A stretch of 62,951 nucleotides of DNA, the filler included, from Globobulimina sp. (Eukaryota), in assembly GCA_003354225.1 (NCBI GenBank). It is 22 parts of 22 records of this genome, joined end to end, with 100 filler letters (N's around TTAATTAATTAA, not from the genome) between each part and the next. Parts side by side here need not be neighbours in the genome. Positions count along the whole stretch, not along the records: positions 8,603 to 11,369 come from PIVH01004976.1; 21 more parts are not named here. One strand, 5' to 3'. Positions 1 through 62,951 of this stretch are shown here, piece after piece (positions within the stretch are counted from its first letter, which is position 1; every line of letters starts with the position of its first letter). The notes beneath the pieces are model-generated. The model searched no databases, was not told the origin of the DNA, and was given only the letters and a program-made list of their open reading frames with translations. The position numbers and the translations under genes are program-made.

Positions 1-2476
1 CACCTGATAATGCGATGAAATTATTCAAGTTTAAACATTTAAACACCATCTCGTTTTTATGCAACGTTTCCATAAATCCAACAACGTTTAAAAAGGAGTT
101 GGTTGATCCTACAGATGATCAGGTATTTGTTGTGTTAGTTGTGTATAATTATAAATAAATATGTGATTCTTACAGAAGTCAAGCAAGTCATTGGAAGAAC
201 ATAAAGAAAATAAAGAAAGTAATGAAGAGTTTAGGAAGACGTTATCACAAAGAAAATCACAACAAAATAAACCATTGATTGGCAACGACATACAAAGTAA
301 AGAAAGTAATGAAGAGTTGTTATGTGATGAAAATGTGAAAATGTGTCCAAGTGTTGGTCGATTGATCCAAGTTTTAAATAAATTCGAAACAGCATCGATA
401 TCAGAATCAGATGTGTTGTTTGAATATAGCTGCTGTTCAATTGTTGATTTATTTGCTCATTCTTTATTGGTTCATGCCGCGAACGATGAGTTTGAATATA
501 TTATGAAAGCGGGAAATAAGTGCGATATCAAACAATGTGATAAATTCCAAAGAAATTATCGGGATAGAAATGTTCCTCGCAGTTTGGATAAAAATGAGCA
601 GAATTTGAATATATATGAGTGTGTCAAACGAGATATTGTGGACACAGTACATTGTTATTTCAAACATTCAATAGATACTGGACATAAATTATCTGCAAAA
701 CAAAGGGATGAATTAAACGATTTTGTAAATGAAGAAAAGAAATCTGATTTGGATTTCCCTTCATTTCACAATCGCACCTTTCTAAAATTAAGACAATTTG
801 CATTACGCAAGGATAAATATGATATATTTCGACCACATAAATTTTCTAAATTTATTTTGAAACAGCAAAATATTCAATTTCGACAAGATATGCCTTCAAC
901 GGAAGCAACAAACAATGTTTACAGTTACGGGCAGAAATTTTATTATCGCAAAAAAGAAAAAGGATGGAACAATGTTCTCCCACGGTATAAATCATTAAAA
1001 CCAGAGATGATATATAACCCCAATGCTCGTCTGGACTGTCAACAATTTAATCGTGAATATGAGAAAGCTTCTGTACATATGAACTCTTATCATCTCAAGA
1101 CATTTTATCCAACAATAACAAAGGAACAAATATTGGCATTGATGATATATTGCGCTTTTACAAGCATACAGTATGAATTTAGTAGAACATATAGAGAGAA
1201 TATACATTGCCATAATCACTTTTGCCATTTTGGATTTGCTTTGTCGACTGCAATTAATGAGCATGGCACAACTCCCACAGCAGAAAGTTTTTTTTATCAT
1301 GGTCTTGATGGTGAGTTTTCCTTTCCATATGTTACTGGGCCAAAACTTGGCACTCAAATCAATTCACCGTTATCTACAACAACGGAGTTTGCAGTTGCTA
1401 GTAATTTCGCCACCGCCCAAGGATTGATCATTGAAGTTCGAAAGGCTTCATTTCTTTTGACAGGGGGCAAAACAAAATATTTCCCTGTTTCATGGTTGTC
1501 ACCGTTTGCAAATGAAAAAGAATGTTTATTTATTGCTAATAGATTTGGTTTGCGAATTAATAATATTACGACGGTGAAGACTGGATTTGAATATAAAGAC
1601 ATTATTCAGGCTTTGAGAATCATTGATGGCATAATAATGGAAGGAAGTTCACTGACTTTTGGCGCGGATAAAGTGATAACTTTAGTAACAGCCATTTTGG
1701 AACATAAATTATCACATATATTATCACACAAAAAATCACAAAAAAATAAACCATTAAAATTAGATAAATATGCGAAACAATTAATTGATAACGACACACA
1801 AAGTAAAAAAGTGGTTGATATTAATTATGATATTGTGAAAGGTGATAATTTACGCTGTTTAACGAAATATTTTTGTACTGATATACGTTTTATACATATA
1901 CTATTTCCAAATGCAGAAAATGTTATTTTAAGAAGTGTAACAAAAAAAGAAATGATTGGAATCTTGAAGGGTGTTTTACATTTTTGGCAAAATAATGTTG
2001 AATCTAAAATCATGACATTTCGAATATATGTAAAGCAATGTAATATGAATGACATCGATGACTGGAATGTTGAGGATGAGGTCAATAGATTTGAGCAGAA
2101 TGGACATCGCATGCAACCCTATGATGATAATAAAGCATTGCTGTTATCAAAAACAGCACAAACAAAAGTTCCAAGCGTTTCGGAAAGTAATTGGGCCACA
2201 ATGTTGCCGAAAGAGTTCGAGGAGAAACAAAATAGTTCGAGGAGAAACAAAATATCTTATTTACATGGACGGATATTGGTGCAATGGGAAGAGGTGAGGA
2301 AAACTTGCTCATTGGCAGATATAATGAGGCATCCAACTGTACAGTTAGCTGATAACACGGCAGCAGCTAAAATCAAACGTATTATTACTATGTTACGTGA
2401 TGCAGAGGAATTATCTGCGTCTCGTTTTAAAACTTTCGCCAAAGAAAATGAAGGACTTTATACTCAAAAACATTAA
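1..2476 (+). CDS. ADP-ribosyltransferase-fold protein, paralog 1 (5' partial; intron 123-175)
   Basis: Long ORF with FYHGL...PLSTTTEFAVASNFA...GLIIEV...VSWLSPFANEKECLF. GT-AG intron 123-175 joins an open upstream exon in frame. Confidence 0.7.
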
Positions 2477-2768
2477 ATTAAGTCTCAACAACAATGTCAA
2501 AGTTCAAAACAGTTTAAACTTTTATTCGAAATCTGATACGTATTTTCTGACACGTATCAGAAAAATCTGATACGTATCTATTTTTCGAAGCTTTTGTGTA
2601 TAGTTTTGCCGGGAATACTGAAGATTTGCAAAAAAGCATAGATGCCTATACCCGCGTTATAGCACTTAATCCCAATGATTATTTGGTATGTGCTTAAGGA
2701 AGGAAATAATTATACTTCCATACAAATATCAAGTTTAAGAGCTTTTCCAATAGCACCAAAAACTTATA

Positions 2769-2868
2769 NNNNNNNNNNNNNNNNNNNNNNNNNNNNNNNN
2801 NNNNNNNNNNNNTTAATTAATTAANNNNNNNNNNNNNNNNNNNNNNNNNNNNNNNNNNNNNNNNNNNN
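2769..2868. other. Artificial contig spacer (first of 21)
   Basis: 44 N + TTAATTAATTAA (stops in all frames) + 44 N. Identical spacers start at 2769, 5636, 8503, 11370, 14237, 17104, 19971, 22838, 25705, 28572, 31438, 34304, 37170, 40036, 42901, 45766, 48631, 51496, 54361, 57225 and 60089. Contig lengths fall from 2768 to 2763. Confidence 0.99.
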
Positions 2869-3735
2869 TGCTGATTATCTTCGTCAGAGTCATACTCGTC
2901 GTCCATTGAAGTATGCGTGAAATTAAAATCAAATACAAATTGTTTAATAAATGTGATAATGCCAAGGAATGAGATGGCGAACATGGACGACGCTGTTAAA
3001 CAGCCATAAGCGTCATACATTGTATCTGAATAATATTCACTTTGGACATGGACCAGCAAATAAAGTATGCCGTAACCTGAACGAACAAAGGCAAATCAAT
3101 GTACGTTGTTTGAGAGTGAAAAATAAAAGAAAATTTATACCAATAATTCCTGCGCTGGTCATCACAAAATAATTGTAGTGGTTTACTGCGAAGCCGATGA
3201 GATTGTGGTCAATGTTATATTGGTAATACAAATATAAAAAACAAATGCATAAAATAGTGATTAACATGACATAGGCACTCAAAAAATAAATGACATCATG
3301 TGCGTTATATGTATCTTGTGTATTATTGTCGACTGCTTTTAATTCATATGCTTTGATAATTAACTGCGACAAAGCAATGCCAATTATCATTGAGGTGATG
3401 CAGATCATGTATCCAATCAAAGGGATTTGAAGCCACGACCGTTGACGGATTAATTTGGAATCGCAAATCCAAAGTAAAGGATAAATTATTCTATGTGAAA
3501 TTTTTTGAAATTGATAATAATCGGATATGGCAATAATATCACATAATGGTTTATACTCATCCGCAAATAACAATGGATTCTCATCGACATCGTTGGTTAT
3601 AATTGAACTCGATTTGTTGTTTGTTGTGTCTTGTGTTGCATTGTCAGCGGAAACGTCATATGCATGCTTGTAATCCAAGTCATGCTCAAGTTGTTCATCA
3701 TCACTTCCAATTACAAACTTTAACGAAGAGGCCAT
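2869..3735 (-). CDS. Multi-pass membrane protein, 3' partial, probably spliced near 3050
   Basis: ORF 3037-3735 has several hydrophobic segments; a further hydrophobic ORF runs to the contig edge. Confidence 0.55.
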
Positions 3736-3931
3736 GGTTTGATAAGGAATTATTAAAAATCGTTCTTTAAAAATCGACTTTCATCTTGCTATGAATTCGT
3801 AATTAAGAAGTTCAAATCGCAAACATAAAAAAAACACTGTACACTAAAAAAAAACAATAATAGTGCGCATAATAAAAAACTCAATAATTTACCAAATAGA
3901 ATATGAAATAATGAATTAAATGATAAAAGAC

Positions 3932-4870
3932 TTAATTTTCGATTGACTCGATTGACTCAATTGACTGTAACTCGACCTCTTCTTTCTTAACTTTCCATTT
4001 ACGAATACATTCATGTCCACATTTACACATTTTATAATATTTAGTCTCATTAAAATAGAAGAAAAAATATACACAAATTGAATTGACCACAACATCGACA
4101 CTGATAAACATTAATGGCCAGACAGAGATCGCATTTTCTATTTCAATCACCGCCGCCAATACAATCCCAATTAAAATGGTTAAAAACGAGCTAAATACTG
4201 CAACTCCAGCGAGCAATGTACATCTTATACTTAATTCTAAAAACATTGCTTTTTGATCATTCACTGTCACCGTACTACCATCGTCGACTAAATGTTTCTG
4301 GGCCATATTTGTAACTTTGTTAATGCGATTTAGAAACATTACAAAAAGGCTGATAAATAAACCAAAGTATAAAACCGCCCAAATGGGCACAACTATAAAT
4401 AATAAGACCTCCACATCAATGATAATAGCCACCACAATGATAACTGGTAACAGCATTGCCGCGAAAGCACATGCTTTGAGTACGGATAATGTTCTTTTTG
4501 CGTACGACAAAAACGTGTTGCTTGCGAATATATTTTCAATCCTCGAGATTAATATCCAGAGAACACCAAATTCTACGCAAAAATACCATAAATATGCTAC
4601 AAACGAACAGTAACTTGCGATGCCATCGGCGTAATTGAATCCGGTGACACAAACTTTTATAAAGGCGATGGCAAATGTAGCACAAGTTAATGCTGCCGAT
4701 ATTAATGTAAATATCGAACATTTCTCTGCTCTCTTTGCTTTCGATGAGGCTGCATATAGTTGTTTGATGGTTGAATATGTCAAATAGATGCATATTATGG
4801 TCAATATTAAGAATAAAATGACTCCAAATACATCTTCTATTTGCATTTCTACTTTTTCTGCTGAAGACAT
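3932..4870 (-). CDS. Seven-transmembrane (GPCR-like) protein
   Basis: 312 aa with about seven hydrophobic helices and a short Cys-containing tail. No diagnostic family motif recognised. Confidence 0.65.
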   Translation of the reverse strand: MSSAEKVEMQIEDVFGVILFLILTIICIYLTYSTIKQLYAASSKAKRAEKCSIFTLISAALTCATFAIAFIKVCVTGFNYADGIASYCSFVAYLWYFCVEFGVLWILISRIENIFASNTFLSYAKRTLSVLKACAFAAMLLPVIIVVAIIIDVEVLLFIVVPIWAVLYFGLFISLFVMFLNRINKVTNMAQKHLVDDGSTVTVNDQKAMFLELSIRCTLLAGVAVFSSFLTILIGIVLAAVIEIENAISVWPLMFISVDVVVNSICVYFFFYFNETKYYKMCKCGHECIRKWKVKKEEVELQSIESIESIEN

Positions 4871-4923
4871 GTTAGGTTGTTAGTTCGACCAAGTGAAGTA
4901 ATTGAAAAACTTTGTTCCATTGG

Positions 4924-5635
4924 ATGGCAGCTAGATTCATTTTACCTTTAACAGCAGGAATAATTGTTGGTTCAGGAACAGTGTTATATTATAATAATCC
5001 TCAAAAATTGCATAAACGTTGGAATTGGGATTGGGATGGCAGACATTCATATTTTTTAGAATGCGCTGAAAAAGGTAAAAATAAAAATCCGGCAATATAT
5101 CCAAATGGCCAAAGAACAATAACACTTATTCGCCATTCACAATATCATCGAAAACAGGGCGATATAAATGATGACAAACCTTTGACGGACATTGGTAAAA
5201 TCCAGGCAAAGATAACAGGTCAAAGACTGAAAGAATTAAATATGAAATTTGATAAAATATATACTTCAAAATTTGTGCGTGCACAAGAAACGTGCAAACT
5301 TATTGTGAATGAACTGCAATATAATGAGTTATCAGAGATTGTATATGACAGTGATTTGAATGAAGGATTAGCAGTAATTATCGAACCATTTGCACACTAC
5401 AGAACAAAAGGAGAATATATGGACATTGTAAAGCAAACATCGCCAGCCATTATGAATGGATTTAAAACGTATTTTCATCGGCGAGATAGAGCAGATATGG
5501 ATCCATCGATATCCATTGGTAATGGAAAAGAAAGAGAGGATATCTTAATTGTTGGACATGGAAATGTATTTAGATACTATTTAAATCGCTGTCTACAATT
5601 TGACACATTTGGATGGGCCAGATATTCATTACATA
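4924..5635 (+). CDS. PGAM5: PGAM5-like mitochondrial histidine phosphatase (3' partial)
   Basis: N-terminal hydrophobic anchor, WNWDWD (WDxNWD-like) motif, LIRHSQY, RAQET, DLNEG, IVGHGNVFRY. Confidence 0.88.
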
Positions 5636-6120
5636 NNNNNNNNNNNNNNNNNNNNNNNNNNNNNNNNNNNNNNNNNNNNTTAATTAATTAANNNNNNNNN
5701 NNNNNNNNNNNNNNNNNNNNNNNNNNNNNNNNNNNTTATGTGCATATTATGGTTGTTTTTAAGGCATATTATGCCCGGCCCGTCCACCGGGTTTGTTAGC
5801 ATTCTCACAAACTTTAGGGCACCACTCACCACACACACACACACCCCAACACCCCGCACAACAGACATATAGACCCTCCCCGCGGCTGCCCCGCGACCCC
5901 CACACAACAGACATAAACAGCCTCCTCGCCGCTGCCCTAATGAAATTTGTATACATACCAAAAATTGTATACGCAAACCAAAAAACAGATTCTGAATGAC
6001 ACATAATTGCGAGAAGCAATGTATGTGTTTGCGGTCAATACTGCAGATGCCATTCCTTATATGTTAGTAAAATGGTTTTTCGAAGAAAATGAAAAACTTT
6101 TCTTAGCGTAGATCATGGCT

Positions 6121-7242
6121 TCACGCGTAAGATAACTGTGGATATTCAAAATTCGCAATTGTATCAATCAAAAAGCGTCTAAAATTGTGACAAATTGCAC
6201 CTGTTGAAACCATAATGTTTCGTGTAAATATGATTTTATTTCCGCTTCCCGCATCCCAATGTTGTGATAACTGCTTCATATCAATTGTATAAATTACATT
6301 ATTCTCGTTTTTGGCAAATCCAATTTCCATTTCTTGCATAGTTAACCAAGCAGACCAAATATCCTTTGTCAACACATAAGAAACAGCCAAAGGGTCGTGA
6401 AGAAATGCAACATTATCATCAAATATTGGATCAATAAATATTTCCTTTTGAACGAGAGACCAAATTTCAATTTGTTTAACAATTAATTCTAAAAACGGAA
6501 GTTGATACTTTGATAAATGTTTCATAGCTAATAAATCATAATAAGTCATCCAACATTGAAGCGTAATATTACCGGTTACCATCGCTATATTATTGACCCT
6601 ATCCTTTGACGGCAACACTTGGATTGCGGCATCAGGGTCTATTCGCAAATTGAAATCTTTTTGCAAAGTTACTGCGTCAATTTCATATGACTCATAAATA
6701 TCATTCACCAATGAGCCACCCATTAAAATGAGGTTTTTAATTTTATATTCCTCGTTCAATTTGAATAAATTTGCTAAATTAGTCAAGGGACCAATAGCCA
6801 GCACATAATCAGCAGAGTTATATAAAGCAACCGATGGATGTTCAAACAGTAAATATTTGTCCCAAAATGCATATTCTTGCGGATAAATCACTTCCTTTCC
6901 AACATGGTTCCAGAGCGGCGGTTGAATGTTATCGGTGAATGTTTTATTGGCTCCCACAAAAACTGGAATGTTTCCGAAGCCCATCAATGTTATGTATTTT
7001 TTAACCATGCGGGCTCTTATCACATTATCAATGTTGTCGCCAACTGTGTGAATGCCAATTATCTCTATTTCTTTCCATTGTGATAACAATAGTAATAATG
7101 CCAATGTATCATCAACGTCAACACCAAAATCAGTGTCCAACCAGACACGTTTTCTCTTTGTTGCATTTTTATTTGTTGGACTGGGACACGAAGAGCTAAA
7201 ACATGTAATAAGCATACAAAATAAACAAAGGCAAGCGGACAT
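6121..7242 (-). CDS. Inosine/uridine-preferring nucleoside hydrolase family protein with signal peptide
   Basis: DTDFGVDVDD, AIGPLTNLA, LMGG, DFN..IDPDAA, LHDPLAV; hydrophobic N-terminus. Confidence 0.92.
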   Translation of the reverse strand: MSACLCLFCMLITCFSSSCPSPTNKNATKRKRVWLDTDFGVDVDDTLALLLLLSQWKEIEIIGIHTVGDNIDNVIRARMVKKYITLMGFGNIPVFVGANKTFTDNIQPPLWNHVGKEVIYPQEYAFWDKYLLFEHPSVALYNSADYVLAIGPLTNLANLFKLNEEYKIKNLILMGGSLVNDIYESYEIDAVTLQKDFNLRIDPDAAIQVLPSKDRVNNIAMVTGNITLQCWMTYYDLLAMKHLSKYQLPFLELIVKQIEIWSLVQKEIFIDPIFDDNVAFLHDPLAVSYVLTKDIWSAWLTMQEMEIGFAKNENNVIYTIDMKQLSQHWDAGSGNKIIFTRNIMVSTGAICHNFRRFLIDTIANFEYPQLSYA

Positions 7243-7285
7243 GATTGAATTATTAAATTACAAAACAAGGTTTTTTAGTGTTAAA

Positions 7286-8502
7286 ATGGCAGGTACTGCT
7301 TTTACTGAATGGTTGGTTCAATGGAACATAAAACACTTACATCACAAATTTGAAACAATTGGTTTAAATAATCTATCATCACTAAAAGAAGCAGCTCCGT
7401 CGGATGTTCTTGCAATAATAAACAAATTGGACCTAACAGAAATATCTGATAAATTAAATCTAAAAGCTGGGATTAAAGCGTTGCAAAAAATAACTATTAT
7501 AATACATGAAAATGAACATAAAGCTTTGATTGCAATCGAAGACACTATAAAACACATAACAAATTTAATAAATCATGTACAAAATGAACAAATTAATATT
7601 GATGATAGAATGCATAATAATATTAACACCAAAATCGAAAATGGATTTAAATTCTTGTACAATGAATTAGAAAAAAGAAAAAATTATTTATTGGCAGAAA
7701 CACAGACAATTGTGAAATATCGAAAAAATGTATTAAATCAACAACTAATTATTTTAGAAAGCCTTTTGAAAGAATCTATAAATATAAAAGAAGAATGTAA
7801 TAAAATATTATTGAAACCAATCTCTTTTAAGGACTTAACTCAGAGAAAAAACCAAATATTTAATTTAAGAGATAATATGCGCGATAATATCAACACAAAT
7901 ATACCCATAATTTCGTGTGGTATTAAATTTGCATTTTGTGGTTGTAATGACATGATATCATTAATAAATAATTTAGGGATAATTTCCAAATATTCGTTAA
8001 ATATATTAGCTTTAAACAATGATTTTTTTAGTTTATCAAATATTGAAATACTTTGGAACTTACAATGTATAAATCCTGCGGAAGATATTGATAATTTATT
8101 TAAAGATGACAGGAACTCCATTATTATTGAATGGAATGATGTTAATTCAAATAATTTAAATTGGGATTCCCTCTCATTCAAAATAAATAATTTCAAAAAT
8201 GACATTGAAAATATGTATACCAATTCGTTAAATAATTATGTTATCACTACAGCTCTTAACAAATTAAATGAAGAAAGTACATATCAAATTCGATTGAAAT
8301 TGCTTTATTATGAGGAAAATGCATTAAATCTAATTTCAAGTGATTGTCAGCAGGTTATTGTGAAATATCTATCCACAAAAACTCGGTTACAACGCAGTGT
8401 ATTCGGCTATGTTCGAATGAATATTAATGTTTGGGTCAATATTGAGAGTATCGGTGATATTGTTTTATTATATTTCGGTGAGGAATTTATGTCTTTAATG
8501 TC
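7286..8502 (+). CDS. SAM-like + coiled-coil + FN3-like protein (3' partial)
   Basis: Likely ATG at 7286 (MAGTAFTEWL). Helical N-terminal domain, long coiled coil, FN3-like L.E.STYQIRL, C-terminal VFGYVR motif. Confidence 0.55.
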
Positions 8503-8648
8503 NNNNNNNNNNNNNNNNNNNNNNNNNNNNNNNNNNNNNNNNNNNNTTAATTAATTAANNNNNNNNNNNNNNNNNNNNNNNNNNNNNNNNNNNNNNNNNN
8601 NNCTGATTAGGGCTTTCTAACATCGTTTTTGATTGTAACATTTTGAGG

Positions 8649-11306
8649 ATGGCACAACCTGCATACGATGAAATAATATATGCGCTAGTATCACGTGGAC
8701 AGGATGTGTTAGCAGAACATACAGAGAGATCAGGAAATTTTGAACAAGTAACACGCCAATTATTAAAACGCATTCCAGCTGAAAATAAAATAATGTCATA
8801 TGTATATCCAAAAGAAAAATATGTATTCCATTATATGATGGACGATGGGATAACATATTTATGTTTGGCGGATGAAGGATTTGGTCGTGTGATCCCATTC
8901 AGATTTTTGGAAGATTTGAAAAATAAATTTGTTGGTATGTTGATACACAAAATTAAAATCCAGCAAAAGTATGCAATTAACATCATTATAAGATACATTC
9001 GGGGATAGTGCCAAAACAGCCATTGCATATTCGTTGAATGCAGATTTCCAGGCAGTCATTCGTCGTTTGATGGAAACTGTAAATGAGATGAAAATATCTG
9101 ACAACTTTAAACCAGTCAAGATAAGCTTACATAAACATGAGATATCCGCAAATATCAAAGACAGATATGCCTATATCGTATATTTTTTTGCTTTTGAAAA
9201 TGTGAACCAAAATGGAAGCATGGAACTTTCCTTTGAATTAACCATCGATCCGCAAGCTTTTATTTCTTCATTCGAAGCAAACATAGATTCTGAAATATAT
9301 ACCGCCATAACAAAGGAAAAAGGAATAGCCGCAAAAGAATACAGTGCTGCTAAAGGAAAGCATGAAAATGCAATCTTGATATCCCAGCCACATAAAAATG
9401 TAGAAAATGTATTTGAAATAAAAACGAATATTGATGCAAAAAGCAAAATATTGTTAACAATCCAAATTGAACAATACTTACAAAAACAATTTGAATTTAA
9501 TGAATTAAACGTTCAGATCTTAAGAAATTTCGAAAAATATAATATTAGCCAGAAATTTGAGCATATTGTGTTTAAATTGGACATTGAAGATAAGAGTGGT
9601 ATCTATGATGTGAATATTCCAAACCTGGATGCTGGCGCTATGATGGTTGCTCAACATATGGATGACACAAATCAGAGATGTCAAATAAATGGGAAAATTT
9701 TGCACAAATCATCGTTGAACGAATTGATATTAAAATATAAAATAAAGGGTGAACAAAATGATTGCCACATTTTATTTGACACTGCGTCCAATACATTTTG
9801 CCATATTATCTCGGATATACTCACAAATTCAACTATGCACGAAATGGATATTGATGAAGGACATAGCGATTCGAATAACATATTGATGCCTCGGAGAGTC
9901 GTATTTGTAGTGGATAAATCGGGCAGTATGTCTGGCTCAAAATGGACCAAAACAATCTCTGCACTCATTTTAGCAGTAAAACAACTCAGAAAAACATATG
10001 ACAGGTTTGCTGTCATTTTATTTGATGATAAGACTCAATTATTGCCATATAAACATAACACTAAATGCATATTGGTGGATGAAAAGAATATATCTCAATC
10101 GATACAAGCTTTACAAAATCAACATGTCGGAGGCAGTACAGATATTAATGCTGCATTGCTAAAAGCAATCGAATTAATTAAAATGGACATATTGTCATTA
10201 AACAGTGCTGATAAGTACCATGGATATAATTTCTTTATCAATCAAATCATATTTATTACGGATGGAGAGCCGAATCATGGCATAACAAATACGAAACAAA
10301 TCATCGACAATGTGAAAAATGTTAACGATCTAAGAAAATATCCATATTTTCATTCGGAATTGGAAAAGATGGCAACGATTCTTCCTGGATTCATGACTTA
10401 AACCATACCTTTTTGAAGGTGTTAGCTCTTAACAATAATGGCTTTTATCAGCGAATTAAAACAATGTCTGCCAATACTGCGTTAAATCAATATTTTAGTA
10501 TTTTGTCAAAACCAGTTTTGTCAAACATTGAGGTGAAATACAAAAACAAAAATATTAAAGAAATGACTGAAACTAAATTTAATACGTTTTATCATGGAAG
10601 CGATATTATACTTTGTGGCAAAATCCAAGCTGGAAATGCGTTTAATTTATCATTTACGATATCAGCTGTAACCGGTAAAAAAATTAAAGAAAATGATAAA
10701 TTAATGGTAAAACCAATTAATATTTCAAAAGAAATGGACATTACTATTAATGGGGTGAGCTGCGAAGAAAATAATAACATTGAACGAATATGGTGCTATT
10801 TGAAACTGAAACAATTTGCACAGCAAAAGTTAATTTATAACGATATGATTGAAATAGATGATGAAGAAGAAAAACAAGAAAGCATATTGCCGTTGTCATT
10901 GGCATTGAAATACAGATTTGTTACGCCATGGACTTCTTTTATTGTCGTTAAAAAGAAAAGCAATGAAACACCTATTTATCGGACAGCAAAAAAATCATTG
11001 ATGAGATCATATGGCAGTACAAACAGCAAAATATATGACATAAATGAGGAAATTCAACGTACAAAAAACACAGTGTTGCAATCAATTGAGAGAGTGTTGG
11101 ACCGTGGCGAAAAAATGGAATTATTGGTACATAAATCAGACACATTGGATGGTGAAGCAAGGAAATTTAACCGACATTCAAAAAAATTAAAAAATAGAAT
11201 GAGACGGAAAAACCTAAAGATTATATTAATACTATCATTCATATGTTTGTTCGTAATATATGTGATTACTGCTATAATTTGTGGTTTTAATTATAATAAA
11301 TGCTAA
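8649..11306 (+). CDS. VAMP7-type R-SNARE with inserted VIT-vWA (ITIH-like) module; intron 8935-8992; frame break near 10326-10340
   Basis: Longin (IIYALVSRGQDVLAE...RVIPFRFLEDLK...TAIAYSLNADF), VIT, vWA (VDKSGSMSG, GSTDI, ITDGEP), ITIH-like FVTPWTSFIVV, then synaptobrevin (IERVLDRGEKMELLVHKS) and a C-terminal TM helix. Confidence 0.85.
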
Positions 11307-11469
11307 TTATAAGCTTATTGTAATTATTATATTACTGTACATACAGTACTTCTTCCGTGCTGATCTAGCNNNNNNNNNNNNNNNNNNNNNNNNNNNNNNN
11401 NNNNNNNNNNNNNTTAATTAATTAANNNNNNNNNNNNNNNNNNNNNNNNNNNNNNNNNNNNNNNNNNNN

Positions 11470-12461
11470 GCGATAGGTTTTGGTGCTTTTACCATTTTAT
11501 TTAATATTTTCGCATGATAATAAGGAGAATATTTATCATAATCACTTGATAATATACATGCATCGACATCTATTTCATGATCAAATAATATATGTTCTCT
11601 TTCATCTCTATAATCACTAATATATGAAACATCCACTGCTTTATTTGTGTCCGCTTTTATAACTAAAATCATTCCATTCTTTCCTGCCAAAGCTCGTCCA
11701 AAATGAAAACAAGATGTTGTTGACAATGGTCCTGTATTCGTAAAAATAATAATTGTATTCAATAAATATATAAAAATACCTTGACATTGAGTTAAAAACT
11801 TAGCTTCATTTATTCCATGAAACAAAGTTAAAGTTTTTGGTTTCTTCATACAACCTGGAATATCATTAAATTTCTCAAACGTTTCTTGAAATGATCGTTT
11901 CCAATAATAAAACGATTCTAATCTTTGCTTTGATTGATTCCATGGCCAACGAAATAATTTTCTAAATTCTAGTTGTATTGAATAACAATTACAATATAAC
12001 TTTAATACAACTAACTGTTTTATGCCAATACCGTTATCTCTTAATAGTTGGCTATATCTCCTTGTTCTCTTCGATGAAGACTCTCCCCTCAATATCTTAC
12101 GGCAGCTCCTTAATATTCCATTCCATGTTTTCTCTGTAATTGGAGCATATTTATTATTTAACATTTCTCGTTTTAAATTGGCATATTTTGGCTTAATGTC
12201 ATCCGCCCACTTTGTCCCAAAGCTCCATTCTCGCGTTGTGTGCTGATCGAGTTCAATGTCACTTTGCTTTAAAGTTTGTTCATCAATTTGTTTTTCTGTT
12301 TCTTTATTCGTTAACCATTGGCAATGGTAACCAAAGAATAAGCCAAATAACTCAATAATACCATTAGGAATGTCAATATTGATAATATTCCATTTTTTAA
12401 ATATAAACTTATAGAGTTGCGAAACAACCCCAATATTCCAATCATGGATGGATTGATCCAC
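11470..12461 (-). CDS. ADP-ribosyltransferase-fold protein, paralog 2 (start uncertain; likely in-frame intron 11732-11779; 3' partial)
   Basis: KPKYANLKREMLNN, LKLYC, LFHGIN, GPLSTTS, GMILVI, VSYISDYRDEREHILF. Confidence 0.68.
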
Positions 12462-12647
12462 TACCTTCCAATCATTGTACTTACTTTAGTTTAGTTATTT
12501 AATTGATACTTGATTCGAGTTCAGTTGTTTGTTTATATAGTAACTTGTAATTTGAATTTTTCATTGGCTTTTCTATTTTATTAGAAACACATTAACAGAA
12601 GTTTTTTTTTTGATTATTTGAAAAGTTTTCTTGCTGGCCCGTTAATT

Positions 12648-13946
12648 ATGTTTTCTTTATTAACTCTTCATTTAATTTTGTTCGCTATTGAAGGCCAGAA
12701 GAGTTGGTATAATTGTGATGAGCATGAGAATGCATGTCAATCAGTGGACTGCACTGCAGAAGACGCAGCAACTAGAAGCAAAATAATGTGTAATGAATTT
12801 CCGTTAAGTATTATAACTATTAATATTATTATGCATCATATTATTTCAAACATCGCACTATGCTCAAACAGATTTTATGTAGGAAGTCTCAATTTGTTTG
12901 ACTATCAATCTCAGTGGTCTTTGATCGCTCAAACTGCATCAGAATGCAACAATGCATATAACTCTACAACTCCGTATTGTAATTCATGGACACAAGTTGA
13001 TTCTGACCAAACAACAGAGTGCGAATGTACAAGATTTGAATCTCCAGATAATGCTTACAATTCTTATTGCGCAGCATGGCAATGCCATAATGTTGAAGAT
13101 AAAATTGTGTCTTCCAAATGTCAATGCATAAACATCAATGATGTAAACAATTCGAATTCACATATTTCGCATTGCGTATCGTGGATATGTAATAATACGG
13201 ATAACTCTGCAGTTGCTAATAATTCCTCTCTCGTTGAATATCAATGTGTCTCCGATGAACCCGAACCGCATAATGCATACCATGCGGAATATATACATTA
13301 TCAAAACAACACAAACCATTCATTGTGTTGGAGTTGGATCGGTAACACATTAAATGCAGCACCTTCAAGCTGGTCAGTTATAAATTGTGAATGTCAGCGA
13401 CCTAAACTTGCGGTGTATGTTACAGATCAAAGTAAAACTGGAGGAGTGAGCAATTTATATTGCGATGCATGGATATGTTACAACAAATCAATGAGTTATT
13501 ATCATATTTCGCAATTACAATTTTATTTATCATGGACAATCGCATCTATTGCTGGAGTTTCACTGTGTATGTTAAGATATTTTGCATTCAAATATGGATT
13601 CGAAAAGGTTAAAGTCAGCAAACCCAAACATGTTACAGCATTAAAGTGGTTTTGCAATATCTTAGTCGTTATCTCATTGTTTACTTTATTATTCTGGTCA
13701 TTTATCTATGGCGGCACGTTAAGTGTATTGCTAACTGTGTTCGCTTGGAATGTATTCGTGTTATTTATGATAATCGGTGTTGCTGTTAAACGTTATCTTA
13801 AAAAGAGAGAAAATGAAAAATTACAAGAAGCACAATATGAATTTAAAAATTTTAAATCGATGTTTTTCCCACGATTGCCAACTCAAAACAGTTGGTTTCG
13901 TTATTCTCACACAGAAAGTTTGAGCAATGAGGAACTTGACATTTAA
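12648..13946 (+). CDS. Cys-rich ectodomain membrane protein (signal peptide, CxC...CxxWxC repeats, about 3 TM)
   Basis: Repeated CEC/CQC...CAAWQC/CVSWIC/CDAWIC units and three C-terminal hydrophobic helices. Probable in-frame intron near 12803-12871. Confidence 0.65.
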   Translation: MFSLLTLHLILFAIEGQKSWYNCDEHENACQSVDCTAEDAATRSKIMCNEFPLSIITINIIMHHIISNIALCSNRFYVGSLNLFDYQSQWSLIAQTASECNNAYNSTTPYCNSWTQVDSDQTTECECTRFESPDNAYNSYCAAWQCHNVEDKIVSSKCQCININDVNNSNSHISHCVSWICNNTDNSAVANNSSLVEYQCVSDEPEPHNAYHAEYIHYQNNTNHSLCWSWIGNTLNAAPSSWSVINCECQRPKLAVYVTDQSKTGGVSNLYCDAWICYNKSMSYYHISQLQFYLSWTIASIAGVSLCMLRYFAFKYGFEKVKVSKPKHVTALKWFCNILVVISLFTLLFWSFIYGGTLSVLLTVFAWNVFVLFMIIGVAVKRYLKKRENEKLQEAQYEFKNFKSMFFPRLPTQNSWFRYSHTESLSNEELDI

Positions 13947-14336
13947 TTTGTAATAAAAGAAAAGACAACAAATGATTCCATCCATAATTCCATATAAAAA
14001 CAACATACTGGCAAATGAATCCGACTGCAAAAATTTAAAACTAGTAATAAAAAAACACACACCATGCCTTCATTACATTATCAACGAAAGCTGCGTAAGC
14101 AACAACGTAGATCACGTAAAAAAATCAAACGACAAATCCAAGGCTACCTATTGCTATCTGCATTCATTGTATCTGTTCTAATATCACTATATAATTATGC
14201 ATCTACTGTGGATGATATAAACCGTATACAAAATGCNNNNNNNNNNNNNNNNNNNNNNNNNNNNNNNNNNNNNNNNNNNNTTAATTAATTAANNNNNNNN
14301 NNNNNNNNNNNNNNNNNNNNNNNNNNNNNNNNNNNN

Positions 14337-17103
14337 TCTCTCTCCCGTTCCCTATCTCTATTTCTATCGCGATCTCTCTCTCGCTCTCGAACCCGGTCCC
14401 TGTCCCTCTCCCTATCCCTCTCTCTATCTCTGTTCCTATCTCTTTCTCTCTTTCTCTCCCTATCCCTGTTCCTATTTAATAAGCGACTATTATTATTTTT
14501 ATTATTTACGTTCGAATTCATAACATTCACAGTTGCGTTCCTATCAACCCTCTCTCGATCAGCATACCGCCGACTATTATTACTAATGTTCTTCTTGATA
14601 TTATTTTTCTTAATTTTATGATTACTGTTCCCATTTTTATCTCGCTTAATCATCCTACGGCCGCCACCATTCTCCGAATCGCTATAACTGAACGACGAAC
14701 CACTCGAACTATGGCTGTTGGAACTGGACGACACATCGCCCGACGATGAGCTCTCTCTCTTTAACTTCTTACGAATACGGTGCGACTGCGAGCAATATCT
14801 CCTCTTTTTATCTTTCCCTTTCTTCTCCTTCTCCACATCGCCATTATTACTTATCGGCAACGACTCATATAAATTCAATTTATCATTATCCCTCTCCTTC
14901 TCTTTGCAAATATCAATTTTCCTCTCCACTGTGACATCCTTCTTACTCTCATGAGTCTCGTCAGCAGCCACAATATGATCACGCTTCAACTCTTCATTCT
15001 GGTCGTCACCGCACTCACTTTCCAACAACACGCCATCATAAATCTGCAAAGTTCGCCTGAAATCGACATCTGACGCAGTGAATTCTGTGCTGCTCTCCGC
15101 ATCCATATCCACTTCGACATCGCTGCTATAATCCTTCCAATATTTTGGCTCGGTCCATGAGGTTTCATTGGTTAATTTATTCCAAAAATAGTATTCTCTC
15201 TCTTTACGATTCGCTGTGCGTAGCCGCAGCCAACTGATTTGAAACGGACCTTTGGATGAATCGTTTTTCAACGATGGAGAGACAGAAACTTCCTTCACCG
15301 CAGCTCCAGCACTCAGTTTCACGCTGACACTGATGCTGTTACTGCGGCGCGGATCGCTCGAACCATAACCTGTGGAAGACACGGATGCCGAAGAAATGTC
15401 GCCGGTGGATGACATATCTTCGTCGCTGGAATCAATAATAAGATTGTTCTGCAACAATGCAACAGAATCACTTTGTTCGCGCGCAATGTCACTCACTCCG
15501 ACAACACTGGTGGTCAATGATTGTGGCTGTGCACTCATATCAATATCAATGTTATTTGGCTTCGTAGCAGTTATTTGCATGTGTTGTATATGATGTTGTT
15601 GGAGCTGATGTGTGTTTGTTAGGTGATGCGTAGTTATATTTGTTGATTTTGTACTGTTAGTTAACGAATGTTCTCGTTTGTCTCTATAATTATATCGTTC
15701 CCGCGTATTATTGTTATATCGATCCCGTTCTCGATCTCGTTTATATCGATCGCGGTCCCTACTGTTACATGAAAAAAATATCAGTCTGAAGATTCATTTT
15801 TTGTTATGACATAAAGAATATTTTACCTGTCACGAGCACTTCGGTCCAAATTTCTATTTCTATCCCGTTCCCGCTCCCGTTCTCTGTCTCGATCGCGATG
15901 TCCGCGGTCTCGTTCCCTGTATCTATTATTTCGCTCTTTATCTCGTTTTCTATGTTTGTTAATAATACTTTTATACGAAGCAATTGCATCATTTAATCTT
16001 AATTTATTATTCCCACAAACTTCAACATAAAACTCTTCACATTTACTACTATCAAATCCACGCTTCAATGCCACACTATTCGCATCCTGCAACGTCATGG
16101 AAACGTTATATTTCTGTTCTTGCTCTGTTTTCGCCGGTCCGTACCGTCCATAAATCACATCATACCAATCCATTTTCGGAAAATCGCACGTTTTTATACA
16201 AATCTTCTCGTTATATTGCGGCTTGTCGTCGTCATCGTCATTTGGTGATGGGATATCATTAAAACTCGGATCAAACACACTTTTCTTATGTGCTCTCTGT
16301 ACAGGTTTGGTTTTTATCGTCGATGGACCTTTATTAGTATTACTAATTTTATTTGTTACCAAAGAGCTCGACGCAGCATTCGAAGCTAATCGTGTGCCAC
16401 CAATCAATTTATCAGTAAACAATGATTTACATAGTTTTGCTTGTTTAACAATATTCAAATCCAAACGCGAATTGTTGATAATACTGGTAATAATATCCAA
16501 CAATTTCGAGCGTGGTTTCCAATCAATTTTGAGCATTTTTGTCTTCTTAATCACAGCAAAAATGTCAGTGATAACTTTCTCTGCATCTTTCTTCGTCTTA
16601 CTCTCAATTTTAGGATTGGTTAGTTTCACCATAGCTTTTTGCAACCAACATGTCAATTTTTCGTCTCCTTTGTGCTGTTTGATCCACGTTGTTATCACAG
16701 CTTTACTCAAATCATTGGTGCGCTGCAATAAACATTTGCAAATTTGCGCGGATCTTTTTTTCATACTCACATCGCGAGCATTAGCAGTCTGTAAAAATTG
16801 CGCCAGGATCACATCCACCATTTTAATGTTATTCTGCTTGACTGCTTCTTTGTTATTTTTAGTGAATTTAAATTTGGGAATTTTAACTTTTGCACTTGTT
16901 TCTTTCGATGATATTGTTTCTTGTTTTTGAATATTATTCGTAGACACATTAACTTTCTCTTTTTTTAATATAGTATTTTGTTCATTAATTTTATTCATAT
17001 CCACAGTGTCAGATTCTTCACAAATGTCCTCTTCCATTTTAACAATGTTTTGCGCTGTTTTCAGCTTTCTATTCTTGACCGGTCTCCTTTTAGCTTTGCG
17101 TTT
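14337..17103 (-). CDS. Nuclear RD/RE-dipeptide-rich protein with WW domain (both ends partial; intron 15759-15826)
   Basis: The intron joins ORFs 15823-17037 and 14285-15580 in frame. WW: W......REYYFWNKLTNETSWTEP. Extensive RDRDRE tracts. Confidence 0.7.
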
Positions 17104-17203
17104 NNNNNNNNNNNNNNNNNNNNNNNNNNNNNNNNNNNNNNNNNNNNTTAATTAATTAANNNNNNNNNNNNNNNNNNNNNNNNNNNNNNNNNNNNNNNNN
17201 NNN

Positions 17204-18342
17204 CGTTTGTTGGAAAATGTAAATATGAATAAAAGCGATAGAAAACAGAGAATTACCTCGCAATCACAAAATATATTAAATCAAAGTTCAAACTTATTCA
17301 AAACTGACATTATTCATTCAGTGAATGCGACATTTAATATTCAATTTAATTCCACACAAAACTATAAAGTTAACTTTGTTTAATTTTTTGTCAATATATA
17401 TTTTTGCGAATTTGCGTCTATATACAACAGTATCTGAGTAATATTGGGCGGATTGATGGCAATGAAGAAATTCCACAAATCAAAGTGTTGCAAATTGTAG
17501 CAAATAATGTCGATATTTGTGTTGAATTTGAATGTGATGCTCGTATCTTTTTATATGGCTTACAATGCACTCAAATAAATGGCAAAGAATGCGACGAAAA
17601 GAAAGAAGAAAATATGAGTAAATATGTTGAATTTAAAGAGGATAAATATCGCATAAAAAACTTAAAATATGATACTAAATATTCGATTAATGCAAAAGCA
17701 AAAATATCCCAAAATGTATGGACAAATTATTCAAAGAATGTAATTATTCAAACAATGAAAAAAAAAGCAAAGGTTTTTGATTCGGACTCATTAATATTGA
17801 CAAATCCAAACGAAATTGGAATATTTGAAAAGTTATTAAAGCCGCAATTAAAATCAGTATTAAATAAAGAAAGGCTTTCCTTCAAATTATTGTATAGGAA
17901 CTCGAGAGACGGTGACAGTGCGAAAGCATTCCACGAGAAATGCGACGGATATTCAAATACAGTGATTTTAGTACATTCTGATTATAATCATATTTTTGGG
18001 GGATTTACAACATATAAATGGCAATCTGTTGGTGATGGGAGAAGGGATGATAATGCATTTTTGTTTTTGGTTCGTTCATCATTTAATCATAAAGCGAGAC
18101 TCTATAAACTGTTAAAAAAAGATAACTACTCAGTGTATGATTATAGTGGTCGTGGGCCATGTTTTGGAGGTGGATATGATTTGGGATTACATCCTAACAA
18201 CAATAAACATTTCAGTTATTTAGGATGTCAGTCAAGATATGAAGGAGGAGGCAATGAATTGTGTGGCGGAGATACACATAAAACTAATATCGCCGCACAT
18301 TATTTCCAAGTAAAAGAGTATGAAGTTTTTGCAGTGAGTTGA
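17204..18342 (+). CDS. FN3 + TLDc domain protein (5' partial; intron ending 17430)
   Basis: LLYRNSRDG...FHEKCDG...IFGGFT...AFLF...GPCFGGG.DL...EYEVF is a TLDc domain; NLKYDTKYSI is FN3-like. Confidence 0.88.
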
Positions 18343-18389
18343 GAAAGTTTTGTTGTGTTTTTTATAATTATTCTTTTAGCTGAAAGGCA

Positions 18390-19970
18390 ATGTCCAGTAA
18401 ACTTGCTGCTTCCTTGCGTGACATCCAAAGCGAAGCATTAGTGATCGAAACAACCGCAATCAAAATAAAAGCCACTTCCAAACTGAAATATATGAATTCT
18501 TACAAGAATGGCACGCAGTCCTTACACACGACGCCCATTGATAACGACGGCGATCTGTCTGACGAGGAAGTGAATGGCCTCTCCATCTCAGTGAGCAACA
18601 TTCACATTCACAGACACCGCCATTCCAAGAAGCACAAACTGCAAAACAACACCTCCCGCCAAGCGGGCCATACTCCGCCACCTCGCTCTTCGCAGAATAA
18701 AATGGCGCGTTTTAGCGATTTGGTGCGCGATACGGATAAGAAAGAAGGGCCCATAAATTGGTGGAATTTGAAGGTGAAAATGCCCGATGACAACACTATG
18801 AATATTTTGTCGCCGCATCGCATTCCCGTCCCGACCACGCCCACCACGCCGGAATACATTGTAAAGACGCCCGATGGACAAAGGATATCTTTGTTCGATT
18901 ACATCGACGAAGAGGAGAAACTGTCAAAGCTCGGCATTCGAGTCGATGACCAAAAGAAACAATACATTGACAAGCTGCGAAAACAGGTTTGCCATTCTCC
19001 CATTTTCCCATTTTCCCATTTTGGATGTCTGCGAATTTGCGCACTTTGCATCAGCAAGAAATGGCTGCAGAAAAAGAGAAGTTTGAACTGAAAGAAAGGG
19101 AGAAATTGAACCAAGACACGGACGGAAATGAGAGCGACATTGACAGCGAAAGCACCGTCGACGAATACGGCATGGCGGAGATGATAAACCCTTCGCATAT
19201 TTTAGCTGTAATGTCGCAGCCAATATATCCCGAAACCGTCAACAACACAAAAACGCGGAAACGCAGCAAAACGCCGCACGATCCATCCACGCCAACCATA
19301 GTGACGTATGACTGGGACGCAATGACCAATGGCGAGGTAGGCAGCGATCCGTACTCTGTGCTGGAAGAATGGAACAATTTGCAAAATGACTATGGCTCTT
19401 TCCAGCTGAACAAAGCCACACTGATCACGCCGCAAACTATGCCGCCAATGACGCAGCGCTTCGACGGCCGCATCTCACTGCCATTGTACTCCAACAATAT
19501 GAACAAAACCACCTCGGCGCAGAGCTACATTGTACACAACAGCCAGAACCGCAAAGTGCTGAACCCATCGCATTCCAATAAGCGACACAGCGAAGTGATA
19601 TTACACAATAAACACAAAAAAATGCGCGGCCAAAATACACAGATCAAAAGACGCAGAGACCGCAAATCAAAGCGTAGGGGAAAGGATGGTATGTGTTTTT
19701 GTGCGCATTTTGTACATAATATTTGTTATATTTTCTGCGTATTTTTGTAGGTAATCGGTTGAAGCGCAGTGCGAGTGTGGAGGCCCCGGATGGCGGCAAA
19801 GGCAAAACCATCAAAGATCGGAGCGATAAGAAAAAGCATAAACGGCACTCTGTCAATAAAGGAAAGAAGCGGCGCGCCAAAAGGAAGGAGGTGGCCTTTG
19901 CCGATATGGCCAAATCCGAGAATTTGATGTCTCGCAAAGCGCCGCTCCAAATGACGCAGAAAATGCCCAC
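18390..19970 (+). CDS. Low-complexity hydrophilic protein of unknown function (introns 18987-19054, 19689-19750; 3' partial)
   Basis: Three consecutive ORFs bounded by GT-AG introns; GC-richer codon usage. Confidence 0.6.
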
Positions 19971-20070
19971 NNNNNNNNNNNNNNNNNNNNNNNNNNNNNN
20001 NNNNNNNNNNNNNNTTAATTAATTAANNNNNNNNNNNNNNNNNNNNNNNNNNNNNNNNNNNNNNNNNNNN

Positions 20071-20758
20071 GCACAGACTCTGCCACTTTCCTAAAACGAA
20101 TGTTTTCAGGATTCAAATATTTGTCTACTAATTCCGTGGATGTTAGCCATTGATAGATGTGACTTAATAAATCGTCTGAACCTATTAATAAATTATTGGA
20201 AACATTATTTATAATTTGCCCATTCATTAATTTTAATTGCGAAGGATCACCAGTTAATTGCGAAGGACCACCAGTTAATTGTGAAGGGGCTGCACTTAAT
20301 TGTGAAGGAGCTGCACTTAATTGTTGTTGTTGTGGTGATAATGATTCCGCAGAGTCTGGTCCTTTTGGAGAATCTGTTAATCCTCCAGCGCCAGCGGCAG
20401 CGGAAGAATCTGGTGATAACGATTCGAGATTTTTTGTTTTTGATGATACCACTTCATTGTTATTGTTATTGTTTTGAACCGGTACCACAGTTGTAATACA
20501 CACCACGACTACAATAACAAAAATAACAAATACCATACAGCCAATAATTCTGGGTTTATTCGAGCTCGGGTGATTCCACCATGTTGCCATTCCAGTCACA
20601 GTGATTCCAGCAGTCGCATTATTTGCACCACCTAGTTCTTCATCCATTTGTACCACATATGAGCCTGCTGCGTATGCCGGTGTTGCTGATGCACTAGGAT
20701 GAATCTCTGGAAATTCATCATTATTTTTATTCTTATCTGCATGATCAGAGTCAGGCAT
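20071..20758 (-). CDS. Single-pass membrane protein with short tandem repeats (3' partial)
   Basis: TM segment IIGCMVFVIFVIVVVVC; 21-bp repeat (PSQLSAA/PSQLTGG) x4 at about 20233-20322. Confidence 0.55.
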
Positions 20759-21834
20759 TCTTGTTTTAATTTTATTTCTGTTATTTTTTCAACAACATTC
20801 AATTTTAAATCAAATATACATTGTGTTGCAAATGCAAACAAACCTTTTGGGATCGAGACGAGTATAGGAAACTATAAATTACTTTTTGAAGCAAGGATGT
20901 TGAGTTAGTTGAAGCACGCGAGGATTACTTGGTTTTATCGCACGCGAGGAAAACAGCTGCAACAATTGTTTACATTGTCGAATTCAAAAGTTTCCATTAC
21001 ATCATGATTTAGCGTAACCTTTGTACCACGATGTGCAAGTTGCAGTGTTTTCAAATTTATAGCAAAATAATATTATATCACACGTTTTGTAGCAATCAAT
21101 CAAAATAATGAAGTTATTGGTATTTATGCTAAAAAAATAAATTAAACGCATTCCCAATAACTCTAAAAAAATAAATTAAACGCTAAAAAAAGCGAGAGGA
21201 GATATAAAATAGAATATATAATAAAATATAAAGTTTAATATTTATGTTTAGTTTGATGTCAAAACCAAGCTACTTTATCATCACAAACAATACAATTGCA
21301 ACTCCATTGTGTGGAATAGCCATTTATTGAACAATTTGGTGTAACAAAGGCCAAACAATACATTGATTATAAGTGTCTTTGTAGATTCTCCATCGTTGTT
21401 CATGTATTATTTGTTGATCATTATAAATAAATTGATTCAACATATTATTCTTCTTCTTATTCTCAATATTTTTTATATTTGTCGGAAACTGTAATTTAAT
21501 TAAAAATATACTTTCTTTTAATACATTGCGTATACAATGAATTTAATATCAATTTAATTTCATTGCCAATAGTTTGTGCATTGTAATCATTAATATTTAC
21601 ACAGATTTTAAGACCTTTTCTGTTAACTCCCTGCTGTTACTCATCTGATTGCGCACAGACAGATAACAGATGTGATGTATGTATTATACGCACTTAAGTG
21701 TAATATTCCATTCTTTGGTATGAATAAATCGATGCGTATCCGGCACAAAATTGTGTGTAAAAAGTTCAACCAGCTGGGAAAAGATGATTTTTGTCCAAGT
21801 AAAGTTTAAATTTACTTAAACGCAGTCCTGAAAC

Positions 21835-22837
21835 ATGCTGCACACAAGTAATGAAGGTGAAGACACCGCATTCAATTTCGAGACGTGGATCAATAAGAAT
21901 GGATTGGAAGATGTCAAAGATTTGTTTATCAAACATGGCGCCGTCAAACCGCAGTCTTTATCAATGTCATCTGCGGAGTTGCAAGGTTTGATGAGTGATC
22001 CACAGTTATTTGGCAAAGCATATCTGATCCCCAATATTATGAATGCTGTCAACAAAATATGTCAATTGCAAATATCCAACGTATATCATGTCATCACAGA
22101 AGATGAAGAATTGGCAATGCAGAAAATGAAGCGACACTTAACTGAATTGGATAAATTTGATAATATATTTTGTGGATTAAAAAGAAAATATCCTCAAAGC
22201 ATTGAGCGTATTAAAAATATCAAATTGAAGCAAATCGAAGAAAGCCAAAGCAAAATAAATGAAACATTCAATGATATTGAAACTGCGTTGCACAGCAAAC
22301 AAGAAATGTTATTCCAGCAATTAGAAAATATTAAATCCGCCGTAAATAAACAGCAAAATGTCAGTGAAGGGAAAGAAAATGAGATCATTGCAAATTGCAT
22401 TAAAACTGTGCGTTTCTCAAAAAATGAGATCTCAAATCAACTGCAAACTTGCGACAATATGATAAAATCAGCAGATTCAAACAATTCTGATCGAGATAGG
22501 AAACAAAGAAAAGAAAATATAAAAAATATTGCCACGCAAACAAATGCTAAATTTAATAAAACACAAAATCGATTGAATGCAAATAAAGCAGCGGTTCAAA
22601 ATATGATCGATAAAAACAACAATTTGAACATAAGGATTGATTTATTAATTAATGCAAAAACGTATAACAAAATACTTGCAAAAATAAGCAACTTTGCAAG
22701 CATTGTCGATAATGCTGACAACGCAGACAACGCTGAATTAGATGACGAAGATTTAATGATTGAAAAATATAAACAACAAATTGCAGAGATGAGCAACAAA
22801 AATATGACATTGAGGCAAGAATTAGCTCAAAAAAGGA
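21835..22837 (+). CDS. SAM-like + coiled-coil protein (3' partial), similar layout to 7286-8502
   Basis: FETWINKNGL N-terminal helical domain, VITEDE..A linker, long coiled coil. Confidence 0.55.
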
Positions 22838-23312
22838 NNNNNNNNNNNNNNNNNNNNNNNNNNNNNNNNNNNNNNNNNNNNTTAATTAATTAANNNNNNN
22901 NNNNNNNNNNNNNNNNNNNNNNNNNNNNNNNNNNNNNAATAAAATACGCTTATTCTTAAAATCAATAATTTCACACAAAGTCAATATTTTTTTATGATTA
23001 AAGTGCTTTAAAACCTGTGCATAGGAGCTCATGTTTACTGTACTGTACTCTCTGTAAAAAAAATTCTATTTCTTTCTAACAATTTGAAATCATAACATAA
23101 AATTGTTTCACTTAAATAACATAAAAAAAACAAACAGCTAAAATTAATATATAGAAGTCCTTTTATAATGTAACTAATGTATATATATAATGTTTTATTA
23201 TAAAATTACTTTTATTAATAATTAATTATTTTATTGTTTGGTTTTTAATAAATTTGTTTGTAATTTGTATTTATTTCAATTGACAGTTAGCTTACAAATT
23301 GATTATTGATTA

Positions 23313-24297
23313 TTAAAATCGTCGAATATTTTCAGGGGATGGGGAAATTGAAGAATTAGTCGGAGATAATATATTGAGATTAATTTGATAAATCGACTGA
23401 TAATTCATATTGATTGCATTTCCATTTCCATTTCCATTTTGATCATGGTTCAAATGTATAGCTGCTTTATGCAATAAATTTAGAAATCTAATCTGTGACT
23501 CAATATTGATATAATTTGGATTTATATTCCTTTGGCCACGTTGCCTTTTAAATGATGGCTCATTATTATTAATATTCTGATTATCTCTTCTTGATCGTTT
23601 TCTTGTTTGTTCCACATTTTGATTCTCAATATATTTCATTTTCGGTCTTAATTTCCTTTTTGCTTTTTTTGTACTTGAATTTATAACTTTTGGCGATCGT
23701 GTTAATAAAACAGAATTGCTTTCGGTTTTTCTTTTCGATACAAATTTAAATGGAGCAGGCTCCGCAATTACAGTTGGTTTATTTGTTCTATTTCTATTAA
23801 TATTTTTAGCAATGACGGGATTTTTTTTCTTATAAACAACATTATATCGATGAAATCCTTCTTGATGTTTGATCAAATTATGTCGCGTTGAACAACTTTT
23901 ACCGCATATTCCCTTTGATTTGGATTTCTTAGATATTGTACAAATCCATGGTGGTTGACCTATTTATATATAATTAAGATAGCTTTATATATACTACATA
24001 TTCATTACGAATGTCTGTGATTTACATACAATGCTCTCTATGCGTTGTAATGTGCGCACAAAAATTATACCACGATGCTGATTCTTTATTACATTCAGAA
24101 CAAACCAATTTCGTTTTTTTATCGTTGTTGGACGATTGATGTTGCACAATATGATGTTCTTGATATTCCGTTTCATCGTAAAATATCTTGTTTTTAATTC
24201 CTAATCGACTACACTCAAAACAAATCATTTCATATTTATGATAATCTTCAAACGCAATACTAACTGTCTTTTTTGATGTTTTATATTCTTTTGACAT
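23313..24297 (-). CDS. C2H2 zinc-finger protein (intron 23960-24029)
   Basis: CFEC...HHIVQH, CSEC...HITTH and, after splicing, PWIC...CGK...LIKHQEGFH. Confidence 0.75.
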
Positions 24298-24754
24298 TCT
24301 CAATTAACACAACCAATAATTATAATTTTTGATTTTCAAACAATATTTACGATGCTTTGATTTGTAGAAAACGGAAACTGAGAGCCTGGAGAATTGTGTT
24401 AGTTTAACCAAAAAACATCAAGTTTTTTTATGAACCCACTGTGAGAATCGTATTGCGCTGTCTGTGTCTGTTTGCCTTACATTACATTCAGCTGATAACC
24501 CCTCACCACCTGGTCGATAAGCTGTATACATTTGGTTCAGTTTTTATGCAATTGCAAGATAAAATATATTTATAGTTGGATACAAGGGAGACAAATGACA
24601 ATATTTGTTTGGAAACATAATTATGGATATAAATTAGTAGTGTGTTGAGGGCAGCATACGCGTGGCTGTGCACAAACAATTCTGAATATATACAACAGAA
24701 ACCAACTACATGTGGCTATTAAAACAAAAATAAAATAAAAACAAAAAAACGTGC

Positions 24755-25051
24755 TATATGAACCCGTCCATTTATTGTAGTTAGGATACATGGCCTTTTG
24801 TGTGTATGCAAAGTTTAGATATGTATATCACATATCCCATAAATCAATCGATGGTATCAGGAAGCAGTATTTATATGTGTTTAATATTATGATAGCGTCG
24901 TAATAATAACACTGTTTCCTATGTACGTATATTGTGTGGCAAACTCTAGTAATGATCCATATTTTGCATGATATCTTTGTATGTTATTTGAAATTTGGGT
25001 ATACACAAAAGGCCGTGTATCCTAACTACAATAAATGGAAGGATACATATA
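24755..25051. mobile_element. MITE-like inverted-repeat element
   Basis: 37-bp arms 24767-24803 and 25003-25039 are reverse complements with one mismatch. They extend imperfectly to TATATG/CATATA ends; the interior is non-coding. Confidence 0.6.
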
Positions 25052-26358
25052 CTATCCTCTGTATATTTCATACTTTTTTTCTTTTTTTTTGTTTTAATGG
25101 CCAATTATTCTGAAATTCGGGCACTTGGATATTCACGAAAAGTATATCTGCTATACAAGTTGTATGCAAATTTCAGGCTACACAAGGCTGGAAAACAATT
25201 TGTCAATAAACATGGACAAAAACATGGACAAAAACATGTACAACATTTTTAGTTTCCTAAAACAAACACAAGCGACAAAATAGATACAAACACTAAATTA
25301 ATTAGGAATTTAGGATTGAAAATGAATAATATATAATTTAATTAACAACACTCTTGACAATGACTACATATATTTGAAGATACAACATGACCCACAATGA
25401 ATTGCTTGAAACAGTCACCTAAAGAAAATCTGTAGATGGATTGAGCAAATTATTTACAACAATCCACGTACACTTTATATCGATCCATAATACAGGTGAT
25501 CGTTCAGCATCACTGGAACCATAAATCACATCTCCTAATAATCATATCTCAGTGTTGACAATCCAATTAATATCTTTTTGCCAATGCGTACAATACACTA
25601 ACACTAAATAAACCGCACACAGCTTTGCCAACATATACTGGCCATGGTTTAACTTCATACTTTGATTGCTGCTAAATATAATAAATAAACACATCACACA
25701 TAAANNNNNNNNNNNNNNNNNNNNNNNNNNNNNNNNNNNNNNNNNNNNTTAATTAATTAANNNNNNNNNNNNNNNNNNNNNNNNNNNNNNNNNNNNNNNN
25801 NNNNCAATAAATTATTGATGCTGTTATTATTTTCCATAAATGCATCAGCCAACGCAAATATGATTTTGTTATAATAATTAAAATTATTATTATCTTGACA
25901 GTTGCAGGCAATCTTTGAATCAATTTTTGCCTTTTTCTCTTTTTGCAAAATATATTGAAATTCAATTTGTTTATTATTGGTAATTTTAAAAAAATTATTT
26001 TTTATTTGTTTAAAATGGCCCAAATACGTAAAAAATACTTGTGATGATCTGTTCTTATTTGGAATATAACTATTTCCATTTCCAACTTTTGATAAATTAT
26101 TCCATTCTTTAAGCCATTCATTATCATTAAATTCAAAATTACGCACAAATGTTTCTGCAAATATCTAAACAAATATGTAAAACAAATATAAATGTACATA
26201 TATACACGGAAACAAAATTAGTGTAATTATAAAACATAACAAAAGCTAAAATTCGTTACATTTATACCTGCAATCCTGTATACAAAAGAATATTAGATAT
26301 TAATTAGCTGTTTAGCGGTTTTTTGTATACAAAAATTAGGTTTTGGATGGTTTAGAAA

Positions 26359-26862
26359 TTATATATGTACCTTAAAAGTATTATTTTTCATAAATGTTTG
26401 GTGCGGAATAAGTGATCTTGGCATGGTTTGTTTGAATATAATATTTGTGCTTAAAATTGATATTAAAATATCTAAAAATAATTGTAATCTGTCCAAGTCC
26501 GCTAATTGTTTACATTCATTTTGTAAAAATTGTTGTATTTTCATCATTATTGGAGCAAATAAATCATTTCCTAATTTTATTGCTTTCCCACGATTCCACC
26601 AAATACGGGCTTTAGAATACCAATCGTCGAATGATTTGACATCATTTGCATATTTGCCACCAATCCAATGGGATATATGTGATAATACTCGCGATATTAA
26701 CTGTTGTCTGCTTGCATCAGAAATAACAAAGGTTGGCAATTTTATTGTGCATCGTGAAACTAATTCTTTATTGACGATATCAACCAAAACATTCATTCTA
26801 TGGTTGCATCGTCTTTTTGTACCTTCCATAACCTGCTGTTTTGCCCGTTCAAACTCGTTCAT
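26359..26862 (-). CDS. Hypothetical helical protein, probably spliced to exons running toward 25805
   Basis: 167-aa ORF with ATG start, followed by further same-strand ORF fragments. Confidence 0.45.
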   Translation of the reverse strand: MNEFERAKQQVMEGTKRRCNHRMNVLVDIVNKELVSRCTIKLPTFVISDASRQQLISRVLSHISHWIGGKYANDVKSFDDWYSKARIWWNRGKAIKLGNDLFAPIMMKIQQFLQNECKQLADLDRLQLFLDILISILSTNIIFKQTMPRSLIPHQTFMKNNTFKVHI

Positions 26863-26942
26863 GTTGCGCTACTGAAGTTTTTTATCACTCAAGTTTTTTA
26901 ATACACTCTGACAACATAGCCATATAAAGTTTGAAATTTCAA

Positions 26943-27233
26943 ATGGAAGTCGATATATTGCGACATCAAAACGTGAAAATTGCGCGACGATATTTTTGGT
27001 TGGGATTCTTTGCACTGCCATTTTTATGGTTGGTAAATTATTGTTATTTTAGAAATGTTATTTATGAGCCACAATGCCATCCATTGGTGCATCGCTATGC
27101 TATTTTATCTAAATGGTTTTCAATTATATCGATAACATTACTTATTTCATGGATGATTGCATTTTGGATCATCAACAATGACTCCTGGTATTTTGCTTGG
27201 TTTATAATAAAACATGAAGACCAATCATTGTGA
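26943..27233 (+). CDS. PSENEN: Gamma-secretase subunit presenilin enhancer 2
   Basis: About 96 aa; RRYFWLGFFALPFLWLVN..YF signature and a second TM helix. Confidence 0.88.
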   Translation: MEVDILRHQNVKIARRYFWLGFFALPFLWLVNYCYFRNVIYEPQCHPLVHRYAILSKWFSIISITLLISWMIAFWIINNDSWYFAWFIIKHEDQSL

Positions 27234-27359
27234 AAACTTGTTATTACAACGGCATAGTACAGCCTTTCTTTTTCCACTTTGTTGCTGTGTTCGCGTGCAA
27301 GGAGAATCATTCAGTAATTTAATTCTAGCTCTATCCGCAAAACCAAGCTACTGACTACA

Positions 27360-28571
27360 ATGACAGACACAACGCCGATTTTGGTGAGCGATGCGCCATT
27401 AGCTGCAGATGGATGGTCCAAGAAACAACGACATGCATTTTTCAACTTATACATGGCCACATTGCCGTTGGCCGCCATCTTTTTATTAGATATCTTACCC
27501 TCCCGTCTGTCCTTAATAATCATTGGCCACATCACCGGCGAAGATGCCTTATACGGTGTCACCTCCATATTTTTATCCTACTCATTCACCAATTATTTTA
27601 GTGTCTTCGTTTTTTCGTTAAGCTGTGGTTTGGATACGTTGACCAAAGAACAATTGCGCAACATCTCCTATTTGCGCTATGCATTGCTATTGGTGGCCAT
27701 TGGTTTAATCCCATACATATTATGTTGCATATTCAGCAAAAGTATCCTGTACCATCTTAACCAACCAATTGAAATCATTGAGAGTACTTCTTTGTGCATC
27801 AAATATTTAATCTTATACTCTATCTGTTATGTTATATTCGCGATGTTACGCAAATCTTTATTGCAATATTTGCACACGACCTTATTAATTGGTTTCATGT
27901 TTGCCCGCTTATGCATTCATTTGATGATTGGTTATGCATTATTTTATTACACAAATCTCTCATTTTATTCCTTTTTGCTCTCCGATTCCATCTCAATGTT
28001 AACTTTGTTGATAGTAACTTGCATCACTTTGTCGCGTATGATAGATTTGTCCAAATTTCTCAAGAATTTATTTAAATTTGACGCTAAAGAGTCAAAATCC
28101 ATTATGGAGCCTGCAGCGGCAGCGGGGAACAATGATGTCGATGACTCATTGAATGGCTTAAACAATGCGAATGCGAATATGAATATTGGTGGCGGCTATT
28201 TTAAGCAGTATATGCATGCCACATTAATTCCGGGCTCTATCTCGTGTTTAGAATGGTGGGCAGTGGAAACATTCGTTTTTTTAGTCGGAGCATTGACGTA
28301 TAATGACGGCACAAGCAAATTGACCATTTTTTTTGTCAACGTGTGTTGGACGTCGTTATTATTGATATTCCAAATGCCAATGTTGGGGCTCTCAGTGGCT
28401 ATGGCTGCCATTATGACTGCGGACATTCGAGCAAAAAGGTTCTATATGGCCTGGTATGTGATAATAGTACGTAAATAAATGGCTATTGAATATTCAATAT
28501 ATATATAATAGGTACACTTTCTTGCAGGCAATGGCTTCCGTCATTATTTATTGTGTTTGTATTGCCATATT
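27360..28571 (+). CDS. MATE-family efflux transporter, divergent (3' partial)
   Basis: Many TM helices; SCGLDTL, SCLEWWAVE, P.LGLSVA. Confidence 0.8.
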
Positions 28572-28672
28572 NNNNNNNNNNNNNNNNNNNNNNNNNNNNN
28601 NNNNNNNNNNNNNNNTTAATTAATTAANNNNNNNNNNNNNNNNNNNNNNNNNNNNNNNNNNNNNNNNNNNNA

Positions 28673-30406
28673 TTAATTCAAAATGAACTTGGCGTAAAAA
28701 TAGCTATCCAGCAATTCAATACCGAATATAAGAAAGCGATGATTCATTTTAATTCATTGTATTGTAAACAGGGACAAATTGCATTTAAGTCTTATGAGCA
28801 AGAATATGATCACACAACTTTGAAAAAGGTACAGTGGACGTTCAAAATGGTCTATATATTATCATTAATGTTATATTGCAATTTCACACATTTACAAAAC
28901 ACACTCAGTAAAACCTACCGACAAAATAATGGCAAAGATCACAATAGTTTTTATTTCTGGGGGAAATATTTAAAAATAGCTGTTCAGCATTTTGGTACCA
29001 AAATTTCTGACGCCACATGTAATTTCTTTCATGGCGTTGATAAGAAAATGTTTTTACCAAATTATACAAATACTGGTATTAGGGGAGGAATTGAGATCTA
29101 TTGCCCTGTATCAACATCGTCATCATTTGCAGTTGCTGCACATTTCGCAAATACTGCAGGTCTAATCATTCAATTAGGAGATCACGACATGAGTCCAACT
29201 CGTTGTTTCTCTGTGTCGTGGCTGTCAGATTTTGCACAGGAAAAAGAATATGTATTTGTTCAGAATACAGGAACAATAGCAATTAATAATATCATTGATG
29301 TGGAGACAGGCTATGAATATGATGGGGTATTACAAGCAACAATGTTCATTCATGCTGTAGTGAGTGGCAAATATTATGAAATTACTGAGGCAATGCGTGC
29401 ATTTATTAAAGCTTTAATGGAGGACCAATTATCGCCAAAAATATCAGCATGTAAACCATTCAAATCACTAACAAAACTTGGCAAACAAATTATAAATACA
29501 GTTTTTGAACAACAGGATGTGGTACAAATTCATTATTGGAAATTAAGAAAATATGGTTCGTTTTTGTCAGAGTTTTTAATTCATTCCGATTATGAATGGG
29601 TAAATCTGGAATTATTATATATGCTGTTTCCAAATGTCGAACATATTTGGGTTTCAAATATTAATCTTAGTCCATTGGTATTTGATAACATTTTGTTGCA
29701 TTTTAAAACAAAAATAGTGAAAATATCAATTGTGTCACCAAACCCAAAGAGTGCAATATCAATTAAAGAAGCTATACATAGATATTCAGCAACGTTTAGA
29801 GAAATAGGTATTTTTATTTATTTTGATATGATTGAAAAAGAATTTCTGATGGAACGATGCGATCAGATGCAATTTGTAAGAAAGATAGTGGAAGGAATGA
29901 ATGGTTTGTATTTTGAAGATGTAAACAATGAAATTTCACTGTTGAGTGAGAAATTGATTGCAAATCAATTGAATGACTCAAATAACAATAATGATGCGGA
30001 TCAAATATCGTTTAATATGTGGTGTAATCGGTTGAAATTTATGGAAATTGTTTGGACACTTTTTGCAATGAATAAAGACTCCTATTTATTTAAATTAATC
30101 TGTCATCCAAAAATTAACAAATGGGTAAAAATTGACAAAATAACTCAACTATTTCCAAATATAGGTAATGTGGCAGTTAGTGGAATTTATTTATGTTCGT
30201 TTGTGATTGAAGATATTTTCAATCATTTAAGGAGTAGAAAATCAGGATTGCATTATTTTTGTATTAATGAGCCTATTGAAAAGGAACTATGTATTGATGA
30301 TGTTGTTCTTCATTATGCGGAAAAATTTGAAGAAATAAATTGGAGAATTTTTGTTGAGGACTTTTCAGGTGAAAAATGTTTCTATTTTCAACGGTGTGAA
30401 TATTAA
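28673..30406 (+). CDS. ADP-ribosyltransferase-fold protein, paralog 3 (5' partial)
   Basis: ILSLMLYC, LSKTYR, FFHGV, PVSTSSSFAVAAHFA, GLIIQL, VSWLSDFAQEKEYVF. Duplicated C-terminal WV......LFPN module. Confidence 0.72.
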   Translation, partial: LIQNELGVKIAIQQFNTEYKKAMIHFNSLYCKQGQIAFKSYEQEYDHTTLKKVQWTFKMVYILSLMLYCNFTHLQNTLSKTYRQNNGKDHNSFYFWGKYLKIAVQHFGTKISDATCNFFHGVDKKMFLPNYTNTGIRGGIEIYCPVSTSSSFAVAAHFANTAGLIIQLGDHDMSPTRCFSVSWLSDFAQEKEYVFVQNTGTIAINNIIDVETGYEYDGVLQATMFIHAVVSGKYYEITEAMRAFIKALMEDQLSPKISACKPFKSLTKLGKQIINTVFEQQDVVQIHYWKLRKYGSFLSEFLIHSDYEWVNLELLYMLFPNVEHIWVSNINLSPLVFDNILLHFKTKIVKISIVSPNPKSAISIKEAIHRYSATFREIGIFIYFDMIEKEFLMERCDQMQFVRKIVEGMNGLYFEDVNNEISLLSEKLIANQLNDSNNNNDADQISFNMWCNRLKFMEIVWTLFAMNKDSYLFKLICHPKINKWVKIDKITQLFPNIGNVAVSGIYLCSFVIEDIFNHLRSRKSGLHYFCINEPIEKELCIDDVVLHYAEKFEEINWRIFVEDFSGEKCFYFQRCEY

Positions 30407-30778
30407 CAAAGTCAATAAAATCGTGCATGGGATCACCACATTGACTCTGTTAAAATTAGTATAATATCAATCAATATCATAAAGCACGGATGAAAATATC
30501 CTTCCACATTACTAGTTACTCGAGTTTTGCAAAATGTTGTATACAATACTTTAATAACTTTATCCTACAAATTCAAGTGAATCCTTTTCACCTTCAGTCA
30601 ATCAGAAATAATATTATAGACTTCTTATTTTTGAGAAACAGTATTATTGTAGAAATTTTTAGAATTTTCTCAAATTTATACTCCAATTATAGTCATGTTA
30701 TGTTATCGGAATATTAACTATCTGAGAAAATCATTATCATTTTCATCAACACATATCCACTCAAATCCATTTTGTGCA

Positions 30779-31437
30779 ATGGCAAAACTGGAAACACAAT
30801 CATTTGAACCAATGATTGTCGACAAAGAATCAAAAATAAACACAATAAAACAACATACAAAATCCGAACAACTCAAAAATTATCTCACCAATCTAAACCT
30901 TGCCAAAACCGGAAATAAAGACGTTAAAATCCGGCGTTTGATTGACCATTTCTACTCTAATTATGTTAAGTTATCCTATTATTTTGACACTGAAATTTCC
31001 AGAAAATTACCTTTGAAAACACATACGTATCACAGAAGAATTTGGATACAATGAACGAAATATCATTAAAATCATACTGTAATTTATTTGAAATACGCAC
31101 TGAAAACGATGCATCCAAAAACGAATTAATATCAATGTTATCCGCAATGACCGATGCAAATACAAATAATGACGCATCAAATGCACAAAATATGAGTCAA
31201 ACCATGCCCAATGATATGGAATTGCCGGAAATGACTGAAACTGTGTTTGGTTTCCAAATGGATCAAGAAAGAGCGGATAATGTATTGATAGAAAAGACTG
31301 AAAATGAAATAAAACTAATCGAAATTGACGAGAAACAATCGTTTTTACATAAATATCCGATTGATATTTGTTCAAAGGTTACGTATCCAAACGAATCGGA
31401 AATTATATTTGAAACCTCACGAATCGGTCATTTATCC
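30779..31437 (+). CDS. SAP-domain protein (probable intron 30965-31002; 3' partial)
   Basis: QLKNYLTNLNLAKTGNKDVKIRRL fits SAP. A 38-nt GT-AG intron joins the two ORFs in frame; a second SAP-like motif follows. Confidence 0.6.
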
Positions 31438-31851
31438 NNNNNNNNNNNNNNNNNNNNNNNNNNNNNNNNNNNNNNNNNNNNTTAATTAATTAANNNNNNN
31501 NNNNNNNNNNNNNNNNNNNNNNNNNNNNNNNNNNNNNCACTTGTTGCTGGTATGTGTTTCACTTTTTTCTTGTGCGTGCGCGTTATTTTTTTTGCAGTAA
31601 ATTGTTTCTTTCTTATTATAGATTTGTTTTTTGCAATTTGATTCATGCAAAAAATTAACAGCACACCGCCCGCACACGAAATAAGTATAACCCGCACACA
31701 CGAAATATATACACCACACAAACAAATGAATGAATGTTCCCCGCACACGAAAAAATAGATCACACAAACCATCCAAATTCGTCTCCCACCCATCGAAAAA
31801 TAAAAATAATTTAAAATATTTTAGTATACATTACAAGTCAATTCAAAGCAT

Positions 31852-33132
31852 TTATTTTTTAAAACATCGCATTATTTTTAACAATTCACTACAACACTTA
31901 CTTTCCGCAGCCTTTTTTTTAACATCCGTAGCATGGACAGTATTGCCACAAAATATAACTGTCGCCTTCCAAATTGTTACATTTTGCAATGAATTATGCG
32001 TCCCATGAAAAGTAGTAATTGGTGCTGCAATATTACTGTATTGTGCATATTCCATCAATCTTGATTTTGGATGTTTGTATATATTTTTTCTAGATTTTTT
32101 TTTATAATTTCTCCTCTTTTCTAATATCAAATTTCTTGCTTCTTCCTTTGGAATAACCATTGGAATTAATTTTTTATACGCATCATATAACGAATTCTTT
32201 TTCGTACTCCCTTGTCCAAATTGTGTATGTGTCCCAAATGTTACCTTTCCAACGAATCTCGCCACATTTTCTAATTCTGCCCACTCCCTCCTTTCCTTAC
32301 AAATTTCAAAAGGTATCTTCCAATTCTTTTTTTGACAGTATTCCATAGCAATAGTTTTATATTTAGATTTATCCGCTAATTCTGGCAAACATTCCAGTTC
32401 ATTTTCTGTTTGTTTTCCTTCGTGTTTCAATGCAAAATCTTCCAAATTTCTGCCTTCTTTGTTGTCATTCAGAAATGCTTCATATTCCGATACAAATTGA
32501 ACGTCATTATTTGATAATTTTATAGCTGTTTTAAATGATTTATTCGTTTTTTCAAAATCATTCAATTTATTGCATATTAAAGCGCACTGATAATGATATT
32601 TTGCGATTGTTGATTGTAACACAACTGCTTTTTCAATGTGATACAAAGACTCATATTTTCGATTTAAACGGTAACAAAGCAATGAATAATGATAATGTAT
32701 ACATGCTTTGCTTTGGTCCATTTTCAAACATTGTTTAAAATAATTATCAGCGTTTTGATACTCACCACATTCCAAACATAATTTGGCCAAATTGTGCTTA
32801 CAGAAAATATGATTTTCATCCATTTGAATGCATTTCAAATAAGTTTCTCTCGCATTGTTTGTGCATTTCAAGTGGTAATGATATAACATTCCAAGTTTAT
32901 TAAATGTTGTTGGATGTGGCTCAATGTCAATGGATTGTTTATAATACGTTTCAGCTGCTTTGTAATTCTTTAATATTTCATAAATTGACGCTATTTTGTT
33001 TTTAATTTTATAGCATGCATTCGGTATTTGTGTCAGCACTAAAAGTGCATCACTGTATTGCTTATTGTCTAATAATATTTTAACCACTTCTTTGATGTTT
33101 TGCAATTCAAAACTGTTGATATTAGTTGTCAT
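31852..33132 (-). CDS. TPR-repeat protein with two C-terminal dsRNA-binding domains
   Basis: About 6 TPR units. dsRBD-like K...MEYCQK...F...V.......GQGSTKK.S...A and PKSRLMEYAQ....P...KKKAAE. Confidence 0.75.
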   Translation of the reverse strand: MTTNINSFELQNIKEVVKILLDNKQYSDALLVLTQIPNACYKIKNKIASIYEILKNYKAAETYYKQSIDIEPHPTTFNKLGMLYHYHLKCTNNARETYLKCIQMDENHIFCKHNLAKLCLECGEYQNADNYFKQCLKMDQSKACIHYHYSLLCYRLNRKYESLYHIEKAVVLQSTIAKYHYQCALICNKLNDFEKTNKSFKTAIKLSNNDVQFVSEYEAFLNDNKEGRNLEDFALKHEGKQTENELECLPELADKSKYKTIAMEYCQKKNWKIPFEICKERREWAELENVARFVGKVTFGTHTQFGQGSTKKNSLYDAYKKLIPMVIPKEEARNLILEKRRNYKKKSRKNIYKHPKSRLMEYAQYSNIAAPITTFHGTHNSLQNVTIWKATVIFCGNTVHATDVKKKAAESKCCSELLKIMRCFKK

Positions 33133-33183
33133 TGTTTGTCTGACGATAATAAAAGATACGTTTTGTACTTGAGTGACAGTTGA

Positions 33184-34255
33184 ATGGGTGTAGTACATTC
33201 CATAAAGAAATGGACAATACCATCTAAAGTATCTAACCGCAAATGTAACTGTTCATTATATTTTTTCTATCACCATTGTTGTCAAAACCAATGTTTCCCT
33301 GAAATCAAGAACGTAGAGACTTTCATTTCAATTCCTGGAGAGCGAGATGAACAAAAATGGTCATATAATAATCACCATCAACAATCATTGACGACAGCAG
33401 TATCAAATTTAAACTTGACTGTACCATCGGACTTAATAGCCGCTATATTCTCATATTTATGCACCACTCCTCAAGGATATTTTGCATATTGTCATGGTGC
33501 AATAAATAATCACATCGACAGCAATCGTTTATGCAAAATATGGTGTAAGCATTTTTTTGGTGATGGTGATAATACGCGCGAAATAAAGCTGGTTGCGCTG
33601 GGCCATGGTGGCGCAGGTATCTGTTGACAAAATATGCTGTAATACACAACTAATATATAAATATATAAACATATAAGGTAAGTCATCACTGATTATTCGC
33701 TTTGTAGCACGTCAATTCGTGGACGAGTATGATCCGACCATTGAGGATTCCTATCGTAAAAAGTTGGAGATATATGACGGGAAATGCGTATTATTGGACA
33801 TATTGGATACAGCGGGACAGGAAGAATTTTCATCGATGCAGGACCGGTGGATCAGAGAAGCTCAAATTAGTTTATTATGCTTTGGTATTGATACCAGAAA
33901 CGCTTTGGATCATTGTATCGAATCGTTTGATAAAAATTTACGATGTTGGGATATGAGTGACGATGACCATTTTGGTAGAAATGGACTTGTTTTAGTTGGT
34001 TGCAAAATGGATTTAATGTACAATATGGATGGAGATTGTGATGAAATGGAAAAGCAAATAATGCAAGAAAATTATGACACTGCACAGAAATTAAGCAAAA
34101 TATGGAATATTCCTTTCATTGAAACGAGTGCATTGGAGGAGATGAATGTGAATTTACTGTTTCGACAGACCATTATCGAGTATTGGATACAAACTCAGAC
34201 TCGCAGTGTGAATTTCGATGCCACCGAGCATCAACAATTGTTGTCAACCATTTAA
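33184..34255 (+). CDS. Ras-family GTPase with N-terminal extension (intron 33617-33677)
   Basis: Spliced P-loop GHGGAGKS, effector loop DEYDPTIEDSY, DTAGQE, CKMD, ETSA. No CAAX. Confidence 0.85.
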
Positions 34256-34646
34256 TCTTTTTCCACTCAAAAACCCAAACTACGCTTTATTTTACCAACT
34301 CATNNNNNNNNNNNNNNNNNNNNNNNNNNNNNNNNNNNNNNNNNNNNTTAATTAATTAANNNNNNNNNNNNNNNNNNNNNNNNNNNNNNNNNNNNNNNNN
34401 NNNTGAATAACGTTGTTAAAACTATCATGTTTTGCGAATTTTGTGTGTTTGAATTTTATGCGATTGTGTTTCTCATAAAGTTTTTTGATGTCTGTACAAA
34501 TTTGTGTACAGTTTTTATGCAAAACATCAACAACTTTCTCCTTTTTACCTTTGACTTAGAAGGATCCCAGTAATTAATATATATATTTAATATTTGTTTT
34601 AGAACATCTGAAAGCTACAAAATCGATATCAATATACCGGTTATCA

Positions 34647-34702
34647 CCTCGCTGTGCTCGGAACCTCTCGCTTCGCTCGAGACACCTCGCTACGCTCGGT
34701 GT
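34647..34702. repeat. Three tandem GC-rich hairpins with core TCGCTNNGCTC
   Basis: CC-TCGCTGTGCTC-GG, CTC-TCGCTTCGCTC-GAG, ACACC-TCGCTACGCTC-GGTGT. Confidence 0.8.
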
Positions 34703-34786
34703 AGAAAATAATTACAACACTTCTTACAGTTCTATTCAAGATTCAATTAATCATCAAATATTGCATTAAAACACAAAATAACTACA

Positions 34787-36501
34787 ATGCAATATGAAAA
34801 CAACAACATCAACAAAAACAAAAACAACACAAATTTAAACTTAAATGCATTAGTAAATGAATTTAATTATACATATACACCACCACCATCATCAACTGTC
34901 AATTTATGTATTGCTCCAACTCCAATTCCTAAAAAACGCACTAACCGTAAACGGAAAAGTAACACATCAACGGATGAGCATCGAGTTGAATCTTTTGGAG
35001 TAAATACGGGATTAAATGATAGTAAACAAGAAAATGAAAATGATGCAAAATACGGGATAAATATGATAACAAAGAATCACAGCTATCGATCATACAAAAA
35101 TCACCAAACAACAATTCACAAATCAGAGATTTTGCGCATAGTCAAAAACCTCATCCATCGACACCAATAAACACAGAAAATGACCCAAATCATCCACGGA
35201 ATTCTCAAATGAATGTCGATTCGGATGAAAATGAAGAAATTGATATAATTAATAAACTATATCGAGATTTAAATGAAATTATTGATCCAAACGCAGCAAA
35301 AATGAACAATAATATTAATAACAATAATCCAATGAATGACGAATATAATGACATTCAAAAATTGTTTAAAACAGAATTTATGAATAATTCTATTGAAATA
35401 TTAAACAAATCACTCTCAAAACTAACAGAAATATCCAATAACATTGCCACCATTCATAACACGCCAATTGCACCAAATATTAAAAATAATAAATTAATTT
35501 CAGCAATAAAAGATATTAAAAATAATCAAGAAAGATATTACCGTTTAAAACATATTGTTTTTAAACAAAATCTATATTTTAATGCATCATTTATACCAAC
35601 GCACGAAAGGTTGAATATAAAATTGATACAATCCCATATTAAAGAAGACAATCAAATGTCTCTCGAATACATTATTCGAACTTTAAATGCCACAATGAAA
35701 CTATCGCAAGAAAATTATGTGGCAAAAATTAAAGAAAATGTATCATTACGAGATTGGGCAAAAAATGCATTAGAAAAATCATACACTGCATTACGTATTG
35801 ATATAAATCGATATATTGCATCATTAAAACGCGCAAATTATGCCTTAAAATCATCCAAAGATGCATTAATATCACAATTTAAACAAGAAATCAATTTAAT
35901 GCATAAAATAATTATAGAATCATCGAGTAAATACTCAGAAAAATATGAAAAATATACTTTAAACACAGTCTATGAATTCAGTAAATTAGCTGAAAAATTA
36001 AAAATTAATATTAAAAGTTCAAAAGAATGTGATTTTGAGCAAATATTAAACAAAGCAAAGAGCAAAAAATTAGTAAATAAAGTAAAAATATATGACACAT
36101 CGATGACAGCCACTCAGTTTAAACCATTTACGGAAAAACGTGAATGGGAAAGATTTGATCCACAAAAAATGAGATTTAAACAATTTAATTTCATTAATAT
36201 AAACAGATTTAATTCACGTGAATTAATTGTCAAATATTATGGAAATGAACACGATCATTATTCCATAAAACGAGCAAAAATATCACATCGAAATAAAATC
36301 AAACAACAAAAATTAAGTGAAATTAAAAAGAAAAAGAAAAAGAAAAATGGAGGCAAATATACTAAAAATAAAAATAAAAATAAAATTAAAATTAAAAACA
36401 AAGTATTTAATAAAAACAAAAAGAAACCATACAAACCGTATAAATCGATATGGAAAAAGAAAATTAATAAGAATCAAAATCAATTTTCACATTTTCAGTA
36501 A
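34787..36501 (+). CDS. Asn/Lys-rich coiled-coil protein with basic tail, split by a frame break or intron near 35000-35170
   Basis: The frame of ORF 35209-36501 is open back to 35044 and overlaps ORF 34787-35170. Confidence 0.5.
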
Positions 36502-36533
36502 TCCCTCAATACATAACATCCGTCATTACAATT

Positions 36534-37169
36534 ATGCATACAATATTTTATAATGTATTTCTATTTTTATATTTAATAAAATATAATGTTAACAAGAAAT
36601 ATATATTTTCAATATTCAAATTATTTGCAGCATGTATTAACAATTTGCAAATTAATAATGATATTAAGCAATATGTCGAATTAACAATTTGGAGTAACAA
36701 ATTCAATAAAAATAATCTGCCGTACGAATTAAAATTAGCCGCATACAAACCGCTCAGATGGAGACCAACCAACGAAAAACTAAAATTATTCGAAGCGGAT
36801 ATGGACAATATCCCTAAAAATATTATTTCAAAAATTGTTAAAATAATAAATAAGGAATATATGCCATCATTAAATGTATGGACAAGAACAAAATTTATAA
36901 AACAATTAAATGATTTTAAAAAATGTATAATAAATGGTTTCAAAGATTATAAAACAACAATAATTAACAATAAAATCCGAAATATTAACATGAATACAGC
37001 ACAAATTAATACGTTGAGATACATTCCCATACAATACCCAACCACAGAAATATTAGTTTGTGATAATAATAGTCTAACAGGCCTGCCGGAATTACCAAAG
37101 AGTTTAAAAAGATTATGTTGTTCTCAGAATAGTCTACCAGCCCTGCCGGAATTACCAGATGGTTTAAAA
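36534..37169 (+). CDS. ORF ending in 20-aa LPELP-type leucine-rich repeats (3' partial)
   Basis: CDNNSLTGLPELPKSLKRLCCSQNSLPALPELPDGLK; 60-bp DNA periodicity at about 37068-37169. Confidence 0.6.
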
Positions 37170-37269
37170 NNNNNNNNNNNNNNNNNNNNNNNNNNNNNNN
37201 NNNNNNNNNNNNNTTAATTAATTAANNNNNNNNNNNNNNNNNNNNNNNNNNNNNNNNNNNNNNNNNNNN

Positions 37270-39753
37270 ATGGGGATAATGGGAAAGTTGAAGAAAATTC
37301 ATCCGATAATGCGGCGGACGAAAATAATCAATTTATTTAAGCATTTGTCCACAACGAATACAACGAATACAATTAAGTGCCGATGGCGTGCGAACCTTAT
37401 TAAGCACAACCAATGGCCCAATATCCATTATGCCTCATTCTGTCACTGTAAAACGTGTCGACACCATCAAAATCAAGCCAGTCCGAAAGTTCTCCGAATT
37501 TTTAGCTGACAGTGTCGCTGAGCAGAAGCAAAGGTTGGCGCGGCAGCAGAGTCCAAGTGCGACCCCGCTCACAAAAATCAAAGACCAAATTATGCAAAGA
37601 AGCGCAGGAGCGGGCGGTTAGAAACATTTATAAAAACAAATCAGTGACGGAGATCGATAATTTAGTTTATTATAATCGTGGCATCCTGTGTTGGCATTGC
37701 GGCGTGTTCCACACATCTGACGCCAAACACTTCTGTAGTGAGCGCAAGAACAGACCGGTTGACCCCCGCGATGGATCCCAGGGTTTGGTTTTTTCATCCT
37801 CTTCGTTATCGCATGTGTCCAAAGTCATGTTTGAGCACAATGTGGTTTTAAGAATGTTACTGGACAGAAATCCGTATTCGAGGTCGAATGCGAAATTGAT
37901 GGATTGGCCGCTTACCGATGAATATAAACAATTATTTGGTAATATGCGCCTCGATGACATGTTCTACAATCATGCAGTGACCGCCGCGGAGGAGAAAGCA
38001 CCGGAAGCAGACGACGAGGATAAAAACAAAATGAGTTTGAACATGGATATCGTCAATGCGCTACAAATCATGCGTTATTCTTTTTGGCCGGAACACTTAA
38101 TGACCTCGGAAATCAAATATGTGGTCACCGCGAAAGATCCTCCATCCGATAACAGTGCGACCTTAAAAGGCGCCCAGTATGACCAGAGACAGAATGTTGG
38201 GTTCAAGAAAGCCTCCGAACTGTAGGAATGGCGCCAGGGGTGAGGGCATCCCTACATTCACATCGCGCCAGAATTGCAAAACAACTCCTTTTTGTATCAT
38301 ATTTCTTTTTATCCTGTGCAGTCTCCGCTTTGTGTGTTACATATATTTTTATTACATAATTATTCTCTTTATCCCAATTAGTTATTCCATGTTAATTTAT
38401 CTCCATTTGGTCTCCTGAACCATCAATCAGCGTGCACTACTGTGCTACACTACTTCCCACACTGCATCCAACACTGTATCGCCATATGTGCGCCAACACT
38501 ATAATCCAATGACTGAGTCCGAGCGTTACCGTGCTGGTTTTATGATCAGTACAAAAGACAGAAAGCACACACAAACACTCTACAAATTCATTGAAAAGAA
38601 CCAGCACAACATACGTGGCTATTTCAAGCACGTCAAAATCATAATGAACAAATCTATGCGATGGCTGACCATGCGCATGCCAGTTCATCGCCTAAATCCG
38701 ATTAAATATCACATCATAAACAACTTTCATAAATCCATACAATTGCGATTCAAAAACATCCCCTTCTCCGATCCCACGGCTGAAAGAACAGTCGGGAAAC
38801 AATTACACGCATATCACAGTGACCCGGCTGTCATTGCCATGGTCCATAAATTCCTTCTACAGTTTGAATATGTTGACGACACACTCATTATCCAACAATC
38901 GATCCGACAGAAAAAGTATCACATCCGCTGGACCATCCCTGAGAGCAAATGTAGTGCTGACATAATAGCACATTGGGATACACACCAGCACGCCAACTGG
39001 CTCCGTTTCCACCCAACTGGCTCCGTGTTTAAGCGCTCCCTGGCACGCTATAATACCACTTCGCAGGCACTGATGGATTATAAAAAGTACATGACCCATA
39101 AAGTCATCCAATCCCACCTAAATAACTCCCTCTTTCGTGATCGAGACATTCCAAACATTATCCAACAATTCCCGTTCCTACAATACTATTCTCCCCGCAC
39201 TGAACCGATTGTCGCAACCAAAATCTCGCTCAAAAAACTATCGATTGGCTTTCTGAATATCAACGGTGCCGCCCGACGCAAAATCCAACTAATCCACCCG
39301 TATATGCAACAACTCATTACGCACCACAACCTAGACATAATATGTATGGTGGACACGCGTTGCCCTTCCAGACCCACTTGGTCACTCCCTGGCTACTCCT
39401 TAGTTGCCCACAAACCGCCAATGCGTGCAAATAATTTCCCGAAGGTTGGTTGCATACTAATATACAAAAAACGACAACTGCGCAACAAAATTAACTATGC
39501 AAAACGCACCAGAGGCCATAATACTGTGTGGCTCTCAATCTGTTTTGATGACCAGTCCAAACCAACCTATCTCTCGGTGAACTATGCCAGACCTTTTAAA
39601 TCTGAAAATGCAGAGAGAAGCACCAAATTCTATAATAACTTAACCGATGATATCCAACGCTACACGCCGCATTGCCACAATATGTTTGTCATTGGTGATT
39701 TCAACGCCAGAATGGGTCAGGCGACCCTTGACCACAATACAAATGCGCATTAG
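37270..39753 (+). mobile_element. Degenerate non-LTR retrotransposon fragment: ORF1-like remnant plus AP-endonuclease ORF, no RT
   Basis: ORF 38488-39753: IGFLNING, LDIICMVDT, VNYA.P, VIGDFNAR, then a stop. Upstream frameshifted ORF has a CWHCGVFH......C knuckle-like motif. Confidence 0.72.
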
Positions 39754-39966
39754 ACCAAAGTCAACTAACTTTTTCTTAACTCGAGTACTTTCAAAGTTAA
39801 TTACATGTCACTTCCGCTTTAGTCTGGCAACTTTAAATCTGTTTCCCATTAATGAATTTAACCCAATTGAGTATTAAATTCATATGAAACCGATTCAAAG
39901 CAATCTAAAAATCGCTTCTCCAGATTTACTTTTTCAAAAATGGAAAATGCTACAAATAAGAAAAAT

Positions 39967-40035
39967 GGACACCTAGCTCAATTGGCAGAGCATTGGTTTG
40001 AATGGAAAGCAAACCAAATGGATGTAGGTTCGAAT
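39967..40035 (+). tRNA. tRNA or tRNA-derived gene truncated at contig end; possibly Phe(GAA) with an 8-nt insert
   Basis: GGACACC TA GCTC AATTGGCA GAGC A TTGGT...ACCAA ATGGAT GTAGG TTCGAAT: D arm/A box and T loop/B box present. Confidence 0.75.
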
Positions 40036-40135
40036 NNNNNNNNNNNNNNNNNNNNNNNNNNNNNNNNNNNNNNNNNNNNTTAATTAATTAANNNNNNNNN
40101 NNNNNNNNNNNNNNNNNNNNNNNNNNNNNNNNNNN

Positions 40136-40641
40136 TTATTATTATTGGTGTTGGTGTTGGTGTTGTTGTTGGTGTTGTTGTTATTATTTGACGGCACCGA
40201 TTTATTTGCAACAGTTTGCGCACGAACTCGAAGGATTTTTTTCTTTTTTTTCTTTTTTTGCTTTTTTGGGGCTTGTGATTCCATTATGGATTCTCCATTC
40301 ATTTTAGACTCATTATTATGTCCATTCATATCCTTATTATTATTATTTTGATTTTTATTTTGTTTGTTATTATCTCCAAAAACAAAATCGCCAAAAGGAT
40401 CACCAAATGGATTAGCATTAGCATTAGCATTCACATTATTGCTTTTATCATTGTTTGCAGCAAATGATCCAAACAAATCTAATAAATCGTCTTGTGCATG
40501 TTTGGGTGCTTGCTTTTTCATTTTCATTTTCATATTATTTGAATGTGCCACAGGAGGTTTCTCATAATCAGTCCGTGCTCGAGTCCGTGTATTGATTGGT
40601 TTTTTTCTGCTCCTGCTCGACGGCTGAGGTCCTTGAAGCAT
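40136..40641 (-). CDS. Low-complexity protein with DLL, NPF and DPF motifs (3' partial)
   Basis: DLLDLF and NPFGDPFGDF resemble endocytic adaptor motifs; Asn-rich. Confidence 0.5.
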
Positions 40642-40726
40642 TGTTAGTGTTAGTTTGCTTCAGTTCAGTTAACTTACTATGTTTACATTACATTACATTA
40701 TATAATATAATATATCAAAATTAAAC

Positions 40727-42482
40727 TCAAAAGCAATCGCAAGGATCAATATCACATTTGAAGTCGCATCGAACACAAAATATTAAACAAACAATGATGA
40801 ACCAAAATAAGCCAGCAACAACAACAAGTGGTACCACAACAGCTAAAAAACATAATATAATTAGTATTCTATTCAACCATCGAGGGAAACAATGAGGACA
40901 TCGACAAAATCGAGGCGTGTACTGAGCGCCTGGACAGCCGAAAATATTCCACCATTCAAAATGATGGTCGTTATATGGACCCTTACAAATCCAACAAAAC
41001 TCATATTTGCAGGAACTGCATGTCATGTGATTGCAGCCATCTTCTTTTTCTATGCCCATCCTGCATTTGGGACACTTTTGGACGTCCTTATTTAGTGCCC
41101 ACTTCGTGTAACTTATATCAATGTGGCGGTTGCAACCAACAAAGAGACCGTGCCACGGCTGGCTGCAATTAAAACAAATGGCAGTCTCACAAATGGGACA
41201 TATCAATTTGCGCTTTATTCGACTGCCAAGCATTATGCCCTCACAATCCGGTTTACAACAAAACCGACAGTGCGGGTTCAATTGCAATAATTTATTCGTC
41301 CGAAATTTTGAAAATTTATCTCGTAACTCCTCGTTATCCAAATATGACAATATCTCCTCTTCGCCGATTAAGCGGCCACACTTTGGATCGATGCACGATA
41401 ATTTTAACACATCGCCAGAGAGTATCTTCACTTTGTAATGGTTTGACAAACATATTCTGCAATAATTGTGACCACAAATCGCATCCGAAAACATATCCAA
41501 TCTGCGATCATCAAAACATATTAAACATTTCTTACAATCATCTTGATCTTGCAATGGCAGTGCCTCCTCTTTCTCCTCTTTCTCTTTTTCTTTTATCTCG
41601 CTTTTCATTTCTATCTCAGTCTCAGTCTCAGTCTCGCTCTCCGCTATCGATTTCACTCTTTTTTCAATAACATCTTGTAACAATGTGCTCTTTTCTTGTT
41701 TTTCTGGCTTTTCTGGCTTTTCTATTATTATTAATTTATCGCCATTACAATCAATTATATGTTCAAACCGCTTTAAACCGCAAACAGCGCAGATCGACAA
41801 CGGCAATGATTCAGATTCAGACTCATTAATCGAAATAGATAATAATTGATTGTTATTGTTATGATTCTCAATATATCGATGAAATAACGCATCGGGATTA
41901 TTCATAATAAATTCGACGGCGGCTTCGACAGATTCAGCGTTGGTAGCAACTAAAGCCGCCTCTGCTTGCTTAGTAAAACCCATTTCGTTTAAACGACCCA
42001 TAAAGTCACGAAATGCATTATTGGTCGCTTCAAAACTTAACGGTGTGGAATAAAATGGCATTTTAATTAAGACATTGCGAGCCGGCACAAGTACTTGCTC
42101 CTTAATCTCGGACTTATTGGATTCTTGAGATGTTAAATGCAAATGTAAAGGTTCGAGGGTTGCTACAGACACAATCTTTTCCTATATTTCATTATATAGA
42201 ATATTAAAACATAATATATATATATTAAAGTAAATTAATACGTACCAATCCGGAATCCAATGAATGAGCTCTATGCAAAACATCAACCAATGGTGGCGAT
42301 GATAAATCTCCTTTTCCTTTTCCTTTTTCTTGATTTGTTTTACAATCGTAATTATTTGGCGTCGATTGTGATTTTGAAATAGATTCGATATTTCCTGCAT
42401 ATTCAATCGGGAGATCAAGTGCTGCGATGGATGCGCGTCCAACAATATTCTCTTCTTCTTCTTCTATGACAGTTGTTGACAT
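40727..42482 (-). CDS. RBR E3 ubiquitin ligase with UBA domain and C-terminal TM anchor (intron 42182-42245)
   Basis: UBA LNEMGF...AL.......AAVEFI; RING1 CLIC..CGH.YC..C; IBR; RING2 CPKC...IEK.DGCNHMTC; hydrophobic tail. Confidence 0.92.
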
Positions 42483-42633
42483 TTACAGATTTACTAAACG
42501 ATTGAAAAACTTTTTTCCCCCAACTTGACATTCGGAGAATCTGTAAAGGTACACATTATGACATTTTATTATTTGTATATATATTTATATATATGTATGT
42601 ATTGTGAATTTGTGATAGTGTTTCAACGATTGA

Positions 42634-42900
42634 ATGAGTAACGGACTGTTAAGCAGCGGAGGATTTAGTGGATGGGATACGACGCCTATTCAAAATAATA
42701 GCAATAATAGCAATAATAGCACTGTTTCAGTGAATGATTTATTCGACAACGACACTAATAATAATAATAATAGCAAACTAAAACCATATAAAAATGAGCG
42801 AGGATCAGCGGCAACGGATTATAATCCATTCCAATCACAACAACCGCTACAACCACAACAAGAAGAACACGAAGTCGAAAATGAATATGTTAATCCATTT
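42634..42900 (+). CDS. NPF-containing N-terminal fragment
   Basis: ATG-initiated ORF running into the spacer, with two NPF motifs. Confidence 0.4.
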
Positions 42901-43000
42901 NNNNNNNNNNNNNNNNNNNNNNNNNNNNNNNNNNNNNNNNNNNNTTAATTAATTAANNNNNNNNNNNNNNNNNNNNNNNNNNNNNNNNNNNNNNNNNNNN

Positions 43001-43268
43001 TATTATTTCCTATAATTATATGAATTGTATGATATCCAATGGTTGAGATTGTAGTATTTGCGGATGAACTACCTTCCATTTCCCAACATGGTGGATCCTG
43101 ACAATGTTGTGAATCCGTTGAATTGACAAACACGTTATATCGAACATTTTCCATCATCCAATCTTGTAAACCATCAAAATCAGAAAAATAGAATATCTCT
43201 CCAGGTTGTGAATTTATTGCATATTGCAACAATATTAATGCAATTCCAATAGCACACAAACGCATCAT
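43001..43268 (-). CDS. Secreted/surface protein N-terminus, tandem paralog of 43501-45500 (3' partial)
   Basis: Signal peptide; FYFSDFDGL.DW...C...PCWE..G.SSA matches the neighbour's [11 protein letters not shown]...C..VPCWE..GGSSA. Confidence 0.7.
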
Positions 43269-43500
43269 GCTTAGTTTAGTTTTAATAGTTCCAAATCGGC
43301 AGAAAAGGTTTAATACGGACAAGTACCTACAAATGTGTGAGAAACACAACAATTGCCATATATAAATATCACTGCAGAACGATTAATTTTATTTGACAAA
43401 TTTTCATCTATTAATAACAATGAAAACAGCAACATAATATATTGCTTCTAAAACAAAAAATAACTAAATTATATACATTGTCAATTACATTTCTCAAATC

Positions 43501-45469
43501 TCATTGTAGCGTATCAAAATCTAAAAGTTCCAATCCGTCCAATACCGCCATATCATCATCATCATCATAAACATTCATTGGTCCACCAACTGTAACAATT
43601 GCATTATTCGTTGCCAATACTACCTCATTATCTGATTCATGCGATGCATCACTCACATTTTTGACATTATCAATTTCATTTCCCATTGACAATTTTTTAA
43701 ATATTTCATCCTGTTCCATTTCATTCACAATTTCCTCCAAAACAATGGATTGCACCAATGCATGATCACCAATTATTTGCCCAAACTCATCTGTTCCTTT
43801 GTTTTCATCACAATCATGATTTGATTCCTTACCCTCATTCTCCTGCCTTCTGACTGGAGTCATCGGGGTGCCAACACCGCTCATCTCGACGGCAAAAAAC
43901 CCGGTCACATTTTCTATCGGCGATACAGAAGTCGACATAACTTGAACATGGTCAACATTTTTAATCCCGGCTTTATAATCATCCGCTGTCATTATTTTGA
44001 CAGTATTGGATATCGATATTTTATTCTTTTCTCTCTTATAAATTATCACTACACAGATCATACATATTATTAACAATACTGTTCCTACACTGAATATCAT
44101 ATATATACTGCTATCAGCAGTATTATTTGCATTTGTGCGCTCTGCGTTGCCACTGACATTATGTTGAGTAGTTTGCATGTTTTGTATGGGTGAGGATGTC
44201 GGAGTGGTTGTGGGATGAGAATAACGTATCCGTAGTATAGGAGACGGTGTCGGGTTTATGCTCGGATCCGCTGCTGGATACTTTGTGGTTGGTTCAAGTG
44301 TTGGATCATCTGTAGGCTCATGTGTTGGATATGTGGGTGAATAGGTGGCTGGACTAGTTGTTGGATCATAGCTAGGATCTGCTGTTGGATTATGTGTAGG
44401 GTCATAGGTTGGATCGTTTGTGGGATAATTTGTGCGTGCTGTTGTTGGATTATTTGTTGGTGATGGTGTTGGGTTATTTGTGGGCTGTGATGTTACGAGC
44501 GTTGGTATATGCGTTGGTGTGGGATTTTGTGTAAGCGCTGCTGTTGGCATATTTGTTGGTGTTGCAGTTGTAGGTGTTCCTGTTGTCGTTGGTGTTCCAG
44601 TCGTTGGTGTTCCAGTCGTTGGTGTTCCTGTTGTTGGCGTCCCAGTCGTTGGTGTTCCTGTTGTTGGTGTTCCAGTCGTTGGTGTTCCAGTCGTTGGTGT
44701 TCCTGTTGTTGGTGTTGCTGTTGTGGGTGATGTGGGGTTATTTGAAGGGTCATATGTTGGGTTATTTATAGGATCTGTTGTTGGTGACGGTGTAGGATAT
44801 TTTGTTGGGTTATTTGTGGGTGATGGTGTTAATGGCGCAGTTGGATTATATGTTGGCGATGGTGTGAGGTTGTTAGTGGGTGATGGAGTGGGATAGTTGG
44901 TTGGTGTTGGAGTTGGTACAGATGTTGGTGGTTTCGTTGGGTTTGCCGTAGGGTATTTAATACCAAATATTTGAAGATTATCAAAGTAGCAGAGATCAGC
45001 TACAGCGTTTCCCGAATTACCTAATCGGAGTTGTAATGCAGGCTGGCCGTTATAAGTGTTGTTATCAGGTATTGTTATTTGATAATCGAGTGCTACGTTA
45101 TCATTTTTGCCAAGTATGTTAACATTGATCCATGATGTCACCGGTGTTTTGTATTGTAGATAACAATATTCTCCGCTATTTAAGTTTCTTTCTTCGGTAT
45201 CTGTTAGATATGTTTTCAGAGTGCAAGGCTCAGTGTCTGAGGTATATAGAAAACATACCAATTACAATACGCATTGTGTGATATAAGATTACTGGGATCG
45301 AGTTGGTGGCAGATGAACCGCCTTGGCTTTCCCAACAGGGGACATTTTGGCAGCGTGCGTTGGTTGAATTAGTGGTAATGGCTAGATTTTCTTGTGTCCA
45401 TTCTGATAGGCCGTTGAAATCAAAAAAATAAAATCTTTGTTCGGTTTGTGCATTGATTGTAGATTGCAA
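43501..45469 (-). CDS. Type I membrane glycoprotein with PT-rich mucin-like stalk (candidate intron 45237-45258; 5' end unclear)
   Basis: Globular N-terminal domain, PTxxPT repeats, TM helix, acidic cytoplasmic tail. Confidence 0.8.
44560..44722. repeat. 15-bp coding tandem repeat (TGTPT, about 10 copies)
   Basis: GGTGTTCC(AGTC/TGTT)GTT units. Confidence 0.9.
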
Positions 45470-46043
45470 ATTGCAATGCGTTCAATAGCATACACAATTG
45501 TAGCCAGCAAGACGGCGGTGTAGTGCGCATGATCGTGTGGTGGGCAGTTTTGCCAGTTTTATCACATTATGATAAAAACATGGAGCGGAGGACAATTTAT
45601 ATACAGGATAATTATACACATTGCAGTGTTATTTTTATTGATACTTTTTTGTTGTTTGAGATCCTTCATTCTTATGATAATCACCAACGTTAAAAATTTG
45701 ATTGCTTTTTATTCTGATTCCTCGCAATATTTTTATTCTTTGTGCTTTTTTATTGATTCCAAGGTNNNNNNNNNNNNNNNNNNNNNNNNNNNNNNNNNNN
45801 NNNNNNNNNTTAATTAATTAANNNNNNNNNNNNNNNNNNNNNNNNNNNNNNNNNNNNNNNNNNNNCGCCTCTACCGCCTCTACTACCAAATCCTCCGCGT
45901 CCACGTGTCATTCCACCTCCTCTGAAACCTCCACGACCCATTTTGTTTGTTTATTTGGTAATTTGGTTTTGGATTAAAAATTATAATTATCTTGAATTAA
46001 TAGTGAGGTTTTTTAAATAAGCTCAAGTCAACTGATCTCGAAC

Positions 46044-48266
46044 ATGGAACGTCGTTGTCATTTTGCTGAATGTCAACAAGAGCGTTACAGTGATGACTAC
46101 ATTCCATACACATGCACAGAATGTGACAAGATTTTCTGTGAAAGTCATGTTGCAATTGGGAAGCATGATTGTGTAAATCTGAAACAAAACTACAAAAACA
46201 AAAATAAGAAGTCAGAATTATCAGATTTGGAAGTTGATGGTTTAAATGAAGACATAAAATCGTTTGAATTATCGGATAATGTGATATTAAAATGTAGATT
46301 TAATGAATGTAATGAAACCTCAGACTCTGCCATTTTTGTGCAATGCTCAACCTGTAAGCGATCGTATTGTGCCTCACATCGTAATACCAATGACCATAAT
46401 TGCAAAAATATTAAATTTACTTTAAAAGAAAGAGCCATTATTCGTGGATATTGGCAATGTGAAATATGCACTTTTATGAATGCGCCATCAACCAAAAAAT
46501 GCCTGGTTTGTCAATTGAATTCATACACTGATAAAAGCGATGGTATTTGTCCATATTGCACCAAATCAATCAGTTATATATTATATGAAACCCATTTAAA
46601 AATCTGCGAAAACAAACAAACAAACGAGTCCGCATTAGACGAAATTATATGTCCATATTGCAAAAACGCTGTATATCAATTTATATTCGATCATCACATT
46701 CAAAAATGTATCAATAAAACCAGCACAAACACGCATAAAACAAATAAAAAAGACGCACGAGTCACTCTGTATTGTGATGAATGTAAAACATATATTTCTT
46801 ACAAAGTATATGATTTCCATAAAACATGGTGTAGAGGCAAAGAAAAAGCAGCAGTGTTATCTAGTAATTATAATTTGAGTGAGAAAGATCTCGGTGAATT
46901 TTGTCCAAAATGTGGAATATTAATTTCAAAGAAAGTTTATGAGAAACATTTAGCAAAATGTTACAGTGAAAAAGATAAAAAGTATGCAATAAATGGAATA
47001 AATGCAACATATACAAAGGAAAAACAGAAAGAAGAAACCTGCCCATTTTGTGTCAGAGTATATTTTAATCTTCAACGTCATTTAAAATATTGTAGTGATC
47101 TACGTGATATCCAACGGAGTTTTGACGATAATGATAATGAGTCAACAGATGAAGATATGGACATAATTCCAGCTACACCTAATAAACAGGCTAAAATGCG
47201 AGGGATTCACTCGAAAAATATGCCCTCACCAAATACGCCTTCACCAAATCTGGATTCTGCTAAAATCAAATCCGAAATCAAAGGACAATATGTGCGGAAA
47301 CGCAGAAATCATAAACCGAAACATTTATGGATACAAACAACTTTACATAATCCACTGAAAAGACATCGATATCCGAATGGCGATGATGATGATAAAGAGC
47401 CAGAACCTAAAAAAAGCAGAATGATGCATAAGAGAATAAAGATACCGAATCACAAAGAAACATTGTTATATATAAAAGATTTAAAGGATGAGGAGAATAT
47501 AAAATGTTATTGGATGATGCCTCCACTCCATAATTATACACAAATTGTGTTTAAAATTACGGAAAAGGATTATAAAACGTTACTGGACCATTATGTCGAT
47601 GACAGCGTATTCATTCGGAAAATGATTGATTTTCAATTAAAATATATTTACAGTGGTTGGTTATTTACGTTTCAACCGAGAATTTATATATTTTCGTGTC
47701 AATTTTATGAGGATGAATTGAAGGACATTGCTGATGTGGATGCTATGGATGTTGATATTACGTATTTTGATTTTTTATTTGAGAAACAATTTTTAATAAT
47801 ACCAAAATTGAGTGAATTTACGTCGTGTTGGGAGTTAATTATTGTTTGTTATCATAACAATATTAAAAATAAAAAAAGTAATGAAAAACCGTGCATTGTG
47901 ACATGGGATGTACTACAAAAAGATAACAAAGGTAAAACAAAGACAAATAGAGTTATTCGCAAATGGTTAGATTTACAATACAAAAATAAATACAATACTC
48001 AAGAAACGTTATTTACAGCAACGAAAATAAGAGCACATAATATGGCTAAAATCCCAAAGTTACTCAGTGGCAGATTGCATAGGGAATCATGGTGTTATCA
48101 ACTGTTAAATTTTAAAAAATGGGGAATTATGGGCGGATATAAAAATACTGCCTCAAAAGCAAAATTGGATGAAATAAGCTTTGGATTCACACAGGTGAAG
48201 GAATATAAAGATGATATTGTTTCGATAATTGATCATTTACATAAAATTCAAAAAAAATATTTCTAA
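46044..48266 (+). CDS. Multi-zinc-finger protein (2x AN1, RanBP2-type, several C2HC) with degenerate Ulp1/SENP-like C-terminal domain
   Basis: C....C...C..C...FC..H....H.C twice; WQCEICTFMN......CLVC; CPYC...H...C repeats; IYIFSCQFY, LFEKQFLIIP, WELIIVC, PCIVTWD. Confidence 0.7.
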   Translation: MERRCHFAECQQERYSDDYIPYTCTECDKIFCESHVAIGKHDCVNLKQNYKNKNKKSELSDLEVDGLNEDIKSFELSDNVILKCRFNECNETSDSAIFVQCSTCKRSYCASHRNTNDHNCKNIKFTLKERAIIRGYWQCEICTFMNAPSTKKCLVCQLNSYTDKSDGICPYCTKSISYILYETHLKICENKQTNESALDEIICPYCKNAVYQFIFDHHIQKCINKTSTNTHKTNKKDARVTLYCDECKTYISYKVYDFHKTWCRGKEKAAVLSSNYNLSEKDLGEFCPKCGILISKKVYEKHLAKCYSEKDKKYAINGINATYTKEKQKEETCPFCVRVYFNLQRHLKYCSDLRDIQRSFDDNDNESTDEDMDIIPATPNKQAKMRGIHSKNMPSPNTPSPNLDSAKIKSEIKGQYVRKRRNHKPKHLWIQTTLHNPLKRHRYPNGDDDDKEPEPKKSRMMHKRIKIPNHKETLLYIKDLKDEENIKCYWMMPPLHNYTQIVFKITEKDYKTLLDHYVDDSVFIRKMIDFQLKYIYSGWLFTFQPRIYIFSCQFYEDELKDIADVDAMDVDITYFDFLFEKQFLIIPKLSEFTSCWELIIVCYHNNIKNKKSNEKPCIVTWDVLQKDNKGKTKTNRVIRKWLDLQYKNKYNTQETLFTATKIRAHNMAKIPKLLSGRLHRESWCYQLLNFKKWGIMGGYKNTASKAKLDEISFGFTQVKEYKDDIVSIIDHLHKIQKKYF

Positions 48267-48357
48267 TCTAATTTTCACTTTCATTCTATACACATCTCCT
48301 CGCGCTTGATATTGAGAGTTTTTTTAAAGAACTAAGCCGAAGAGATCCAAGCAAACA

Positions 48358-48630
48358 ATGTCGTACGGAAAACATGAACAAAAAGTAGATCCCACGGAGT
48401 ATCGCGTCCCACGTAATTTCAAATTATTAGACGAGTTAGAAAGTGCAGAGAAAGGCAAATATGGTGATGTTAAAAAATACGGCCAAGATTGTAATATGGT
48501 TACATTAGGTTTAGATGGCCAAGATGCCACATTTACGCATTGGAATGCTTCCATTATACCACATCAAGTTATTTTTTTATTTTGTGAGAAATTCCAAAGT
48601 TTCAAACTTTAGTCTGAAAAAATAAAAAAA
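48358..48630 (+). CDS. MMS2: Ubiquitin-conjugating enzyme variant UEV1/Mms2, first exon only
   Basis: VPRNFKLLDELE.AEKG...T.GL......F..WNASII. Confidence 0.82.
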
Positions 48631-48753
48631 NNNNNNNNNNNNNNNNNNNNNNNNNNNNNNNNNNNNNNNNNNNNTTAATTAATTAANNNNNNNNNNNNNN
48701 NNNNNNNNNNNNNNNNNNNNNNNNNNNNNNTCGGAGTTATAATTCTAAAAAGA

Positions 48754-50907
<2,154 letters not shown>

Positions 50908-50993
50908 GATTTTGCCGATTATAAATCAAAAAAGTTTTTTGATTTTGTTCTACTTTGCCCTTGAGATTGCATGTCTTGTTCATTAAAACAACG

Positions 50994-51495
50994 ATGACTT
51001 GTGACGAAATAGCACCATGCATCATTTCAACAATGATGTTATTTATCATTATTTGCTTGGTAGTGCCAATATGTAGCTATGCTACGTTTTGGTTGTATAA
51101 ATATAGAAACCACCAACATATCCAACCACGATATCCATCATTTATCATAATATTATCCATATTATCCATATTCACATTACTTACCAAAGATACAACACTA
51201 TACATTCAAACATTCACAAATCCACACAAACCATCCACAATCAACCTAATCTTCGAACCTTTGTCATTATACATTGCATTCGGAATGTTAATCAGAGTCT
51301 GGCTCATCAATTACGACATAAATTACACTGTTTGGCAGGCTCAGCACAAATGGCAATCCCTATTACAAAATGAAATAAAACTCCCCCATAACTGGTACGC
51401 ACTAAACAAGCAAAAATATGGCAACTGGAAATATATGTTTTCACTCACATCCATACTATTTATCATCTTACCATTGACCATTATCGCCATCGGTA
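50994..51495 (+). CDS. Multi-pass (probably 7TM-type) membrane protein (3' partial)
   Basis: Four hydrophobic helices before the contig end. Confidence 0.55.
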
Positions 51496-51825
51496 NNNNN
51501 NNNNNNNNNNNNNNNNNNNNNNNNNNNNNNNNNNNNNNNTTAATTAATTAANNNNNNNNNNNNNNNNNNNNNNNNNNNNNNNNNNNNNNNNNNNNCAGAA
51601 TTACGCGGTGTTTGATTACAATGAATATTGGGATTTGGTGAGAATTGCGATGCGCAAATAATAGAAAATTCTTCTCGTTTACAGTAGTGTTCCCGATAAG
51701 AGATACGCATATTAGTACTAATATATATATTATACTGCTAATATATTGAATAAATGGTGGACCTGTCAAGGGATAATATATTTTTTTTTATTGTTTTTAA
51801 CATATTATCACTAATATATCATCAA

Positions 51826-51868
51826 AATATATGAGCAATATATGAGCAATATATGAGCAATATATGAT
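51826..51868. repeat. 11-bp tandem repeat AATATATGAGC, about 4 copies
   Basis: Directly visible. Confidence 0.85.
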
Positions 51869-52223
51869 CAAATTTTTAAACTCAACTTGGGCATGATTTT
51901 GAAGGGAAAACTGACACCTTCACCTTAGGCTAACTTGGACCACATTCCTCTTAGATTAAAAACAGCTTAAATAAGTGATTCTGTTCATGGCTTGAATTAA
52001 ACAGTCCGACAATAAAATAAATAAGTACAGCAACGTTGTTTGAATCTGACTTTGATTAATTGTACACAAAAAAATGATACAAACACACATAAATCAAACA
52101 AAACAAAAATACATCATATCAATGGTGGTGGCATATTCTGGTTTGTTATAAATGTTTGTCGCATATTGTTATTGTTAATATATCGCATCCTTGTTTTAAA
52201 GAGCATCCTGTCGCAACTTGTAC

Positions 52224-53961
52224 ATGTTTGAGTGGATGATGTGTATTTTGCAATTGGTGGATGTCGACTTAGTGTCGGCGTATGGAACATGCGATGACGT
52301 CTTCCACATTGAGAAATATACGGTGGCTTCGACGGACTCGTACCGCGAAGCTTATTATTCGTACATAATCTTTGCTTATCTGAACCCGTCAGACACGGAG
52401 CACTTCATTCAAGGCCAATGTGCGGAAGGAATGAAGGTGGAATTACCCGATACCTGCTTCAAAATCCATGCTCCGACCACTTGGCAGCACGACGAAGGAT
52501 TATTAAGTGTGCAAACTTGGGAGAAAAAATGGACAAAGAAATGGAAGCATGTCATGTCGGACAAAGCTACAACATTTAATTTTGATGCTTTCCTCGATTT
52601 CAACATTGCATTTTGGGTCAAATCGTTGGATGCATACATTGAAGAATGGCAAGCTTTCAATTTGAACGGCGATGCTTCGGAGCCATTGTATGGTTCGGCT
52701 CAATTGGAATATATTGGAATTGAATGGTTTTATGATGCAAACGCCGTGAATATGGATCTAGAAATCGAGGATGCGGAGTATAAGAATAATAAATGGTATT
52801 CGATTTTGGTTCATTCGCCAGACTCGGCCATGATTTATGAATTTATGTCATATGCAAAGCCAAAGAATTATGAGAATGTGGCGTGGATTGATAGCAATAT
52901 GCAAAGAGCCACATTCTTGGCCTTTGATGTTTTGCCGTGGAAGCGACCTGATTCGACGCCAATTGTTCCAGTCCGAATAAGTCGGGCAAGCACCGATATT
53001 GCCGCAATGACTGAGTTTTATGTCAATGTGATGGAAGCGCAGATATTATATAATCCGGACTTATTTGTTGATGGTTTGGGTGGAGATAATGTGGAGACAT
53101 TGACAGTGTTTTTGGTGGCTGGTGACTCGCAGATTGAGTTGCAATTTTTGGAGCGATCCAGTTGGTATACGGCTGGTGATTTTGGCTTGAAACAGTATGA
53201 AGATTTGCTGCTTGAAACGCATGACTCAGTGATAACAGACCCGTTTTGTGGCATTGATCGATGGTTTGATAATCATTATGGTTTCAGCACATGGTCCAAC
53301 ACCGTGAATGGAGTGACTTTTATGGATCGCATTATCTCGCAGTTGAATCTGAGAAATGAGCAAAAATATAGAATTTATCAGACTCCCTATGAGCATTCCA
53401 GTGCTTTTGGCAAAATGAATTTGGATAAATATGGGGCGACGACAACTTACATTATGTTTGTGTTTGAGCCATCGGGACAAACTATTCAGTTGATGGGGGA
53501 TTTGAAAGTCACTAGTTTTGCTGCATCGCGGTATCGATATCGGTCAGCATCCACAGAGCAGATGGTTCCGCAATGGAGTATTTTTTCTTTTGTTTTTGTA
53601 TTTTATATTATATATATTTTGTATTTTTTTAGATGCTCAATGGTGTTATACGCGATGTCCCGATGGAATGATGGATGGTGTTGTTGACCCAAATCATATT
53701 TATGTTGATCAGGAAGTTTATGACGATTTGTATGATGATTATAATGACCGACAGAAAAGGGATACAAATACAATTCAAGCCATATCAATGTGGAGCCATA
53801 CTCATAGCAACCAAAGTTATTATGGCATAGTATCTGAATGGATGATTGGAGGCAGTGTATTGGTTTTCGTTGTTTTATATTTCGTTTGCAAAAAATGTTC
53901 AAAACAATATGGTTCATATAATGATACGGAGCAAATGCCATTGATATCTGGGATGCATTGA
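52224..53961 (+). CDS. Surface protein with possible VOC/glyoxalase-like fold and C-terminal TM (intron 53578-53632)
   Basis: RISRASTDIAAMTEFYVNVM...ELQF and FVFEPSGQTIQL resemble VOC strands. The intron joins a TM-bearing exon. Confidence 0.55.
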
Positions 53962-54208
53962 ATTTCATTCACTTTAAATAAATAACTTGTTACGTTATTA
54001 ACACAAACCAGATGTACATTATTTTCTTTTTTTTTAAATGCAAGTTTTTATAAATGTTTGAACATGTTATTTTTGTGTTTTTGTGTTTTTGTCTATATTT
54101 TTGTAACAATTTAGGATATTTTTTTTTAGCATGAATCAATAACATTGCGAGGTGTCACATAAAACCCAGAAGCTGTATAGTTACTTTTTTACTTCGAGAT
54201 ATTGTAAA

Positions 54209-54360
54209 ATGACAACTCGTACAATAATTGCGGTATTATTTTTGTGTTTGGTTCATTCAAACTCTTCAGACGATTCAACCGCATGTTTCACTTCCGATGG
54301 TTCATTGGTTATGACAGATTATGGATGTATACAAGGTGCTGTTGAAGAAACATCCCGGTC
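54209..54360 (+). CDS. Secreted protein N-terminus, possibly type-B carboxylesterase
   Basis: Signal peptide followed by V.TDYG.IQG; only about 50 aa visible. Confidence 0.4.
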
Positions 54361-54460
54361 NNNNNNNNNNNNNNNNNNNNNNNNNNNNNNNNNNNNNNNN
54401 NNNNTTAATTAATTAANNNNNNNNNNNNNNNNNNNNNNNNNNNNNNNNNNNNNNNNNNNN

Positions 54461-55640
54461 TTTTCATCCGTTTTATCCAAACATAATTTTACTTTGTTAC
54501 AAATCTCAGAAATCTCTGATAATCACAGTAAACAACAAAAACCTAAAAAGCAGGAATTACCCTTTGTAGATTTAACATGTTCAGAAAACCGAAATAAAAA
54601 CAGTAATAATTCCTATCTATGCAAGAAACCAAATGTTAACTATTCACGAACCAGTAAGAAAAACGCACAGTCGCTGTTTAGCAACTTTCTGGATTTATGT
54701 TCATCGGAATCTGATGGTGAAAGTGAGATAAATCTAAATAAGACTCCGTTCATTGATGATAGAAAAGGTTTTATCCCATCATTGCCAATCAAAACACCAT
54801 CGATTGAAAATAAAAAAATTACAAAGAACCGGAAGCAAAGAATCGTGCCTAAAAAAATGGAAAACATTAATAAAAAGCTATGCGATCAAGTATTGAGTTA
54901 CAAAGAATTTAAAAAACAAAGAGATGAAGTTTTGTTTTATATGCATTGGTTGTCTATAATTAATTATATAATACATTCAGTTTACATTATGGTTTTTTAA
55001 TGTATTAAACAAGAAAGCATTTGAACAGAAATTGGCATTGAATGATAATTTAACATATTCGTGGTGCAAAACGCTGAATAAAACAGCCGGAGATTGCAGA
55101 CTGATCACAAGGAACAAAGCAAGAAAAGCACATATTAGACTGGCTACAAAAATATTGGATACATTGGAGAAATTAAAGCAAACACTGTGCCATGAAATGT
55201 GTCACGCCATGGCTTGGATTGTAGACTCGAGTAAAAAACCGCCGCATGGCTCGCATTTTAGATATTGGGGCAATAGGGCTCAAGCAGCCTTTACTGACAT
55301 TTGTGTCACAACTTGTCATAATTACAAAATCAAATATAAGTTCCAATGGCAATGTGTTGAATGTCAATATGTGTTCGGAAGACATTCTAAATCGATTAAG
55401 ATTGAGAGGCATCGATGTGGAGTTTGTAAAGGGATGTTGCAATTTTTAGGCAGATTGAAACCCGATGGGAGCTATGTTAAAACACAAAAGAAAGCACCAT
55501 CTAAATTTACTATTTTTTTGAAAGAAAATATGAGTGCAATAAAAAAACAATATCCTGCCGCCAAACATGGTGATGTTATGAAGATTTTGTCGGAAAAATA
55601 TAAATTGTCCAATCAAAATAAAGGAAAAGCAATAAGCTAA
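54461..55640 (+). CDS. GCNA: GCNA/ACRC-like SprT metalloprotease with zinc ribbon and HMG-like box (5' partial; intron 54929-54980)
   Basis: Disordered N-terminus with SIM-like FVDLT/FLDLC; L.KTAG, TLCHEMCH, PPHG..F..W, TTCHNY.I.YKF.W.C..C...GRHSKS, F..F.KEN...IK.....H.DVM..LS. Confidence 0.85.
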
Positions 55641-55808
55641 TGATATATAGAAAGGCAACTTAGGTGAACATTGAAAATGTTCCCATTTTGTTGCCTATAT
55701 ATAACCATGCAATGTTACTAAATAGCATAGTATTCTTGCATATTTTATGAAATTATTTGCGAACATCTTTCCAAGCATAAAAACTGCCATATTTTTTAGC
55801 AAAACTAA

Positions 55809-56630
55809 ATGGCGCATGACGACATGTTTACTGTCTTTGTATTTACCATGTTTGTATTCATTGGCTTACATTTATTTTTCCTAAGCCTTGAAATTGGTTG
55901 GAAACATGTGAGATTACGAACAATGGGCAAATTAACGCATGGCATTGTACATCATAAGCAATCTAAAGGAGTCAACAAATATTACTTATTCTACGAATTT
56001 ATGGCAGTGGACCTAGCATCTCTGAAACATCACATAATAACGCAACGTTGTGGTGTTTCGAAATATATTTTTGACGATTACAAAGAAGGCGATCTCATAA
56101 ATATCACATTTTTGCCACAGAGACCAAAGGTATATAACACATACATTGTGAGATAAAATGAATATTTTTCGTGTGTTTTGTACCAATTGCCAAAGGATAA
56201 CATGATCGAAGAAAACAAAAACGATGCATGTTGCTGCTTTTTGTCCATATTCACACTCACAGTATTTTCTGTCGTATGGATGGCAATCCCTTTTCTTTGG
56301 GCCTCCGTGGTTGATCCACAAAATTATAAAATTGACCTCACAGTCATTGTGACGTTTGGTGTGGCGTTTTGTTTATGGTCAATCTCACGATTGGTATGTT
56401 GGAAATGTTGGAAATCTAAATCATATCGGAAACGTGAAGCAAATGAATATGAAATGAGACAATTTGCAGTGGTCAGCACCTATGCATTGACTCCAAGATT
56501 GACTGTTGATACCCTTAATGTGTCGAGTGTGGCTCAAACTAATTTATTCCTGGCTGGAGCTGGACAGCCAAAGTTACCAAACATCAAAACACAAAAAGAT
56601 GGATATATTTATCGGTTACAGAAATATTGA
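55809..56630 (+). CDS. Small membrane protein, 3 TM (intron 56130-56195)
   Basis: Two ORFs in the same frame separated by a GT-AG intron that contains the stop. Confidence 0.6.
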
Positions 56631-56913
56631 GAGTCATGGGCTGGCCATTCAAAATTTGCAATTTGCAATTTGCAACTTGTATTTATATTTTATGTTAGAT
56701 ATTTTTGGGCTTTCCTCTATACATCGTTCCGTCGAAAATAAGAAGTTCATTCGTTTGAGTTTGCTAAAAACGTTTTCAGGGTTTGTTAAGCAGTTTGATT
56801 TCGAAAATTAAGTTGTGAAGACTTTTCAAACAGAAAACATACTTAAGTATCAATTATTAATGTCACCAACAGCAAATTAAAACGTAATACACCAGAGCAA
56901 AATAATCAAGAAT

Positions 56914-57224
56914 ATGCCAACATTCTTATGTTTCAATTGCAAAGCACGCAAACCGAAATTTGGTGACACTAAATGGGAAATAGCACTTACAATAGTAACA
57001 ATAACACTGTTCCTTTTATCATTTGTAGAGATTGTAGCCTTTGCACAGTACTCTGCAGTTTTTAGCTCAGCAGTAGCCTCAGGTTGTTGTGGTGTCATCG
57101 AAGAGAATTCTTGGCCCGCTGACGGCGCTGTGTGTCACGAACAAGACATTGCCGATTCACAGATACACAAACACGTTTTTAATGGATCTGTATTATGTGT
57201 CGTAAATGATATAGTTTGTGAAGA
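56914..57224 (+). CDS. Membrane protein N-terminal fragment
   Basis: ATG ORF with one TM helix and a Cys-rich loop, running into the spacer. Confidence 0.45.
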
Positions 57225-57324
57225 NNNNNNNNNNNNNNNNNNNNNNNNNNNNNNNNNNNNNNNNNNNNTTAATTAATTAANNNNNNNNNNNNNNNNNNNN
57301 NNNNNNNNNNNNNNNNNNNNNNNN

Positions 57325-59350
57325 ATCAATAAAATGGAGGCCATCATCCAAAGCAAATGCAAAATGGGAAGATTTGGGTGTTGCTATTTTTAATTTGTGT
57401 TTAATATGCAATATGTGATGCAATTTGCGGTATCGTTTAATTATTTCATTTCGATGTGCAATGCAAACATAATCATCACTCAATGCATCGTTACACAGAG
57501 TATATGCCAACGCATATTGTCTTAAATGATGATGTAATAATAATGCCAATCTACAAAACCATTTCCCGCGTTTGTATGAATAGGGCTGCGATGATAATAA
57601 CTGTTGATATATGGAGCAGCAGTTTGAATGTTGCTTTTTATTCAATTTTTCCATCACATCACTGACTCCGCGATGCAGTGTGGCGGAATAAATAAAAATG
57701 TCACGATATACACAGACAAATGAATTAATACAATCCATATTATCCATATTCAGTGCAGTCAATTCCTTTACTTTTTTGGCACAGTCCTCAATTTTTGCAA
57801 TTAATTCAGACTCATTTGTTTGTTTTGCATTTTTTATGTACAATGCGTAGATTTCATCATATTCTGATCTGAATTGTAAGGCGTTGCAATAATTAATAAA
57901 TATGTGTTTGGTGGGAAATATTAATGTGTCTCTTTGGTTGCCATCAAATACTTTATATTTCGGATATTTCCTCATTCCAAACACACTCATTACGGAGTCT
58001 TGAATGCTTTGATGCGGACTCAGATAAAATAATAATTGGCATTTCTTCAAAAACTCCATTGTTTCAGCAGACATCGCAACATATTCACCAATAATTTTGT
58101 GGCATTTCTTTAAAAAGCCAGTATTTTCTGATAATTTCTCACCAAAAATTGTTTGTTGTGTCTCAATTTGATGCATTATGCTTTGGATTAATTGTTTGCA
58201 GTTTTTCCCATTTTTTTGAACTTTTAATCCGGTTTTATTGCTGATTTGAATTAAAATCTTTTTATCCACACAACTCAATAAATCTTGACTGATATCACAT
58301 TGTTGGGATTGCCTTAATATTCCATGTTGAACCAATATAAAAAGTGCATTTTCAACATTGTTAATTTCATGATATGACAAAGAATTTGTTTTGAACCATT
58401 TCACTTTTCTTAACATTAAGCGACTTAATAACTTGACAGCATTTTTATTTTTATCTGCCAATTCAACCATTTTTGTCAAGAAATCCAATTCTTTCTCTTC
58501 AAATAAATGTGCATATTTTTTCAAACAAGACACCAAAATATTTGATAATATATTAAAATATAAATCTTTTCTATCTTTGTTTTCATTTATTATTACACGC
58601 AAATCATTTATTTTATTCCTTATTTGTTTGCAATTGGAATTATTGGGTGATATACAAATATGTATTCGAATAATTGCATCTCTCTCATCATGCAAATATT
58701 TATATGCACAGATTTGAACATTTTCATATTTCATTAAAGCACAAAAATATTCACTCATTGTTTGTGGCAAATATCCCAATCCAATGACTGATTTCTGCCA
58801 TTTATCACATTTAACCACAACAATGGCATTTTGATCGACGGCATTATCAAATTCATGAAGCAAATCCAAATAAAAATGTGGCTTTGAATGGTAATCATTT
58901 CGATGCAGTTTATAAGTTTTATATGTTTTATTTGAACAGAATTTGTGTCCAACAATACGTTGATCGAAATATGTGCATTCCATATCATTTGTGTCTGGCA
59001 ATAACAACAAAGAAGTACAGAATTTATTTTTACATTCAAATTGTTCATATTCTTCTTTTTCTTTCTCGTCGTCATCCACATCCATTGATTCTTTCATAAT
59101 GCAAAATTTTATTCGTTTATTATCCATATCCATATCCTTCTCATTTTCCTCTCTTTTCCGCTTCCTCGAGTTTCTTGTTTCATTTTTGCATTAATTTATC
59201 AAAATATTGCGTCAGATCAGATTGTGTTTGAGTTAATGTCTTGTTTTGTTGTAGGAATAGCCTGCAATTCGAATCAATGTGAACATTAATATTTTGAATA
59301 TTTACTCTTTTGTTGCATAGAGAACAAACACAAACACAAACAGCTGGCAT
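57325..59350 (-). CDS. FAN1: FAN1 nuclease (UBZ, PIP-like box, HIRAN-like, helical/TPR; VRR-NUC beyond contig end), +1 frame break at 59180-59190
   Basis: CSLC......NVHIDSNC; KLLSRLMLRKVKWF...LSYHEI; YPKY.....IF......Y; RGKWFCRLALLLHHHL. Confidence 0.85.
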
Positions 59351-59419
59351 GTTTTCTAAATTTTTTTTTAGAGAAAGAGTGAAGAAGGAATTAAACACAA
59401 GGCATACTTTTAACGCTGT

Positions 59420-59450
<31 letters not shown>

Positions 59451-59519
59451 GTTGTTTAACAGAAAACAGATTGAAGGACGGAAGAAAAGATGTTGTTTAA
59501 CATTGTACAGTTTGAACAT

Positions 59520-60088
59520 TTATAATTTGAGATGTTGTTTTGCAATGATGATCGGTGTCGGAACTGCTTTTATTTTGTCAGTGGCAGAATATCCAGATTG
59601 TGATTCATTTAATTTGATTTGCATACTTATTTTCTTTTGTCTTTGCTCATCATCGCATGACTTGATAATGGGATGGATTTTATTTTGAATGCACTCATTT
59701 CTATAATTATAAACAATGAATTTGTGTCTTATGGCATCTTCAGACGTATATCTTGTCAATGGATTCAAATCTAACAAAGCTGATAATAAATCAATCAAAC
59801 ACAGAAATTCTGCATCTTCTTCTAATTCCAATTCGCCATTGAAATTTAATTTAATTTTAGCAATTCTCTGATTTTTTAATGTAAGATATGTGGATCCGGA
59901 TTCATTACCAATTTGAATGTCGTTTATATAATCATCATAATGCAGTGATTTATGTGCATTGTAAACATATGCTGGAAATGCAGATAACTTGGCACCTATT
60001 CTAGACACAACATGATGTGGATTAAGTTTATTCGTTGCAAATAATCGTTTTCTTTCATTCAATTTATTCAAAGATGTCAATTCAAATA
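59520..60088 (-). CDS. C-terminal end of a protein kinase (CMGC-like; 5' partial)
   Basis: Subdomain XI: LIDLLSALLDLNPLTRYTSEDAIRHKFI. Confidence 0.65.
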
Positions 60089-60188
60089 NNNNNNNNNNNN
60101 NNNNNNNNNNNNNNNNNNNNNNNNNNNNNNNNTTAATTAATTAANNNNNNNNNNNNNNNNNNNNNNNNNNNNNNNNNNNNNNNNNNNN

Positions 60189-62951
60189 GATGAAATTAGT
60201 GATATTACGCCACTCATAGAACTTCGTCAAGGTTTATTACTAAATCGCAGCAAATCACACTTCAAATTAAACCATTTAAAATACGCTTTGATCGATTCTG
60301 CAGAGTGCATCAGATCCACACACAAAACCTTATTATTTTACAAAGCACACTTTTGTCGCGCTGAAATCTATAAAACTATCGGTGATTTTAAAAATGCCAT
60401 TTCGCATTGCGATCAAATATTGAATGTATGTATCCATTCCATTCCTTTCCAATCACAACTTTGTAAATTATCCTTGCACAATAAATGCAAAAACAAAAAA
60501 GCACAACAGTTCATCCTTAAATATGAGTGCCTTACTATCGCGAGCCAAGAAATTAAAAATACAAATCAAGGAACAAAGTCTATTAAAATCCAGCAAAAAA
60601 TCCAAAAAACATCGCTCTCGCCGCCCCAATAATATCTTAAATGCAATGTCGATGTCAATGGGTGAGCACCGCCAACGCATTGAAACAATACAACGTCAAA
60701 AGCCACCGTCCAACAGCAACAGCAACACTGTCGCCTTAGTCGTGTCCTCCAAATGGTGGCGGAAATGGTACAATCTCGACGGCAATGCCAAATTAAATGA
60801 AATCGACATGAACATATTAATCGTAGACAACTCCAATTTAACCAATGTCGACCACAAAGAGGACGAAAAACAACAACGACCCATTGATACCATCGAGATT
60901 TCCTCCGTTTATTTAGATTATAATTTGCGTCCAAATCTATCCCTCGGCCTCCGCAATGATTTCATTATTTTAAAATTCTCCGCCTTCCAGGAAATGGTGA
61001 AAATGGGCTACAAAATACAGCCACCCATTTGGGTGAAAACCAGCGATAATAATTCCATCGAACTGTATAAGACCCAATTCACCATCCTTTACAATGACAA
61101 ATATGTCCATTTATTAAGTTCCATAAACGAAACCATTCGCAAAGTGGCCACCGAGATCGCGCGCCATTTCGTGATCCAGTCCTCGTCCATCCGCCTCCGC
61201 TACAAAAACGCCAACGGCGCCATCTTAGACCGATCGCATACTTTGGCGCAGCACGAATTAGATATAGACAAAATAATTTACGTCGAAATGCGGCTTCCCA
61301 ATGGCTGCTGGCCCATAAACCACAAAACAGATAAATACATCAAGAAAAAATCTGAGCAGGACACGATTATTTGCCATGCCTGCCATCGTATCATCAGTCA
61401 CTATGTAAACTGCACCCAATGCGATGAGGGCATCCACGGTGCAAAATATTGCAATCGGCGCCATTTATGCGCGCATTTGGAATATCACAACTTAGAGCAC
61501 AAAATGGATTTGCGTGTGACGGGGAGGTTTGGTATCTGCGGCCTGGACAATTTGGGCAATTCTTGTTATATGAACAGCAGTTTACAGTGTTTGAGCTCCA
61601 TTGCCGAGCTGCGATCGTATCTAATTTGCAATGATTACCTCGCGGACATCAATACAGATAATCCCTTGGGACACAAAGGTGCGTTATCCAAGATATTTGC
61701 GCGCTTTTTGCAGAAAATGTGGTTTGGTCTGAACCCCACCGTATCGCCGAAACCAATGCGCCACGCCATTGCCCAATTGCACTCGCAATGGAATACTGAC
61801 CAACAGCAGGACGCCGAGGAATTTTTAACGTGGCTCTTGGACGGTTTGCACGAAGATTTGAACCTAATTCACGACAAACCGTATTATGAGCTCGCGGATA
61901 GCAACAACCGATTGGACGAAATCGTGGCGAATGAACATTGGACTCTGCATTTAAAACGGAATCAGTCCATCATTGTGGACCTATTTCAAGGACAATACAA
62001 ATCTACATTGCAGTGTCCCTGTTGCGATAATATCAGTGTCAAATTCGACCCGTTCAGTTCTCTGACGCTGCCCATACCGGACAAGGACAGCATGCTCAGT
62101 GTGACTTGTTTGGTGTTTCCGGCGGACAGCGCCAATCCGTTCCCGTTTAAGTTAACGGTGAATGTGTCTGAAAAGGCGGTGGGCACTCAGTTGACTGACG
62201 TGCTGCGCGAGAAATTGAAGGGAAAATTGCACGGCGAGTATGAGTTATTGATCTGCAAAGTGATTGAGAATAAGTTTGGGAAATATTGGTCGTGTTCGCG
62301 CCCTGTAAAGAAAGTGGTGAGCACCAACCGTAACTATACGTATATCTATCAAACGAAAACCAAAACCATCGCCAAACGGAAGCAGGACGATTTGGTGCAG
62401 GTTCGGATGAATTTTTGTTACAAGTTACAAGAAGCACCGTCGTCTTCCAGTGGCGGTTCGGATGACAATCTGCAAGTTCTTAAGGTTAATAATAATGCGT
62501 TGGGTGGCGATAAGCGTATCTTTTTTGCGCATCCTATGGTATTTGATGTGTTGTTGACGGAGTTTACGGGGAATAATATGTATGAAATATTTAAACGACG
62601 ATTTAAGTCCTTTTGCAGGCGGAAGGGGAAAGGGAAGGATGTGAGTGAGAGCAAGGAGGAAGAAATGGCATTGATCCATATGTATTTACGGAAAGAAGGG
62701 GCGGATAAAGAGATAGATATTGATAGCGATGAACGCATTGCACTGACGAATGACAGTCGAAATGTGGCGACTGTCAATGTAGAATTTAGCGAATATGAAT
62801 ATAAATTGTATGTGGATCGGTTGCTGGCAGTGTATGACGAGGATTTTGATAAGTTATCCGATGCAAAACCCAAGAATGGAATTGATATTTATGATTGTTT
62901 GAAGTTGTACACTGCAGCGGAAGTGTTGGATGATATTGTTTGGAAATGTCC
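60189..62951 (+). CDS. USP4/11/15/32-like deubiquitinase: TPR-DUSP-UBL-MYND-like-USP (both ends partial; probable intron 60426-60501); absent from ORF track
   Basis: Frame +1 from 60424 onward: GICGLDNLGNSCYMNSSLQCL (Cys at 61564), INTDNPLG, QQQDAEEFL..LLDGLHEDLN, SIIVDLFQGQYKS.LQCPCC...KFDPF..LTLPIP. Confidence 0.93.

Follow-up and report, generated by a model that had tools for sequence, protein, structure and literature searches.

Few components of the eukaryotic fusion machinery are as conserved as the longin SNAREs, and the regulation of VAMP7 relies on its longin domain, which folds back on the SNARE motif. An R-SNARE motif is joined to a large domain of another kind both in the gene described below and in Tomosyn/Sro7-type and other R-SNARE-motif proteins, a likeness at the level of general description. 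In the Tomosyn/Sro7-type proteins, however, the large domain is N-terminal, and these soluble regulators have neither a longin domain nor a TM anchor. On the other side stand the VIT-vWA proteins. In the sections of the two articles on which we draw here, the beta-sandwich of ITIH1 comprises residues 45-265 and 601-652 (PMC7170535), the FVTP(L/W)TS strand behind the vWA domain returns to the VIT sandwich as the VITpt2 strand (PMC7170535, PMC10539598), and a MIDAS-dependent self-association of ITIH1 is reported (PMC7170535). Besides, an intracellular VWA5A/Vwa1 clade has been described, and a role in protein-protein interaction was proposed for intracellular VIT-vWA proteins (PMC10539598). Human VWA5A/BCSC-1, Dictyostelium Vwa1 and PARP4 contain the same VIT-Hyb-vWA-helices-VITpt2 unit as the locus studied here, with a conserved MIDAS and no signal peptide, yet they are soluble, have the unit at their N-terminus or close to it and, in the sections concerned, none of them is described within a SNARE or as membrane-anchored (PMC10539598).

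In the present study, we examined a gene of Globobulimina sp. which we consider, with a probability of about 0.7, to be a functional, transcribed foraminiferal VAMP7 paralogue, i.e. a tail-anchored longin R-SNARE, that carries a complete ITIH/VWA5A-type cassette in frame in the linker between longin and SNARE. The fusion gene is real, expressed and constrained, while its function is predicted. The window, i.e. the whole stretch of 62,951 nt that was analysed, is a concatenation of 22 unrelated short contigs (2763-2768 nt each) with N/TTAATTAATTAA linkers between them, so that the flanks are uninformative on genomic context. The gene has two exons (8649-11306; Table 1) and encodes, in this order, a longin domain, VIT, vWA with an intact MIDAS, an ITIH-type tail, an R-SNARE motif and a TM anchor. 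Its product is 873 residues long, about 645 of which are added by the insert.

Table 1. Positions of the parts of the fusion gene, counted along the whole window
Feature	Position	Strand	Remarks
Contig carrying the whole gene	8603..11369	.	2767 nt; artificial N44-TTAATTAATTAA-N44 linker on each flank
Exon 1 (start codon, bulk of the longin domain)	8649..8934	+	Pfam Longin PF13774, 64.7 bits
Intron, 58 nt, GT..AG	8935..8992	+	Absent exactly from X2 contig 12 and X6 contig 16; retained in X1 contig 3
Start of exon 2, longin end through RRLMET	8993..9078	+	RRLMET: last residues in common with plain VAMP7
Junction 1, 16 codons, VNEMKISDNFKPVKIS	9079..9126	+	No clear homologue; internal ATG 9088-9090
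Cassette, first part (VIT ~9130-9465, vWA from ~9898)	9127..10331	+	Pfam VIT and VWA; ITIH4/ITIH1 alignment
Assembly gap, 22 nt missing	10331..10332	+	22 bases behind 10331 in 4/4 public runs; source of the apparent frameshift
Cassette, second part (vWA end and post-vWA region)	10332..10958	+	Alignment covers ITIH4 chain 419-601 and ITIH1 chain 424-599
Junction 2, linker, SNETPIYRTAKKSLMRSYG	10959..11015	+	End similar to KTYRS of the plain VAMP7 linker
R-SNARE motif	11016..11213	+	Pfam Synaptobrevin PF00957, 84.3 bits, profile positions 2-89 of 89
C-terminal TM anchor, NYNKC tail, stop	11214..11306	+	25 hydrophobic residues 11214-11288, then 5 residues; TAA 11304-11306

The nearest relatives of the host protein are plain foraminiferal VAMP7s of 227-232 residues. 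Exon 1 is 84-90% identical to the five best of them, and the VAMP7 part as a whole is 80% identical to P0012 from Globobulimina turgida (220 columns). P0012, P0180 (Ammonia sp.) and P0182 (Nonionella stella) share with the fusion the longin domain, the zero-layer Arg of the R-SNARE, the C-terminal anchor and the tail GFNY.KC, which reads GFNYNKC in the fusion and GFNYHKC in plain VAMP7. The intron position is common to plain VAMP7 genes as well; P0181 and P0184, both gene calls from genomic sequence, run off after KNKF(V/I)G at this very place. The R-SNARE motif matched VAMP2, VAMP8, VAMP4, Nyv1 and VAMP7 in the PDB and contains VLDRGEK (11094-11114), identical in the plain relatives, whose Arg (codon CGT, 11103-11105) we take to be the zero layer by comparison with VAMP2. 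The anchor was called as a stretch of hydrophobic residues. In a tree of 19 rows, from which P0023 and P0029 were left out, the VAMP7 part of the fusion fell within a 13-row clade of foraminiferal VAMP7s (support 100/99) together with its plain counterparts; its place inside the clade was left open by the tree, and its terminal branch measured 0.24 versus a median of 0.099. What sets the fusion apart is the linker. In 11 plain foraminiferal VAMP7s it reads RRLME.ANDPRNKTYRSTDSKIY, with a near-invariant ANDPRNKTYRS stretch in all 11 read, whereas in the alignment the fusion has its ~645 extra residues inside this linker, between RRLMET and MRSYGSTNSKIY. Accordingly, the longin-SNARE spacing is not the short linker (~25 residues) of the VAMP7 type.

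At its 5' end, the insert is entered from the last longin residues (AIAYSLNADFQAVIRRLM at 9019-9072) in a frame that reads RRLMETVNEM... across the first junction, and homology to the free-standing cassette P0001 begins at LHKH (nt 9127). The VIT domain (PF08487, 58.6 bits, profile positions 2-110 of 111) aligned with both ITIH1 and ITIH4, and was followed by a vWA domain (PF00092, 46.3 bits). Homology to these two proteins (PDB 6FPY, 9C4F) starts at VIT and extends as far as the FVTPLTS strand; the E-values range from 1e-20 to 4e-24 in the N-terminal part and from 3e-15 to 4e-17 in the C-terminal part. The MIDAS residues lie in DKSGS (9913-9927), GGSTDIN (T; 10129-10149) and TDGEPN (D; 10258-10275), which align with DKSGS, GGTNIN and TDGDPT of ITIH4; the DKSGSMSG stretch of ITIH4 is even identical in the insert. 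DKSGS also aligned with DISGS of ITIH1, which holds D298, the residue of the MIDAS mutant in the part of that study we refer to (PMC7170535). The vWA domain of the insert has its MIDAS residues intact, and metal binding is predicted from them. The second part of the cassette (57-60% identical to foraminiferal family members) is closed by FVTPWTSFIVVKKK at 10917-10958, aligned with the FVTPLTSM strand of the ITIHs, and the sequence across the second junction reads ...VVKKKSNETPIY. The ITIHs are secreted and continue past this strand with a C-terminal region, whereas the insert stops four residues behind its FVTPWTS strand, lies within a tail-anchored protein and lacks the signal peptide and C-terminal region of an ITIH proper; from the tail-anchor topology, its location would be cytosolic rather than extracellular. 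Much of this had been proposed in the first-pass annotation, namely a longin end running in frame into VIT after the intron, an insertion exactly at the interdomain linker, a vWA domain with DKSGS, T and D of the MIDAS in place, and an FVTPWTS tail leading in frame into R-SNARE and anchor, and each of these points held up in the alignments and profile matches above.

The same annotation had noted one frame break within the insert. It is present in the sequence of the window but not in the gene: contigs from four of four public runs carry 22 additional bases behind 10331 and, as 22 leaves a remainder of one on division by three, this is exactly the shift required to restore the frame. The frame break is thus a fault of this assembly only. 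The peptide of the restored stretch, translated by hand, agrees with the family consensus (P0006 and P0001 at the same place). As a consequence of the gap, the vWA domain is split in the window's version of the gene. Given the base composition of the contig, a stop would be expected about every 12 codons, and a frame that stays open for 446 or for 324 codons would arise by chance with probabilities of 8e-18 and 4e-13, respectively. A repeat search of the contig revealed neither a target-site duplication nor terminal repeats bordering the insert, only short AT-rich chance pairs.

We compared the contigs of these four runs, from four studies and under three organism labels (X1, X2, X6, X7), with the window. 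Junction 1 (~9079-9127) was bridged in three of the four (X1, X2, X6) and junction 2 (~10958-11016) in all of them. Some of the bridging copies diverge from the window by a few percent. Contigs of X2 (8892-10402) and X6 (8625-9471) have the 58-nt intron removed and continue across junction 1, and therefore look like spliced transcripts retaining the insert. None of the runs is recorded as RNA; the missing intron is the sole mark of their RNA nature, with an intron-less DNA copy as the alternative. Read depth was low (~5-9), and the whole ORF was never found within one contig: the listed X2 pieces leave 10442-10478 uncovered, and both X6 (~9472-9825, 10461-10809 and beyond 11060) and X7 have stretches which reflect missing cover only. 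In X2, the bins over the longin exon reach a depth of 250-358, probably from a plain paralogue. A low-depth joint in X1 from 9043 to 10282 would take out the greater part of the cassette and break the frame. It has 28 letters on its shorter side, AT..GC ends and 2-nt microhomology. A cassette-less allele was considered, but we treat the joint here as a deletion variant of low depth or an artefact of amplification.

The read data bear directly on two other ways of reading the locus. Translation might start at the internal ATG at 9088, yielding a VIT-vWA-SNARE-TM protein without longin, with the longin exon belonging to a separate or upstream reading. This would match the usual layout of the cassette family, in which the cassette comes first and free-standing members start 6-10 residues before HxIS..I.DRYA; an in-frame Met indeed lies 13 codons upstream of the start of homology, and one family member, P0064, has its cassette directly before a SNARE-like anchor. 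However, the spliced contigs link exon 1 to the cassette in both X2 and X6, and the longin exon itself is constrained (six synonymous versus one non-synonymous among seven listed differences). We therefore regard such a start as unlikely, although it is compatible with the fusion reading. Alternatively, the cassette could be removed as a long intron, in which case plain VAMP7 would be the main product, with the fusion reduced to a retained intron or to a minor isoform. In-frame GT..AG pairs do exist, and joining the donor GTAAAT (9079) to the acceptor AAAAAG (10955) would leave a plausible linker, RRLMET followed by KSNETPIY...; moreover, contigs drop rare variants, so that the absence of such a joint counts for little. 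Against this, the only canonical joint among the run contigs is the 58-nt intron, the intron-removed X2 and X6 contigs pass straight through 9079 and all four runs pass 10955, and this second intron would measure ~1.9 kb as compared to the confirmed 58 nt. Its frame is also open, continuous with both flanks and under constraint (pN/pS 0.11), none of which an intron or a nested gene needs. Splicing to plain VAMP7, named at the outset as the outcome that would speak against a fusion, was hence not seen as a canonical joint in these contigs, and we consider it improbable.

Differences between strains point in the same direction. Across the whole gene, the 40 listed differences comprise 27 synonymous and 13 non-synonymous ones (pN/pS ~0.12; binomial p 5e-11), and 27 of the 40 fall on third codon positions. 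For the insert alone, the figures are 19 and 9 (pN/pS 0.11), i.e. the insert evolves under purifying selection. Together with the independent bridging of the junctions, this supports the earlier contention that selection, rather than random chimerism, accounts for the arrangement. It also speaks against a decaying pseudogene, left behind by a young insertion that wrecked one VAMP7 copy. The frameshift of the window, the lengthened VAMP7 branch, the low depth and the lack of an orthologue in other foraminiferal genera would all suit such a decay, but the frameshift is absent from all four runs, the sole other indel (6 nt, in X2) is in frame, and MIDAS, zero-layer Arg and anchor are intact, which makes decay very improbable. 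Lastly, while a contig of only 2767 nt from a very fragmented assembly, with its 22-nt fault and the odd X1 joint at hand, might raise the suspicion of an assembly or amplification chimera between a VAMP7 and a VIT-vWA gene, this is hardly credible for two joins that are both in frame, lie within a 25-residue linker and were bridged independently in four studies under three organism labels, including in copies a few percent different.

The VAMP7 insertion is no isolated oddity. Its cassette belongs with a whole family of cytosolic VIT-vWA cassettes in Foraminifera, which we know from database sequences, mostly transcriptome assemblies. The insert is 56% identical to P0001, starting from residue 8 of the latter, and 56-60% identical to P0001, P0006 and P0031. 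In a tree with five ITIH-like rows as the outgroup, it was nested in a 17-row core clade (SH-aLRT 99) and a 21-row clade (100). The boundaries of the cassette are constant (HxIS..I.DRYA ... KY[KR]FVTPWTSMIVVK[KE]K) and are matched by those of the insert. Family members start with a Met directly ahead of VIT and carry the cassette in front of diverse partners, among them Ras-like GTPases, kinases, U-box/SAM, adaptin-ear and CAP-Gly domains, or a Q-SNARE-like anchor or tail. The cassette is also found within Hsp70 (P0067 from Nonionella stella, P0062 from Bolivina argentea), with the same boundaries and likewise exactly at an interdomain linker, namely that between NBD and SBD. There, both the host protein and the cassette lineage differ: P0067 groups with P0054, apart from the lineage of the VAMP7 insert, which would make the two insertions independent. 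P0064 resembles the fusion in that its cassette leads into a SNARE-type helix plus TM anchor, but is Q-SNARE-like (V-SNARE_C, 26.7 bits, just below the cut-off of 27.1). Several further candidates were dismissed, namely a Synaptobrevin match in P0008 (18.8 bits, cut-off 26.4), two Snf7 matches (24.1 and 24.9 bits, cut-off 27.3), a gelsolin-like domain in P0179, which found no support, and P0059 as a cassette-SNARE fusion, whose tail is merely Lys-rich.

The combination of longin, VIT, vWA and Synaptobrevin was encountered in none of the examined matches from the protein libraries searched, consistent with the initial impression of an unfamiliar architecture. Word-indexed protein searches returned no match covering both the VAMP7 and the cassette part (0/11, 0/20 and 0/11), and among the 150 matches listed of the 2409 from a full HMMER scan, judged by their matched ranges and seven of them read, P0064 was the only one with a cassette tail joined to a SNARE-like helix, of the Q type. 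The search for orthologues in related protists that had been recommended yielded plain VAMP7s and other cassette fusions, and none with the same architecture among proteins of Nonionella, Bolivina, Ammonia and Globobulimina; this suggests that the fusion is lineage-restricted and possibly young. A scan of metagenome contigs retrieved a single locus, the 3' flank of this same one, identical to 11253-11369 of the window. Neither a longin SNARE with a VIT/vWA insert nor the foraminiferal cassette fusions were found in the full-text literature covered.

How might a VAMP7 accommodate such an insert? The cassette is made up of a VIT sandwich, a vWA domain with its MIDAS, a stretch of helices and, as its last element, the FVTPWTS strand; in a tail-anchored protein, it would face the cytosol. 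The first-pass annotation took it for a cytosolic metal-dependent adhesion domain, which would follow from this predicted topology. Since the C-terminal strand of ITIH1 returns to the N-terminal VIT sandwich, the two ends of the cassette are likely to be adjacent and would fit the hinge without parting the longin and SNARE domains. Fold-back regulation may then survive the insertion. Most likely, the cassette serves as a MIDAS-dependent protein-docking unit, through which this vesicle SNARE would be linked to a partner or scaffold common to other cassette-bearing trafficking and cytoskeletal proteins.

More tentatively, and with the odds rather against it, Foraminifera may possess a lineage-specific plug-in system, in which a self-closing VIT-vWA cassette, its two ends meeting in a single beta-sandwich, was copied repeatedly and in frame into the N-termini and hinges of cytosolic proteins. 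The cassettes would then dock, by way of the MIDAS, to one shared scaffold or to one another and so link their hosts in a common network. These hosts would include VAMP7, Hsp70, a Q-SNARE-like protein, Rab/Ras-like GTPases, adaptin-ear, CAP-Gly proteins, kinases and a U-box ligase, and the independent insertions into VAMP7 and Hsp70 would then imply that hinge insertions are either strongly selected or produced by a dedicated mechanism of shuffling. Such a network could have to do with the extreme traffic of vesicles and organelles in reticulopodia, in organisms well known to cell biologists for their transport and genetically almost unexplored. Either way, an expressed and constrained VAMP7 whose hinge holds a folded module of 645 residues represents a natural test of hinge tolerance, and the recurrent hinge insertions in VAMP7 and Hsp70 offer a clean natural case of domain insertion by a unit with presumably adjacent termini. 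A module common to GTPases, adaptin-ear, CAP-Gly, kinase and U-box proteins and Hsp70 points to an undescribed wiring of trafficking, chaperone and cytoskeletal proteins in Foraminifera.

The VAMP7-type gene lies entirely on a single contig (8603-11369, G+C 31.6%), and its domain matches agree with the first-pass annotation, which had read a longin domain running in frame into VIT and vWA domains past a short intron, and an ITIH-type tail running in frame into an R-SNARE with its anchor. With stops expected about once per 12 codons at the composition of this contig, open frames of 446 and 324 codons would arise by chance with probabilities of 8e-18 and 4e-13, respectively. Similarity of the insert to the ITIH4 and ITIH1 chains of known structure extends from the VIT domain through the FVTPLTS strand. 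The MIDAS, noted as intact, bears this description out: its DKSGSMSG stretch has the same residues as ITIH4 and aligns to DISGSM of ITIH1, which contains Asp298, the residue altered in the MIDAS-dead mutant structure 6FPZ, according to passages of PMC7170535.

Features of the fusion gene and long open reading frames on the other contigs of the window
Feature	Position	Strand	Evidence or remark
Exon 1, most of longin domain	8649-8934	+	PF13774, 64.7 bits
GT..AG intron, 58 nt	8935-8992	+	skipped exactly in X2 and X6 contigs
Longin domain end AIAYSLNADFQAVIRRLM	9019-9072	+	in frame after intron
VIT domain	downstream of longin, in frame	+	PF08487, 58.6 bits
vWA domain	after VIT	+	PF00092, 46.3 bits
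ITIH-type tail FVTPWTSFIVVKKK	10917-10958	+	beyond frame break; in frame with Synaptobrevin match
Synaptobrevin, full profile	downstream of FVTPWTSFIVVKKK	+	PF00957, 84.3 bits, positions 2-89 of 89
VLDRGEK	11094-11114	+	within Synaptobrevin region
Hydrophobic anchor, 25 residues	11214-11288	+	translation
Stop codon	11304-11306	+	translation
ORF, 338 aa	11470-12485	-	next contig; no Pfam match
Pfam-less ORF	167-2473		Pfam scan, E 1e-4
Pfam-less ORF	7052-8500		Pfam scan, E 1e-4
Pfam-less ORF	12585-13943		Pfam scan, E 1e-4
Pfam-less ORF	14337-15793	-	Pfam scan, E 1e-4
Pfam-less ORF	28673-30403		Pfam scan, E 1e-4
Pfam-less ORF	43504-45261	-	Pfam scan, E 1e-4
zf-AN1/RanBP zinc fingers ORF	46017-48263		Pfam scan
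FAN1 HTH/TPR domains ORF	57325-59190	-	Pfam scan
UCH ubiquitin hydrolase ORF	60424-62949		Pfam scan

The 62,951-base window consists of 22 unrelated, length-sorted contigs (2763-2768 nt each; G+C 27% to 43%), with N44-TTAATTAATTAA-N44 linkers between them that carry stops in six frames, and any feature crossing a linker is artificial. Neighbouring sequence therefore gives no context information. Seven of the ten long ORFs scanned (338-769 aa) had no Pfam family at E 1e-4. Among these, the 338-aa ORF shares 24% identity (E 1e-10) with residues 485-670 of P0011, a Bolivina argentea model of 889 aa that reads as a plain VAMP7 minus the usual anchor, followed by a long extension; the pattern STS...E.E may be ADP-ribosyltransferase-like. 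Besides, positions 1-119 of L001, a contig of another public assembly, correspond to window 11253-11369; as L001 starts within the final codons of this gene, extending more than 3 kb downstream, the 3' end of the window contig is an assembly break and not the end of the locus.

We aligned contigs from four public sequencing runs (X1, X2, X6 and X7; four studies, three organism labels) to the window contig. Behind position 10331, all four runs carry 22 extra bases, a number equal to 1 modulo 3 and thus precisely the offset between the two window frames. The restored stretch translates to L-SQIDKYN-KKISIF, in agreement with family members at this place (e.g. LSNIDKYSKKISIF in the Ras-linked P0006). 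The single frame break of the first-pass annotation is hence present in the window sequence but not in the gene, being a fault of the window assembly, and the corrected ORF comprises 873 codons. X2 alone has six extra in-frame bases behind 9997, its sole further indel.

Sequence across both junctions, as proposed for a check, was found: the longin/VIT junction is bridged in X1, X2 and X6, and the tail/SNARE junction in all four runs (X1 10282-11280, X2 10479-11324, X6 10810-11060, X7 10717-11100). At the former, X2 contig 12 (1481 nt, reaching 10402) and X6 contig 16 (807 nt, reaching 9471) lack exactly the 58-nt intron, X1 contig 4 (9016-10311) bridges the junction in a run that retains it, and X7 coverage is absent. 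The runs carry no RNA annotation and no contig covers the complete ORF; from the missing intron alone, we infer that the X2 and X6 contigs are transcripts.

These runs yielded further observations. A joint in X1 (9043 to 10282, depth 5.1) omits 9044-10281, has AT..GC instead of GT..AG ends and is out of frame; its shorter side measures 28 letters and it coincides exactly with the ends of neighbouring X1 contigs, so that either a deletion variant or an artefact of amplification may lie behind it. The first 41 bases of the contig (8603-8643) are, in X1 and X2, also part of another, then diverging contig (in X2 2121 nt, depth 94), and the X6 transcript contig deviates from the window upstream of 8625; possible reasons are a 5' element common to both, repetitive sequence or chimerism at the contig end.

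The longin exon is most similar to plain VAMP7s that are 227-232 residues long (77-90% identity), with the foraminifera Globobulimina turgida, Ammonia sp., Nonionella stella and Bolivina argentea among the named sources. In all 11 plain VAMP7s aligned, longin and SNARE are connected by a near-invariant RRLME.ANDPRNKTYRSTDSKIYEINEE, while the window protein reads RRLMETVNEM, the insert and then ...KKSLMRSYGSTNSKIYDINEE, which places the extra residues inside the interdomain linker, as had been claimed. In a VAMP7 tree of 19 rows (P0023 and P0029 omitted), the combined longin and SNARE parts, 80% identical to the database hit P0012, nest in the foraminiferal clade (support 100/99) on an end branch of 0.24 versus a median of 0.099, indicating a faster-evolving paralogue. 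Two plain VAMP7 models called from genomic sequence (P0181, P0184) run off past KNKF(V/I)G, pointing to an intron position common to the plain genes and the window gene. Plain foraminiferal VAMP7 shares longin, SNARE and intron position with the window gene, which differs from it by the insert in the linker. In X2, two bins covering the longin exon (8696-8974) have depths of 358 and 250 against ~7 elsewhere, probably reflecting a highly expressed plain VAMP7 paralogue of at least 90% identity.

Could the insert be spliced out? A long intron with GTAAAT at 9079 as donor and an acceptor at 10955 would remove the cassette in frame and leave a plain VAMP7-like linker, and this GT..AG-type pair does exist; yet no such joint was reported in the runs, the spliced contigs run through both sites and keep the insert, and an intron would need no open, constrained frame. 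Translation could also begin internally, at ATG 9088, and produce a form that lacks the longin domain. Constraint was read from differences between runs, X6 and X7 being a few percent divergent from the window. Synonymous changes make up 27 of the 40 differences listed out of 59 (two of the 40 confined to X1 or X2) and non-synonymous ones the other 13, giving a pN/pS of ~0.12 at 19.5% synonymous sites (binomial p 5e-11); the insert alone has 19 versus 9 (pN/pS 0.11, among differences listed). The fusion is hence conserved across diverged strains or species rather than decaying. An artificial VAMP7/VIT-vWA chimera is contradicted by the independent bridging of the junctions across runs, and the signal of selection contradicts a pseudogene.

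Word-indexed searches of 5.8 billion proteins for VAMP7 combined with VIT/vWA returned 0/11, 0/20 and 0/11 hits, and no second longin-VIT-vWA-R-SNARE protein was among the best 150 of 2409 hits from a full HMMER scan of 1.84 billion representatives (150 assessed by matched range, 7 inspected as sequences). The insert itself has relatives: it is 56-60% identical to a foraminiferal VIT-vWA family. Neither longin SNAREs with such inserts nor foraminiferal cassette fusions were described in the full-text literature searched (main texts), where the family is undescribed. Its borders are constant, with a Met few residues before HxIS..I.DRYA at the start and KY[KR]FVTPWTSMIVVK[KE]K at the end, and the cassette precedes widely differing domains; Pfam assigned Ras, protein kinase, Hsp70 and adaptin ear partners to two each of 32 hand-picked members, and CAP-Gly, U-box with SAM and PH to one each. 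P0064, a 298-residue fragment with cassette tail, Q-SNARE-like helix (V-SNARE_C 26.7 bits, cut-off 27.1; Sec20 18.9 bits) and TM anchor, may be a second cassette-SNARE fusion.

In the Hsp70 P0067 (Nonionella stella, 1239 residues), the cassette separates the nucleotide-binding domain (residues 20-404, aligned to HSPA1A 5-377) from the linker and substrate-binding domain (residues 1026-1238, beginning ILLLDVTPLSLGIE, aligned to HSPA1A 388-610), exactly ahead of the ILLLDVTPLSL linker; P0062 from Bolivina argentea has the same downstream junction, making two genera in all. In a tree of 26 rows with five ITIH-like outgroup rows, the window insert falls within the core cassette clade (SH-aLRT 99; 100 versus the outgroup rows), nearest to kinase- and Ras-linked cassettes, and the Hsp70 insert belongs to a separate lineage with P0054 (99). 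The two insertions are thus independent, and the cassette has entered hinges at least twice. Most relatives come from transcriptome assemblies, where chimerism is conceivable for any single architecture; the constancy of the borders and the recurrence of fusions across genera (Ras, P0006/P0008; Hsp70, P0067/P0062) speak against it.

Since VAMP7-type SNAREs are tail-anchored, everything N-terminal of the anchor would face the cytosol, including the cassette. All partners in the family are cytosolic domains and its members have no signal peptide-like extension at their start, which is consistent with the intracellular VWA5A/Vwa1 clade described in parts of PMC10539598. ITIH1 residues 45-265 and 601-652 form one beta-sandwich in the crystal (passages of PMC7170535), and a C-terminal strand named VITpt2 likewise becomes part of the VIT sandwich (passages of PMC10539598). 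The FVTPWTS strand of the window can be aligned with ITIH1 as far as chain position 599, about residue 611 (construct: 22-residue tag plus residues 35-672), suggesting that the cassette ends on the strand returning to its own N-terminal domain. Such a self-closing unit would be expected to have its two ends close together, which would account for its tolerance in hinges. The longin domain could then still reach the SNARE motif, and VAMP7 is regulated by longin fold-back on the SNARE. By analogy with ITIH1, which self-associates via its MIDAS in a cation-dependent manner (passages of PMC7170535), our preferred reading is that the cassette may be a MIDAS-dependent docking unit that would tie the SNARE to a partner common to other cassette proteins; that it is a plug-in docking cassette across the family is a tentative extension that we consider rather unlikely.

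In summary, the observation is confirmed and its first interpretation supported, with two corrections, namely the assembly gap behind the frame break and the family membership of the insert. What the present analysis mainly adds is this wider context, including an insertion at the Hsp70 hinge: the VAMP7 fusion is one case within a broader foraminiferal cassette family.
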